From: Gammaproteobacteria bacterium | GTDB lineage: Bacteria; Pseudomonadota; Gammaproteobacteria; Arenicellales; JAOTWM01 | DNA: 50,844 nt | Assembly (NCBI GenBank): GCA_029862885.1 | Contig: JAOTWM010000001.1 | Location: 1 to 50,844, forward strand | Direction: 5' to 3' | In this document: piece after piece, positions 1 through 50,844 of the stretch | How positions within the stretch are numbered: the stretch's first letter is position 1 | How the letters are laid out: every line of letters begins with the position of its first letter | Made by a program: the position numbers and the translations under genes | Notes under the pieces: model-generated | What the model was told of the DNA's origin: nothing | Seen by the model: the letters and a program-made list of their open reading frames with translations, nothing else | The model's database searches: none

Positions 1-244
1 GCCCGGATATTTCACCAAGGCGGACCCTGTATTCGGAGCAACGGTTAAAATTCAATTCATTAGGCGGGGATTTGGGTTTTGGTGGAAAACACAGTTTGTC
101 CTGACCGAATTGAGACTCAACTTGGCTTCACATCTTGAACGATTCATCTCAATCCATAGCTACGGCTATGGATCTTCAATCGAGCGTCCAACCTGTATTG
201 CCAAATTGACCCTCAACTTCGGACCCTTGATGAATTATCCGGGC
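1..244. mobile_element. MITE-like non-autonomous element, copy A (longer variant)
   Basis: Starts GCCCGGATATTTCACCAAGGCGGACC and ends GATGAATTATCCGGGC at 244, followed by TA. The two ends are inverted repeats of each other (13 of 15 nt). Both ends and an internal block (90-111) match the copy at 4429-4615. No credible ORF. The left flank lies outside the window. Confidence 0.6.
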
Positions 245-741
245 TAGAAGCGTGGGAGTTCGATCTGGTGGCTGGCGTTGCCGCGTTTTAGGGTGATCAT
301 CGCCGGCGCGACGGCAACGAGTTCCCATCCCGCGCTGTCCATGCCGGGCTCCAACCTGACAAATTGCCTGTTCCGTTTGTCCCACAGCAGCGCAAACAGC
401 TCTTCGGCAGTGATCACGGTGCCGAGCAGCGCCCAATCCGGTGCCGGCACCGCCTTGGCTTTAGGCTTTTTCTGGGCGCTGACGGGCGGTTCATACGGCC
501 GGCGGGTGTTACTGAATAACGGCCGCTCGACGAGCTCGGCAAACGCATCAATAGGCGGAAGCTCAAAATCCCCGCGGGGCAAGTCGACGGGCTCCGCGAT
601 GGTATCGCCGCGCCGAACGTGATCGGTGCCATTCCAATCGTGACTCGATCCGAACTCCCAGGTGATGACCAGCGCCATCAGCACGCAGCCGGCCAGCAGG
701 CAAAGCGTGAGCATTCGTGAGCGATGGTTGCGCATGTTCAT
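244..741 (-). CDS. Secretion/pilus assembly accessory protein, GspC/GspN/PilP-like (single N-terminal TM, C-terminal beta domain)
   Basis: 165 aa with an N-terminal hydrophobic anchor (LTLCLLAGCVLMALVI) and a Pro/Lys-rich linker. The C-terminal segment LLGTVITAEELFALLWDKRNRQFVRLEPG..GWELVAV..ITLKRG resembles the GspC/PilP homology region. Its start overlaps the gspM stop by 4 nt. Confidence 0.45.
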   Translation of the reverse strand: MNMRNHRSRMLTLCLLAGCVLMALVITWEFGSSHDWNGTDHVRRGDTIAEPVDLPRGDFELPPIDAFAELVERPLFSNTRRPYEPPVSAQKKPKAKAVPAPDWALLGTVITAEELFALLWDKRNRQFVRLEPGMDSAGWELVAVAPAMITLKRGNASHQIELPRF

Positions 742-1313
742 GTTGCCGGAGGCCGCAGGTAACCGGTGAGGTCAAATCGCATGTCCAGATGTTGGCCCTT
801 GGCCAGCCCCTGTCGACCCGTGGCGCGCAGGCTCACGTTGTCGATGAACACCAGGGGATGTCCGGCTTCCAAGCGGTGAAACAGCTTCTGGATGGTGTCG
901 CTGTTGCCGCGCATGCGCACCTTCACCGTGGCTTCGACGATGCCGGTGGTTTCCTTCGAGGGCACCGCTTGGGTACTGACCAGGCCGCCCCCGCTTTGGC
1001 CGATGGCGCGTTTTACGTACTGTTGCAGTTCCGCGGCCGCCAGCGCCGGCGTTTCCTGCGCTAGGAAGTTGACCGCCAAAGACGGATCGTCACGCAGCTG
1101 CACGGCGCGATCCACCACCACATCCCGCTGCGAGGCCACTGCGCGATAACGAGCGAGCCGGTCATTAAGCGTCGCAATTTCTTCACGGTAGTTTCCATAG
1201 GCTGCCACGTAAGGGCGCACCAGGCCCAAAAAGATTGCAAGTACGACCACCACCAATAGTGCGATCGCGAGGGCACGGCTGTGACGGGCGGTCAGCGTTC
1301 GCATCGCACTCAA
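738..1313 (-). CDS. gspM: Type II secretion system protein M-like
   Basis: 191 aa with one N-terminal TM (ALAIALLVVVVLAIFLGLV), then a coiled region and an alpha/beta C-terminal domain. It sits between the gspL-like and gspC/N-like genes with 4-nt overlaps on both sides. Confidence 0.5.
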   Translation of the reverse strand: MSAMRTLTARHSRALAIALLVVVVLAIFLGLVRPYVAAYGNYREEIATLNDRLARYRAVASQRDVVVDRAVQLRDDPSLAVNFLAQETPALAAAELQQYVKRAIGQSGGGLVSTQAVPSKETTGIVEATVKVRMRGNSDTIQKLFHRLEAGHPLVFIDNVSLRATGRQGLAKGQHLDMRFDLTGYLRPPAT

Positions 1314-2452
1314 CCTCGTGGACTGATCTCAGTCGCGATTTGGAATCGCTCTTGCTTGGTCCTGAGAATCTGCGTGACCGGCGATACGAACACCGTTTGC
1401 GTAAACAACGGCGACTCCTCGATCAAGCCGATCAGTTCGGATGCCGCGGACGATTCTCCCTGAATGCGCAGCTTCTCGCCTTGCAGCTCTAAACCTCGCA
1501 GCCAGGTGGTATCGGGCAGGATGCGAGCCAGCTCCGTGACCACGTCGATCACGGGCGGTGATACCTGTTTGCGTGCAATGAGCGAACGCGCCTCACTGGA
1601 GCGCGCCGCGAGCTGGTCCTGGAGCTGCGCGACTTGTTCGGCACGCCCGCGTTCGGCATTCAACTGATCGTCTAGCTGCGCGATTGCGCTGTGCATTCGC
1701 ACTAACGGGATCACTAACATGCCGATGATCAAGATGACGGCCAACCCGGCCAACACGGTGTTAACCGACGTCATCAACCGGTCCTGTTTAGCCCGCTGTT
1801 GCGCCGGGAGCAGATTAATACGGGGGTCTTGGCCCCGTTGCGGGTCGCCGACACCGGGCATGACATCCACCGCCGCCAGCGGAACATCAAGCCGCTGCAT
1901 GGTCGCACGTAACGCATCCAACGTTTTACGCGGCACGACCACCAGGTCCACCGCCAGTTCGGTATCGGACGGCGCCGGTTCCAGGAGTTGGAAATCGTAG
2001 TACACGTCGTCCGCCAGAAACGGCGTCTGCCGATCCATTTCAAAGGCCAGCACCTGCCGCAGATTTTCCCGGGCCGCGGCGGGAAGGATGACCCGCCGAC
2101 GCAAAATCTGCTGGTCGGGCAAGCGCAAGATAGCGCCGGCTGTTCCCTCCAGGTAAGGACGCAGCGTGGCGACGGTGACCTGTGCATCGGCAATGTCCGC
2201 GAGCAGGCTCGGGAATCGCCCGATTTCCTCTACCACCTCGCCACGGCACAGCGAACACACCAACTCGTCGCGCTCGACCTGAACAACAACGCACACGCCG
2301 TTGGCGCCGGCGTCGCCGGTCCACTGGCGTGGCAATAAGGCCTTCAGCTCGTGTCCCCACCAACCGAAGAAGTTCTCGGTCACGCGCCGTACCGGTACGC
2401 CGGTCGGCGTCGCTACCGACAACGTCACGGCGCTGCCGGACTCGTCCTGCAT
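1310..2452 (-). CDS. gspL: Type II secretion system protein L-like (PilM/PilN-type cytoplasmic domain + TM + periplasmic domain)
   Basis: 380 aa with a central TM (VLAGLAVILIIGMLVIPLV) followed by a coiled coil (AIAQLDDQLNAERGRAEQVAQLQDQL). It lies immediately upstream of gspM in the same operon and divergent from gspE. Confidence 0.5.
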   Translation of the reverse strand: MQDESGSAVTLSVATPTGVPVRRVTENFFGWWGHELKALLPRQWTGDAGANGVCVVVQVERDELVCSLCRGEVVEEIGRFPSLLADIADAQVTVATLRPYLEGTAGAILRLPDQQILRRRVILPAAARENLRQVLAFEMDRQTPFLADDVYYDFQLLEPAPSDTELAVDLVVVPRKTLDALRATMQRLDVPLAAVDVMPGVGDPQRGQDPRINLLPAQQRAKQDRLMTSVNTVLAGLAVILIIGMLVIPLVRMHSAIAQLDDQLNAERGRAEQVAQLQDQLAARSSEARSLIARKQVSPPVIDVVTELARILPDTTWLRGLELQGEKLRIQGESSAASELIGLIEESPLFTQTVFVSPVTQILRTKQERFQIATEISPRG

Positions 2453-2695
2453 TCTCTAACCCCCGATGTGGACGAAGTATTATGAGGATAATCTTACCAA
2501 TAACTGCCCCCAATTAATAATGGAAGCCGTGGATCGCGGAAGATCTGTTGAGTCGGGCTTAGAACCTGTACGTTTGGCTAGTTTAGGATTGCCCATTCGT
2601 CTAATACGAGGAATTGGTTTTTTCCAGTAGCCTTGATCCAAAGCCTGCGGTTGGACGGGTATTGAATCCAGCCAGCCGGCGGGCGGGGGTACTGT

Positions 2696-4429
2696 ATGAA
2701 CTTCCCGGCATCGAGTAATGAACCGATGGCCGACGCAGAACGCGTCGTGTCGATCGACCCCCTTGGCGCTTTCCTGGTTAAAAAGGGCCAGTTGCGTGCC
2801 CCCGAACTCAAACGCGCACTGACCCTCCTCAAGCCCGGCGAGTGGCTGGGCGCCTTATTGACCAAGCTCGGCTTCGTGTCGGAACGGGACGTCGCCGAGG
2901 GTATCGCGGAGCTACTCAGCACACCTGTGCTGGACACTGGCGCCTACCCTGAGATCGCAGTCATCAGCGTCCAACTGTCGCGGCGTTTCCTCAAGACCGC
3001 CCAGGTCGTCCCAATTGCGGAGGACGAAAAACGGATCGTACTGGCAATGGCAGATCCGCGTGCCGGATACGCCGCGCATGCCGTGTCGGTCGCGTGCGGA
3101 AAACCGGTAGCGAGGTCGCTCGGCTTGCCGTCCGACATCGACGCCGCCATCGAACGGTGTTATGGCAGTGGCCGATCGGCGCTGGGGCAGCTGGTGGAGG
3201 ATGCGGCCCAGGGCGAGGCCGAGACCGAACTCGACGTGGAACAGCTCAAGGACCTCGCGAGCGAGGCGCCGGTGATCCGTCTCGTCAATCTGCTCATCCA
3301 ACGCGCGGCCATGACCCAAGCCTCCGACATCCACATCGAACCCTTCGATGATCGGCTGGTGGTGCGCTACCGGCTTGACGGTGTGTTGCGTTCGGTCGAG
3401 GCGCCGCCGTCGCGCTTTACGCCCGCCATCGTCTCCCGCATCAAGATCATGGCGAAACTCAACATTGCCGAGCGGCGCCTACCGCAAGATGGGCGGATCG
3501 TATTGAAAGTGCAGGGCAAGGAGATCGACCTGCGCGTCTCGACGGTGCCCACGCTGTATGGCGAGAGCGTGGTAATGCGCCTGCTGGATAAGACGATGCT
3601 GCGGCTCGATTTTGCGAAGCTGGGGTTCGAGGAAAAGACGCGCAAAGAGCTTTACAAAATTCTGGACCTTCCCTACGGCATCATCCTCGTCACCGGACCC
3701 ACCGGCAGCGGCAAAACCACGACGCTGTATGCCGCGCTGAACCGCCTCAATACCACGGAACGAAAAATCCTGACGGTGGAGGATCCGGTCGAATATCAGT
3801 TAGAGGGCATCAATCAGATTCAAGTTAAACCGCAAATCGGGCTGAGCTTTGCGAACGCCTTACGATCCATTCTCCGCCAGGACCCGGACATTATCATGAT
3901 CGGCGAGATGCGCGATCTCGAAACCGCGCGCATCGCCGTCCAGTCCGCACTGACCGGTCACATCGTCCTGTCCACCCTGCACACCAATGACGCCGCCAGC
4001 GGCGTGACGCGCCTGTTGGACATGGGGGTGGAAGACTACCTGCTTACCTCCACCGTGAGCGCTATCCTCGCGCAGCGCCTGGTGCGCACGCTGTGTCGCG
4101 CGTGCCGCATTCGCGCCCGGCCTACACCGGCGGTGATCGAAGAGTTTCAGCTCGAACGCATTGCCGGCGGGACCGACGTGACCCTGTATATGCCGGCCGG
4201 CTGCGATCAATGTGACGGAACCGGCTATCGTGGACGCACCGCCGTCATGGAGTTCTTGATCATGAATGAGTCCATCCGCCGGTTAGTGCTGCAGCACGCG
4301 GAAGTCGGCGAGATTCATAAGGCCACCCGCGCCGCCGGCATGCACAGCATGTACGAAGACGGGCTGCGCAAAGCCTTGGCCGGCATCACCACGGTGGAAG
4401 AAGTGCTGCGTGTGACTCAGGATTTTTAG
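2696..4429 (+). CDS. gspE: Type II secretion ATPase GspE family, with N-terminal MshEN/T2SSE_N-like domain
   Basis: 577 aa with Walker A GPTGSGKTTT, Asp/His-box-type motifs (IMIGEMRDLETA, TGHIVLSTLHTNDA) and a C-terminal tetracysteine CRAC...CDQCDGTGYRGR. Confidence 0.9.
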   Translation: MNFPASSNEPMADAERVVSIDPLGAFLVKKGQLRAPELKRALTLLKPGEWLGALLTKLGFVSERDVAEGIAELLSTPVLDTGAYPEIAVISVQLSRRFLKTAQVVPIAEDEKRIVLAMADPRAGYAAHAVSVACGKPVARSLGLPSDIDAAIERCYGSGRSALGQLVEDAAQGEAETELDVEQLKDLASEAPVIRLVNLLIQRAAMTQASDIHIEPFDDRLVVRYRLDGVLRSVEAPPSRFTPAIVSRIKIMAKLNIAERRLPQDGRIVLKVQGKEIDLRVSTVPTLYGESVVMRLLDKTMLRLDFAKLGFEEKTRKELYKILDLPYGIILVTGPTGSGKTTTLYAALNRLNTTERKILTVEDPVEYQLEGINQIQVKPQIGLSFANALRSILRQDPDIIMIGEMRDLETARIAVQSALTGHIVLSTLHTNDAASGVTRLLDMGVEDYLLTSTVSAILAQRLVRTLCRACRIRARPTPAVIEEFQLERIAGGTDVTLYMPAGCDQCDGTGYRGRTAVMEFLIMNESIRRLVLQHAEVGEIHKATRAAGMHSMYEDGLRKALAGITTVEEVLRVTQDF

Positions 4430-4615
4430 CCCGGATATTTCACAAAGGCGGACCATGCACCAAAAATTTTCGCAATATTTGAGCGGTTCAAGGTACGGGG
4501 CGTCCGCACAGTTTATCCTGTTCGGATTCAACCAATCGGCGGTTTTCGGCTTCCCCTCTAACCGCCCTGCGCCTGATTTCCCGTGAAGTCCGAACCCTTC
4601 ATGAATTATCCGGGC
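4429..4615. mobile_element. MITE-like non-autonomous element, copy B, inserted in the gspE-gspF junction
   Basis: The layout is TA-[GCCCGGATATTTCAC...ATGAATTATCCGGGC]-TA. Terminal inverted repeats match 13 of 15 nt, and a TA dinucleotide flanks both sides (4427-4428 and 4616-4617). Removing the element and one TA gives GATTTTTAGCAGCATG, a normal stop-to-start junction. Homologous to 1-244. Confidence 0.65.
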
Positions 4616-4622
4616 TAGCAGC

Positions 4623-5846
4623 ATGTCGTTGTATCGTTACAAGGCGGTGAGCCCGGCAGGGGAAATCGAAGAACGCGAGGTCGACGCCGCCATGCAGTCG
4701 GCGGTAATCATGCAACTGCAAGATGCGGGTTACGTGCCCATTCGTGTGGAGCCCGCCCAGGACACGGCATGGTGGAAAGCGCTCCGGATTCCGTTCCGGG
4801 TGTCACGCGGGCAGCCGTCGACGCGCGACATCGAGGTGTTCACGCGTGAGTTGGCGACCCTGCTGGGTGCCAAGCTGCCACTCGATTACTCCCTGCAAAC
4901 GCTGATGGAAGTCGCGGAAAACGAGTCGCTGCGGCGCTTGACCAACGCGGTGTATGACCGGGTCCGCGATGGCGCGGCATTTTCCGCAGCACTCGAGTCG
5001 GAGCCGGGAGTATTTTCCGGGTTGTATATCAGCATGATCCGCGCCGGAGAGATGGCGGGCAACCTGGACGCCACGCTGGCGCGCCTCGCCGAGTACTTGC
5101 AGCGCATTAAAGACCTACGCGACAGCGTGCTGTCGGCACTCACCTATCCCCTCATCTTGATCGGCGTGGCAGGTATTTCCGTGATCGTGCTGCTCACGTT
5201 CGTGATCCCCCAGTTCTCGCAGATATTTGAGGATATGGGCGCGGCCTTGCCACTCGCCACGCAAATCGTGATCGGCGCGGGCGAGTATTTGCGTAGCTAC
5301 TGGTGGGCCCTGCCGCTCGCGCTGATGGCGGCGATCGCGGGTGTGCGCCTGTGGCTCGCGGACCCGGTGCGCCACGGGCGCTGGGACCGGCGTGTCCTGC
5401 GCCTGCCGTTGATCGGCGATCTGGTGACCAAGGTGGAGGTCGCGCGATTCACCCGCACCCTGGGGATCATGCTGGATAATGGCGTACCGTTGCTGGGCGC
5501 ATTGAACATCGTGAAGGGAAGTATTGGCAATCGCGCGCTCGGCGAGGCAGTGTCGACGAGCAGTGAGCGTCTGCAGGGCGGTCAGGGATTGGCATCGCCG
5601 TTGGCGGAGACCGGATTGTTTCCGAAGCTCGCGACCAAGATGATCCGGGTCGGCGAAGAATCCGGCCAGTTGGAAGCGATGCTCACCCGCGTTGCCGACG
5701 TCTACGATCGGGAAACCCGGCAGGCCGTGCAACGCATGCTCAGCTTGCTCGAGCCGGTCTTGATTATCGGCCTCGGGTTGGTGATCGCCGGCATTATCAT
5801 CTCCATCCTGGTGGCGGTGCTGGGCATGAATCAGTTGGTATTCTAG
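4623..5846 (+). CDS. gspF: Type II secretion inner-membrane platform protein GspF
   Basis: 407 aa showing the duplicated GspF/PilC architecture: two cytoplasmic helical domains plus three TM segments. Contains typical strings RELATLLGAKLPL and FTRTLGIMLDNGVPLL. Confidence 0.9.
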   Translation: MSLYRYKAVSPAGEIEEREVDAAMQSAVIMQLQDAGYVPIRVEPAQDTAWWKALRIPFRVSRGQPSTRDIEVFTRELATLLGAKLPLDYSLQTLMEVAENESLRRLTNAVYDRVRDGAAFSAALESEPGVFSGLYISMIRAGEMAGNLDATLARLAEYLQRIKDLRDSVLSALTYPLILIGVAGISVIVLLTFVIPQFSQIFEDMGAALPLATQIVIGAGEYLRSYWWALPLALMAAIAGVRLWLADPVRHGRWDRRVLRLPLIGDLVTKVEVARFTRTLGIMLDNGVPLLGALNIVKGSIGNRALGEAVSTSSERLQGGQGLASPLAETGLFPKLATKMIRVGEESGQLEAMLTRVADVYDRETRQAVQRMLSLLEPVLIIGLGLVIAGIIISILVAVLGMNQLVF

Positions 5847-5877
5847 CCCGAAATTGACGGCACTCGTGCGGGCACCG

Positions 5878-6921
5878 TTATGGTGCCGGCGTAAGCAGCA
5901 ACTGCGCGCGGCGTGTGACCGGGTCCAAATCCGCGATACGGCGAACACGGGAATAGAATCTCTGCAGATCACCGCCGACAGCGGCGAGTTCGGCTTGCAA
6001 CGCTTCCACTAATTCGTGGTACGCGCCGATCGATACCAAATGCGCATTATTTAAGTCCTGCGCAAACCAATCGTCGTAGCCTGCGTGTGCAAACCGCTCC
6101 GGCAATCGTTGATACGCAGCGCGTAGCGCAGAAAAAATTTCGCGTTTGCGTTCCCGCTTCTCTACATCTGAATCGTTGGCTGCGTACACCGCTTGCAGCC
6201 GCGCGCGGTACTCGAGCACCAGATTGACGATGCGTTCTTCAAGCGCCTTAGTATCAAGGTACGAAATCACACTATCGCCGTTACGCTTTGACCATCGCAT
6301 CATACCTTCGAGTTCGACAACCGTGGCAAACGATTCGTTAAACACCGTATCGTCCTTAATGTAGAGCACCTGGTGGGCCAATTCGTGGAAGATCAATCCG
6401 GCCAGTTGCGCGTCTTCATAGTTCAGCATCGTGCTCAACACCGGATCGTTAAACCAACCCAGTGTCGAATACGCGGATATCCCGGCGACATAAACATCAT
6501 CACCTTGAACTTGTAATTGATCCGCAAATCGCTGCGCCGCCTCAGGAGTAAAATAACCGCGATATACAACACAACCTGCAATCGGAAAACACCACTGTCG
6601 CGGCTCCAGCGACAGTTCCGGCGCGGCAAACACATTCCAAACCACATAGGGCCGGCCGATATCGGCGTAGCGCGTATAGCTCTTGTTATCGGGCAACGCG
6701 AGATGCTCGGTGGCGAACGCCCTGATCTCCAACACCCGACTCAACCACGCTTTCAGGGCCGGATCGACATCGGCGTCGTCGATGATCGACTCGATGGAGC
6801 GGCTTTGCATAATGAGCGCGAATTGGCCGCGGACGGATTGCGCGTAGTAATCCAACGACGAGCAGCCCGCCGCCAATATCGCCGCCAGGAGAATCAGAAG
6901 GCACCTTGACGAGTACCGCAT
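5878..6921 (-). CDS. Predicted lipoprotein zinc aminopeptidase (putative-aminopeptidase family)
   Basis: 347 aa with a lipobox (LAAGCSS) and an HExxH motif (FHELAHQ). The strings WCFPIAGCVVYRGYF and AYSTLGWFNDP are typical of this family as recalled. Confidence 0.7.
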   Translation of the reverse strand: MRYSSRCLLILLAAILAAGCSSLDYYAQSVRGQFALIMQSRSIESIIDDADVDPALKAWLSRVLEIRAFATEHLALPDNKSYTRYADIGRPYVVWNVFAAPELSLEPRQWCFPIAGCVVYRGYFTPEAAQRFADQLQVQGDDVYVAGISAYSTLGWFNDPVLSTMLNYEDAQLAGLIFHELAHQVLYIKDDTVFNESFATVVELEGMMRWSKRNGDSVISYLDTKALEERIVNLVLEYRARLQAVYAANDSDVEKRERKREIFSALRAAYQRLPERFAHAGYDDWFAQDLNNAHLVSIGAYHELVEALQAELAAVGGDLQRFYSRVRRIADLDPVTRRAQLLLTPAP

Positions 6922-6984
6922 TTGCTATGATTCGAGAGCTATGGCGCGCATTTCAATGCCGTTCACCAAGTGCGGCGAACTCCT

Positions 6985-8217
6985 ATGACCAATGCAGAGC
7001 ACGACCTCGAGTGCTATCTCGTGGGCGGCGCGGTGCGCGACCGATTGCTGGGGCTCGAAGTCAAAGACCGCGATTGGATAGTGGTGGGTGCAACTGCGGA
7101 ATCGATGGTGGCACGCGGCTTTAAGCCGGTGGGTAAAGACTTTCCGGTATTTCTGCATCCTGTAACCCATGACGAATACGCGTTGGCGCGCACCGAGCGC
7201 AAGACAGGTCCTGGGTATAAGGGTTTTAGTGTCTACGCGTCAACCGACGTTACCCTGGTGGACGACCTACGACGTCGCGATCTCACAATTAATGCCATGG
7301 CACATAGCCGCGATGGCGGGTTAATCGACCCGTTCGGCGGTGCGGCCGATCTTGATAATCGCATACTTCGACACGTCTCGCCGGCGTTTGCCGAGGACCC
7401 GGTGCGCATCTTGCGAGTCGCCCGGTTTGCCGCGCGTTACGCAGAATTAGGGTTTACCGTCGCCGACGATACTAACGCGCTGATGAGCGCCATGGTAAAC
7501 GAAGGGGAAGTCGATGCATTGGTGGCGGAGCGGGTTTGGACCGAGCTTGAGTCCGCACTTGGCGAATCGCGACCATCGCAGTTTATCGTAACGTTACGGG
7601 AGTGCGGCGCACTGGCGCGCATATTTCCTGAAATCGATCGATTGTTTGGTATACCGCAGGCCACGCGCCGCCACCCGGAGATTGATACCGGGGCACATAC
7701 ACTATTGACTGTCGATCAGGCCGCGGCGGCCAACGCCACGATACGCGCACGATACGCAGCGCTTGTACACGACTTAGGCAAGGGACTGACGCCACCGCAT
7801 CGCTGGCCAAACCACCGCGGCCACGACCGATCAGGCCTTGAGCCAATTCAGACGCTCAGCTCCCGACTACGCGTGCCCAACTCGTTTGTGCGCTTGGCGC
7901 TGCTGGTGTGTGCTCAGCACTTAAAAATGCATCGTCTTGATACACTCAAAGCTGACGCCGTATTAACGCTGCTCGAGTCGCTGGACGCACTACGTCGACC
8001 GGAAATCATCGTCGACTTTAGCGCCGCCTGCCGCGCCGACGCACGCGGTCGTGGCGGCCACGGCACACGACCGTATCCGCAGGCGGAATTGTTGCAGCGT
8101 TGTTGCGAAGCGGCACTACGCGTCAATACCCATACCACCGGCTTGCAAGGCGATGCCATCGGCACGGAGATTAGGCGCCGGCGTGTGATTGCTATCGGCG
8201 AACTACTACGAGGCTGA
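6985..8217 (+). CDS. cca: CCA-adding tRNA nucleotidyltransferase with HD domain
   Basis: The N-terminus reads CYLVGGAVRDRLLG...DRDWIV, followed by RRDLTINAM and a C-terminal HD region (LVHDLGK). ATG 6985 is preferred; an in-frame GTG at 6970 is an alternative start. Confidence 0.9.
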   Translation: MTNAEHDLECYLVGGAVRDRLLGLEVKDRDWIVVGATAESMVARGFKPVGKDFPVFLHPVTHDEYALARTERKTGPGYKGFSVYASTDVTLVDDLRRRDLTINAMAHSRDGGLIDPFGGAADLDNRILRHVSPAFAEDPVRILRVARFAARYAELGFTVADDTNALMSAMVNEGEVDALVAERVWTELESALGESRPSQFIVTLRECGALARIFPEIDRLFGIPQATRRHPEIDTGAHTLLTVDQAAAANATIRARYAALVHDLGKGLTPPHRWPNHRGHDRSGLEPIQTLSSRLRVPNSFVRLALLVCAQHLKMHRLDTLKADAVLTLLESLDALRRPEIIVDFSAACRADARGRGGHGTRPYPQAELLQRCCEAALRVNTHTTGLQGDAIGTEIRRRRVIAIGELLRG

Positions 8218-9630
8218 GGCGTCGGCCAAACTCGTCTGGGCGCTGCTGTGTACGATCGCGGCCTCGACCAGCGTAGCAAACTCACTGCGCCAGCGACGTC
8301 CGGCAATATCCTGCCCGCCACGGCGCAGCGCCGCAAACCGCTGCTCGAATTGCTTACGCATTGGAGCCGGCAACGCTCCGGCTGCACTCGCCACCGCGGC
8401 ATCGCTCACATCGAGTTGCTCGCGGTGTGCATGGGTACGGGCAGCGACGACACGATGATGAAACAATGCCCGACCCAACAACACATACGGAAAATTGCGA
8501 TTCGACATCGGCCCGACTCGTAATTCGGTGCCGCCCAGCGGCAGCCCCAGAATTCGCGCGTCAGACAAGTGCTGCTGCGAATACCACGCGGCGGCGCCCC
8601 CCACCAGTGCGCCGATGCCGGCGCCTAGCATCAGCGATGCACCGCCGAGCGCCATATCCAATCCACTACCTATCGCACCGCCCCCGGCCGCACCGGTCAC
8701 CAGGAGTTGCGTTTTTGACAAACCGAACATGAGCCAGGTCTGTTGTGAAAACAATCCACCACCCATTACATCGAGCTCGGCCTCCTGCCGAACCAGTCCG
8801 TGATAGTCATAGCAGCGCTCGACCACATCCCGGCAACGTCGCTCACGTTTTTGCAACGAATCGCGGTATCTGGCTTCAATGCGCGAGCGGTGATCCTCAG
8901 GCGCCGTGTCCACAGCAATCTTTTTTGTAATACTTGAAGTCAACACATCAATGATCATATCCGTGATCTCGCGCGCGCTCAGCTGCCGGCGATGATGGCG
9001 CTCTCGTTCGAGGCTTGCGATTGCGCGCAACAACGCTTCGCGCCAGTCTTCATTCAATTCGCCGAACGCCCGTAACAATTCCAACTGCTTTTCGAAACGC
9101 GCGGTAAACGCGTTAAAGCGCCGTACGATTCGAAAATATTGTCCGAGCGCACGCGACCATTGTTCGGTATAGTCGGCCGCCCCGATCATATTGATCAACG
9201 CCATGCTCGGTTGGCCAGTCCAACGCAGTATTTCCATCTCCGCTTGATATTCGCTGCCGAACGGCCGCGAACCATCGATGACGTAGAGAATGCCGGCCCC
9301 GTCCAGCAATGGGCTTAATAATTCACATTCATCGGCATACTGATCGCCATTGCGGTGTGCGTCAACAAATTCACGCACGATTTGCGGCCGCTCCGCGGCT
9401 GTGGATTCACGCTCCCGCATCCAAGCCAATACGGAACGGGCACGCTGAAACCCGGGAGTATCGATTAGCTTATATAGCACCTCGCCGTCGACCCGCATCG
9501 GAAACTCGCGACAGGCCACGGTGGTGCCGGGAACCGCGGATATCCGTACACTGTCGTCCTGGGCAAGAGTCGCAACGATACTACTCTTACCCTTGTTGGG
9601 ATGACCAACGACTGCGAATGTCGGGATCAC
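8206..9630 (-). CDS. GTPase with C-terminal membrane-associated domain (GTPase/DUF3482-type)
   Basis: 474 aa with a P-loop GHPNKGKSS, then PGTT and DTPG motifs. A Gly-rich hydrophobic segment lies near the C-terminus (GAAGGGAIGSGLDMALGGASLMLGAGIGALVGGAAAW). The GTG start shares one nt with the upstream gene's TAG stop. Confidence 0.75.
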   Translation of the reverse strand: MIPTFAVVGHPNKGKSSIVATLAQDDSVRISAVPGTTVACREFPMRVDGEVLYKLIDTPGFQRARSVLAWMRERESTAAERPQIVREFVDAHRNGDQYADECELLSPLLDGAGILYVIDGSRPFGSEYQAEMEILRWTGQPSMALINMIGAADYTEQWSRALGQYFRIVRRFNAFTARFEKQLELLRAFGELNEDWREALLRAIASLERERHHRRQLSAREITDMIIDVLTSSITKKIAVDTAPEDHRSRIEARYRDSLQKRERRCRDVVERCYDYHGLVRQEAELDVMGGGLFSQQTWLMFGLSKTQLLVTGAAGGGAIGSGLDMALGGASLMLGAGIGALVGGAAAWYSQQHLSDARILGLPLGGTELRVGPMSNRNFPYVLLGRALFHHRVVAARTHAHREQLDVSDAAVASAAGALPAPMRKQFEQRFAALRRGGQDIAGRRWRSEFATLVEAAIVHSSAQTSLADASAS

Positions 9631-11228
9631 TACGCGGTCGACCCGGGGGTGGGCGAGATGTCTGTTTCGTCTCCATCACGTTGTGGAAACACATGATGAG
9701 CATCTTCAACTCGCAGTTGCGCGCCCAGTTTGTCGTGCAATACCGTCGTCCAAATTTCGACATCGGCCGGGTCATTCGGAACCGAAAGATCCTGTGATGA
9801 ACCTACCAGCAGCACTACCAATGTGCGTTGCTCACCGGTCGTATCGTGCAATTCGCGGAGGAAATCGGAGAATTCCAGTAGCGGTGGCTCCCAACCGCGC
9901 ACCAACAATACGATCGTTGGACCGGGTGTGGCCAGACCCTTGATGACCTTCGAATCGCCGTGCAGGGGTTGTGCACCGCCCGCCTCGTAGTAGGAATTTA
10001 GTACGGTGCCGTTTCGGTGTAACCACGACCCAACACGATCTGCGTCACCGCTGGCTTGCGCCCAATCGACGACATCTACCGTTGTACCTAAGCCGTGGCT
10101 CGTCGTACCAGCGGACACTAAAGCAGCCCCCTCGACTGGATCACGGTCAACAGTTGGCGCACCGGTTTCTACCAACGGCGTATTCATCCGGTCCAGCAAT
10201 GCAACGGCGTCCGGCGTTGTAAGCAACACATCTCGTAGCGCGCGACTGAAGCCCCAATATGACAGCAGCAAAGCGATGAGGCGAGGCAACAACCCGTAGC
10301 ACAACATCGCTGCAACGAGAAACGGCCACCACTGCCCAAGTTGCGCGACGTCGACAGCGGGCGGCACACCCGGCAACAGTCCTTGATTCAGCCGGTAGTA
10401 ACGCGTCGCATCGATCAGTTCCATCGACGGCACCGCACCGGGCCACCACCATCGCCATGGTGCCGCCAGTCTATCGATCCAAGCCGATGCATCGGCCGTA
10501 CTTATCGTCAGCGTCGTACTCCAGCCGAAGGCTAAATCAGAAAATACGATTAAATGCACGGCCGCGACCAACGCGCCGACGTTGAACGACACGGCAAACC
10601 ATTGCGACCAAGTGAACACCTGCCACTGCACCACCTTGCTCCAACCGTGCGAACGACGGCCACCCGTATCCAGCAGCGCCGCCACATCGCCGCGCACCCT
10701 GGCAGGGAATAAACGCGCCAGCGCCGTGGCTATCCGCCCGACACTAAAAGACCTCAATACGCGTTGCATAGCCGCCAATATGGGTATCCGGTTGAGCGGC
10801 AACATCGCGACCACCAGCATCACCAATAACACAAGCTGCAGACCAACAAATACGCCTAAAATAGAAACGGTGTTTACCGGATGTCGGCCGTCGTAATAAA
10901 ACAGCGCCGTCGCTACGCCCCAACCCACCACTAATCCACATAACGCTACCATCAAGCTCATACCGCGTCGCACCGCGACGGCACGTGAACCACCCGTCGA
11001 TTCGGCCTCGCTGTGATTATGATGCCGCAACCACTCGCGCAATTGCGCCAGCGGCTGACTGCTGCGCGCCACCAAGCCGCGCCCGATCTCACGGTCCCGG
11101 TGCGCGCGTTTCGACAACGGCGTATCGCGCTCGGCACGCAATTGATCGATGATATCGACGACGTCGCCGAACAGTGTCTTAGTATCGAAAATTGAAATGA
11201 CCGTGTTCCCTTGTAGTCGAGCGTTCAA
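9630..11228 (-). CDS. Polytopic membrane protein, DUF2868-type (usual partner of the DUF3482 GTPase)
   Basis: 532 aa with several TM segments in the first ~330 aa and a soluble C-terminal domain. Translationally coupled to the downstream GTPase. The family name is recalled from memory of this gene pair and has not been searched. Confidence 0.55.
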   Translation of the reverse strand: MNARLQGNTVISIFDTKTLFGDVVDIIDQLRAERDTPLSKRAHRDREIGRGLVARSSQPLAQLREWLRHHNHSEAESTGGSRAVAVRRGMSLMVALCGLVVGWGVATALFYYDGRHPVNTVSILGVFVGLQLVLLVMLVVAMLPLNRIPILAAMQRVLRSFSVGRIATALARLFPARVRGDVAALLDTGGRRSHGWSKVVQWQVFTWSQWFAVSFNVGALVAAVHLIVFSDLAFGWSTTLTISTADASAWIDRLAAPWRWWWPGAVPSMELIDATRYYRLNQGLLPGVPPAVDVAQLGQWWPFLVAAMLCYGLLPRLIALLLSYWGFSRALRDVLLTTPDAVALLDRMNTPLVETGAPTVDRDPVEGAALVSAGTTSHGLGTTVDVVDWAQASGDADRVGSWLHRNGTVLNSYYEAGGAQPLHGDSKVIKGLATPGPTIVLLVRGWEPPLLEFSDFLRELHDTTGEQRTLVVLLVGSSQDLSVPNDPADVEIWTTVLHDKLGAQLRVEDAHHVFPQRDGDETDISPTPGSTA

Positions 11229-11608
11229 CTTGCGCCATTATAATTCGCTAAATATCGCGTTCGGAACGTTTGTATCGCACCAATGTTCGACACCGCCAGC
11301 CCATGGGCCCGGAATCTTCCCCGTATACGATCCCGTTATCCCAGATCTTATGGTTCGGCACTTAAGCCGGTCGGTAGTTTTCGGCCTCGCCTCGAACCGA
11401 CCTACGTCCACCAAGCATCGGCGGCGATCAGAGTTTGGTCTGGGCTATCATCACTACGGGGTATCGACAATTCCGCCTTACACGATCCTGGCTTTGCCAT
11501 TCTCGCATCTCGATTTCCCCTCTTGGTTGGCCCGGCAGGCCCAATCGACGGAGAAACCGTTTTCTCTCCCTTCGCAATTCCGCGTACGGTATAACGTTTT
11601 GGACTTGC

Positions 11609-11626
11609 ACCACCGTAAGCGGTGGT
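11609..11626 (+). terminator. Terminator-like hairpin at the GC/AT composition boundary
   Basis: ACCACCG-taag-CGGTGGT forms a 7-bp GC-rich stem followed by TTTAAT on the + strand. No annotated + strand gene lies upstream of it. Confidence 0.3.
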
Positions 11627-11737
11627 TTAATCGATGGAATTAACAAATGTAAAAGACATGCTGACAAGTATGGGGGTTATTATTTTTCATAGCGTTCGAA
11701 AAACACTTTCTCGACAATTGCTGCATAATATCAAGTA

Positions 11738-13609
11738 CTATATTTTCTTCATTAATGCCTTCAATTTCTGTTCTGCCTGTTTATTTTTTGGGTCAATCTG
11801 CAGGACTTTTTTGTGGTATTCAATTGCCCGCCTATATTTTTTCCGCACGTTGAATATGTCCGCCATTAAGATATTAGCACCAATATTGTCAGGATTTCTG
11901 GCTAAGACGATTTTTAGAAAGTTTTGAGCCGCCACGTATTCACCTGACAAAGCATGTATTCGGGAAACCTGGATAATAGTCTTATCAGAGTCGGGATTTA
12001 CTTTCAGCGCGTTTTTATATTGTGAATATGCCGCTTCATAATTTTGTAGGCGAAAAAATGCATCGCCTGTCTTGGTAAATATCCAGAAGCTGTCGACGTT
12101 AGTCGACGATATTTCATTGTACAGCTTTGTTGCCTGTTCCTTTTTATTCAATCTTTCAAGAGTCAGGCCCAGATTAAGACGCGTCTGAATATCTTTCGGA
12201 TTTATATTGATTGCCCGTTTGTATTCAGATTCGGCGAGGGCGAAATTCCCCTCTTCGAAATAGGCGCTGCCAAGATTGGCATGCGCTACCGAAACGGTGT
12301 CAGGGTATTGCAATATTACTGATTTCCATAGTGTTTTATCATTTTTCCATGTTTGCACTTGTTCCTGGCTTGCATTCATAAGAAAAAACAGCACCCCTGC
12401 AAGAGTTACATAAAGTGGGATCTTTAATAAGCGCCTATTTATTGTTTTTGCATAGACTTTCTGAACAAACAGGCCTGCCAGAATATAAAAGATCAGTAGA
12501 GGAATGTATGAATACCGGTCGGCTGCAGCCTGGCGCCCGACCTGGACTATCCCTAGTACCGGAAATATCGTCACGAAATAATAAAGGAGGCTCGCTAAAC
12601 CCAGGCGATTGCCCTTCCGGTTTGCCTTCACCAGGATAATTGTGATGGCTAGAATAATAACGATGGGAAGAAAGCTGTAAAACCCGATTTCCAAAACCCA
12701 TTTCGGGTGCGGGTAATAGGCAGAAAAATTTACCGGCAACAGGAATTTATAAATATAGAAAATAAAACTGTTAGCGGCATTAACAAATCTGGTTAATAGG
12801 GATAATTCATCTAATGATCGGACCGCCCCGCCCGCGTACTGAGAAATTATTGCAATGATAGCGGTCGCAAAGGCAGCCAATATATATACAGATTTTTCCT
12901 TGATTCTTTCGGCTAGACTATTTTTCAGATTGACTCCACTGTCCAGACGTCTCAATGGGTAGTAATCAAGTATCAGTAAAACCAGAGGCAAACTTACTGC
13001 CATTGATTTTGACATCAAAGAAAATATATACAGCAGCATTGATATGGTTTTCAGAGATGATTTCCCCGTCAACGTGAAACGTAAATAGGTGATTATCGAT
13101 AGCATGAAAAAGAGTGCGCACAGTAAATTTTTTCGTTCTGAAATCCAGGCTACAGATTCCACATGTTGTGGATGCATCAGGAACAATAGTCCAGCTACAA
13201 ATGAAGCGAGGACAACTTTATTATCCGGAGTGGTTTTTTGGCCCGAGTTGTTTTTATTGTTTACTATTCGTATTAATGTAAGCGCCAGAAAAAACAGGCA
13301 TATTGCATTCAGTGAATGTATAAAGATATTTGTTTGGTAAAGTCGGGCCGGGTTATTTCCCCACAGCGCGACATCAATTGCATGAGACAACCAGCTCAGT
13401 GGATGCCAGTTGTTCGCATGATACTTTGTTAGCATCCACCATAAATTATCCGCACTGAGCTTCTGGACACGTTCGTTCCCGACGACATAGAGCGGATCAT
13501 CCCAATGCAGAAACCCGTGCCCCGATGTACCACGATATACATAGAACGATATCAAGATGTATAGCAGCGATATTAAGATAAATAGTATCGCTGACCGTTT
13601 ACTTGTCAT
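11738..13609 (-). CDS. GT-C-fold membrane glycosyltransferase with C-terminal TPR repeats (TMTC/PMT_2-like)
   Basis: 623 aa with ~10 TM segments in the N-terminal 400 aa. An early loop motif HWDDPLYVVGNERV is present. The C-terminus has TPR repeats (AHANLGSAYFEEGNFALAESEYKRAININP...). The codon usage is very AT-rich and K/N/I/F/Y-rich. Confidence 0.7.
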   Translation of the reverse strand: MTSKRSAILFILISLLYILISFYVYRGTSGHGFLHWDDPLYVVGNERVQKLSADNLWWMLTKYHANNWHPLSWLSHAIDVALWGNNPARLYQTNIFIHSLNAICLFFLALTLIRIVNNKNNSGQKTTPDNKVVLASFVAGLLFLMHPQHVESVAWISERKNLLCALFFMLSIITYLRFTLTGKSSLKTISMLLYIFSLMSKSMAVSLPLVLLILDYYPLRRLDSGVNLKNSLAERIKEKSVYILAAFATAIIAIISQYAGGAVRSLDELSLLTRFVNAANSFIFYIYKFLLPVNFSAYYPHPKWVLEIGFYSFLPIVIILAITIILVKANRKGNRLGLASLLYYFVTIFPVLGIVQVGRQAAADRYSYIPLLIFYILAGLFVQKVYAKTINRRLLKIPLYVTLAGVLFFLMNASQEQVQTWKNDKTLWKSVILQYPDTVSVAHANLGSAYFEEGNFALAESEYKRAININPKDIQTRLNLGLTLERLNKKEQATKLYNEISSTNVDSFWIFTKTGDAFFRLQNYEAAYSQYKNALKVNPDSDKTIIQVSRIHALSGEYVAAQNFLKIVLARNPDNIGANILMADIFNVRKKYRRAIEYHKKVLQIDPKNKQAEQKLKALMKKI

Positions 13610-14393
13610 TGACGGGTTTATTCCTGTTGTCTAGTTTGTCAAATATTCTGCTGGAACCTAAGTTGTGCTTATTTAATAGAAACATGATGGATGTTTGCAC
13701 TACGCCGATACCATACTTTACGGAATCAGCAAAGCTGATTGAGGAAGAGTCATCCTCGTATCGTGTTGGGCAGGTTATTTCTCCAATCGAAAACTTAGCA
13801 TAGATAATTTGCGCCAGCATTTGATTGTCAAAAACAAACCCATCGGCGTTTTCGTTCAGCGGTAGTGTTTGAAGAATATCCCTGGAAAATGCCCTGTAAC
13901 CTGTGTGATATTCTGATAGCTTGTATCCAATAACCAGATTTTGAAAAGCGGTCAATAGTCGATTGGAGATGTATTTATATACCGGCATTCCTCCTTTTAA
14001 TGCGCCTATTCCTAGTATGCGTGAACCGAGAACGCAATCGAAAACACCCTCCGTAATCAAAGAGGCCATGCTTGTAATTAATTTCGGCGTGTATTGATAG
14101 TCCGGGTGGAGCATGATGACAACGTCCCCACCCAGCTCAAGCGCCTTTTTATAACAGGTTTTCTGGTTTCCGCCATATCCTCTATTTGAATCGTGCTTAA
14201 TGATGTGAGTCAGTCCCATGGACTTTGCCACCTCAACGGTGCCATCACTACTGCAGTCATCGACGAGTATCACCTCGTCAACAATATCAACTGGAATATC
14301 AGCGTATGTGGACTGTAGTGTGGGGGCGGCATTGTAAGCCGGCATAACTACAATTATTTTCTTATCATTCAGCATGCTTACGATTATAGACAA
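13599..14393 (-). CDS. GT2 glycosyltransferase, polyprenyl-phosphate sugar synthase-like (Dpm1/ArnC type)
   Basis: 264 aa with VVMPAYNAAPTL, ILVDDCSSDGT and HPDYQY motifs. The 3' end overlaps the start of the downstream GT-C gene by 11 nt. Confidence 0.85.
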   Translation of the reverse strand: MSIIVSMLNDKKIIVVMPAYNAAPTLQSTYADIPVDIVDEVILVDDCSSDGTVEVAKSMGLTHIIKHDSNRGYGGNQKTCYKKALELGGDVVIMLHPDYQYTPKLITSMASLITEGVFDCVLGSRILGIGALKGGMPVYKYISNRLLTAFQNLVIGYKLSEYHTGYRAFSRDILQTLPLNENADGFVFDNQMLAQIIYAKFSIGEITCPTRYEDDSSSISFADSVKYGIGVVQTSIMFLLNKHNLGSSRIFDKLDNRNKPVNDK

Positions 14394-14759
14394 AAAGCAA
14401 ATGTAATTGTCTGGATAACCTTGAAGCGACCGAAATGCATAATCGTTTCAAAAAACTCATATGGCTATATTAGAAGTAATTCTTGGAAATGGACTTTTGT
14501 ACTTGCTATACTTTTCAGGAAAATCGTTAGCGGATTTGAACGCAGTATCTAAAGGCAAGCGTCGCTGCACGCTTCCTGTAGTTCAGGTTCGAAAAGTGCT
14601 CGCGCATTGCAAAACGAATTTTTGCTTTTTTAATTGAAATAAGCCGTAACGCCAACCGGAGTTCGCAGGGCAGCGCTACCGCGGCTGCGCTCTCGCTCGC
14701 TAGTTACCTCCCTATAGGAAACGCTGCCGACGACCTAAAAGCACGTTTTTCAGGGGCGG

Positions 14760-16901
14760 CTAGGTCGTCAAGCGGCGATAGATGTCCGAGACTCGCACGG
14801 GCAGCTTACGTACATCGTCGATAACGGTGTAGTTCACCGCGCCATACATATGCGGCAGGTAATCATGCGCTTGTGAGTCGATGGTGATACAAAACGGATG
14901 AATCCCGGCGTGTTTCGCTTCGATCAACGCTTGGCGTGTATCCTCGATACCGTAATCGCCGCGATAACCATCATAGTCGTCCGGCTTGCCGTCCGACAGC
15001 GTAATTAACAGCCTAGTGCGCGCATCAATCGTCGCCAACAGCTTTGTCAAATGCCGAATCGTCACTCCCATCCGGGTATAATCCTGCGCATACAATCCGG
15101 CGATTCGGGCTTTGACTTGATCGTCATAGGATTCGTCGAATCGCTTTATCCGGAATAACTCGCAGCGCTTACGGGTCATACCGGAAAAACCGTAGATCGC
15201 ATAACGGTCGCCGAGGATCTGCAGTGCTTCGCACAGCAACACCAGACTTTCACGCTCGGCATCGTTTATCCAGCCTTTCGTGGATCCACTGACATCCACC
15301 ATGAATACCACCGCCATATCGCGCTCAAGCCGATGCTGTTTAATAAATAATCGATTTGACATTTCCTCACCGGCGCGCATATCCGCACAGGCTTGCACCA
15401 CGGCGTCAACGTCAATGTCTTCGCCGTTAGTTTGCCGGCGCAACCGCTTTTCGTCTCCGCGCAGTGCTTCGAAGGTGCGTCGAATCTCCCTCACCAACCC
15501 AGCATATCGCTGCAACGTCGTCGCGACGAATGCGCTGTATCTCGGTTGCATATCAATTTCCCGCAACACACACCAGTCTTTGCGAAAATGTTTTCGCCGA
15601 AAATCCCATTCGTCGTAGATGTACGCGCCTTCTTCATGGTAAGTGCCTTTCCATACATTCGCGGCCTTGTCATCGATTCCAGCTTTTGGGTAGCCGCCGT
15701 CCCCGGCCGGTGCTACGTATTCCGGTGGAATCTCACCGAAGTCCTGAACGATCGACGTCATTAACGCCCGCATCTGAGTTGGGGGCGCAGACACTTCCCC
15801 ATCGATCATGAATTCATACTGCGTACCATCGAGGCCTGGCTCCGCATCGGTTTCGCGTACATAGACGATCGCGGGGGCCGATCGTGCCGCGCCGGCTGCG
15901 CTGCGATCCGATTCAGAATTCTCGACCAGTTCCGCCAACGCGGCGCGAAACTCTATCTTTTCATTCTGCTTGCGACGATCCCCGACCTGCTCGACTTCGT
16001 CGAATCGCAACGTGCCCTGGTAACAATATCCGAGCGGCACCGTACAATTGCTCCGGTATAGACGCACCAAGATTTCGAGTGTTTTATCAACGGTGGCACC
16101 GGGCTCGCGCAACGCAGCCAGTTCGTGTTTCCAGTCGTCGGAAAATGGCGCCGCGTCCTCCAGCTCCCGCAGCATCGCCATTTCACGCCCGAGACCAGGA
16201 AGTTCACGACATATACATGCATCAAGTCGCACAGTCTCCAGGGCATGGAACAGTTTTGCCGCACGTTCCGGATCCGGGTAACGTCGAACCACGACACCGG
16301 CCTGCAGCCCATCAGCGGTACCCCTGAAGGTACCGAACCACATTTGCGCCCAAAGGTGTGCCAACATCGATTTATATAGCGCTCGGTTGTGATGCTGATC
16401 GTCGAACCGAGCTATCGTTGCCGGCAGAAATAACGTTTCCGAATCGGTATGCGCGATTTCACCGACCTGAAGCCTGAGAGCACGGCCAGCCAACCCGCGC
16501 ACATACTTCTCCAACACCCCGGACAGATCCTGGAAGCGAACCGCGCTAGGGCGCAATACGAAATCGGAAATGAACATCTCCACTTCCCGGAGTGCGGCGC
16601 TACCCGGATACAATCCCTGTCGATCGTAGATATCCATGGCGCGCACGATCCAGCGCTCGGCCCAGGGCAAATCGAGTTCAGCAAAGACGCGATGCACATT
16701 AGCGGCAAACTGATAGCCCAATTCGGAATTGGTCTTTGCGACTATGCCCACCCAATGCAACGCAAAATCCTGTTGGTCGCGACTGCAATGCGCCAGTGAT
16801 TGTGCCGGCTCGGCTGCAGTTCGGCGCGATGACAAAACCGCATCCAGCGCATCGTCTAGGTACGCCTCGAGCTGCTGCGATGTTAGGGGCTGTCTAGACA
16901 T
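14760..16901 (-). CDS. VWA-domain activase partner of the NorD/CbbO family
   Basis: 713 aa with a C-terminal VWA domain carrying a MIDAS motif (VFMVDVSGST). The strings ITLSDGKPDD and FCITIDSQAHDYLPHMYG are typical of NorD/CbbO proteins. Confidence 0.8.
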   Translation of the reverse strand: MSRQPLTSQQLEAYLDDALDAVLSSRRTAAEPAQSLAHCSRDQQDFALHWVGIVAKTNSELGYQFAANVHRVFAELDLPWAERWIVRAMDIYDRQGLYPGSAALREVEMFISDFVLRPSAVRFQDLSGVLEKYVRGLAGRALRLQVGEIAHTDSETLFLPATIARFDDQHHNRALYKSMLAHLWAQMWFGTFRGTADGLQAGVVVRRYPDPERAAKLFHALETVRLDACICRELPGLGREMAMLRELEDAAPFSDDWKHELAALREPGATVDKTLEILVRLYRSNCTVPLGYCYQGTLRFDEVEQVGDRRKQNEKIEFRAALAELVENSESDRSAAGAARSAPAIVYVRETDAEPGLDGTQYEFMIDGEVSAPPTQMRALMTSIVQDFGEIPPEYVAPAGDGGYPKAGIDDKAANVWKGTYHEEGAYIYDEWDFRRKHFRKDWCVLREIDMQPRYSAFVATTLQRYAGLVREIRRTFEALRGDEKRLRRQTNGEDIDVDAVVQACADMRAGEEMSNRLFIKQHRLERDMAVVFMVDVSGSTKGWINDAERESLVLLCEALQILGDRYAIYGFSGMTRKRCELFRIKRFDESYDDQVKARIAGLYAQDYTRMGVTIRHLTKLLATIDARTRLLITLSDGKPDDYDGYRGDYGIEDTRQALIEAKHAGIHPFCITIDSQAHDYLPHMYGAVNYTVIDDVRKLPVRVSDIYRRLTT

Positions 16902-17183
16902 AACACGGCCAGATTAGTCGGTGTCTGGATTTCTCGGTAAACCATTTTTGCATGAACCATTGGGGCGCACACTCGCCGACCGGAAACCGCGCGCCTATTT
17001 TGACTAAAAGCGAGAAATGTCAGATAGTGGGCGGGTCTTACCGGTATGGGGGCAATGCAAGAGCCGGCGTATCCGTATCCATTGCGCATGCCACACTGGC
17101 CAGCATACATCGCGTTAAGCGTATGTAATCGAAAATCAAGATGCGCTCGAACTTATTTTTCCATTAACCGAAGGAGGCATAAA

Positions 17184-18269
17184 GTGAAAAGACGAGAATT
17201 TCTCAAAAATACGGCAGCCGTGAGCGGTGCGGTAGCCGCTTCCACCCTCGCCGCGCCCGCCATTTCACAGGGACGCGAAAAAATGACCATGGTACTTTCC
17301 TGGGGTCGAGGGCTCGCCGGTGTTTTCGATGCCGCGGACCGGGTGGCCCAATCTATCAATACAATGTCCGACGGTTTGTTTGAAATCGACGTTAAGGCTC
17401 AGGGTGAACTGGTTTCCGGTTTGCCTGCCGTATTCGACGCGGTGACATCGGGCCAGGCCGATATGTACCACGCAGCCGACTACTACTATGTCGGTCAGCA
17501 CCCCGCCTTCGGATTTTTTACCGCAGTGCCATTCGGCATGACCGCGATTGAATTGGACGCCTGGTACTACCACATGGGTGGCCATGAGCTGCACCTGGAA
17601 CTGGGCGAGGAGTTCGGACTGGTGTCGTTTCTCGCGGGCAACACCGGTGCACAGGCGGGTGGGTGGTTCCGCAAAGAGATCAATGGCCCTGAAGATTTCA
17701 ACGGCCTCAAATTCCGCATGCCCGGTCTTGGCGGTAAAGCATTAGGTAAGCTAGGCGCTTCGGTACAGACCATCCCTGGCTCCGAGGTCTATCAGGCGCT
17801 CGCGTCCGGCGCCATCGACGGCACCGAGTGGATCGGGCCCTGGGCAGACGAAAAGGCGGGTTTCCAGGAGATCACGAAGATCTACTACTCTGCGGGTTTC
17901 CACGAACCGGGCCCAGGCTTGGCATTGGCGGTGAACGCCGATCGTTGGAACAGCCTTAAGCCACATCATCAAAAAATGATAGAAGTGGCCGCGGGCGATG
18001 CCAATATCTGGAACCGTCATCAATTCCTGGCCAATAACGGCGCCGCGCTCGAACGCTTGGTCGCGGGCGGCGTCACAGTCCTGGATTTTCCTGACTCCGT
18101 CTGGGATGCGTTCGGCAAAGCGGCGCAAGAGGTCATGGAGGAGAATATGGACGATCCCCTGTTCAAGAAAACCTACGACTCCATGCGCGATTCCATGAGA
18201 AAAACCTCGGCCTGGTTCGGAAAAGCCGAAAACACTTACACCAAGCAGCGTGACCGCGTCCTGGGTTAA
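17184..18269 (+). CDS. dctP: TRAP transporter substrate-binding protein (DctP family) with Tat-type signal
   Basis: A GTG start lies 7 nt after AGGAGG. The signal peptide is KRREFLKNTAAVSGAVAASTLAAPAISQG, followed by DctP-family body strings. The annotated 17046 start would add a non-signal N-terminal extension. Confidence 0.85.
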   Translation: MKRREFLKNTAAVSGAVAASTLAAPAISQGREKMTMVLSWGRGLAGVFDAADRVAQSINTMSDGLFEIDVKAQGELVSGLPAVFDAVTSGQADMYHAADYYYVGQHPAFGFFTAVPFGMTAIELDAWYYHMGGHELHLELGEEFGLVSFLAGNTGAQAGGWFRKEINGPEDFNGLKFRMPGLGGKALGKLGASVQTIPGSEVYQALASGAIDGTEWIGPWADEKAGFQEITKIYYSAGFHEPGPGLALAVNADRWNSLKPHHQKMIEVAAGDANIWNRHQFLANNGAALERLVAGGVTVLDFPDSVWDAFGKAAQEVMEENMDDPLFKKTYDSMRDSMRKTSAWFGKAENTYTKQRDRVLG

Positions 18270-18298
18270 ACGAACCCAGAGATAATTCAAGCGCACCA

Positions 18299-18333
18299 CC
18301 TGGAAGGTCGGACCAACTGTCCGGCCTTCCAGG
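18299..18333 (+). promoter_or_regulatory. Strong intercistronic stem-loop between dctP and dctQ
   Basis: CCTGGAAGGTCGGAC-caact-GTCCGGCCTTCCAGG forms a 15-bp stem with one G-U pair. It begins 30 nt after the dctP stop. Confidence 0.5.
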
Positions 18334-18446
18334 TACCGAAGTACGGACAGGGGGCGAGATCCGAGTCCGCTTATCGAGTCGCGCGTCTCAATCCGTCTTG
18401 ATGACCACACCGGAACCGAGGCAACACGAGAGGCTGGATAATTTCC

Positions 18447-19328
18447 ATGTTAGGAGACATCCTGAAGTCGTTTTTGATGGGGTTTGTCGACCTGCTGCGG
18501 TTACCCTGGCACATATTCCGGTGGCTACAGCTCGAGACCCTCAAAGAAAGGATGAGCTCGCTGATGCTGGCCGGATATTCTTCGGAATTTCTGTGTCTGG
18601 TGCTGGCCCTGATGACGGTCATTCTGGTCGTTGGGCTTTTCAGACACTCTTTTCTGCGCCGCACCGTAAACGGGCTCGAGCTGTTCAACGGCCGTATCGG
18701 GCAATTTGCCTGCTGGTTCGCCCTGATCATGATGATACAGCAGGTCCTAATCATCGTGATGGGACAGATTTTTCGCGGCAACGAGCTGGTTTTGTCTCCT
18801 TTCGGGCTCGTTTTTTCAGCGGGGGAACTGCAGTGGCTGTCCGGCCAATTGAAACTCTACAACGCAATTCTTATCGCGCTGGCCGCGGCGTATACGTTCA
18901 TCGAAGGCGGGCACGTGCGCGTGGACCTCATTTACGCCCGCCTGCCCTACCGCAAGAGGAAAATTTTCGACCTGGTCGGCACGTTGATATTCTTTTTCCC
19001 GTCATCGATCCTGCTGTGGTGGTTCGCCTGGCCGCTGGCGATGAACTCGATGTTCTCCCAGCGCCCGCTTAATGTCTGGTCGACCAAGGCGAGCTGGCGT
19101 GGGTTCAAGTGGGAATCTTCGGGCACGGCGGAATTTACCTGGGTCTGGGCTTTCAAACTACTGATTCTTTTCTTTGCCGCTTTGTTGGTTATCCAGGCCT
19201 TTACCTTCCTGTTGCGCAATGTCATGGCGTTACGGGAAACCGAAGAGATAGAGACCCATCCAAGATTGGATCGCGGCGAGGAAACACTCCCCACTGCTGC
19301 GGATGCCAACGCTGCCGAATCCACCTGA
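18447..19328 (+). CDS. dctQ: TRAP transporter small permease (DctQ family), long form
   Basis: 293 aa with multiple TM segments. Contains the typical GGHVRVDLIY string and sits between dctP and dctM. Confidence 0.7.
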   Translation: MLGDILKSFLMGFVDLLRLPWHIFRWLQLETLKERMSSLMLAGYSSEFLCLVLALMTVILVVGLFRHSFLRRTVNGLELFNGRIGQFACWFALIMMIQQVLIIVMGQIFRGNELVLSPFGLVFSAGELQWLSGQLKLYNAILIALAAAYTFIEGGHVRVDLIYARLPYRKRKIFDLVGTLIFFFPSSILLWWFAWPLAMNSMFSQRPLNVWSTKASWRGFKWESSGTAEFTWVWAFKLLILFFAALLVIQAFTFLLRNVMALRETEEIETHPRLDRGEETLPTAADANAAEST

Positions 19329-19352
19329 CCTAGAAACGGGCCGATACAAATT

Positions 19353-21455
19353 ATGCTGTTCGGACTTACCGGCGTAGAACTCGCACTGATCATCGTATTT
19401 GTCTGTTTGTTCGCCGGCATTCTTTCGGGTTTTCCGGTCGCTTTCGCAATCTCCGGCGCGGCCATCATCAGCTTCACCCTTATCGCCATACTCAGCGAAA
19501 ATGGGCTGCTTTACGTCATCGAGGAATACAACGGCACGGCGCGGCAGGTTCCAGTCCTTGCACAGGGATGGGAGAAGGCCATACTTTCCACGCTTTCGAC
19601 CTGGTCACAGGGCGTTTTCTCACGTGCCTTTGGCGGCAACGTCGAAACGCTGCTGGCGGTGCCGCTGTTTGTACTGATGGGCATTGCGCTGGAGCGCTCG
19701 CGCATCGCGGAAGAACTGTTGACGACGATGGCCCAGCTGTTTGGCACACTGCCAGGCGGCCTGGCCATTGCGGTAGTCTTTGTCGGCACCCTGCTGGCTG
19801 CGTCGACCGGTGTCGTCGGTGCTACCGTGGTCACCATGGGCCTGATCGCGCTGCCCACCATGCTGCGCCACGGCTATTCCAAACCGCTTGCGACCGGCGT
19901 CATCGCGACTTCCGGTACGCTCGGGCAGATCATCCCGCCATCGATCGTCATCGTGCTTTTGGGTTCCATCGTTGGCGATATGTACTCCATTGGCCAGGAG
20001 GCCCGGGCCAAGGAACTCGGCGTTTCGGTGCTGGAAATGCTGGGCGAGCCCGCCGTTCTATCGACTGGCACCCTGTTCAGGGCGGCCTTCATTCCGGGGC
20101 TGTTTCTTGCCCTGCTATACGCCGGTTATTCGTTCGGATTCGCGCTGCTTCGTCCGCGCAGTGCGCCGCCGGTCAAATCCTTCGCAGACCACAGCTACAA
20201 TTTGCGGGGCTACTACAATAACAGCCCCTACCTCATGGTGGGGGCGGTGCTCGGGCCGTTGCTGGTGCTGGTGCTGCTATGGATGGTCCTCACGAGTTTT
20301 GGCGTTGTCGGTTCACAGATCATCGTCGAAAATCAGATCACCGCGCCGATCTCACATGGGGTCATGGCGATGCTGACGATTGTCGGATTTATTCTGTGCC
20401 TGGCGATGGCGCTGCGCCCCCATCATCGGGCGAAGCCGGTTCTCATCGGATTGCTGGGACTTGCGGCTATGGTTCTGATCGATGCGTTTGTGGTCAGCGC
20501 CGAACATTCCAGCGGTACCCGATTTCTATACCACGCGCTACCGGCGGTCGCTGCGATTTATGGACTGCGTGCAGCGCTGCCACGGCTGATGGAAGTAGAA
20601 GCACTGCGCGTCGTCTCACCCCCCGTGATCCTTATCGTCGCCGTGCTCGGCTCTATTCTGGGCGGCATCACCAATCCGACTCCCGCCGCTGCGCTGGGCG
20701 CGGCCGGTGCCATCATGCTGGCCGCCTCCCGGCGCCTTAGAAACGATCATCAGCGCGGGCGTATAATTATTTGGTCCGCCGTCTCGATAATTATCATGCT
20801 TCTCCTGCGCGGGAACTTCGACCTGCGCATGACCATCGATGAGATTTCTTTCGAGGACCGGATCGCCATCTGGGTCGCCATCGTCGCCTATCATGTGGCC
20901 ATGTTCGGATTGCTGTTCTCCTGTTGGGTCTTGATCAAGGACGGCACCATGAAACCGGTCGTGCAAGAGACGACCAAGGTCACCTGCATGGTTTTCGTCA
21001 TTTTGATCGCTTCTTTGTTCCTGAGCCTTTCGATCCGCACCTTCGGCGGCGAGCATTACATCCAGGAAATCCTGCGTTCCTTTGAGGACCCGAGAGTGCT
21101 TCTGCTGGTCGTCATGGCCGTGCTTTTCGTGCTCGGGTTCGTACTGGATTTCATCGAGATTATTTTCATCGTGATTCCCATCGTCGGTCCGGTCATCTAC
21201 AGCGCCGACCCCGTGCTGATGCCGCCGGAATGGATTACGATTCTCATCGCGATCAACCTGCAAACATCATTCATCACGCCGCCTTTTGGCTTTGCCTTGT
21301 TCTACCTGCGCGGCGTCGCCCCTCCATCGGTCACCACCGGTGATATCTATCGTGGGGTGGTCCCTTTTGTGATAATCCAAGTGATCGGACTCATCATCCT
21401 CTGGTACTTTCCGGTCATCACCACCTTTCTGCCGGACCTGTTGCCCAAAAATTAG
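19353..21455 (+). CDS. dctM: TRAP transporter large permease (DctM family), long form
   Basis: 700 aa and highly hydrophobic, with DctM-type strings (LLAVPLFVLMGIALERSRIAEEL, TSGTLGQIIPPSI, FGFALFYLRGVAP). Confidence 0.85.
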   Translation: MLFGLTGVELALIIVFVCLFAGILSGFPVAFAISGAAIISFTLIAILSENGLLYVIEEYNGTARQVPVLAQGWEKAILSTLSTWSQGVFSRAFGGNVETLLAVPLFVLMGIALERSRIAEELLTTMAQLFGTLPGGLAIAVVFVGTLLAASTGVVGATVVTMGLIALPTMLRHGYSKPLATGVIATSGTLGQIIPPSIVIVLLGSIVGDMYSIGQEARAKELGVSVLEMLGEPAVLSTGTLFRAAFIPGLFLALLYAGYSFGFALLRPRSAPPVKSFADHSYNLRGYYNNSPYLMVGAVLGPLLVLVLLWMVLTSFGVVGSQIIVENQITAPISHGVMAMLTIVGFILCLAMALRPHHRAKPVLIGLLGLAAMVLIDAFVVSAEHSSGTRFLYHALPAVAAIYGLRAALPRLMEVEALRVVSPPVILIVAVLGSILGGITNPTPAAALGAAGAIMLAASRRLRNDHQRGRIIIWSAVSIIIMLLLRGNFDLRMTIDEISFEDRIAIWVAIVAYHVAMFGLLFSCWVLIKDGTMKPVVQETTKVTCMVFVILIASLFLSLSIRTFGGEHYIQEILRSFEDPRVLLLVVMAVLFVLGFVLDFIEIIFIVIPIVGPVIYSADPVLMPPEWITILIAINLQTSFITPPFGFALFYLRGVAPPSVTTGDIYRGVVPFVIIQVIGLIILWYFPVITTFLPDLLPKN

Positions 21456-21733
21456 GGTCGTGAGATCCGACCTGGGGAGCCCATCTAGCGCTCATGGCAG
21501 CGTATTTCACGAAAAACGGGAATGCGCGCTTACCGGTAAGCGTGAAGAACTACCGGCAAAGAAAATTGCTCGCAATCAGAATCAGCACCACCCGTAAAAT
21601 CGTGACGACCATGCCCAAGTGAGCGCCTCGGTCACGGATCTAGGTCAGCAGGGTCACCATAGGCTAGACCGGCACCTCAGGCACCCAGACATACCCGTCC
21701 GCGGCTCCAGTCCACCTTGACGAAATACTCAGG

Positions 21734-21916
21734 CTAACTCTCGTGTCGTCCACTTTCGACATATAATTGGCGAGCGGCAAGATTATCACCGAAACGGTCA
21801 CTGCTGCGGATTTCTATCCCGAGCTTCACTTCATTGTCGTCGACGCTCAACACAAAGATTTCGACATCATCGTTTCGAACGATCACATCACCGACTTGGC
21901 GGGTAATTATCTGCAT
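21734..21916 (-). CDS. Divergent CsrA/RsmA-like small protein
   Basis: 60 aa from the ATG preceded by AAGGAGGTGCAT. MQIITRQVGDVIVRNDDVEIFVLSVDDNEVKLGIEI aligns with the CsrA N-terminus [36 protein letters not shown]. The C-terminal half lacks the VHREEI motif. Confidence 0.55.
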   Translation of the reverse strand: MQIITRQVGDVIVRNDDVEIFVLSVDDNEVKLGIEIRSSDRFGDNLAARQLYVESGRHES

Positions 21917-22389
21917 ATGCACCTCCTTTTGATTCGTTCTTCCATTATGCTCGCGCGGCTATAAAGGCGATGTGAGAAAAATCACCAATACAATCAATTT
22001 GCGTATCAATTACTCATCGGCACTCGGATTTTTCTCTGACTTTGACTGAGAAATTGCGTAGGCTGGCGCGACTCGGAAGGAAAAATCATTGCCATCGCGA
22101 TGACTTGACCGAACAACACAATTTAAACAACGGTTACTGCATCAAAAGAGGCGACAAAACCTGAATCGTTATATTGGAAAATTCAGAGCGAATATAACCG
22201 TAGTATTTCTTTCAGTTTTGAAACCAGTTGTTACGGACCCCTATACCCAGTGACGTCCGAGCAAGAGTGGGTACCGTGAGGTGGTACCCCCAGGTCCGGA
22301 TTTCAAGCGCACACAGGCCTTGCTCCGGTGGCCGACATGCCCACTGCACTCATGCTGGAGAACCCGCGCGGTCCTCACTGCGAGACACC

Positions 22390-24777
22390 TTACTCGGCCA
22401 TTTTACTCAACGTCTCCCTGGCATCCTGCGAATCGCGTTCAGTCAGTTTTCCGACCAGGGCCTTCTCCAAGTAGCGACGGGCAGCGCTCGTGTCTCCGCT
22501 TTGATATAGCGCCATGCCGAGGTGGTAGTTGATGGTCGGATCGTCCGGGATTTGCCGTACGATCCCCTCAAGAATCTCCACCGCTGCCTCGGGTTCGCCG
22601 GCCTTAAGCCGCACCCAGGCGATTGTGTCGCCATAGGGCGCGAATCTTGTGCCTTCGAGCACCGCCGCAAGAGCCTTCGCTCGCTCCAGGCTCTGATCGT
22701 CCTCTCGAACCGTGACCAGCAACATTGCCAGGTTGTTGGCCGCCTGCTTGGATTGAGGGCTCTTTTCGAGCACGGCCTCGTATTGGGCGATGGCGGCCTC
22801 GGTTTGACCAAGTCGCTCGTGAATAAACCCAAGCTCAGTGCCCAATTTGGGGTCGTTCCCGGTAGCCGCAATACCCTCGCGATACAACGCTATCGCCTGC
22901 TCCGATCTACCTTCAGAGAACAGTAGCCGGCCGAGATTCCGGTAAGGCACCAGCGCCTTCGGCCGCGTCGCGATCGCCTTACGATAGGCAGCAACGGCCT
23001 CGTCGATTTTCTTGTCGCGACTCAGCAAGCCACCGAGCAGCAGGTTCGCATCGAACTGTTCCGGATCATGCTCCAACGCCGTCTTCACCGCTATCAGTGC
23101 CTCATCAAACCGCTCTTGAGCCGCGTAGCTCTTGGCCATCTGGGCACGCACGGGCGCTAAATTGGGCTCCCGATCGAGTGCCTGTTGGAACCATTTGATG
23201 CTTTCGCCGAACTGCTTGCGGGACTGATTGACCGCTCCCGTAGCGTAGTAACCGAAGTAATGATCGGGATATGCCGTTAGCAGCCGTTGCGCGGTCTGTT
23301 CGACACCGTCCATGTCCTGCTCATTGATCTGGATTGTGATAAGGGCCTCCAAAGCCTGAAAATTATCCGGCTTCTGTTCAAGAAATTTGTTCAGGACTTT
23401 CTTCGCCGCGTCTCGCTCATTCGATCGATCGAGTATTCGAGCCAGAGGGAGCGCCGCATTCGCATTCCCCGGGTTCGCCGCCACCGCCTTCTCGAGATTG
23501 AGCTTGGCCAAACCCCCCTCGCGTTTTAGAAAGTGCGCTTTGGAGAGAAGAACCAGGGCCTCGGAGGAGTTCGGCCGGTCGCGCAGCAGCGTTCGCAGAT
23601 CGGAAACCGCCCGGTCCGGGTCGTTATTCGCTATCGCAAGCTTGCCACTGATCAGCAATGCGTCACCATCACGCGGATTGCGCTCGAGAACCTCTTTGAT
23701 GAGAGTCTCCACCTCTGAAAATTGCTTCTTGGCAAGCAATAGATCGGCTAACTTGTTTCGCGCTTGAAGACCATATTGCCCGGTTCCGTCACCCTCAATG
23801 ATGTTGCGGTAGACCTTTTCGGCTTCTTCTCCTTTAACGGTAGCTACGTAAAGCTTAGCGAGCGATTCCTGTAGCTCGTATGCGGTTGGATCCGCCTCTA
23901 TGAAGCGCCGCAGCTCTTGCTCCGCCGGGTCCCAGCCGCGTTTTTTCGCCAGAAAATCGACCAGCACGAGTTTGGCACGGTTCGAGTCAGGTTGTGCCTG
24001 CAGGGCCTCACGCAATACGCGCTCGGCGTCGTCGAGCCGACCCTGTTTGACGTACAAGGCGGCCAGACGCGCCCGGTGCGACAGGTTTTCAGGGTCCAAT
24101 GCGATGATCTCCTGGAGGGCGTCGACCGTCTGATCGCTGTCACCCCACGCGTCGGCCAGCTTGGCTCTGACCTGCCGTAGCGTGATGTCCTCGGGATGTG
24201 CTTCGATTCCTTTGGTCAACATTTCCATGCTGTCTTGAACGCGGTCGGTCGCCGAATACGCCAGGGCAAGAAAAGTCATTGCATCGGCGTGGTCTGGATC
24301 AGCGGCGAGCGCCTGCTCGGCCGTCTCCACGGCGCCCTTGTCGTCTCCCTGTAGTCTGATTGCAGCCGCACGCAGCATCAGGCCATCCGGATCGTTTGGA
24401 TCGTGGTTCAGCAGAGCCTCGGCCGATTCCATGATCTTGTCGATTTTTCCGGCTTTAACGTAGAGGCGCCCGAGCCGGGCGTGGGCTGCGATATGCGCCG
24501 GCTCGAGCTTGACGACACGACTGTAATTGGTGAATGCGGCCCTCCAACTCCCCTCTTTCTCGGCAAGCTGTCCAAGCATGTACAGACTTTCCGTGTTCTG
24601 CGGATCGATTTGAAGGACATTCTTGAACTCAAGCTTCGCTTTGACAAATTCCCCAGCCTCGTAAAGCTCCGTCGCTTTGTCAAAGTGCTTTACTTTTCGG
24701 TCCTCCGCACCACCGCATCCAGCTAGCAACGCAAGGGCGAACACAAAACCGATTGCGCGCAGTCCATTTGATTTCAT
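22390..24777 (-). CDS. prsT: PEP-CTERM/exosortase-system TPR-repeat lipoprotein (PrsT-like)
   Basis: 795 aa with a lipobox (LALLAGCGG) and wall-to-wall TPR repeats. It lies directly downstream, on the minus strand, of the initiating transferase and exosortase genes. Confidence 0.7.
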   Translation of the reverse strand: MKSNGLRAIGFVFALALLAGCGGAEDRKVKHFDKATELYEAGEFVKAKLEFKNVLQIDPQNTESLYMLGQLAEKEGSWRAAFTNYSRVVKLEPAHIAAHARLGRLYVKAGKIDKIMESAEALLNHDPNDPDGLMLRAAAIRLQGDDKGAVETAEQALAADPDHADAMTFLALAYSATDRVQDSMEMLTKGIEAHPEDITLRQVRAKLADAWGDSDQTVDALQEIIALDPENLSHRARLAALYVKQGRLDDAERVLREALQAQPDSNRAKLVLVDFLAKKRGWDPAEQELRRFIEADPTAYELQESLAKLYVATVKGEEAEKVYRNIIEGDGTGQYGLQARNKLADLLLAKKQFSEVETLIKEVLERNPRDGDALLISGKLAIANNDPDRAVSDLRTLLRDRPNSSEALVLLSKAHFLKREGGLAKLNLEKAVAANPGNANAALPLARILDRSNERDAAKKVLNKFLEQKPDNFQALEALITIQINEQDMDGVEQTAQRLLTAYPDHYFGYYATGAVNQSRKQFGESIKWFQQALDREPNLAPVRAQMAKSYAAQERFDEALIAVKTALEHDPEQFDANLLLGGLLSRDKKIDEAVAAYRKAIATRPKALVPYRNLGRLLFSEGRSEQAIALYREGIAATGNDPKLGTELGFIHERLGQTEAAIAQYEAVLEKSPQSKQAANNLAMLLVTVREDDQSLERAKALAAVLEGTRFAPYGDTIAWVRLKAGEPEAAVEILEGIVRQIPDDPTINYHLGMALYQSGDTSAARRYLEKALVGKLTERDSQDARETLSKMAE

Positions 24778-24871
24778 CGTTCGAACACCCTCAACAACAA
24801 TTGGAATTTATACCTTTCATTTTTAGCACTTATCGACCGGAATTGAAACGGCTATAAACCCGCGAAACTCG

Positions 24872-26518
24872 CTACATAAGACCCCGCGCCGAAACTAGCC
24901 CCATGGAAATCAACGATGCGATATTAAGCACGGTCCAGCGCCGCCGCGCCGTACTCAGCAGCACCTCGCAACCGTACACCAGCACGATCGCTTGAACAGC
25001 CATAACCCCGAAATCACCGTTTAGCAATCCTTTAGTATCTACAATGACAACACCGATCACAGCGCAGACAATCAGATAATCGAGCGGCGTCGGTTTGAGG
25101 ATTTCGCGATCGTCGAAACGTACAGTGACCGCGATCGCAACAATAATTGCACCAAAGAACGCTGTCATCCACCATTCGTGCTCCCGCAGCAATTCGGGTG
25201 TGTGGGCGATGCCAAGATATACCGTGAAGACCGCGCTAACGTAGACGATTCCACGCACTATAATCGAGGTGGCCCGATTGCCGAATGACAAATCGAGCAA
25301 CAAAACTACGAACAGCACCGTCGCCACGACTCCCATGTCATATGGCAACTCACCGGCGGTAGCACTGATCGAGACCATGAATCCCGGTATGATGCACCGC
25401 AGCCCGGCGAGCGGCCAAGTGGCGAACCGTCGATGGTCCTTCACCGCGCTGACAGCGCGAAAAAACACACTCGTTTGGCGGTGCCTGTGGGCGTGCCAGT
25501 CACGCCGCTCCGCGACGGTCAGAGCGAGAAAGACCGCGCACACGATGGCGACATACAGACCGAGGATCAATCCGTCCGACTCGTAGCGCAACACGACCGC
25601 GAGCACGACGAGCAGCGCCTGGATGGAATAGATCACCACGACCGATTCATGGTGGGCGAATCCCCGCGCCAGCAGGCGGTGGTGAATATGGTTCTTTGAC
25701 GCCCGGAACCAGTTCATGCCGTGACGGATGCGTAGATAGAACACCGCAAGGATGTCGCTTATCGGAAGTCCCAGAAGTAAGGCAGGAACAGCGGCGCTCA
25801 GGGCCGGGTTGATCTTCTGGGTCAAGAAGACCGCGAGAATACCCAATGTAAGCCCCAGCACCTGGCTGCCCGCGTCGCCCATGAATATGCGCGCGGGAAA
25901 GGTATTAAAGCGCAAGAATCCCAGCACCCCGCCCACCATGGCCAAAGCGATAATTACCGCCCCGGCATGCCCCGCTAGGTGGGCGAGATACGCGATCGCA
26001 ACCAACGACAGCATCGACTCGCCGCCCGCCAAACCGTCAAGGCCATCCGAATGATTAATGGCGTTAATCATGCCGACCATCGCGAAAATCGTGAACGGTA
26101 TTCCGAATCCCGCGGGTACGGCCTCCCATCCAAACGGCAGTCGCGTAATGTACAAATCACCGTACAAAACCACGATCAGAACCGCGATCAGTTGGCCGGC
26201 GAATTTGGCGTAATGCCCGAGCTCTTTAATGTCATCCCAAACACCAACGGCAACCAACACCGCGGCCCCGGCGAGATAGGATTGCGTGAGTCGATCCAAC
26301 GGCAGCCAGATCAGTATTGCGACCAGACCCCCGATGACTATCGCGAGGCCACCGACTCGCGGCACGGGGGTGGTGTGAACCTTGCGCGGGTCCGGCCGGT
26401 CCATCAGTCCGAAGCGCGGCGCCACGCGGACCAGCAACGGAATCAGCGCCATGCAGATCGTCAGGGCGATGCAAACAGGAAGCAGGTAGTTCGCTCCGAC
26501 GATCATTTGCTCGCGCAA
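24872..26518 (-). CDS. MraY/WecA-family polyprenyl-phosphate hexose-1-P/HexNAc-1-P transferase with ~230-aa C-terminal membrane extension
   Basis: 548 aa with the strings GLMDRPDPRKVHTTPVPRVGG, WDDIKEL, NAINHSDGLDGLAGG, FMGDAGSQVLG and NHIHHRL. These are followed by extra TM helices. Confidence 0.8.
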   Translation of the reverse strand: MREQMIVGANYLLPVCIALTICMALIPLLVRVAPRFGLMDRPDPRKVHTTPVPRVGGLAIVIGGLVAILIWLPLDRLTQSYLAGAAVLVAVGVWDDIKELGHYAKFAGQLIAVLIVVLYGDLYITRLPFGWEAVPAGFGIPFTIFAMVGMINAINHSDGLDGLAGGESMLSLVAIAYLAHLAGHAGAVIIALAMVGGVLGFLRFNTFPARIFMGDAGSQVLGLTLGILAVFLTQKINPALSAAVPALLLGLPISDILAVFYLRIRHGMNWFRASKNHIHHRLLARGFAHHESVVVIYSIQALLVVLAVVLRYESDGLILGLYVAIVCAVFLALTVAERRDWHAHRHRQTSVFFRAVSAVKDHRRFATWPLAGLRCIIPGFMVSISATAGELPYDMGVVATVLFVVLLLDLSFGNRATSIIVRGIVYVSAVFTVYLGIAHTPELLREHEWWMTAFFGAIIVAIAVTVRFDDREILKPTPLDYLIVCAVIGVVIVDTKGLLNGDFGVMAVQAIVLVYGCEVLLSTARRRWTVLNIASLISMGLVSARGLM

Positions 26519-26524
26519 CCGATC

Positions 26525-28084
26525 TTACTTAGGTATGTAATCATGCAAAAGCGGGATGGTAGATCGTGCAAATTGTCGAAGACGCCGGTCCCCCGCTTCA
26601 ATGGACTCTCGGCTGTCGATAGGCGTTGTGAGCCGGACCAGTGCACCATCCGTCCGGTTTTTGGTCAGAGCATCCGCCAACAAGTACCACTTCACAAGAT
26701 ATTCGTTTGCCATCAGGCGGCCGCGCTGCTGGAACCAGTAATAGACGAGCTGCCGCTGCTCGCCTCGTTTGATGATGACCCGGTTAAAATTCAACGCCGG
26801 CCCGCCACTCTGATCCAGGTCGAGCTGTTCGCGGCTCAGCGACGCGATCTGCCAGCCCCCACCAGGGATGCAGACCCGCGGCGAATGCGGAGACGTACCC
26901 TTGCGTTGGCTTTCGTAATAAGCCACGTATAGATTGAGAACATCGCCCGCAGGGTGCGTGTAGTTCGCCAGCAGGTAGTCGGTCAGACTGAGAATATCCA
27001 GAACCGGCTGCGTAATGTGATCCGGTTGGCCACGCCACTCGTCCAGCGTGAGGGGGAAAGTGCCCAAGGAAGCCCGAGAAGGCACCTTTTCGGAACGCTC
27101 TGCGATCGAATAGCCGGAGATCGCCACTGCGAAAACTACCAGTGTGGAGAACAAAAACGCGGTCGGCAACGTGTGCAGTGGCTGACTTGCAGAGGGTTTA
27201 TCGGGCGGCGAGCTTGCGCCCATGTCGAACATTCCCCAACCCGTGGGGTCACCCTTTCCGATCGGTGCGAGCAACCACATCTCCGCGAATAGCACCACAA
27301 CGCACGCCATGAAAATGAACCACCCCTCGAAGTCATGCAGGAATCCCTGCGCAGCCTCGATACCGACCTTGTCCGTCAGCACACCGATGATGCCGATCCG
27401 AAAACTGTTCATAAAAATGGTGATTGGAATGGTCGATAAGAACAACACGGCCTTCTTCCAGAAGCGCGCCCGCCAGATGTACGCGCAGATGAATCCAAAA
27501 CTCATCAGCGGATAAAGGTACCGCAGCCCGCTGCAGGCTTCGACGACCTGGAGCTTGTACACACCGAGGTCGATGACGTTGCCCTCGAGATAGACGGGTA
27601 TGTCGAATACGCGGATGACCGCAACGCCAATTCCGGAGGACAGTAACTGAAGCTCACCGGACAGATCCGAATCGATGAAATACGGGAGGGGAATCGCAAA
27701 CAACAGCAGCAGAATCGGAACCAGTACGATACGCAGTCCGCGCCACCCCATCAGCGCGAGGGCAAGGCCCAGCAGCATCGCGACAAGCGCGTAGTGGATC
27801 AGCAGGAACAAAGCGGTCAATTCGCCGAGCAGAGCAATTATAGCGCTTACGACGACGACCACTGCCCCAGTCCAGGACGGCTGGAACTGCAACACATTCA
27901 GTTCGGCGCGTTTCTGCCAGAGCAGGTAAAGACTGACAAGGACGATCAGGTAGCCGTGGCTGTACTCTTCCTGATTGTCCCAACGGCGTACCAATTCCTC
28001 AATGCCGCCTTGAAAACCGATACCGAGCGCCACGACCGATACCAGCAAAGTCCCCCAGAGCTTAAGCGCTAGCGACCCACTCAC
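26525..28084 (-). CDS. xrtA: Exosortase fused to a C-terminal EpsI-family domain
   Basis: 519 aa. Exosortase signature residues are present in context: VVEACSGLRYL (Cys), NSFRIGIIGV (Arg) and FLHDFEGW (His). The C-terminal domain carries the EpsI-type motif SPHSPRVCIPGGGW. The subtype is inferred only from the PrsT neighbour. Confidence 0.8.
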   Translation of the reverse strand: MSGSLALKLWGTLLVSVVALGIGFQGGIEELVRRWDNQEEYSHGYLIVLVSLYLLWQKRAELNVLQFQPSWTGAVVVVVSAIIALLGELTALFLLIHYALVAMLLGLALALMGWRGLRIVLVPILLLLFAIPLPYFIDSDLSGELQLLSSGIGVAVIRVFDIPVYLEGNVIDLGVYKLQVVEACSGLRYLYPLMSFGFICAYIWRARFWKKAVLFLSTIPITIFMNSFRIGIIGVLTDKVGIEAAQGFLHDFEGWFIFMACVVVLFAEMWLLAPIGKGDPTGWGMFDMGASSPPDKPSASQPLHTLPTAFLFSTLVVFAVAISGYSIAERSEKVPSRASLGTFPLTLDEWRGQPDHITQPVLDILSLTDYLLANYTHPAGDVLNLYVAYYESQRKGTSPHSPRVCIPGGGWQIASLSREQLDLDQSGGPALNFNRVIIKRGEQRQLVYYWFQQRGRLMANEYLVKWYLLADALTKNRTDGALVRLTTPIDSRESIEAGDRRLRQFARSTIPLLHDYIPK

Positions 28085-28183
28085 ATTCGCTGTACCACCG
28101 CTGTTGGAATCAATCGTTATGGCCGTTCTCTCCCAGTGGCGAGCAATTGCACCGTTTCAGTACCTCCAGGCGGGAATCGGGCC

Positions 28184-29341
28184 TCATCTTTTCGCGGCCC
28201 CGCGGATCACATCGAGTGTTTGCATTGCTGTCTTCTCCCAGCTGAATTGACTGGCGCGGTAAAGGCCCTTGCGGACGAAGGATGCATGCTCATCCTCTGA
28301 GGCTAGCAGAGCGAGGAGACCTTGGGCAATGGAATCTACGTCGAGAGGATCGAACAACACCGCGGCGTCACCGGCGATCTCGGGCATCGACGAGACGTTG
28401 GAACAAGCCACCGGCACTCCACAGGCCATCGCCTCTAGTATCGGCAGGCCGAAGCCCTCGAACAGCGAGGGAAAGACCAGCACGTCGGCGCCGCAGTACA
28501 GATCGGGGAGGTCTCGGCCGTGCACATAGCCGGTGAACAATATATGGTCATGCACGGGGGATTCCGACGCCGCGTGGCGGACCTCATCGGCTCGCACCCA
28601 GTCGGCGCCCGCGAGAACCAATTGGTGAGGGATCGCGTCACTCGCCTTGATTGACTCGAATGCGCGGATCAGCCGCACGTGGTTCTTTCCGGGGTGCTCG
28701 ATGCGGGAAACATAGATCACGTATGGGGCGCGTACACCGTACCCCCGAACGCGGTTCACGGCAGCGTCACGGTTCCGCGGGTAGAACATGTCGGTGTCGG
28801 CTGCGGAGTGAACTACCGCTACCCGATGCTCGGGCACTCCTACGTACTCGAGGAGATCGCGTTTGGTGCTCTCGCTGATAGCGATGATGCGGGTCAGCCT
28901 TTTCAGCAGCAGCGGTAGCACCCGGGTCTGGTAGAACATCCTCGCGTGGTCGTACTTTCCGGCCATGTGAAAGGGTGTCAAGTCATGGACCGTCCCAACC
29001 GTAGGGCACGGCACTCTAACCGGGGTCCGGCGACTGGCCGCGGGCAGAAACAACACGTCGAAACGCCTACGCCCGCAAACCGCGGGCAACGCGAGCTGGT
29101 GCCAGGCGATGTTGAGCATCGGGTTGCGTAACCACTCCGGGACACTTACAGCCGTCATGCATTCTGCGCTCGGCATGAACTCGTGTATCCCACTGCTGTG
29201 GGACAGAACCTCAAATGTGTCTTTACCAGGATTCGCGGCGAACTGCGCAATCAGGTTGGAGGCATATCGGCTCATACCCGATTTTAGATCGCAACCGAAA
29301 GTGGTAATCCCTATCCTCAAAGTTTCGTTTTCGAGCGACAT
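28184..29341 (-). CDS. GT4 family glycosyltransferase
   Basis: 385 aa with the C-terminal GT-B motif FPSLFEGFGLPILEAMACGVPV. Confidence 0.85.
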   Translation of the reverse strand: MSLENETLRIGITTFGCDLKSGMSRYASNLIAQFAANPGKDTFEVLSHSSGIHEFMPSAECMTAVSVPEWLRNPMLNIAWHQLALPAVCGRRRFDVLFLPAASRRTPVRVPCPTVGTVHDLTPFHMAGKYDHARMFYQTRVLPLLLKRLTRIIAISESTKRDLLEYVGVPEHRVAVVHSAADTDMFYPRNRDAAVNRVRGYGVRAPYVIYVSRIEHPGKNHVRLIRAFESIKASDAIPHQLVLAGADWVRADEVRHAASESPVHDHILFTGYVHGRDLPDLYCGADVLVFPSLFEGFGLPILEAMACGVPVACSNVSSMPEIAGDAAVLFDPLDVDSIAQGLLALLASEDEHASFVRKGLYRASQFSWEKTAMQTLDVIRGAAKR

Positions 29342-29876
29342 TGGTTGACAGGATGCGCGTTAGCGAATTCCGCACACAAACGCGGGCGACTCGCAAGCCG
29401 CGAAATATATACATCGGGTGCTTCCGTCATTACAACTTTTTCCACACGGAAGCCAATTTGCGAGCCCACCGTCCGCCTACATTGGTGACGTTCCGGATTA
29501 CGCAGGACATTGACCTATACACCCCCTGTCGCCATTGCCCTGCCCGTGTCGCGTTTGCAGGTTCAGCTCGGTGACCGAAATTGGTGACCCTGAAGGCCGA
29601 CTGGCGACGGGCTTATTCTTAGTAGTACCGAATGAAGTCTACGCATCGTACCTGTGTCGCGCAACACCATGGGGACCATTGCGAACTCGCGGGGCCAGGT
29701 CGCGGCAGCGCCCGACCTGGCTGGCTGGCACATCGAATAGCAGCATGGAGGTTTCACCGGAGAGCTTGCTTGATGTTTTGAAAGTTCTCAGTAGAATCCT
29801 GGCTTGGTGGGTCAGACTGTACCAATTCGGAATCACGTCCACGCTTCACCTGAGAATCTTCGTCAGGCGCCAGCGA

Positions 29877-31066
29877 ATGCAAATCCCTGAGACTTCTAAT
29901 GTTGAGTATAGATGCAAGAATATCCTTGTCGTAAACCGGCACGATCTGGATGACCAATTAACGTGGTCAGGGATACCATTTGCCATTTGCAATACTTTGA
30001 GACGAGGCAACGTCAATCTGCAGTATTGTCATAAACTCGGATATCCAAATTCCCGATTGGCCGCAATTTCCAATCGAACGCTTCGGACTATGAGCAAGAA
30101 TCCTTTTTATCGGAATGCGTCCTCAAGATTTTACCGAAAAAAACTGCAGCCGATTGTCGATGAATTTTTGGACAAACGCGAAGAAAGTATTATTTTGGCG
30201 ATCACTCTTTTGTTGAAATCGCGGATCTTCGATGCGACCGTCCCCTGATATTTACAAGCGACAGCACTCGACAGCAGCTCATCGATTTCGGCTACAGGGG
30301 GTTCGATAATTTCAAGCTGGACTCCAAGAATCGTATGCTGGCCCTGGAAAAACGTGCTTTTGAAAACGTGGACCTGTTCGTCTACCCCTCCGAGTGGGCG
30401 GCAAACTCCGCCATCGCAAATTGCGGCGTTCCCGAAGCGAAGATCCGAATCGCTTGTTACGGGGCAAACTTAAGCCCGGAACATGTACCCTCTTACCTGG
30501 AGGCCGTGAAATCGGGACCCTGGAACCAAGAGGAAGTGTGCAGGCTGTTGTTTGTAGGCGTGGACTGGGAGCGCAAGGGTGGGGATATTGCGATCAGAAT
30601 CTGCGATGCTCTCAATTCGATTGGAGTGCCCAGCGAACTGACGGTCGTCGGGACCGTCCCGCCCAATCCGACCAGCGAAACTCTTCGCGTCATCCCGTTT
30701 CTCGATAAGCGAGACCCGTCCCAACTCGAAGAGCTACTGCAACTCTTTCGCGAGTCTTCCTACTTCATTCTTCCGACCCAAAAAGAATGCTATGGAATTG
30801 TTTTCTGCGAAGCCCACTCGTTCGGCCTCCGGTCTCTGACTTGCCGCGTTGGTGGGGCACAGGAAATCGTGGACCATGGCGTGACGGGTTTTCTCGCCGA
30901 CATCGGGAATGATCCCGCTATATTTGCTCGATTAGTAGCCGACAATTTCAAGGATCGAAATGCCTACCGGGAGATGCGGGCACGTTGTCGTGCGGCCTTC
31001 GAAGACACGTTTAATTGGTCCAGTTGGAGAAAGAGTTTCTTCGATGCCGTTGAAACTATTTTGTGA
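29877..31066 (+). pseudogene. GT4 glycosyltransferase interrupted by a -1 frameshift
   Basis: The N-terminal half (NILVVNRHDLDD...ESIILAIT) is in frame 0 and stops at 30248. The continuation (GDHSFVEIADLRCDRPLIFTSDSTRQQL...EKRAFENVDLFVYPSEW...KECYGIVFCEA) is open from 30164 in another frame. Adding one T to the T4 run at 30193-30196 joins the two halves. Confidence 0.7.
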
Positions 31067-31221
31067 AGAGTTCGAATTAGCGAATGGCTGATGTAAGAAA
31101 TCTACGTCGGGTCTTTGCCGCATTAAAATCTTCAAATCGATGCTCCGGAAATTCGGCCACAATCTGGTCCGCGTGCCCTATCCATTTTCATTAAGACGCA
31201 AGGTAATCTGAGAGAATTCGA

Positions 31222-32151
31222 CTAGCGCAGGGCCCTCAACGACCTGTCTAGAATCCTGCCAAAGAGAGTCGCCCGAAAGGGCCTCTTGAGGTCGTGCGCG
31301 AACGCCGTCCTTTTCAGATAATAGAAGAACCGCGACATGTTTCGATTGGATCCCTGGTGGTTCCACGGCTTAGCAGATGCCGAAAAGTGTCTTATGTATG
31401 GATCTCGGAGGAGTTTCTCGAACCGTTCTTGGTCGTAAGGGCTTTCCCTGTATGAGGAGAGGCCGTAAATCTGAGACATCTGGTTCCAGCGCGGATCAAA
31501 TTCGCCCCACTGACCGGGTATGATGGCGTTAATCCCATCCTGATCACAAAATTGAATGCTCTCTTCATTCTCCCGAATGTAAGCAACAACACGCTTGCTG
31601 ATACCGTTATCTCGCCATTTCTTGAGATTCATGAGCATAACACCCGCGTTAAGATACTTTTTGCTTCCGTCAAGCCCGAGTTCCTTGTAGAGCTTGAGGC
31701 CCATGGGTGACGAGACGACCGGAACCGCCAGGTCCTGAGCCGCGAGAACATAGTGGCCTCCTGGGTCGAGATCACAGAGCGCTCCAACGTCCCGCTCTAC
31801 AACGACATCACAGTCCAAATAAAGGGCCTTCTCAATTCCCTCCGAGAGCACATTCGGTATCAACAGTCTGAAATACGTGGCGAGGCTTAGGTGGCCCGAG
31901 ACCTTGGCGTTCTTGATTCAAGTGATATCGGCATTCCACCAATGCAGTGATATCCGCTTATCGGTGCATGAATTACCGATCTTCCGTCGATTCTCGGCGG
32001 TAATGCCACCGTCAAGAATATGGACTTGAGCTACTCTATCCTTTGCAAGGTTGTGCGACATTGATTGGAGCATGACGGCCATCGGAAGAGCGAATGCATT
32101 GTCCGCAGCGCATACCACCGTAATCGTATCAGGCATCGTACCCCACATCAT
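31222..32151 (-). pseudogene. GT8 family glycosyltransferase with in-frame TGA
   Basis: The N-terminal piece ITVVCAADNAFALPMAVMLQS...HWWNADIT ends at TGA (31918-31920). The same frame continues IKNAKVSGHLSLATYFRLLIPNVL...ALYLDCDVVV...NAGVMLMNL...DQDGIN, covering GT8 motifs on both sides of the stop. Confidence 0.75.
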
Positions 32152-32659
32152 TGTCGTGATTCACACGAAGTATAAAGCACGTATTATCTCACTGCATTCT
32201 ATCGATCGTACTGTATGGGGCGGCCCACATCCTCATGCGGGGCCGGAATCTGATCGAATTATCGCTATTCTAGGAATTCGGCTACGCGAGTCGACTTGAT
32301 GCCGTACTGGATCTTCGATCTTGTTAACCATACGAGACTACATTGGCACAGAAATCTGAACAGTCCCGCCCGGACTGGACTAGATTTGGGGCGCGGGCGC
32401 CTAGACGATGAATCGGATCAATCTTAATTCAGCATCAACGCCTGCAGGCGTTACCGCGCCGTACTCGCCTGGCCGCGCTTGTGGCCAAACAGTACGATTG
32501 CCAAAACGAATTTCGCTTACCAAATCTAAAATGAAGCGTAAGTTCCGTACGTGTGGCGCGCAGCTCCGATGTATAAACAACGATGAAGTCGGTTTTTCCA
32601 TCGCGTCGATGCTCGATTCCATAATCGAGCACCATTACTGAGCCGCTGCGCTGATGGAT

Positions 32660-34228
32660 TTAGCCGAGACTCGCACGGGAGCGAATCCACTTTCGGTCGA
32701 GAATGTATCGTAGGGCCTCCTTGAGTTGCCGTTTGTCGATGTCCTTCATCATGAACCATAATACGGTAAAGTATGCACAGGTCCCCATGAAGGCATTGAG
32801 AGCCAAGGTCGCCCAGGTCTCGGCGGGGAATGCCCCCACGAGCCCATTCATCACCAGCAACGCTGCAAAAAAGGGCGGGAATCCAGGCAGCAGAATTTCC
32901 CGCCATACTTCAGGCCATGTCGCCCCCGCAATGTGTTTTCCGAAGGGCCAGAGCAGCAGCAGTGAGCCGAGACCATAAGTGACGAACGTGGCAGCGGCCG
33001 CCCCGATTGCCCCCAATTGATAATGCCCCACGAGAAGTAATGTCAGCGGCAGATTGGCGGCTGTAGAAACGGAGTTCCGAATAGCCAGGGAGCGCACGCG
33101 GATCTTTGCTGTCGCAATAACGGAATGAAGAATATTTCCATACACGATCGGATACACTGCGAGGAGCAGGAACAACACCGTTCCCGCAGCCAGGTAGGTG
33201 TCGCCCACATAGAGCCTGACGATCTGCTCGAAGTGGACCAGGAATGGAGCAACCACTACCAGTAAACCCCACAGCGCAAACCGTCCCAGACGCAGATAAG
33301 TACGCTTAAGTCTTTCATCCTGCCCCAGCGAATGCATGCCAATGATTACGGGTGCCACGGAATTACCGAACGCATTATTGATGATGACTTCCAGGCGATT
33401 GGGAACGAGCGCACCGAGATGGAAACAGGCGACGTCCAGGGGCGTTGCCAGTCGGTTCAGAATGATGGGGTCCGCGGCCTTCCTGATCATACCGGAGAAC
33501 CCATCTAACGAATTCCAGCCACCGAAGCTGATCAGATTTCTCGCGAGGTGCCAACGAATATGGGTGCGCTGGAAACATTGCGCGGGTACGAGACGGCGTG
33601 AGACGGTAGTCATCGCCGTGATATTGAGCAGATCCGCGGCGACGGTTGCTACGACGACCCAAACCACGCTAGTACTCAGACCGAACAATAGCGTCAACAA
33701 AAGAGAGAGCCGAAAGCATTCGGTGCCAAGTTCGATCAGATTCTGAAGGACGAAGCGCTGGCGCACGAACAGGCCGCCGCCGAATGCCGCCACCGGCAGC
33801 CGGATCGCGGCGGAGAACATGAGCAGGGTCAGCATGATGCGTGCATCATCGACATATTCCGGTGCGATCCTGAATACGTAGTCTATGTTCCATGCGAAAG
33901 TCACCCCGGCGGCAAAAAGACCAATTCCCGCGGCGCAAAGGATGGGGAACATTGTGGAAACGATCTGAGTGACGCGCTCATCATCCTCCTTGGCATAAGC
34001 TTCGAGCACGTAGCGGCTAATGCCACCCACCAAGGCCATGGTAATGAATGGGGCAAACATCATCACGGAGAAGAGCACCGGCAAAAGACTGTACTCCTCC
34101 GTCGATATTCGCTTGAGCAGGTATTGCTGGAGCCAGATGAGTACGGAAATGCTCAGCAGGCGCGTTGCAAAGGAGCTGGCGCTGTTGATCATTACCAGCT
34201 TCTTGCTGATTACAACGCGTTCGCTCAC
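32660..34228 (-). CDS. MOP-superfamily polysaccharide flippase (Wzx-like)
   Basis: About 12 or more TM segments with a typical flippase N-terminus (NSASSFATRLLSISVLIWLQQYLL). The GTG start overlaps the upstream TGA stop as GTGA (34225-34228). The longer ORF-track start would overlap the upstream gene by 130 nt. Confidence 0.8.
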   Translation of the reverse strand: MSERVVISKKLVMINSASSFATRLLSISVLIWLQQYLLKRISTEEYSLLPVLFSVMMFAPFITMALVGGISRYVLEAYAKEDDERVTQIVSTMFPILCAAGIGLFAAGVTFAWNIDYVFRIAPEYVDDARIMLTLLMFSAAIRLPVAAFGGGLFVRQRFVLQNLIELGTECFRLSLLLTLLFGLSTSVVWVVVATVAADLLNITAMTTVSRRLVPAQCFQRTHIRWHLARNLISFGGWNSLDGFSGMIRKAADPIILNRLATPLDVACFHLGALVPNRLEVIINNAFGNSVAPVIIGMHSLGQDERLKRTYLRLGRFALWGLLVVVAPFLVHFEQIVRLYVGDTYLAAGTVLFLLLAVYPIVYGNILHSVIATAKIRVRSLAIRNSVSTAANLPLTLLLVGHYQLGAIGAAAATFVTYGLGSLLLLWPFGKHIAGATWPEVWREILLPGFPPFFAALLVMNGLVGAFPAETWATLALNAFMGTCAYFTVLWFMMKDIDKRQLKEALRYILDRKWIRSRASLG

Positions 34229-35607
34229 GCTCGCGGATTCCGCTTTGTGTGGTAGTAAATGACGGCGGCCACGGCCATGACAATGTGGCCCAGAAAGAAA
34301 AGGGACGATTGACGGAATTCCCACTCCGTCACGCTCTGCATCAATACTCCACACAGGCTAAGACAGGCGCCCAGGCGGACGCGATCGATGAGTGTTTCGC
34401 TGGCGCTAGTCAGCCCCTTCCCTGAGATATATAGCCAGCGCGAAATAAGTGCCAAAAGCAACAGGAGGCCGGGCCAACCCAGCTCGACGGCCGTTATCAG
34501 GTAGAGATTGTGCGCCGGGGCTTCCTGACCGATTGCGTCCGGAGCAAATTCAGCGCTGGGGTAGGGCTCACTCTCGTACCCCGCCTTTGCAGCATAGCGG
34601 TTACTGATCCAGTAGCTCCAGTTGTTCAGACCGACGCCGAATACCGGGTTGTCGTTAAGGGCGGGGAGGCCTTTGCGAAAATAGCTTCCTCGATCTCCTT
34701 GTTCGGTCGTATATTCCTGTTGAAAATCGAATGACGCGAATCTAGTGAGCACTGTATCCCACGACTTGACCAGCATTCCAGTGCCAGCCAAGGCGAGCAG
34801 GGCGGCAAGCCCAATGTTACGAATGGTAAAACGGAAGCGGATGTTCAAAACTAGCGAGACCATCATGAGGAAAATCAATGATGCAATTCCGGTTCTGCTG
34901 ATTGTCAATATGATGCTTACGGCAGCCGCCAGACTGGCCGCCAAGCTTGCCTTCTTAAGATTTGGTGAGATATCCCGTGCGAACCACACGGATATGAGAA
35001 TCGGGAGAATTTGAAGACAGTACATCGAGAGGCTGTTTGGGTGCGGCAACGTTCCACTGATTCGATGAATGCCGAAGATATATCGATCTTGCAGCGCCAC
35101 GGCGGTCTCGTAAAACATAACGATCACGAGTGTCCACACGAATAGACGCACCTCCCGCGGCGACCGAACGTACGCTGCGACCGCCGTAAAGAGTAATATG
35201 CCACGGGCGATCTTCGTCAATTCGAACAGACCGAATATCTTCGGATCGCTGGTCACCAATACATTGAACGCCGCCCAAGCGAAGAATGCGACGAGCATTC
35301 CGAGGCTGGGCGGTCGAACAAACGGTATCCGTTCGCGACGGCGCGTGGAAAGACTAGCAAACAGAAGGATCAGAGCGAGCAGGTCCAAGTAGGAGACTTC
35401 GATACCGCGGGTTGTTCCCCGATACCATTCCCGGCTCAGAAAGTTAATGTCAGTCGGTAAGCCAAAAAGGCTCTCGGTCTGGGTCGTGCCAAAGACAAGG
35501 GCAAAGAATACGAGACCAAGAATACGAGGGTGACTCCGGGCAAGGAGGACACCGGTCGGCACACAGAACAGGCTGCCAATAGTGAAAATTAATTCTTTGG
35601 CTTCCAT
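34225..35607 (-). CDS. O-antigen ligase/Wzy-like polymerase family membrane protein (exosortase-locus type)
   Basis: 460 aa and polytopic. It has a Wzy_C-type loop (AHNLYLITAVELGWPG) and a large periplasmic loop. Confidence 0.75.
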   Translation of the reverse strand: MEAKELIFTIGSLFCVPTGVLLARSHPRILGLVFFALVFGTTQTESLFGLPTDINFLSREWYRGTTRGIEVSYLDLLALILLFASLSTRRRERIPFVRPPSLGMLVAFFAWAAFNVLVTSDPKIFGLFELTKIARGILLFTAVAAYVRSPREVRLFVWTLVIVMFYETAVALQDRYIFGIHRISGTLPHPNSLSMYCLQILPILISVWFARDISPNLKKASLAASLAAAVSIILTISRTGIASLIFLMMVSLVLNIRFRFTIRNIGLAALLALAGTGMLVKSWDTVLTRFASFDFQQEYTTEQGDRGSYFRKGLPALNDNPVFGVGLNNWSYWISNRYAAKAGYESEPYPSAEFAPDAIGQEAPAHNLYLITAVELGWPGLLLLLALISRWLYISGKGLTSASETLIDRVRLGACLSLCGVLMQSVTEWEFRQSSLFFLGHIVMAVAAVIYYHTKRNPRA

Positions 35608-35735
35608 CGCGGATCAGTACCCGACTGATGCTGATCTAGGTCCTGCGGACTCTAAACGTGACCGGTACTTCCTATTTCTGTTTCTTTCAAGTCGGGAATA
35701 ATCGTGATTTGATACCAAAGCAGTCGCTCCAATTG

Positions 35736-36977
35736 TTATTTTTCCGGTGCGCCTGCGTCTACAGCATCCTCGTAGATCTCAATCAGGCTTCTCGTGATAA
35801 CGTCCCAGTCGAATCGTTCGTGAGCCTTCTTCATACCAGCCTCCACTCTTTTTGCTGTCTCGGGGTTACGGGCCAGCTCCTCGAAGACCTCGAGAAACGT
35901 CTGTTCGTCGCCCGGATCGAAACTGAGCGCATCATGACTATGCTCGACAAGATGCCGGATGCCGCCGACGTTGCTTGCCAATACCGGCTTCCCCGCGGCC
36001 CACGCTTCCAGGATTACGATGCCAAACGGCTCGTGGATCGACGGCAACAGGAAAACGTCAGAAGCGTGATAAGCGTCGACCAGATCCGGAGCGCTTGCCG
36101 GTAGACCAGGCACAATGGTTACGTGCCGTTCGATTCCAACATTGCGAATCACTGCCGTAAGCTCATCATAGTACGCGGGACTCGTCACATTGCCGACAAA
36201 CAGCAGATGCGTTTTTGGATGTATGTTGTGTAGTTTTGGCAATAGCCGCGCGGGTAATAGCTGGTTTTTCTGACGATCGATTCGGCCAACGGTCAGTATT
36301 ACGTATGCATCGGGTGGAATTCCATGCTGGGCCCTGAATTGTAGGCCGTCGCCCCGAGCAAAGCGCACCGGATCGACGCCGTTTGGCAGATGGATGACCC
36401 TTTTGTTGGGGTATCGCTCCTGGGTCAGTGTTTTCTCATTGTATCCAACGCACAGAATTGCCGCAGCGTCGTCGAGCACCCGGCGGGAGCCGACCCACCA
36501 GCCAAAGATTTTTCCCCATTCGAATGATCCCCTGGAGGGGGCGCTCCACGTTGCCGCCTCCTCCACTGGCACGTCGAAAACACCGCCATGAAGGGACACC
36601 ACATAAGGGATGCGGCGGCGTTGTGCTATATAGCGGCCAATTCCGCCGATTCGGTTACCGGCATGCAAATGAATCAGATCAAGATCCGGAACAGAGTTCA
36701 GCGCGCGCATCAGGCTGAAGGAAAAAGGGCTCCCGCCCTTTCGGTCGAGCAAATGTCTAGCCTCCCTGCTTAACCCTATGTAAGGGTAGAAATAAGGAAA
36801 ACGGCGCACCCGTACCCCATCGATCTCCTCCGCCACTCCGCTCGCTGTCGCCAGTGTGCACAGGATCTCGGTGGAATGCCCGAGGGCGAGCAGTCGTTTA
36901 CTCGTTTCGAAGATAACGGTTTCGGTTCCACCCCAGTCGCTCGGTACGAAACGTCTCGCTAGTTGAATCGACTTAAT
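35736..36977 (-). CDS. GT4 family glycosyltransferase, apparently initiated at ATT
   Basis: Carries the C-terminal motif LPSIHEPFGIVILEAWAAGKPV. The conserved GT4 N-terminus (KSIQLARRFVPSDWGGTETVIFETSKRLLALGHSTEIL) is open upstream of the first GTG (36836). It has no in-frame ATG/GTG/TTG back to the TAG at about 37020. An ATT at 36977 sits 8 nt after GGAG. Confidence 0.65.
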   Translation of the reverse strand: MKSIQLARRFVPSDWGGTETVIFETSKRLLALGHSTEILCTLATASGVAEEIDGVRVRRFPYFYPYIGLSREARHLLDRKGGSPFSFSLMRALNSVPDLDLIHLHAGNRIGGIGRYIAQRRRIPYVVSLHGGVFDVPVEEAATWSAPSRGSFEWGKIFGWWVGSRRVLDDAAAILCVGYNEKTLTQERYPNKRVIHLPNGVDPVRFARGDGLQFRAQHGIPPDAYVILTVGRIDRQKNQLLPARLLPKLHNIHPKTHLLFVGNVTSPAYYDELTAVIRNVGIERHVTIVPGLPASAPDLVDAYHASDVFLLPSIHEPFGIVILEAWAAGKPVLASNVGGIRHLVEHSHDALSFDPGDEQTFLEVFEELARNPETAKRVEAGMKKAHERFDWDVITRSLIEIYEDAVDAGAPEK

Positions 36978-37457
36978 TCTAATTTCTCCAACAGTAAAAT
37001 CAGTACAAAATTTAGTGAGCTAGTCAGCCTGATTGAATCGACGAATAATAAATTGTTCGTCGAGTATTATCGGGTGCACCCGTTTTGTTCTCTCGCGCAA
37101 TCTGTATATCGTTCATTCTACGATAGTTCTTGATCGCAAATCGCGATTTGTAAGGATACTCGATGAGGTGGAGAAAGTGATCCAGAGCTACCATCGCAAC
37201 TCCCCAACACAGACGTTGGTATTGGCGGATTGGTGGCGGCTTGCTAAGTTGATGTTCCGGTACTACGCTTGTTAAAACGTCAATAACATGGTTTAGGCCT
37301 TGGGATTAATCAGCGCCAAACATCGTTATTGCTATGTTGTCGATCCCGACATCTCGGTCGGTATACTCTCGAATCTCCAGAATGGGTAGGTGGCCGTGTG
37401 CTAGTCACTCTGAAACGCCGAATTTTTCAAACAAGAGTCTGGAATCGTTGGGGTAAA

Positions 37458-37681
37458 AACTCGAGCGAACTAGAATATTGGCGAGCGAACATTCAAAAAA
37501 TGATTCGCTGGTATCATGATGATGCACCCTTCCGACTGCCTTCCCATCTGATGAGATCAAAGAGACTCGATTCAACGAGCGCAAGAACGCGATCATGACC
37601 CATATCGCGGCATGTATCCCGTCAGAGCTTTTCGGACATTTTGTTGTTCAGGATAAGAGCGTGTTTGGCTGCTTGGTTTGA
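37458..37681 (+). pseudogene. N-terminal fragment of a SAM-dependent methyltransferase-like gene (frameshifted, truncated at the IS remnant)
   Basis: SSELEYWRANIQKMIRWYHDDAPF continues after a frame change as PSDEIKETRFNERKNAIMTHIAACIPSELFGHFVVQDKSVFGC, then stops. From memory this resembles the leader region of polysaccharide-locus methyltransferases, ending just before the GxGxG motif. Confidence 0.3.
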
Positions 37682-37683
37682 TG

Positions 37684-38345
37684 TTAAGCGGCCATAGCTT
37701 GGCGATGCAAACGCGTTCTGCTTTCCACGGTCGCACGACAAATTTTCTCGCGTCCACTCCAGATGGCCCGGCCGCACCGGTGACGGACATCCTCAGGCGT
37801 CAGAGTGTTCAAGCTCTCATGATAACTCCGCCCGATGTAATGATTGACAAACGTCCCGATACGCCACTCCTACTCGCCCGGCAGGTAATAGTTCTCAAGT
37901 AAGACCGGGGGTTCAGTGACCGGCGCCAGCGTTCGATCTTGCTGTCGGTCATGCGATGGTAGCGTCTGCCATCGGAACCCAACTGCAATTGCTCAGAATA
38001 GCCCCAACGATTCTATTGTGGGATAGAGCCAGCACAGTAGTTAAATTTTTCACCGAAACCGCACGCGCAATTTTCCCCTTTGAAGTCCGTCTATCAGGAG
38101 AAGGAGTTCGATTTTTCTGAATTACATCAAAAAGCAAATTTCATTTCTGCAAGCGTAAGTAATTCCAATAATCGAGTAGCCGATTGTGCGGTGCTTGCTG
38201 AAGTGCTACACCTCTCGTAGCCCATATCTTCGGTCGGTTGTGCGGTTATTCCATAGCTCATGTGTCTATAAACAACCAGTTCTGTCGCAATATTGCGACG
38301 GAACATTGAGGCGGGCCGTTCATCAGAGAATATCCATGCTTTCAT
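37684..38345 (-). mobile_element. Degraded DDE (rve integrase-core) transposase remnant
   Basis: The minus-strand translation gives YHRMTDSKIERWRRSL, a frameshift, then LLENYYLPGE-TAG-EWRIGTFVNHYIGRSYHESLNTLTPEDV...REKI...TAA. This matches the C-terminal signature of rve-type IS transposases. It contains at least one frameshift, one in-frame stop and a likely internal deletion. Confidence 0.6.
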
Positions 38346-38702
38346 CGATTACGTATTGCCGTAATAACCTATTTCAAACAAGAACGCTACACGAAAGATG
38401 CCGAACGGAAAGTTAACATTTTACATCGCAATTACCGCTGTGGAAATTCGCGGAATCATTGGTCCAAAGAATCAATCCGTTTATCGAATCACAATACGCA
38501 TTCTCCTGGATCGTGGACTACACCTCTAAAGGACCGGACAAATAGGTATTTTGGACGCGTGGTCTTCCTAGATAGCGCAAAGATTCAAGCTACATGACAA
38601 ACCCAAACGATACTAGAACTCGCTGACTTGTCCGCTCGTGTGGGCAGCTCGGTTTTTTTGGCCTTTTCAGCAATTAACGAAGTCGAGAGTGATAGACAGA
38701 GT

Positions 38703-41700
38703 ATGAAAGAAATCATCACGAAAGGCCCATGGGTGATCTGGATTGGGATCGGCTATTGGTTGTCATGCGTCGTCCTGGCCGCATCAGTAGTCGGCGTGGC
38801 AACTTCGACGGCCGAGGCTGCGCCCCCAACCCCTGAAGAACGCGAAGCGAGACGCGAAGCTAAATCATGCGAACGTAAAGCAAGGAAGCATGGAGGCAAT
38901 TTCAATTGTGCCCCCGTGGCGCACGATGACGCCGTCGAGACGGAGGAGAATTCGGCGCCTGTCGTCCTAAACGTGCTCAGCAACGACACGGATGCGAATA
39001 GCGACCCGCTGACCATCACAAATCTGAACGGGCCGAGCGCGGGTGGCGGCATATCTTTGGTGAACGGCGCCACGCAGGTCGAGTACTGGCCGGCCGTGGG
39101 CTTCGTCGGACAGGAAACGTTCAGCTACACGGCGAATGACGGGACCGTGGATTCAGCGTTGCCGGCGACCGTTACCGTGACGGTGACGGAGATGAGTGGG
39201 GGAGGCAATTCCAACAGTGCTCCGGTGGCGAACGACGACTCCGTCGAGACTGAGAAAGATTCGGCGGCGGTCGTCCTGACGGTTCTCAGCAACGACACCG
39301 ATGCGGATAGCGACCCGCTCACCATCACAAATGTGAGCACACCCAGTGCGGGCGGCGGAGTGATATTAGTAAACGGTGCCACGCAGGTCGAGTACACGCC
39401 CGCAGCAGGATTCGCAGGGCAGGAGACCTTTAGCTACACGGCGAATGATGGGACCGTGGATTCAGAGTTGCCCGCGACCGTAACGGTCACTGTGACAGAA
39501 CTCGGTGATGGTGGCGAGTCCAACAGTGCCCCCGTGGCAAACAATGACTCCGTCGAGACGGAGGAAAATTCGGCCGCCGTCATTCTGACCGTGCTCAGCA
39601 ACGACTGGGATGCCGATAACGACCCACTGACCATCACGTCTTTGAGCACGCCGAGCGCGGGCGGTGGAGTATATTTGGTCAACGGCGCCACGCAAGTCGA
39701 ATACTGGCCGGCAACGGGCTTTACGGGGCAGGAAACCTTCAGCTACACGGCGAATGACGGGACCGTGGATTCAGCGCTGCCAGCGACCGTCACGGTGACG
39801 GTGACGGAAGCGACTGCCGAGGCTCCGGGTGGTACCGCGCGCGCGCTGTGGCAGACGTCGGTGCAACCGTTGCTCGCGAGCGAGTGCGGCTCGTGTCACG
39901 TGGGGGAACGCTTCGGTTTTGCCGCCCTGCAAGGGGCAGGTCCAACCTTCACGAGCGGCGAGACGGAAGTCAATTACCAACGTTTCCTCGATCTTATCTC
40001 GCTCGATGATCCCGCATCGAGTCGACTCTTGGGCAAGCCGCTGGACGAAACAAAGCCCAAGGGGCTGGTCCACGGTGGCGGTACTCTGTTCGATGAAACC
40101 TCCCCGACCTATACAGCCATCATGCAATGGATTCTCGAAGAAAAAGCGGAGCGCTGCCCGGACTGCGGATTAGACGCACCCGTCCAGTATCTTGCCTATG
40201 TAGAGCAACCGCGTATCTTCTGGGCCCTCGAGCGGGACCCGGTCCGGTCCGATCACGGATTGCGTGATCGTGCGCGGATCTTTCTCCAGCCGCTGCAACC
40301 GCAAACGCTCGCGCCCAACGGGCCGCCGATTGATTTTCTCGGTGAGTCCTTCTGCGGCGTCGACGGGAACTGTGATTTCGGTCATCTTGCGGCAAGTCAT
40401 GATGGTAGTAAACTGGCTTTCGAGTGCCGCATGGCCGAGCCCGGTGAGGACTGGTTTCCCGATGCCCGCTGGAACATATGTATTGCCGAGATCGGAGCGG
40501 ACGGGCGGGCGATCAACCCGCGTGTACTGCGGCCACAGGGGCGACACAGCGGCCAAACCATGTCACGCAGCGATCCGTTCGGTCTGTACTCGGCTGACGG
40601 CGGACCACTGAAGGGTGTTTGGGATCATCATTTCCAAGTCCGCCGTCGCGACGATCGCACGCCGGTCTTCGGCCCGAACGACGAATGGGTGTACCTGTCG
40701 AGCCGGGGACTCGATCCACGAACTGGTAGTGACGGCACACGCACGTATCACGGTTTCGAACACGTGAACAACATCGTCGCCGTACGTGCTGATGGCAGCG
40801 GGATACGTTCGGTGTATCGCAACGAAGGCGGGGAAGCGGACTTCCCGTTTTTTCGGAGCAACGGCATCCTCGTATTTCACACCTGGAATTTGGAACGGAT
40901 GGACCGTCATCTCTATACCCAATCCACGCCCGATGGAATGATGGAGTTGCCGGTATTTTTAGGCCGGGTGCAGGGCGAGAACCAGTGGGGAAAAGCCGTC
41001 GAGCTGGCGGGCGGAGCCGTGTTAGGTATGACCGGACGGCGCTTCGCATCCATCGATAACTATGTACCGTTCCTGGGTGAACACACCCTCGGCGCGGGGC
41101 TTGCGGGCAATCCATCGCCAATCGTCGTACTCGATCCCGTTGTCCATGAACAGATCGCATCATTTCCAAACGGGATGTGCAAAGAGCCCCCCAACGGCCC
41201 CAACTGCGTCATCGATCGCTACTACGAAGACCCTGCTTACGCCCCCGATGGCCGTGCATACATCGCGCACAATCCCGAACCCACTTATGTCCTGCAAGGA
41301 GAAGCCATGTATGGGGCCTACGGCAGTGGCTCGTCGTACACGCCGGCTCGGCTGGGCATCTATTTGATCGATACCCAAGGCAGCTTGGAGTCGGTGCTCG
41401 AGCCAACTGACGGAACGATGTTCCGTTATCCGACCTGGGTGGGCCGCCGTCAGCCGCCGCGCGCCCAGCCGGTTATCACTGACGAGAGTCAGGACAGCAG
41501 TATTCTGCATATTGCCGATGTGCCGCTGTGGCTGACATACCGGCGCGGGCCGGATCATACGGGCGGGACCAGCAAAGCCAACCACATGGCGCTGCTCGAT
41601 ACGATCGTCGCGCTGCGCATACTGGTCAAGGAAATGGACGGCAACGCCTGCACGGACGACGGGCGGCCTTATCGATTTGCGGTGAACGCGGGATATTACG

Positions 41701-42779
41701 ACCACCCGACCCACCTCGGTATCAACAACGCTACCGGTTATAAGCGTCTGGCATTGCCGGTCAATCTGGGCGGGGATGCCTGGGGTGATGTGCCGTTACA
41801 GGCCGACAAGTCGGTGAATCTACGCTTGCCGGCAGGCGAATTACTATTATTCCAGGGAATTGATGCCGACGGCCACGTCGTAGCCCAGCATGCCCGAGTC
41901 TTTGCCATGCCGCCAGGCCACCAAGTGGATACGTCGGTGAAGCGGCCGCAGTACGATGCGCAGTGCGCCTCCTGTCACGGGTCTGTCGATTCGGGCAGTG
42001 CGTTCGTGCCTTTAACGAGCTTTGAAAGCGCACCGTTCGTACCCATGGATTTCACAACAATTGCATCAAGCCAAGCGCCGGTTGACCTGACCGCTTCGGC
42101 TGTGGAACAGCAAAGGATGACATTCCTACATCGCATCCGTCCCCGGCTGGATCGCGACTGTGTCGCCTGCCACAGCGGACCTTCGCCGGCGGGCGAACTG
42201 AGTCTGGAGTCGTCGTATTCGGCGACGGCGAACTACCCTGCGGGCAAGTGGGCAGCAACTTATCTCGCCGACAGTGCCTACTTGAGCTTCGTTCCACCAG
42301 CTGAACGTGTCTCAGGCTACAATTACTCGGTCGCCTGGTCGTGGCTGATGCGTCAAGACCAAAACGAGTACAAGAACCACCCGGCCTATGCCGATCTTCT
42401 GGCCGGCTACAGCCCCGTGGGTGATCTGGCGCCCTGGGATCCGGCTTATCAAAACTTGTTCGCCAACGACGGCAGTGTATTCGTGTACTTGAGTGGCAAT
42501 CGGCACTCGAGCTTCGGCCGCAGCGACCGCACCAATGGGAATTCACGCGACAGCTGGTTGTTGGAGATTCTGTCCGGCCGGGATCTGTCTCCGGCCCGCG
42601 ATTTCACCGGTCCAGACCACACCGGCTATTTCAGCGAAGGAGAAATCCGCGACCTGATGGGGGTAATCGATGTTGGCTTTCCTTATATGGCGCGCTGCGA
42701 CGACAAGACAATTCCGTCGGGGCCAAATTCAGGGAAACCTTGGGGAGATCCCGTTTCGCAATCTTATCCTGGTGGTTAG
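38703..42779 (+). CDS. Large secreted/anchored protein: 3 cadherin/VCBS-like repeats plus a C-terminal ~980-aa region with three CxxCH heme-c motifs and beta-propeller-like signatures
   Basis: The ATG at 38703 precedes a hydrophobic signal/anchor (WVIWIGIGYWLSCVVLAASVVGVATSTAEA). Three 103-aa repeats follow. CxxCH motifs are CGSCH (39885-39899), CASCH (41964-41978) and CVACH (42159-42173). The ORF is unbroken for 4.1 kb. Confidence 0.8.
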   Translation: MKEIITKGPWVIWIGIGYWLSCVVLAASVVGVATSTAEAAPPTPEEREARREAKSCERKARKHGGNFNCAPVAHDDAVETEENSAPVVLNVLSNDTDANSDPLTITNLNGPSAGGGISLVNGATQVEYWPAVGFVGQETFSYTANDGTVDSALPATVTVTVTEMSGGGNSNSAPVANDDSVETEKDSAAVVLTVLSNDTDADSDPLTITNVSTPSAGGGVILVNGATQVEYTPAAGFAGQETFSYTANDGTVDSELPATVTVTVTELGDGGESNSAPVANNDSVETEENSAAVILTVLSNDWDADNDPLTITSLSTPSAGGGVYLVNGATQVEYWPATGFTGQETFSYTANDGTVDSALPATVTVTVTEATAEAPGGTARALWQTSVQPLLASECGSCHVGERFGFAALQGAGPTFTSGETEVNYQRFLDLISLDDPASSRLLGKPLDETKPKGLVHGGGTLFDETSPTYTAIMQWILEEKAERCPDCGLDAPVQYLAYVEQPRIFWALERDPVRSDHGLRDRARIFLQPLQPQTLAPNGPPIDFLGESFCGVDGNCDFGHLAASHDGSKLAFECRMAEPGEDWFPDARWNICIAEIGADGRAINPRVLRPQGRHSGQTMSRSDPFGLYSADGGPLKGVWDHHFQVRRRDDRTPVFGPNDEWVYLSSRGLDPRTGSDGTRTYHGFEHVNNIVAVRADGSGIRSVYRNEGGEADFPFFRSNGILVFHTWNLERMDRHLYTQSTPDGMMELPVFLGRVQGENQWGKAVELAGGAVLGMTGRRFASIDNYVPFLGEHTLGAGLAGNPSPIVVLDPVVHEQIASFPNGMCKEPPNGPNCVIDRYYEDPAYAPDGRAYIAHNPEPTYVLQGEAMYGAYGSGSSYTPARLGIYLIDTQGSLESVLEPTDGTMFRYPTWVGRRQPPRAQPVITDESQDSSILHIADVPLWLTYRRGPDHTGGTSKANHMALLDTIVALRILVKEMDGNACTDDGRPYRFAVNAGYYDHPTHLGINNATGYKRLALPVNLGGDAWGDVPLQADKSVNLRLPAGELLLFQGIDADGHVVAQHARVFAMPPGHQVDTSVKRPQYDAQCASCHGSVDSGSAFVPLTSFESAPFVPMDFTTIASSQAPVDLTASAVEQQRMTFLHRIRPRLDRDCVACHSGPSPAGELSLESSYSATANYPAGKWAATYLADSAYLSFVPPAERVSGYNYSVAWSWLMRQDQNEYKNHPAYADLLAGYSPVGDLAPWDPAYQNLFANDGSVFVYLSGNRHSSFGRSDRTNGNSRDSWLLEILSGRDLSPARDFTGPDHTGYFSEGEIRDLMGVIDVGFPYMARCDDKTIPSGPNSGKPWGDPVSQSYPGG
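38904..39809 (+). repeat. Three tandem 309-bp coding repeats (cadherin-like domains)
   Basis: Repeat units begin at 38904, 39213 and 39522, an exact 309-nt period. Long identical blocks are shared, e.g. TTCAGCTACACGGCGAATGACGGGACCGTGGATTCAG. Confidence 0.9.
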
Positions 42780-42791
42780 TGCGAAACCCGT

Positions 42792-43886
42792 CTACTTCGC
42801 AACATACTTGGTTCGAGTGTCAGGCCAGAAATCTACCTGCTGGAGTCGGAGAGAACGGTGCGCTTGATAGCATGTGATCAAATCTACGCAAAAACCCGCT
42901 ATTGCTACTGGGAAGTAACCGATCCTGCTCAGGCCACCCAGCAGCTTCAATCGGCGAAACCGAAAGGTTAATGCGTCGGGATATAGGTTCCAGAAACGGG
43001 TTGTGGACCTGACATATTCCTTGAAAGGGCGTATACACCATTCCGGATCTAAAGTTTCCCGGTTCATAACGGTTTCAGCGAACCTGTAACGATCATCTCT
43101 GGATAGTCGAGGTAAGAATTGTTCACATAGGAAGTAAGTAATAGTCTGGGCTACCTTCTGTCGTTTTTGATTATTTAAAACATCCCCTATCGCTGTGTAC
43201 GCCTGAAACACGTGCGAAGCGTCCTGGGTCCGCGCGATACGGTTAGAATTAGACTCAGCAGTCAATAGGTCAGTACAAACGAGCGTCTTAATAAAACCAT
43301 CCTCGACTAAAAGCCCTCGCGGCAACCGGATTTTGCGGGCCATAGACGCCCTGATGCAGTAGAGCTGGCCTGTCAACTGAGCGGATCCTGCCTGAGTCAT
43401 CTTTGAGGTGCCCAGGGAAATCAGCCGGGTCAACGGCGAGGCCGCTCCGTGTTTCACGTCCTTGACCGGCTGATCTGTCGATACTTGGGCGAACGAATCC
43501 GTCTCCAAAGCGATTAGCATGGACCACATCGCGTCCCGCTCATTGACGAGAATGTCGGCATCCATCAGGAACAGATAGTCGGCCTCATTATTCGAGAGTT
43601 CATGAACGAAGACGTTCCAGGCATTCACCTTCCCCCTCTCTTTCAGCTCGACTACCTGACACCGAACGTCTTCTGGAATTTTGATTTTCGTCGATTGTGA
43701 ATTATCGAATACGGCCTGTGCCAGCTCTTGTGTTCTATCAGTGCACCCATTTGCTACGACGAGGACTTCCGTCTTGCCCCCGCGATCGCTGACAAGACGG
43801 AAAATACTTTGTCGGAACAAAGAACCAAGGGTGGCTTCAATGGACTCTTCTTCGTTCCAGGTAAGAACACCGATCGATATAAACAT
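42792..43886 (-). CDS. GT2 family glycosyltransferase
   Basis: 364 aa with ISIGVLTWNEEESIEATLGSL, VLVVANGCTDRT and FLMDADI (DxD) motifs. Confidence 0.85.
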   Translation of the reverse strand: MFISIGVLTWNEEESIEATLGSLFRQSIFRLVSDRGGKTEVLVVANGCTDRTQELAQAVFDNSQSTKIKIPEDVRCQVVELKERGKVNAWNVFVHELSNNEADYLFLMDADILVNERDAMWSMLIALETDSFAQVSTDQPVKDVKHGAASPLTRLISLGTSKMTQAGSAQLTGQLYCIRASMARKIRLPRGLLVEDGFIKTLVCTDLLTAESNSNRIARTQDASHVFQAYTAIGDVLNNQKRQKVAQTITYFLCEQFLPRLSRDDRYRFAETVMNRETLDPEWCIRPFKEYVRSTTRFWNLYPDALTFRFRRLKLLGGLSRIGYFPVAIAGFCVDLITCYQAHRSLRLQQVDFWPDTRTKYVAK

Positions 43887-43981
43887 TCTTTAATTTTAAT
43901 TAGCCGGCCGGGGCGATAGCCTCAAATAACTCGCTCGCTGAGTTCGTAGTTATCCATATAGCCATAAATTGTATTCGAAAC

Positions 43982-44239
43982 TTAAGCTTTAGTCCTGATG
44001 TAAGAAGTATTGCATCGCACCCGTTTAAGCACGTAATAATTATTGTCGGCGAGTATTTCGTGAATCTGTTCTTTCTGTTCCTCGACGGTCTCACAGGCAA
44101 TCATTTCCGGGCGATGTGTTTCCCAACCAATTTCTTGTAATCCTTGAAAATTATGACCCTCTGTATCGATCGTGAATAAGTCAACATGCTGTAGCGATGC
44201 ATACTTCTCACCATCCTTATTGCTAACTCCGCTAGTTGG
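43982..44239 (-). pseudogene. C-terminal fragment of an FkbM-family methyltransferase
   Basis: The open frame after a TAA reads PTSGVSNKDGEKYASLQHVDLFTIDTEGHNFQGLQEIGWETHRPEMIACE...YYVLKR. The FkbM-type xDLLKIDxEGxE motif is present, but the N-terminal 2/3 and the start codon are missing. Confidence 0.5.
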
Positions 44240-44295
44240 TTAGTTGGATATCCCCAGGGCGGAATTTCCTGTGTTTTCCAAGACAACAAGAACGG

Positions 44296-46875
44296 TCAGG
44301 GAAGATACCAACGCCCAAACAACACTTTTGGGCGGCGTGGCTTGGCCGGCAATGCCGACGCATCTGGTGACCAGTTGTCCGGTGCAAGCATAGCGGTGGT
44401 GAAGATCGTCGACGCCATGGTTTCCTGGATGGTGAACTCGTTTTGCCCAACGTTGACATGCGGATGTACCATCCAGCGCCGCCACAGTGGCGGGCTACGT
44501 TGCGATTCGTGGCTAATAAAATCGACGGTGCCGGCTTGCGTAGGCGATTGCCACACTGTTTCGCGAAACTTGTGGTAGACCGGTCCACCGGTAATACCGT
44601 AGATCGTAATGCCCGGAACCGGATCGACGATGCCGTCGGTCTCGCTCATCTCGTGCTGAATGTCAATTGGGTAAACGAAACCGAGACCGGTGGTCCAGGA
44701 CATGCCCATGGGGTTGGCACCGAACATGAAATCGGTGTTCACGATGGCGGCATCGCGGTATTTCGGGTCATCGGTCAGCTGGTAGGCGATGAACAGAGCC
44801 CGGTTGAAGTTCGTCATGTCGCTATTTCCCCAGGCAGCCCAGTAATCCTGCTTGCGGGGCCACGTGACGGCGTACGGCGACTCATCGAGGTGCGCGACGA
44901 GGGCGTCTGCGTCACGGATGAACCATTTGCGCCATTGCTTGCCAAGCCCCCGGGGCAGCGCGTGGGTGGCCTCGATGAGGCTAAAGTAGATCCAGGGAGA
45001 AAAATCCTTGCGTGAGAAGTGCCACTCGTAGGGCCTGTGGCTCATCTTCGCTAAGCGCCGCACGCCTTCTAGATAGGGTAGTTCGCCGGTGAGGAGAAAA
45101 AGTCGGAGCTTCGCATGAAGAAGATACGGCTCAATGTGCTCGTCGGTCTCGGCCCAATGTATTGTGTACGGCTCGCCCCTACCGCGCTTGCGCTTAGCGT
45201 GGATAACCGTCTGCCCGAGCGAGTTGGACGGATCATTGCCAAAAGCGTAGGCACGGTCTGCAGCATCTCGGTAGAGAGTGGCATCCACGGAATCGAATGG
45301 GGCGACCAACTGGGCGTATTGAGCCGCAGCCGCAGCGAAGATAAGTGACGACCAGCGCGTCCGCTGTGAAAACGCATAATCCACTTCCTCGTTATTGATG
45401 TCTGGATGGGTCCATGTCTCGAGCATGCCCGAGACACCGCCCCGGCTGTCCATGCTGTGTCGCCAGATCTCTAATCCGTAACGCGCCTCGTCCAGGATAT
45501 CGGGTATGCCATTGCCGGACTCGGGCAAGTCGAGTTGCCCGTCGGTGAAACGCTTTGGCGCCAGTGCGTAAGCATTGAGTAAGTCAAACACAACCGTGTA
45601 ATGGGCATCGTTCGAATCCCAATCGGCCGCGTCGTGCCAACCACCAGCGACTTCTTCAGTCTGCGTAGAACGATCGATCGTAGCGCCAATCACATCGAAC
45701 CGATCGTAGTCCTTGGGGCCGCCGGTATGGCGGGGGAAGGCGATATGCTCGGATTCGTAGTAGGGCGCCATTGGCGCTTTGCGCCGTGTCCATTGTGAGT
45801 GTTGCAGGGTAATCGCAGAGCCGGCCCGTTGGTGATAGAGCCCGCGTGCAGCGGTGTAAAATGCCGGCCCATACACCGACGCACTGTGTCGAAAAGGCCA
45901 TGACCGACCGACGCCGGGCACGCTGATAAAAAACACGCCCTCGTCTTTGAGTTCAGTAAAGTCAGCAACGTGGACATCCTCGCCATACATCAAGGGGCGG
46001 GATGAAGGGTTCTGCGAGTCATCCTTGGGCGCGAATCGCGGATTGGCCTCCAATAACTCCAAAGAGCCTTTCAACGCAACTTCGCCGCTCCTCGCGTTGA
46101 TCACCTCAAAGCGATCGGCATACGATAAATCCATAGGGCCGAACCGATACAAATAGGCACCAAGATAGGCCTGCTTCCGCCCCGCCTCCGGCAGGTAGCC
46201 GACTTGATTTACCTTGATCGCCCGAGAGACCGTGGTTTTGCGATCGAACACGAACGAGACCTTCTTTCCGTCACCCAACTTGATCTCATAGTGCGCGCCG
46301 TCGCGCATCGGTCTGGGGAATAATAGGTAGCTGTAGACACGGTAATCGATGTTGAACACGCCGCCGCTGGTCCGGTTCATGCCCGCAGAGACGAGCAATC
46401 GGTCCGCCTGGGCTGGGCGTGTCGGCTGGGTGTAGCGATCGTCGTCCGGGCTTCGGATGCTGAAAAAGCTTGCCTGTCCCAAAAGCCGCTCGCCGATGGC
46501 TTCGCGGGCTTCGGCCACATGCTTGTCGCGGACCTTCCAACGCTCACGATACGCACCCCAATTCGGACGCCCTTCCTTTTCGCTGTTTTCCCAGAGTTCG
46601 ACAGTTTGACGAAGTTTACCGTTGGACCGGAGATCGATTTCTTTGAAAAGTTCCTGCATCTTATTGGTGACCACGATCACCCAGCGGTCTGAGAGCACCA
46701 GCAGTTGCTCGACGCCGTCGTAGTCCGGGATGTGGATCGGGTGCATGCCCTCAAGCGTATCGGGAATTGGCGCTAGCGACATTTCAGAACCGCCGAGCCC
46801 ATCGGCCGCAGCAGGCGTCAGCACGATACGGACAATGATCAATGCGATCAGGATCCCAATGATGTTCCTACACAT
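44296..46875 (-). CDS. Secreted glycoside hydrolase family 9-like protein with Ig-like and extra N-terminal domains
   Basis: 859 aa with a signal peptide. An Ig-like segment reads VNQVGYLP..KQAYLGAY...FEVINARSGEVALKGSL. GGWHDAADWD (45616-45645) corresponds to the GH9 GGWYDAGD motif. A C-terminal VGQNEFTIQETMA string matches the NE acid motif. Confidence 0.6.
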   Translation of the reverse strand: MCRNIIGILIALIIVRIVLTPAAADGLGGSEMSLAPIPDTLEGMHPIHIPDYDGVEQLLVLSDRWVIVVTNKMQELFKEIDLRSNGKLRQTVELWENSEKEGRPNWGAYRERWKVRDKHVAEAREAIGERLLGQASFFSIRSPDDDRYTQPTRPAQADRLLVSAGMNRTSGGVFNIDYRVYSYLLFPRPMRDGAHYEIKLGDGKKVSFVFDRKTTVSRAIKVNQVGYLPEAGRKQAYLGAYLYRFGPMDLSYADRFEVINARSGEVALKGSLELLEANPRFAPKDDSQNPSSRPLMYGEDVHVADFTELKDEGVFFISVPGVGRSWPFRHSASVYGPAFYTAARGLYHQRAGSAITLQHSQWTRRKAPMAPYYESEHIAFPRHTGGPKDYDRFDVIGATIDRSTQTEEVAGGWHDAADWDSNDAHYTVVFDLLNAYALAPKRFTDGQLDLPESGNGIPDILDEARYGLEIWRHSMDSRGGVSGMLETWTHPDINNEEVDYAFSQRTRWSSLIFAAAAAQYAQLVAPFDSVDATLYRDAADRAYAFGNDPSNSLGQTVIHAKRKRGRGEPYTIHWAETDEHIEPYLLHAKLRLFLLTGELPYLEGVRRLAKMSHRPYEWHFSRKDFSPWIYFSLIEATHALPRGLGKQWRKWFIRDADALVAHLDESPYAVTWPRKQDYWAAWGNSDMTNFNRALFIAYQLTDDPKYRDAAIVNTDFMFGANPMGMSWTTGLGFVYPIDIQHEMSETDGIVDPVPGITIYGITGGPVYHKFRETVWQSPTQAGTVDFISHESQRSPPLWRRWMVHPHVNVGQNEFTIQETMASTIFTTAMLAPDNWSPDASALPAKPRRPKVLFGRWYLP

Positions 46876-47044
46876 TAAATAGTCTTTTCGATAACTCGCA
46901 CAAGATCAGTCGCCGACTCTGGCGGTGTTCTCCTCGAGGCTCGGGCGTTCCGGTGAGTGGCGGAATATTAAATTACCAGTTTCCGGTGCTCGTGGATAAG
47001 GGATCTTGTAGCCCGTCACTGTGTAGTACCCCCTTTGTGCCAAT

Positions 47045-48190
47045 TTAACCAGAGATGTGCCCTCGCGCCAATGCGACAAGCAACTCTTCAATCCGATTAA
47101 CGTGCGTGGCGTATGGGAAACGTGCCATTACGTACTCATGGGCGCACTTCCCCGCATGAGGGTCTTCCAACATCCGGGACGCAGCGCTGACTAGACTTTT
47201 GAGAGAACCGGGACTGAACAGGAGTCCACCCCGGCCGTGCGCAAGCCACTCGGGTATGCCGCCGTGCGCGGCTCCAACGACAGGGCGTGCGCGTCGCATC
47301 GCTTCAATGCCCGTCATCCCGAACGGTTCCGGCCAGCGCGCAGGCACCAGCACGACAGATGCCCGATCATAGACTTTGTGGAGCTCAGCGGGCGGCACGT
47401 AGCCGAGGAAGCGTATGCGACCGGGAGCAATTCGTTGCGCCATCGTCTCGAGAGCATCGCGGGATGAACCTTCTCCTGCTACCTCGAGCACGCAGTCGGA
47501 GGGCAGCTTGTCCACTGCCCGAATCGCCAAGTCCACCCCCTTCCCCCGCAATAACTGGCCAACCACAAGAAGCCTCTGTTCCGTCGGCCGAGGGACGCAT
47601 GGTTGAGGATCCTCGGGAGGCACAGGGTGCACTACATGAACACGACCGGGGTCGGCGCCCGCGCGGATCAAATTCGTAGCAACGTAACCGCTGCACGCCA
47701 CCAGCGGCCCACGAGCGGCCAGTGACGCTAAACGCCCACGCAGGGAGAATGGGTTGCGCAACCGGATCGGAAGACGCGCGTCAACGCGTCTATCGCGTAT
47801 TACACAGCAACCGTAGACAGCACAGGCGATACCTGGAGTACGATGGCACGGTTGCAACGTCAACGGTAAATAACGATGGGTGCGCGGGCACGTGTGTATA
47901 TGGTCATGCACAGCGATCATGGTCGGAGTGGCACCGAGTAAGATCAGCTCATCCGGATCGGCGGCGCGGTGAACATACACGACATCTAAATCCACGACGC
48001 AGGCCGCGTCCGCGGCCGACACTACGCTATCAAACGCGCTACCGTATTTATCTGGATCGCGCCCGTTGTTCCCCTGGTGGATCAGGCGCAAAGTGTGACC
48101 CTTTTTCTTGAGTGCGCGAGATAGTTCCCACGCGTACCTTTCGACACCGCCCACAAAGCCGAAGTTCGGTACCATCATGCCGATGTGCAA
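47045..48190 (-). CDS. GT4 family glycosyltransferase
   Basis: 381 aa with the N-terminus MHIGMMVPNFGFVGGVERYAWELSRALKKKGH and the C-terminal motif PARWPEPFGMTGIEAMRRARPVV. Confidence 0.85.
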   Translation of the reverse strand: MHIGMMVPNFGFVGGVERYAWELSRALKKKGHTLRLIHQGNNGRDPDKYGSAFDSVVSAADAACVVDLDVVYVHRAADPDELILLGATPTMIAVHDHIHTCPRTHRYLPLTLQPCHRTPGIACAVYGCCVIRDRRVDARLPIRLRNPFSLRGRLASLAARGPLVACSGYVATNLIRAGADPGRVHVVHPVPPEDPQPCVPRPTEQRLLVVGQLLRGKGVDLAIRAVDKLPSDCVLEVAGEGSSRDALETMAQRIAPGRIRFLGYVPPAELHKVYDRASVVLVPARWPEPFGMTGIEAMRRARPVVGAAHGGIPEWLAHGRGGLLFSPGSLKSLVSAASRMLEDPHAGKCAHEYVMARFPYATHVNRIEELLVALARGHISG

Positions 48191-48202
48191 GGTATCGTCG
48201 AC

Positions 48203-49336
48203 TCAGGTCAGGCCGAGCTGCTCTCGGATCATTTTCGCGATCGATGCCAGCGAGTCGCAGCCCGCGGGAATCGGTTTGTCCGATGCGAGGGCTGCCTTTG
48301 CGGACGGCGTGGCTAGATCGTAGCCGTGCATTCCGGCAACATGACCACCAAGAAAACTTGGCGAGAAGATCGCGCCCTCCTTCAACATCAAAATCGCGCG
48401 GCCATAACGTTCCGCGGGCACTTCTCTTTCCTTCAGCATGCGATGGTCCAGCCACTGGCCGGGTAAATCGGCGCGTTCAATCTCCAGGCGAGCGCGGTCT
48501 AGTTGATGGTTGTCCCCCCAGAACCGCATCATCGTGCTGTCGACGAACACCCGCATATTTGGGAGTCGCGTCAAGACATCACTAGGATCGACATCCGTGT
48601 GGACATCGGCCATACCATGGTCGCCGACCACAATCGTGGTGAGGTCAGCCCCGCCCCGCATCAGTTCTTCACGGGCACGATCGATATTTTGAACGATCCG
48701 TTGCATCACGTCGGGCGCCTCTGGGCCGCGATTGCCTTCTCGATGCATCACTGCATCGAGTTCCGCACAATACAGGAAGGTAAGGTCCGGGCTGTGTGTA
48801 CGTAGTGAGCTGAGTGCTTGTTCCCAGCGCGTCGGCTCCGGTGTCTGCCACGGGCTCGAATAGACTGATAAACCGGCGCTTCGTGCGTCGCTTAAGAAGG
48901 TCCTAGCGCCTCCGACTGTTTCCGCGTTAAACATGTCGTCCCGCTCGGGAAGGTCGAGCCAATGGAAATGCTCGGGCGGCACACGGTGCAGTGCGACGTA
49001 ACCGGTCAGTCCGGCTGCTTTCGACAGCAGGAGTTCGGCGATCCTTCTGACCCGTCGTCGCTCGTGCACGAAACGTGGTAACAAACCGAGCCAACGCAAT
49101 GGCTGTAATACACTGTTTCCCGGGCCTTCATGTGCCGAGAACAGGCACATCCTGCCGTGGACCGACGGTGGCTCTCCGGTGAGAATAGTCGGCAGCGCAG
49201 CCGAAGTGTAGCCGACGATGCCGCGTAGCGGCTTCCGATTGGGAAGCGATCCGAGCAGCCCTTCAAGACGTTGCAGTTGATCCGCCCCAAACGCATCAAC
49301 GAAAACGACTAGGAGCTTGCGATTGATGTCGCCCAT
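48203..49336 (-). CDS. Alkaline-phosphatase-superfamily enzyme (nucleotide pyrophosphatase/phosphodiesterase or phosphotransferase type)
   Basis: 377 aa with the motifs LLVVFVDAFGADQL, YTSAALPTILTGEPPSVHG (nucleophile region) and IVVGDHGMADV. Confidence 0.7.
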   Translation of the reverse strand: MGDINRKLLVVFVDAFGADQLQRLEGLLGSLPNRKPLRGIVGYTSAALPTILTGEPPSVHGRMCLFSAHEGPGNSVLQPLRWLGLLPRFVHERRRVRRIAELLLSKAAGLTGYVALHRVPPEHFHWLDLPERDDMFNAETVGGARTFLSDARSAGLSVYSSPWQTPEPTRWEQALSSLRTHSPDLTFLYCAELDAVMHREGNRGPEAPDVMQRIVQNIDRAREELMRGGADLTTIVVGDHGMADVHTDVDPSDVLTRLPNMRVFVDSTMMRFWGDNHQLDRARLEIERADLPGQWLDHRMLKEREVPAERYGRAILMLKEGAIFSPSFLGGHVAGMHGYDLATPSAKAALASDKPIPAGCDSLASIAKMIREQLGLT

Positions 49337-50497
49337 TCAACCGCCTCTCGAGACCAGTCGAGCGAGAGCCCGACGGAGGTCGTCATCGCTGGGTTCGGAT
49401 GTGCGCAGCGCCAGCAGCCTGGCGGCGACACCGCGACTCGCGGGGTTTTGGTGGCCATAGGCCAGGGCTACGGCGATGCGCGCCAACCGCTCCCGAATGT
49501 GGCCGAGGTATGGGAACAAGCTGGCCTCCCGTTTTGCAACAGCGCGCAGCGAAGACACGACCGTACCAACTGGCCGTACGTCCGGTAGTTCGGGATACAG
49601 TCTTCCTTTCCAAGAGGCAAAAGCCGCTACGTTCGTTGGCGCGCCGGCCCGCCAGCTTTCGAAACGAAGATGCTGGATAGAGATCATCTCGCGCGTAGTC
49701 TCATACCAGGTATTGATGTCACCACCGGCGGGCTGCCATAGATCCGGTCGCTTGCGAAACTCCACCGCGTCATGATAAGCAGCGACTAACCACATACCAA
49801 CATACGGAGCACTCTCAAAACGTTGAATGGCTTCGAGGCGAAGAGCGAGAGTGCTTTGGTAATGATCCGCCGCCAACAGCAGCGCATCCCCGCATGCCAG
49901 CACGGCCTTATGGGCGTGGCGCGCCTTTCGATAGTCGTTATCGGTTGACTTCAGATTACTCAACGCCAAACCCACCGCGCGGTTGGCGAGTAGCCGGCCG
50001 CATTCCTCCAGGGGAATATCGCGTGGCGTCAGATTGCGTAACTCCGCCACGATTTGCTGGTCACCTGCCACGAGCTCATATCCACCCAACGAGACATCCA
50101 GCCAGAACAGTGTGCGGGGCAGTCTTGCCAGAGAGTTCTCGGATAACGGTGAGAGCTCGACCTCCACACCCAGCTTCCCCGTCCACTCGTGGGATAGCGT
50201 GGCGAGTTTTTTGCGGACAGATCGCCAACCACTCACTACTACCATAAAATCGTAATCGTTGTACGGAGACAAACGGCCGTTTCGCATCACCATACTGCCT
50301 TCTCCGCGGGCGTAGCCGCCTACCAACAACAACGCTCGTAGACGTCCCCCCAGCTCGTGCGAGATCGCTCGCCCTACCGCGTCGAGGTCGCCGGCGATAC
50401 GTGCTTCCGAGTCGAAATCCGCCAATAGCGTGCGGCCTCCATTTCTCGTGCCTGGAGAGCAGCGTATCTTTTCACATGTGGCGAGAACGCGCTTCAA
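49337..50497 (-). CDS. Pol-beta-fold nucleotidyltransferase-like protein with helical C-terminal domain
   Basis: A G[SG]...DxD-type pattern is present in LLVGGYARGEGSMVMRNGRLSPYNDYDFMVVV. The proposed TTG start at 50497 abuts the upstream GT2 stop. The longer ORF-track start would overlap that gene by ~280 nt. The stop abuts the start of the next gene. Confidence 0.5.
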   Translation of the reverse strand: MKRVLATCEKIRCSPGTRNGGRTLLADFDSEARIAGDLDAVGRAISHELGGRLRALLLVGGYARGEGSMVMRNGRLSPYNDYDFMVVVSGWRSVRKKLATLSHEWTGKLGVEVELSPLSENSLARLPRTLFWLDVSLGGYELVAGDQQIVAELRNLTPRDIPLEECGRLLANRAVGLALSNLKSTDNDYRKARHAHKAVLACGDALLLAADHYQSTLALRLEAIQRFESAPYVGMWLVAAYHDAVEFRKRPDLWQPAGGDINTWYETTREMISIQHLRFESWRAGAPTNVAAFASWKGRLYPELPDVRPVGTVVSSLRAVAKREASLFPYLGHIRERLARIAVALAYGHQNPASRGVAARLLALRTSEPSDDDLRRALARLVSRGG

Positions 50498-50844
50498 GTG
50501 CGTGAGATTGACGGGGTTTTGTGACGCCCTGCGTAGTAACCGGTAGCCTGGGCGCAGCGAATTGCTACGCTGCTCGGTGTGAAGATTCGAGCACGGGCAT
50601 CGCGTAGCAGACTGCCCGCGAGCGGCTTCGCCCACTCCCGCAACCATGATGGCGATCCGAGACGATGGATTCTGTTGTCCGCGGCGCCCTCCCCGAATCG
50701 CCGCTGGTACTGCTCGCGCACGCCATAGTTGTGGGAATGTTGGAATCGCGCATGGGGAACGTAGATGACTTTCCACCCCATTGCGGTAACCCGATGGGTC
50801 CAGTCGACGTCTTCAGAATACCGGAGCTCCTCATCGAACGGCAA
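50494..50844 (-). CDS. GT2 family glycosyltransferase, C-terminal part (5' end outside the window)
   Basis: FDEELRYSEDVDWTHRVTAMGWKVIYVPHARFQHSH is the typical GT2 C-terminal (ED...W) region. The ORF runs off the window edge. Confidence 0.7.
   Translation of the reverse strand: MPFDEELRYSEDVDWTHRVTAMGWKVIYVPHARFQHSHNYGVREQYQRRFGEGAADNRIHRLGSPSWLREWAKPLAGSLLRDARARIFTPSSVAIRCAQATGYYAGRHKTPSISRT

Follow-up and report, generated by a model that had tools for sequence, protein, structure and literature searches.

Probable heme protein gene and its locus

The window analyzed in this work is the whole 50,844-nucleotide stretch taken from the start of contig JAOTWM010000001.1 of a Gammaproteobacteria bacterium. 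The gene of interest, P0001, is complete. Its open reading frame starts at the ATG chosen in the public gene call, and an in-frame TTG at 38628 is unlikely to be an alternative start (Table 1). The initial annotation described the product as giant, which overstates the size of a protein of 1358 amino acids, and located the gene in an exosortase EPS locus, with which the gene content agrees: around P0001 there are an exosortase XrtD-EpsI fusion, a PrsT-like TPR protein, a WecA-like transferase, several GT4, GT2 and GT8 glycosyltransferases, a Wzy_C protein and a GH9 hydrolase. The heme gene lies on the strand opposite to all the flanking EPS genes, is bordered by a non-coding stretch of 1.87 kb and appears to form its own transcription unit. 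Its GC content is 0.60, compared with 0.59 to 0.61 for the non-EPS part of the window and 0.51 to 0.56 for the EPS genes.

Table 1. Features of P0001 and of the surrounding locus, in window coordinates
Feature	Coordinates	Strand	Basis or remark
Triheme protein gene, complete (P0001)	38703..42779	+	public gene call; 1358 aa
N-terminal export signal or signal-anchor, aa 1-39	38703..38819	+	hydrophobic core aa 9-33, then AEA/A
Three tandem 103-aa Ig-like repeats (Big_9 / Cadherin_5 / tandem-95 repeat)	38892..39809	+	profile matches, DNA repeat
N-terminal helical cytochrome c domain, core aa 1-115, with heme motif 1	39840..40184	+	conservation, model
Heme motif 1, CGSCH, aa 395-399	39885..39899	+
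Beta-propeller	40185..41519	+	TYHGFEH, HTWNLERMDRHLY, GMTGRR and DHTLG invariant; model, HzsA then TolB matches
Middle beta-sandwich domain (HZS_alpha-like), heme motif 2 at its end	41520..42119	+	Pfam score, model, profile comparison
Heme motif 2, CASCH, aa 1088-1092	41964..41978	+
C-terminal cytochrome domain with heme motif 3	42120..42776	+	conservation, profile match
Heme motif 3, CVACH, aa 1153-1157	42159..42173	+
Exosortase XrtD (VPLPA-CTERM type) fused to EpsI	26525..28084	-	locus marker
GT4 glycosyltransferase	28184..29341	-	orthologs near heme gene: L040, 37.5% identity, E 8e-77; L060, 33%, E 5e-54
Wzy_C polymerase or ligase	34225..35607	-	ortholog directly beside heme gene in L060/L053, 36% identity, E 1e-74
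GT4 glycosyltransferase	35736..36836	-	L060 ortholog 57% identical, E 2e-126
GT2 glycosyltransferase	42792..43886	-	convergent with heme gene, end 12 nt away
GH9 glycoside hydrolase with CelD_N domain	44296..46875	-	GH9 homolog on the same side of heme gene in L060, 30% identity, E 5e-34
Unknown-family protein	49337..50776	-	common to L060 cluster, 33% identity over 239 aa

Strong hydrophobicity is confined to residues 9-33 of the protein (Kyte-Doolittle 19-residue mean of 2.04), which correspond to the signal or anchor segment noticed at the outset. Inspection of the sequences suggests export to the periplasmic side, since P0001 has this N-terminal segment and its homologs have lipoprotein or Sec signals; the paired conserved cysteines of the family, along with these signals, fit an extracytoplasmic protein. 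The C-terminus (...PWGDPVSQSYPGG, with ...SQSYPGG as the last residues) has no VPLPA- or PEP-motif and no hydrophobic segment, which bears out the earlier statement that a PEP-CTERM tail is missing. Substrates of an XrtD or PEP-CTERM-type exosortase have such a motif, followed by a transmembrane helix and a basic tail; with neither the motif nor a hydrophobic segment at its C-terminus, P0001 was rejected as one of them.

The N-terminal repeats, previously called cadherin/VCBS-like, consist of a 309-bp (103-aa) unit present three times in tandem, with 80% matches at the DNA level. They were recognized by Pfam Big_9 (182.9 bits against a cut-off of 23.6, in three stretches), Pfam Cadherin_5 (136.6 bits) and the NCBIfam tandem-95 repeat NF012211 (136.2 bits against a cut-off of 90, also in three stretches), which places them in the tandem-95 / Big_9 group. 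P0001 shares these profiles with adhesin-type proteins but has three repeats only, as an N-terminal addition to an enzyme-like core, and it is the only member of its family with Big_9 repeats. They presumably serve as a stalk or spacer.

Heme motifs and their conservation

The three CxxCH motifs reported in the initial annotation are all located in the 979-residue core, separated by 693 and 65 residues. With 19 cysteines in P0001, none of 100,000 residue shuffles contained three such motifs and even one was obtained in only 0.5%, in line with the earlier view that chance is an unlikely origin. The motifs are kept at fixed positions in about 100 homologs with 44-72% identity. Among 84 aligned homologs, C16/C19/H20 and C709/C712/H713 (core numbering) are invariant and C774/C777/H778 is 99% conserved, so the conservation check proposed with the initial annotation came out in favor of the motifs. 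A remote sister family, A2, retains hemes 2 and 3 as well; its N-terminal domains have CX4CH in place of CxxCH. The AlphaFold2 model (pLDDT 94.7, pTM 0.94) places the CxxCH motifs where helices end within helical subdomains, the arrangement of cytochromes c.

The Pfam cytochrome matches of P0001, a faint one to PccH among them, are all below threshold. No cytochrome c maturation genes (ccm or ccs) were found within the 51-kb window; ccsA adjoins the gene of a Bacteroidota relative. Judged from its sequence, P0001 is very likely a c-type heme protein, and the invariant His457 (in HGGG) and His1306 (in DHTG) are candidate distal ligands of hemes 1 and 3, respectively.

Core architecture and relationship to HzsA

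The order of domains in the core is a cytochrome c domain of a type that recurs in other multidomain cytochromes, a beta-propeller with about six blades (as deduced from its roughly 25 strands), an HZS_alpha-like middle domain with a heme and a C-terminal heme domain. The strongest invariant motifs of the family sit in the propeller, and its conserved cysteine pairs are probably disulfides. A Foldseek search with the model gave HzsA (kuste2861; PDB 5c2v_A) as the top PDB match, with an E-value of 2.4e-21, a target TM of 0.60 and an alignment of 978 columns that extends across the whole core at 12% identity. The second match was TolB (E 3e-11). Its resemblance to P0001 is limited to the propeller fold; TolB is a protein of about 430 residues without hemes, and P0001 has no TIGR02800 match. 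Faint PD40 repeat matches occur in some family members. The strings that the initial annotation found reminiscent of TolB/HzsA propellers are true family motifs, as indicated by the nearly invariant WNLERMD and by the ranking of HzsA first and TolB second in the fold search.

Profile comparisons lead to the same superfamily. An hhalign comparison of the family with 24 HZS_alpha-domain proteins gave a probability of 100% and an E-value of 2e-52 over 767 columns, and the heme-3 segment matched the HzsA heme alpha-II segment with an E-value of 0.016. P0001 scored 21.4 bits against Pfam HZS_alpha (PF18582), below the gathering score of 26.6; many family members carry precomputed PF18582 matches of unstated strength, and those of the members looked up are marked faint or weak. 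The structural match to HzsA and the profile-profile link to HZS_alpha, that is, demonstrable homology together with an equal order of domains, identify the P0001 core as a divergent, uncharacterized branch of the HzsA-like beta-propeller cytochrome c superfamily. The branch is tightly conserved and small, with about 10 full-length representatives at 50% clustering. Heme 2 is the counterpart of HzsA heme alpha-I and is presumed to be the catalytic heme; heme 3 is the counterpart of heme alpha-II. The propeller, the middle domain with a c-type heme and the C-terminal c-type heme domain are common to both proteins, whereas the additional N-terminal heme domain is found in P0001 and not in HzsA, and the hosts of the P0001 family are non-anammox bacteria.

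The identity of P0001 as a hydrazine synthase was rejected. P0001 gave no match to NCBIfam hydrazine_alpha (NF052339, equivalog cut-off of 800 bits) at E<=1, and the family members P0007 and P0070 gave none at E<=0.001. Heme alpha-I of HzsA has an unusual ligation, with a Tyr at +4 after CxxCH and a zinc bound by His and Cys (PMC12758564). In P0001 the heme-2 motif reads CASCHGSVDS and the family consensus is CHGxID; with Tyr missing at +4, ordinary ligation by His is to be expected. No hzsB/hzsC-like or fused BC neighbor was found in the window or at any annotated or compared homolog locus. The missing HzsBC-like partner and the missing special ligation of heme alpha-I argue that the whole family is not hydrazine synthase. 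The former also sets it apart from the non-anammox HzsA-like clades I-IV, in which a fused HzsBC-like gene, and often an FG-GAP protein gene too, adjoins (PMC12758564); outside anammox no member of the superfamily has a proven function (PMC12758564).

Other relatives are the HZS_alpha-domain cytochromes, including A2, which share the propeller, the middle domain and the two C-terminal hemes with the P0001 family and are, like it, experimentally uncharacterized. The A2 proteins differ in having two N-terminal CX4CH domains instead of one CxxCH domain. Four of the five HZS_alpha-domain relatives scanned pass the PF18582 cut-off, and these relatives match hydrazine_alpha at E-values of 1e-9 to 1e-20, whereas the P0001 family stays below the curated thresholds. 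Very remote relatives in Bacteroidota, such as WP_338395270.1 of Fulvitalea axinellae, have the middle domain and heme region in common with P0001 (about 24% identity over about 275 residues, E 4e-7). They have two hemes rather than three, and in one protein they combine an NPCBM carbohydrate-binding domain, a propeller, the HZS_alpha and diheme parts and an FGE-sulfatase domain; the neighbors of such genes include SusC/SusD, arylsulfatases and GH3. The context is glycan-related, as for P0001, but it is one of degradation and not of biosynthesis.

Genomic neighborhoods of the homologs

In three genomes the heme gene has orthologous EPS genes around it; the GC contents are 0.47 (L040), 0.56 (the window) and 0.69 (L060). 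In L060, GT2, GT4 and Wzy genes stand on one side of the heme gene, with Wzy next to it, and on the other side GH9, pyruvyl transferase, GT4 and flippase genes follow in this order at some distance. Five L060 genes have orthologs in the window, at 30-57% identity, and the order Wzy ... heme gene ... GH9 is common to both. In L040 the heme gene adjoins GDSL, WecG, GT4, AsnB and GT2 genes; orthologs of this GT4 and this GT2 occur on the window's contig and in L060. In a Polyangiaceae genome (L012/L038), a homolog of the GT2 at 42792..43886 with 29% identity lies directly upstream of the family gene. Genes of both strands flank the heme gene in L060 and L040, and in L060 a toxin-antitoxin pair borders it.

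About 30 other homolog loci, each with 5 kb of flank or more, showed no EPS genes and no conserved neighbor, nor did the clustering of neighbors across homolog loci give a conserved one. EPS genes are absent at L031, the closest relative with sufficient flank for judgement, and at L029 and L002 only a GT2, methyltransferases and an octaheme partner are near the family gene; in close relatives the gene directly downstream encodes an octaheme cytochrome-TPR lipoprotein. The proposed co-occurrence with EPS loci therefore stands for a subset, L040 and L053/L060, and fails for these approximately 30 loci, and a link to the exosortase as such finds no backing, given that no exosortase counterpart was seen in L040 or L060. 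In the family tree P0074 is far removed from the window protein, which counts in favor of the EPS link. The proteins of the window and of L040 belong to sister clades, which leaves only about two EPS associations that are independent; a rough estimate of their chance occurrence gives a p of about 0.002-0.02. The non-coding stretch in the window and the toxin-antitoxin pair in L060 make hitch-hiking in a mobile island possible. The link of the heme gene to EPS genes is real but partial.

Predicted function

We favor, with moderate confidence, the reading that P0001 is an exported, membrane-tethered triheme c-type cytochrome enzyme whose substrate or working site in this lineage is the EPS polysaccharide or its building blocks.

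A more tentative explanation is that P0001 is a stand-alone periplasmic oxidoreductase of small molecules (an N or S oxyanion, hydroxylamine/NO or peroxide), incidentally located among EPS genes after hitch-hiking in a variable, horizontally exchanged island. This agrees with the unrelated contexts and the missing conserved neighbor of most homologs, with the separate opposite-strand transcription unit beside the non-coding stretch and the toxin-antitoxin pair of L060, and with a gene GC content nearer to that of the non-EPS part of the window than to that of the EPS genes. The only characterized structural relative, HzsA, uses small nitrogen compounds (PMC12758564), and the numerous invariant Arg and His residues would fit an anionic substrate. 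However, the recurrence among orthologous EPS genes spans the three genomes described above, two of them with the Wzy ... heme ... GH9 order, and remote relatives carry carbohydrate-binding modules and lie in polysaccharide-utilization loci.

A matrix-tethered redox protein for extracellular electron transfer had been suggested. It is improbable that P0001 acts in this way, as a matrix- or surface-tethered, non-catalytic protein in which the Ig-like stalk positions the three hemes as a relay between the cell and the EPS matrix or minerals. Surface display is suggested by the repeats and by the variable adhesion-like N-terminal modules of homologs (EGF-like or Cys-rich repeats, long linkers), and the octaheme lipoprotein encoded next to close relatives would suit such a role. 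Nevertheless, three hemes in 979 residues, with a large propeller in between, are unlike heme-dense conduits, and the invariant motifs in the propeller are those expected of a catalytic or binding site. The hosts include Marinicella, Cellvibrio, Dokdonella, Nitrospira and Myxococcota, which are largely aerobes, and this also speaks against the relay. An MtrC/OmcS-type multiheme conduit was rejected, as the high density of closely spaced CxxCH motifs is lacking. That P0001 is a non-heme propeller protein of structural or binding role, with the CxxCH cysteines in disulfides or a metal site, is very hard to credit: the sub-threshold Pfam cytochrome matches and the lack of ccm or ccs genes in the window would fit, but the full pentad including His is conserved at three sites in 84 sequences, the motifs have a cytochrome c-like placement at helix ends, motif 3 lines up with that of heme alpha-II in HzsA, and motif 2 comes after an HZS_alpha-like domain, the position that heme alpha-I has in HzsA.

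In the membrane-tethered enzyme that we favor, all three hemes would be covalently bound. The CASCH heme, at the interface of the middle domain and the propeller, would form the catalytic site, and invariant His, Arg, Asp, Trp and Tyr residues of the propeller would bind the substrate. Hemes 1 and 3 may be bis-His hemes that relay electrons from or to a redox partner in the periplasm, with His457 and His1306 as the putative distal ligands. The Big_9 repeats would stand in for the lipoprotein linker found in most homologs and act as a rigid stalk keeping the enzyme off the membrane. Since the gene lies within a Wzx/Wzy-type EPS cluster here and has orthologous EPS genes as neighbors in two unrelated genomes as well, its substrate or working site in this lineage would most likely be the polysaccharide or the building blocks of this polymer, and an unrelated small molecule is less likely. 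For instance, P0001 might modify the polymer by a redox reaction, or process it, side by side with the GH9 hydrolase, and it may have the oxidative polysaccharide-modifying role raised in the initial annotation.

The heme gene and its product

The heme gene is a real ORF (Table), with an in-frame TTG at 38628 as an unlikely earlier start, and two public metagenome contigs (L035 and L036) carry a gene call identical to it. Analysis of the sequence confirmed the signal or anchor segment, the three 103-aa repeats and the three CxxCH motifs described in the initial annotation. The sole hydrophobic segment at the N-terminus of the protein, residues 9-33, is followed by AEA|A and, as read from its sequence, would be either a signal-anchor or a Sec signal whose core is longer than usual. 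The repeats score 182.9 bits against Big_9 and 136 bits against the NCBIfam tandem-95 repeat (cut-off 90), and they also match Cadherin_5. The protein contains 19 Cys and 31 His. When its residues were shuffled 100,000 times, 0.5% of the shuffles produced one CxxCH and none produced three, which agrees with the earlier view that three such motifs are unlikely to arise by chance. The C-terminus carries no sorting tail, and the reported lack of a PEP-CTERM tail stands.

Table. Location of the features discussed in the text (coordinates are those of the window unless a homologue locus, L0xx, is named)
Feature	Location	Strand	Details
Heme gene	38703 (ATG) to 42779	+	1358 aa
Tandem repeats	38892-39809	+	three 309-bp repeats, 80% DNA matches; 103-aa units
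CGSCH, heme motif 1	residue 395		
CASCH, heme motif 2	residue 1088		
CVACH, heme motif 3	residue 1153		
Region immediately upstream of the heme gene	36837-38702		1.87 kb; no ORF >89 aa; GC 0.47 vs 0.56 for the window
Gap between heme gene and convergent GT2 gene	42779-42792		gene ends 12 nt apart
EPS locus	~22.4 kb to window end		PrsT-like TPR protein, WecA-like transferase, GT4/GT8/GT2 genes, Wzy_C, GH9, phosphodiesterase-family protein
Exosortase XrtD fused to EpsI	26525-28084		NCBIfam XrtD (VPLPA-CTERM type), 588.7 bits vs cut-off 400
1-nt deletion	near ~30204		splits 498-aa GT4 gene (29567-31063) into ORFs 29535-30248 and 30335-31066
3-nt in-frame deletion	near ~35844		within GT4 gene 35736-36836
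Low-GC segment	12001-14000		GC 0.41 vs 0.51-0.62 elsewhere in the window; lies over the 623-aa TPR protein gene (11738-13609) and adjoining GT2 gene (13599-14393)
Secretion/pilus-like genes and DUF3482 GTPase/DUF2868 pair	244-5846 and 8206-11228		type II secretion/type IV pilus-like: T2SSM_b, PilN/PilM-like, T2SSE ATPase, T2SSF
L060 Wzy	window orthologue		36% identity, E 1e-74
L060 GT4	orthologue 35736-36836		57% identity, E 2e-126
L060 GT4	orthologue 28184-29341		33% identity, E 5e-54
L060 GH9	window orthologue		30% identity, E 5e-34
L060 unknown gene	orthologue 49337-50776		33% identity, E 1e-21 to 1e-25
PIN/RHH toxin-antitoxin pair	L060 10977-11635		right after the heme gene, within the EPS cluster
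Octaheme cytochrome-TPR lipoprotein	L029 6243-8657; L002 10796-13345		804-849 aa, eight CxxCH, C-terminal TPR/HEAT repeats
Fulvitalea axinellae fusion protein	L061 3919-7986 (plasmid pFA2)		1355 aa; also L062-L064

Homologues and conservation of the heme motifs

Close to 100 homologues contain the full-length core, the 979 aa that follow the repeats, at 44-72% identity. All are unnamed, and their hosts are Binatia, Nitrospira, Myxococcota, Marinicella, Cellvibrio, Dokdonella and Thermoanaerobaculia. All full-length members of the family have three CxxCH motifs and no more, and the three occupy identical columns of the alignment. In an alignment of 84 sequences (numbering within the core), C16/C19/H20 and C709/C712/H713 are invariant and C774/C777/H778 is 99% conserved; the other ten Cys of the core are invariant or nearly so, five more His (78, 304, 415, 622 and 927) are invariant, and the only conserved Met is a single one. 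All three motifs are thus kept among the homologues, which upholds the initial reading of the product as a c-type heme protein.

The N-termini vary. In most homologues a long acidic, Gly- or Ser-rich linker comes after a lipoprotein signal. The signals of the Nitrospira-like and Marinicella homologues are plain Sec signals, and in other members the N-terminus holds long Ig-like arrays, a Cys-rich helical domain or EGF-like repeats rich in Cys. Big_9 repeats occur in the window protein only. We infer that the N-termini share the design of a membrane tether plus a spacer, the spacer of the window protein being its three-unit Ig-like stalk. In the loci L029/L030 (homologue P0004) and L002, whose proteins are ~71% identical to the window protein, the gene of an octaheme lipoprotein lies directly downstream on the same strand. 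It is a possible redox partner of these close relatives; a search for its homologue in the window found none.

The core belongs to the HzsA-like superfamily

The signature enzyme of anammox is hydrazine synthase, whose origin in evolution is a matter of debate. The Pfam matches to the core were all below threshold (Cytochrome_CBB3 23.9, HZS_alpha 21.4, PccH and PSCyt1), and a scan of the core against NCBIfam returned no family. Searching the PDB by sequence, whether with the protein alone or with the family profile, gave marginal matches only, to a cytochrome c (E 0.006) and, for the heme-3 segment in the family profile, to the heme alpha-II segment of HzsA, the alpha subunit of hydrazine synthase (E 0.016). 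A search by fold was therefore needed. An AlphaFold2 model of the core built from the 84-sequence alignment is of very high confidence (pLDDT 94.7, pTM 0.94). In it a helical N-terminal domain precedes a propeller of ~25 strands, and a beta-sandwich and C-terminal parts that are helical make up the rest. The top Foldseek match in the PDB was HzsA (5c2v_A) with E 2.4e-21, a target TM of 0.60 and 12% identity, spanning the whole core, and the next best was TolB, over the propeller only. This order supports the HzsA/TolB-like propeller proposed from the sequence; kinship to TolB beyond similarity of the propeller fold was rejected, as that match is confined to the propeller.

An exhaustive search with the family profile covered 1.84 billion representatives and gave 1618 matches at E<=0.001. 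The tight family accounts for only approximately ten full-length representatives; proteins of 900-1100 aa, matched at E 1e-40 to 1e-15, form a second tier. Several of the latter exceed the Pfam HZS_alpha cut-off and have PD40 repeats, and these same proteins match the NCBIfam hydrazine_alpha model with E 1e-9 to 1e-20, far under its equivalog cut-off. Profile-profile comparison of the core family with the second-tier family gave a probability of 100% and E 2e-52 over 767 columns. The fold match and the profile-profile match to HZS_alpha proteins together place the core on a divergent branch within the HzsA-like beta-propeller cytochrome c superfamily. Heme 2 (CASCH) is the counterpart of HzsA heme alpha-I and heme 3 (CVACH) that of heme alpha-II. 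Heme 1 (CGSCH) sits in an added N-terminal cytochrome domain, which is also found, with CX4CH motifs, in sister family A2, a group of remote HZS_alpha-domain proteins.

Identity as a hydrazine synthase was considered and rejected. The core does not match NF052339, a HzsBC-like neighbour is absent from every annotated or compared locus that we retrieved, and the core lacks the Tyr at +4 after heme 2, the position of the unusual ligand of heme alpha-I in HzsA (PMC12758564). Bioinformatic work has already described distant HzsA-like proteins outside anammox, none with an established function (PMC12758564, PMC10732223), and the distant homologues of HzsA that have been found are all uncharacterised and mostly from anaerobes (PMC12758564). 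The core family is an uncharacterised, three-heme, stand-alone lineage of the superfamily, in which the Ig-like stalk is unique to the window protein.

The EPS locus and other features of the window

The heme gene lies on the strand opposite to all flanking genes of the EPS locus and appears to be its own transcription unit. The gap that separates it from the convergent GT2 gene leaves no space for an intrinsic terminator, so the two transcripts would overlap at their 3' ends. The region immediately upstream contained no Rfam family and no promoter enrichment, its repeats were limited to two short inverted pairs, and blastx found no protein similarity to any retrieved locus. Non-coding stretches of this length are unusual in bacteria; this one may have arisen as a recombination scar or may be regulatory. 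VPLPA-CTERM or PEP-CTERM tails were sought in all ORFs of the window and none was found, so the substrates of XrtD must be encoded elsewhere. Compared with L035 and L036, which represent the same locus, the window has two deletions and an identical heme gene. The low-GC segment may have been horizontally acquired. The secretion/pilus-like genes and the DUF3482/DUF2868 pair at the left window end appear unrelated to the heme gene finding.

Association of the heme gene with EPS genes

In our first context pass, which took in 28 GTDB loci plus 7 look-ups of homologue contigs, the contexts varied and no neighbour was shared; homologues of the window EPS genes were limited to one GT2. The location of the heme gene in an EPS locus was provisionally judged incidental, a judgment that L040, L053 and L060 partly reversed. 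In L040 (P0007, 61% identical; GC 0.47) the heme gene is followed by GDSL, WecG, GT4, AsnB, GT2 and GT4 genes, and over 368 aa a GT4 of this locus shares 37.5% identity (E 8e-77) with the window GT4 at 28184-29341. L053 and L060 carry P0074, 49% identical to the window protein, at GC 0.69. To the left of the L060 heme gene (+) are GT2, unknown, kinase-like, GT4 and Wzy (-) genes, and to its right PIN/RHH, glyoxalase, GH9 (-), pyruvyl transferase, nitroreductase, beta-helix, GT4 and flippase genes; five L060 genes are orthologous to window genes (Table). The GT2 at the right edge of the window, complete on L035, matches GT2 genes of both L040 and L060, and these two GT2 genes share 57.5% identity. 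In the family tree the window protein and P0007 fall in sister clades and P0074 is distant.

EPS genes are absent from ~30 other homologue loci with at least 5 kb of flank, and across 55 clustered loci there was no conserved neighbour except Ser/Thr kinases, a very abundant gene class in Myxococcota. By a rough estimate, two to three such EPS placements among ~37 loci would arise by chance with a probability of 0.002-0.02, which indicates that the EPS association is real for a subset of loci; it is not a property of the whole family. Co-occurrence with EPS genes, as initially proposed, thus holds for L040 and L053/L060, which share orthologues of the window EPS genes, and fails for the ~30 loci without them. 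The association is with the Wzx/Wzy gene set and does not extend to the exosortase, and the EPS clusters in which the heme gene recurs are of one type. Its neighbours in L060 and L040 lie on both strands. The toxin-antitoxin pair hints that the heme-gene spot in L060 is a site of gene flux.

Relatives linked to glycans

A tblastn search of plasmids with the core found Bacteroidota genes annotated as 'SUMF1/EgtB/PvdO family nonheme iron enzyme'. The Fulvitalea axinellae fusion protein combines two NPCBM carbohydrate-binding stretches, a propeller, a strong HZS_alpha domain (121 bits), two CxxCH and an FGE-sulfatase domain, and its gene comes after a SusC/SusD pair. Its Fulvitalea paralogues adjoin arylsulfatases; one of these loci also has an FGE gene and a GH3 gene, another a nitric-oxide reductase. 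The gene of a Parabacteroides relative adjoins ccsA. The NPCBM/FGE fusion and the SusC/SusD and arylsulfatase neighbours tie at least one other branch of the superfamily to glycans. These proteins are remote from the core (~24% identity over ~275 aa), and we treat the tie as no more than supporting evidence.

Proposed mechanism

The heme protein would be exported and its hemes attached in the periplasm. By analogy with heme alpha-I in HzsA, the heme of the middle domain would pack against the propeller, where the invariant motifs TYHGFEH, HTWNLERMDRHLY, GMTGRR and DHTLG are candidates for binding the substrate. Hemes 1 and 3 are probably bis-His, through the invariant His457 and His1306, since no Met is conserved in their domains, and would donate electrons to a partner or accept them from it. 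In the window organism and two others, the working site would probably be the polysaccharide of the surrounding cluster. A role in extracellular electron transfer, which the initial annotation had put forward, is unlikely, and a conduit of this kind was rejected as the leading model because of the low heme density. A more ambitious proposal, which we rate as improbable, is that the family represents a class of extracytoplasmic heme-c enzyme not recognised before and acting on glycans, a beta-propeller cytochrome that oxidises, reduces or in some other way redox-modifies surface polysaccharide or its lipid-linked precursors as a conserved accessory of one Wzx/Wzy EPS cluster type (GT4, GT2, Wzy, GH9). 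In an extended form of this proposal, the original role of the HzsA-like scaffold, the evolutionary source of anammox hydrazine synthase, would be glycan-related and not nitrogen chemistry.

Significance

With the core family, the HzsA-like scaffold reaches into bacteria that are largely aerobes, cultured ones among them (Marinicella meishanensis NBU2979, whose copy stands alone). The stand-alone, three-heme form of the family offers tractable systems for the role of the scaffold outside anammox. To our knowledge, no heme protein is known to belong to the Wzx/Wzy or exosortase-type EPS pathways, and a literature search turned up no description of one. If the recurrent embedding in orthologous EPS clusters is functional, it would point to a secreted polysaccharide as the object of redox chemistry, a step that would be new to EPS biology; if it reflects island hitch-hiking only, the finding would be a new, well-defined cytochrome family.
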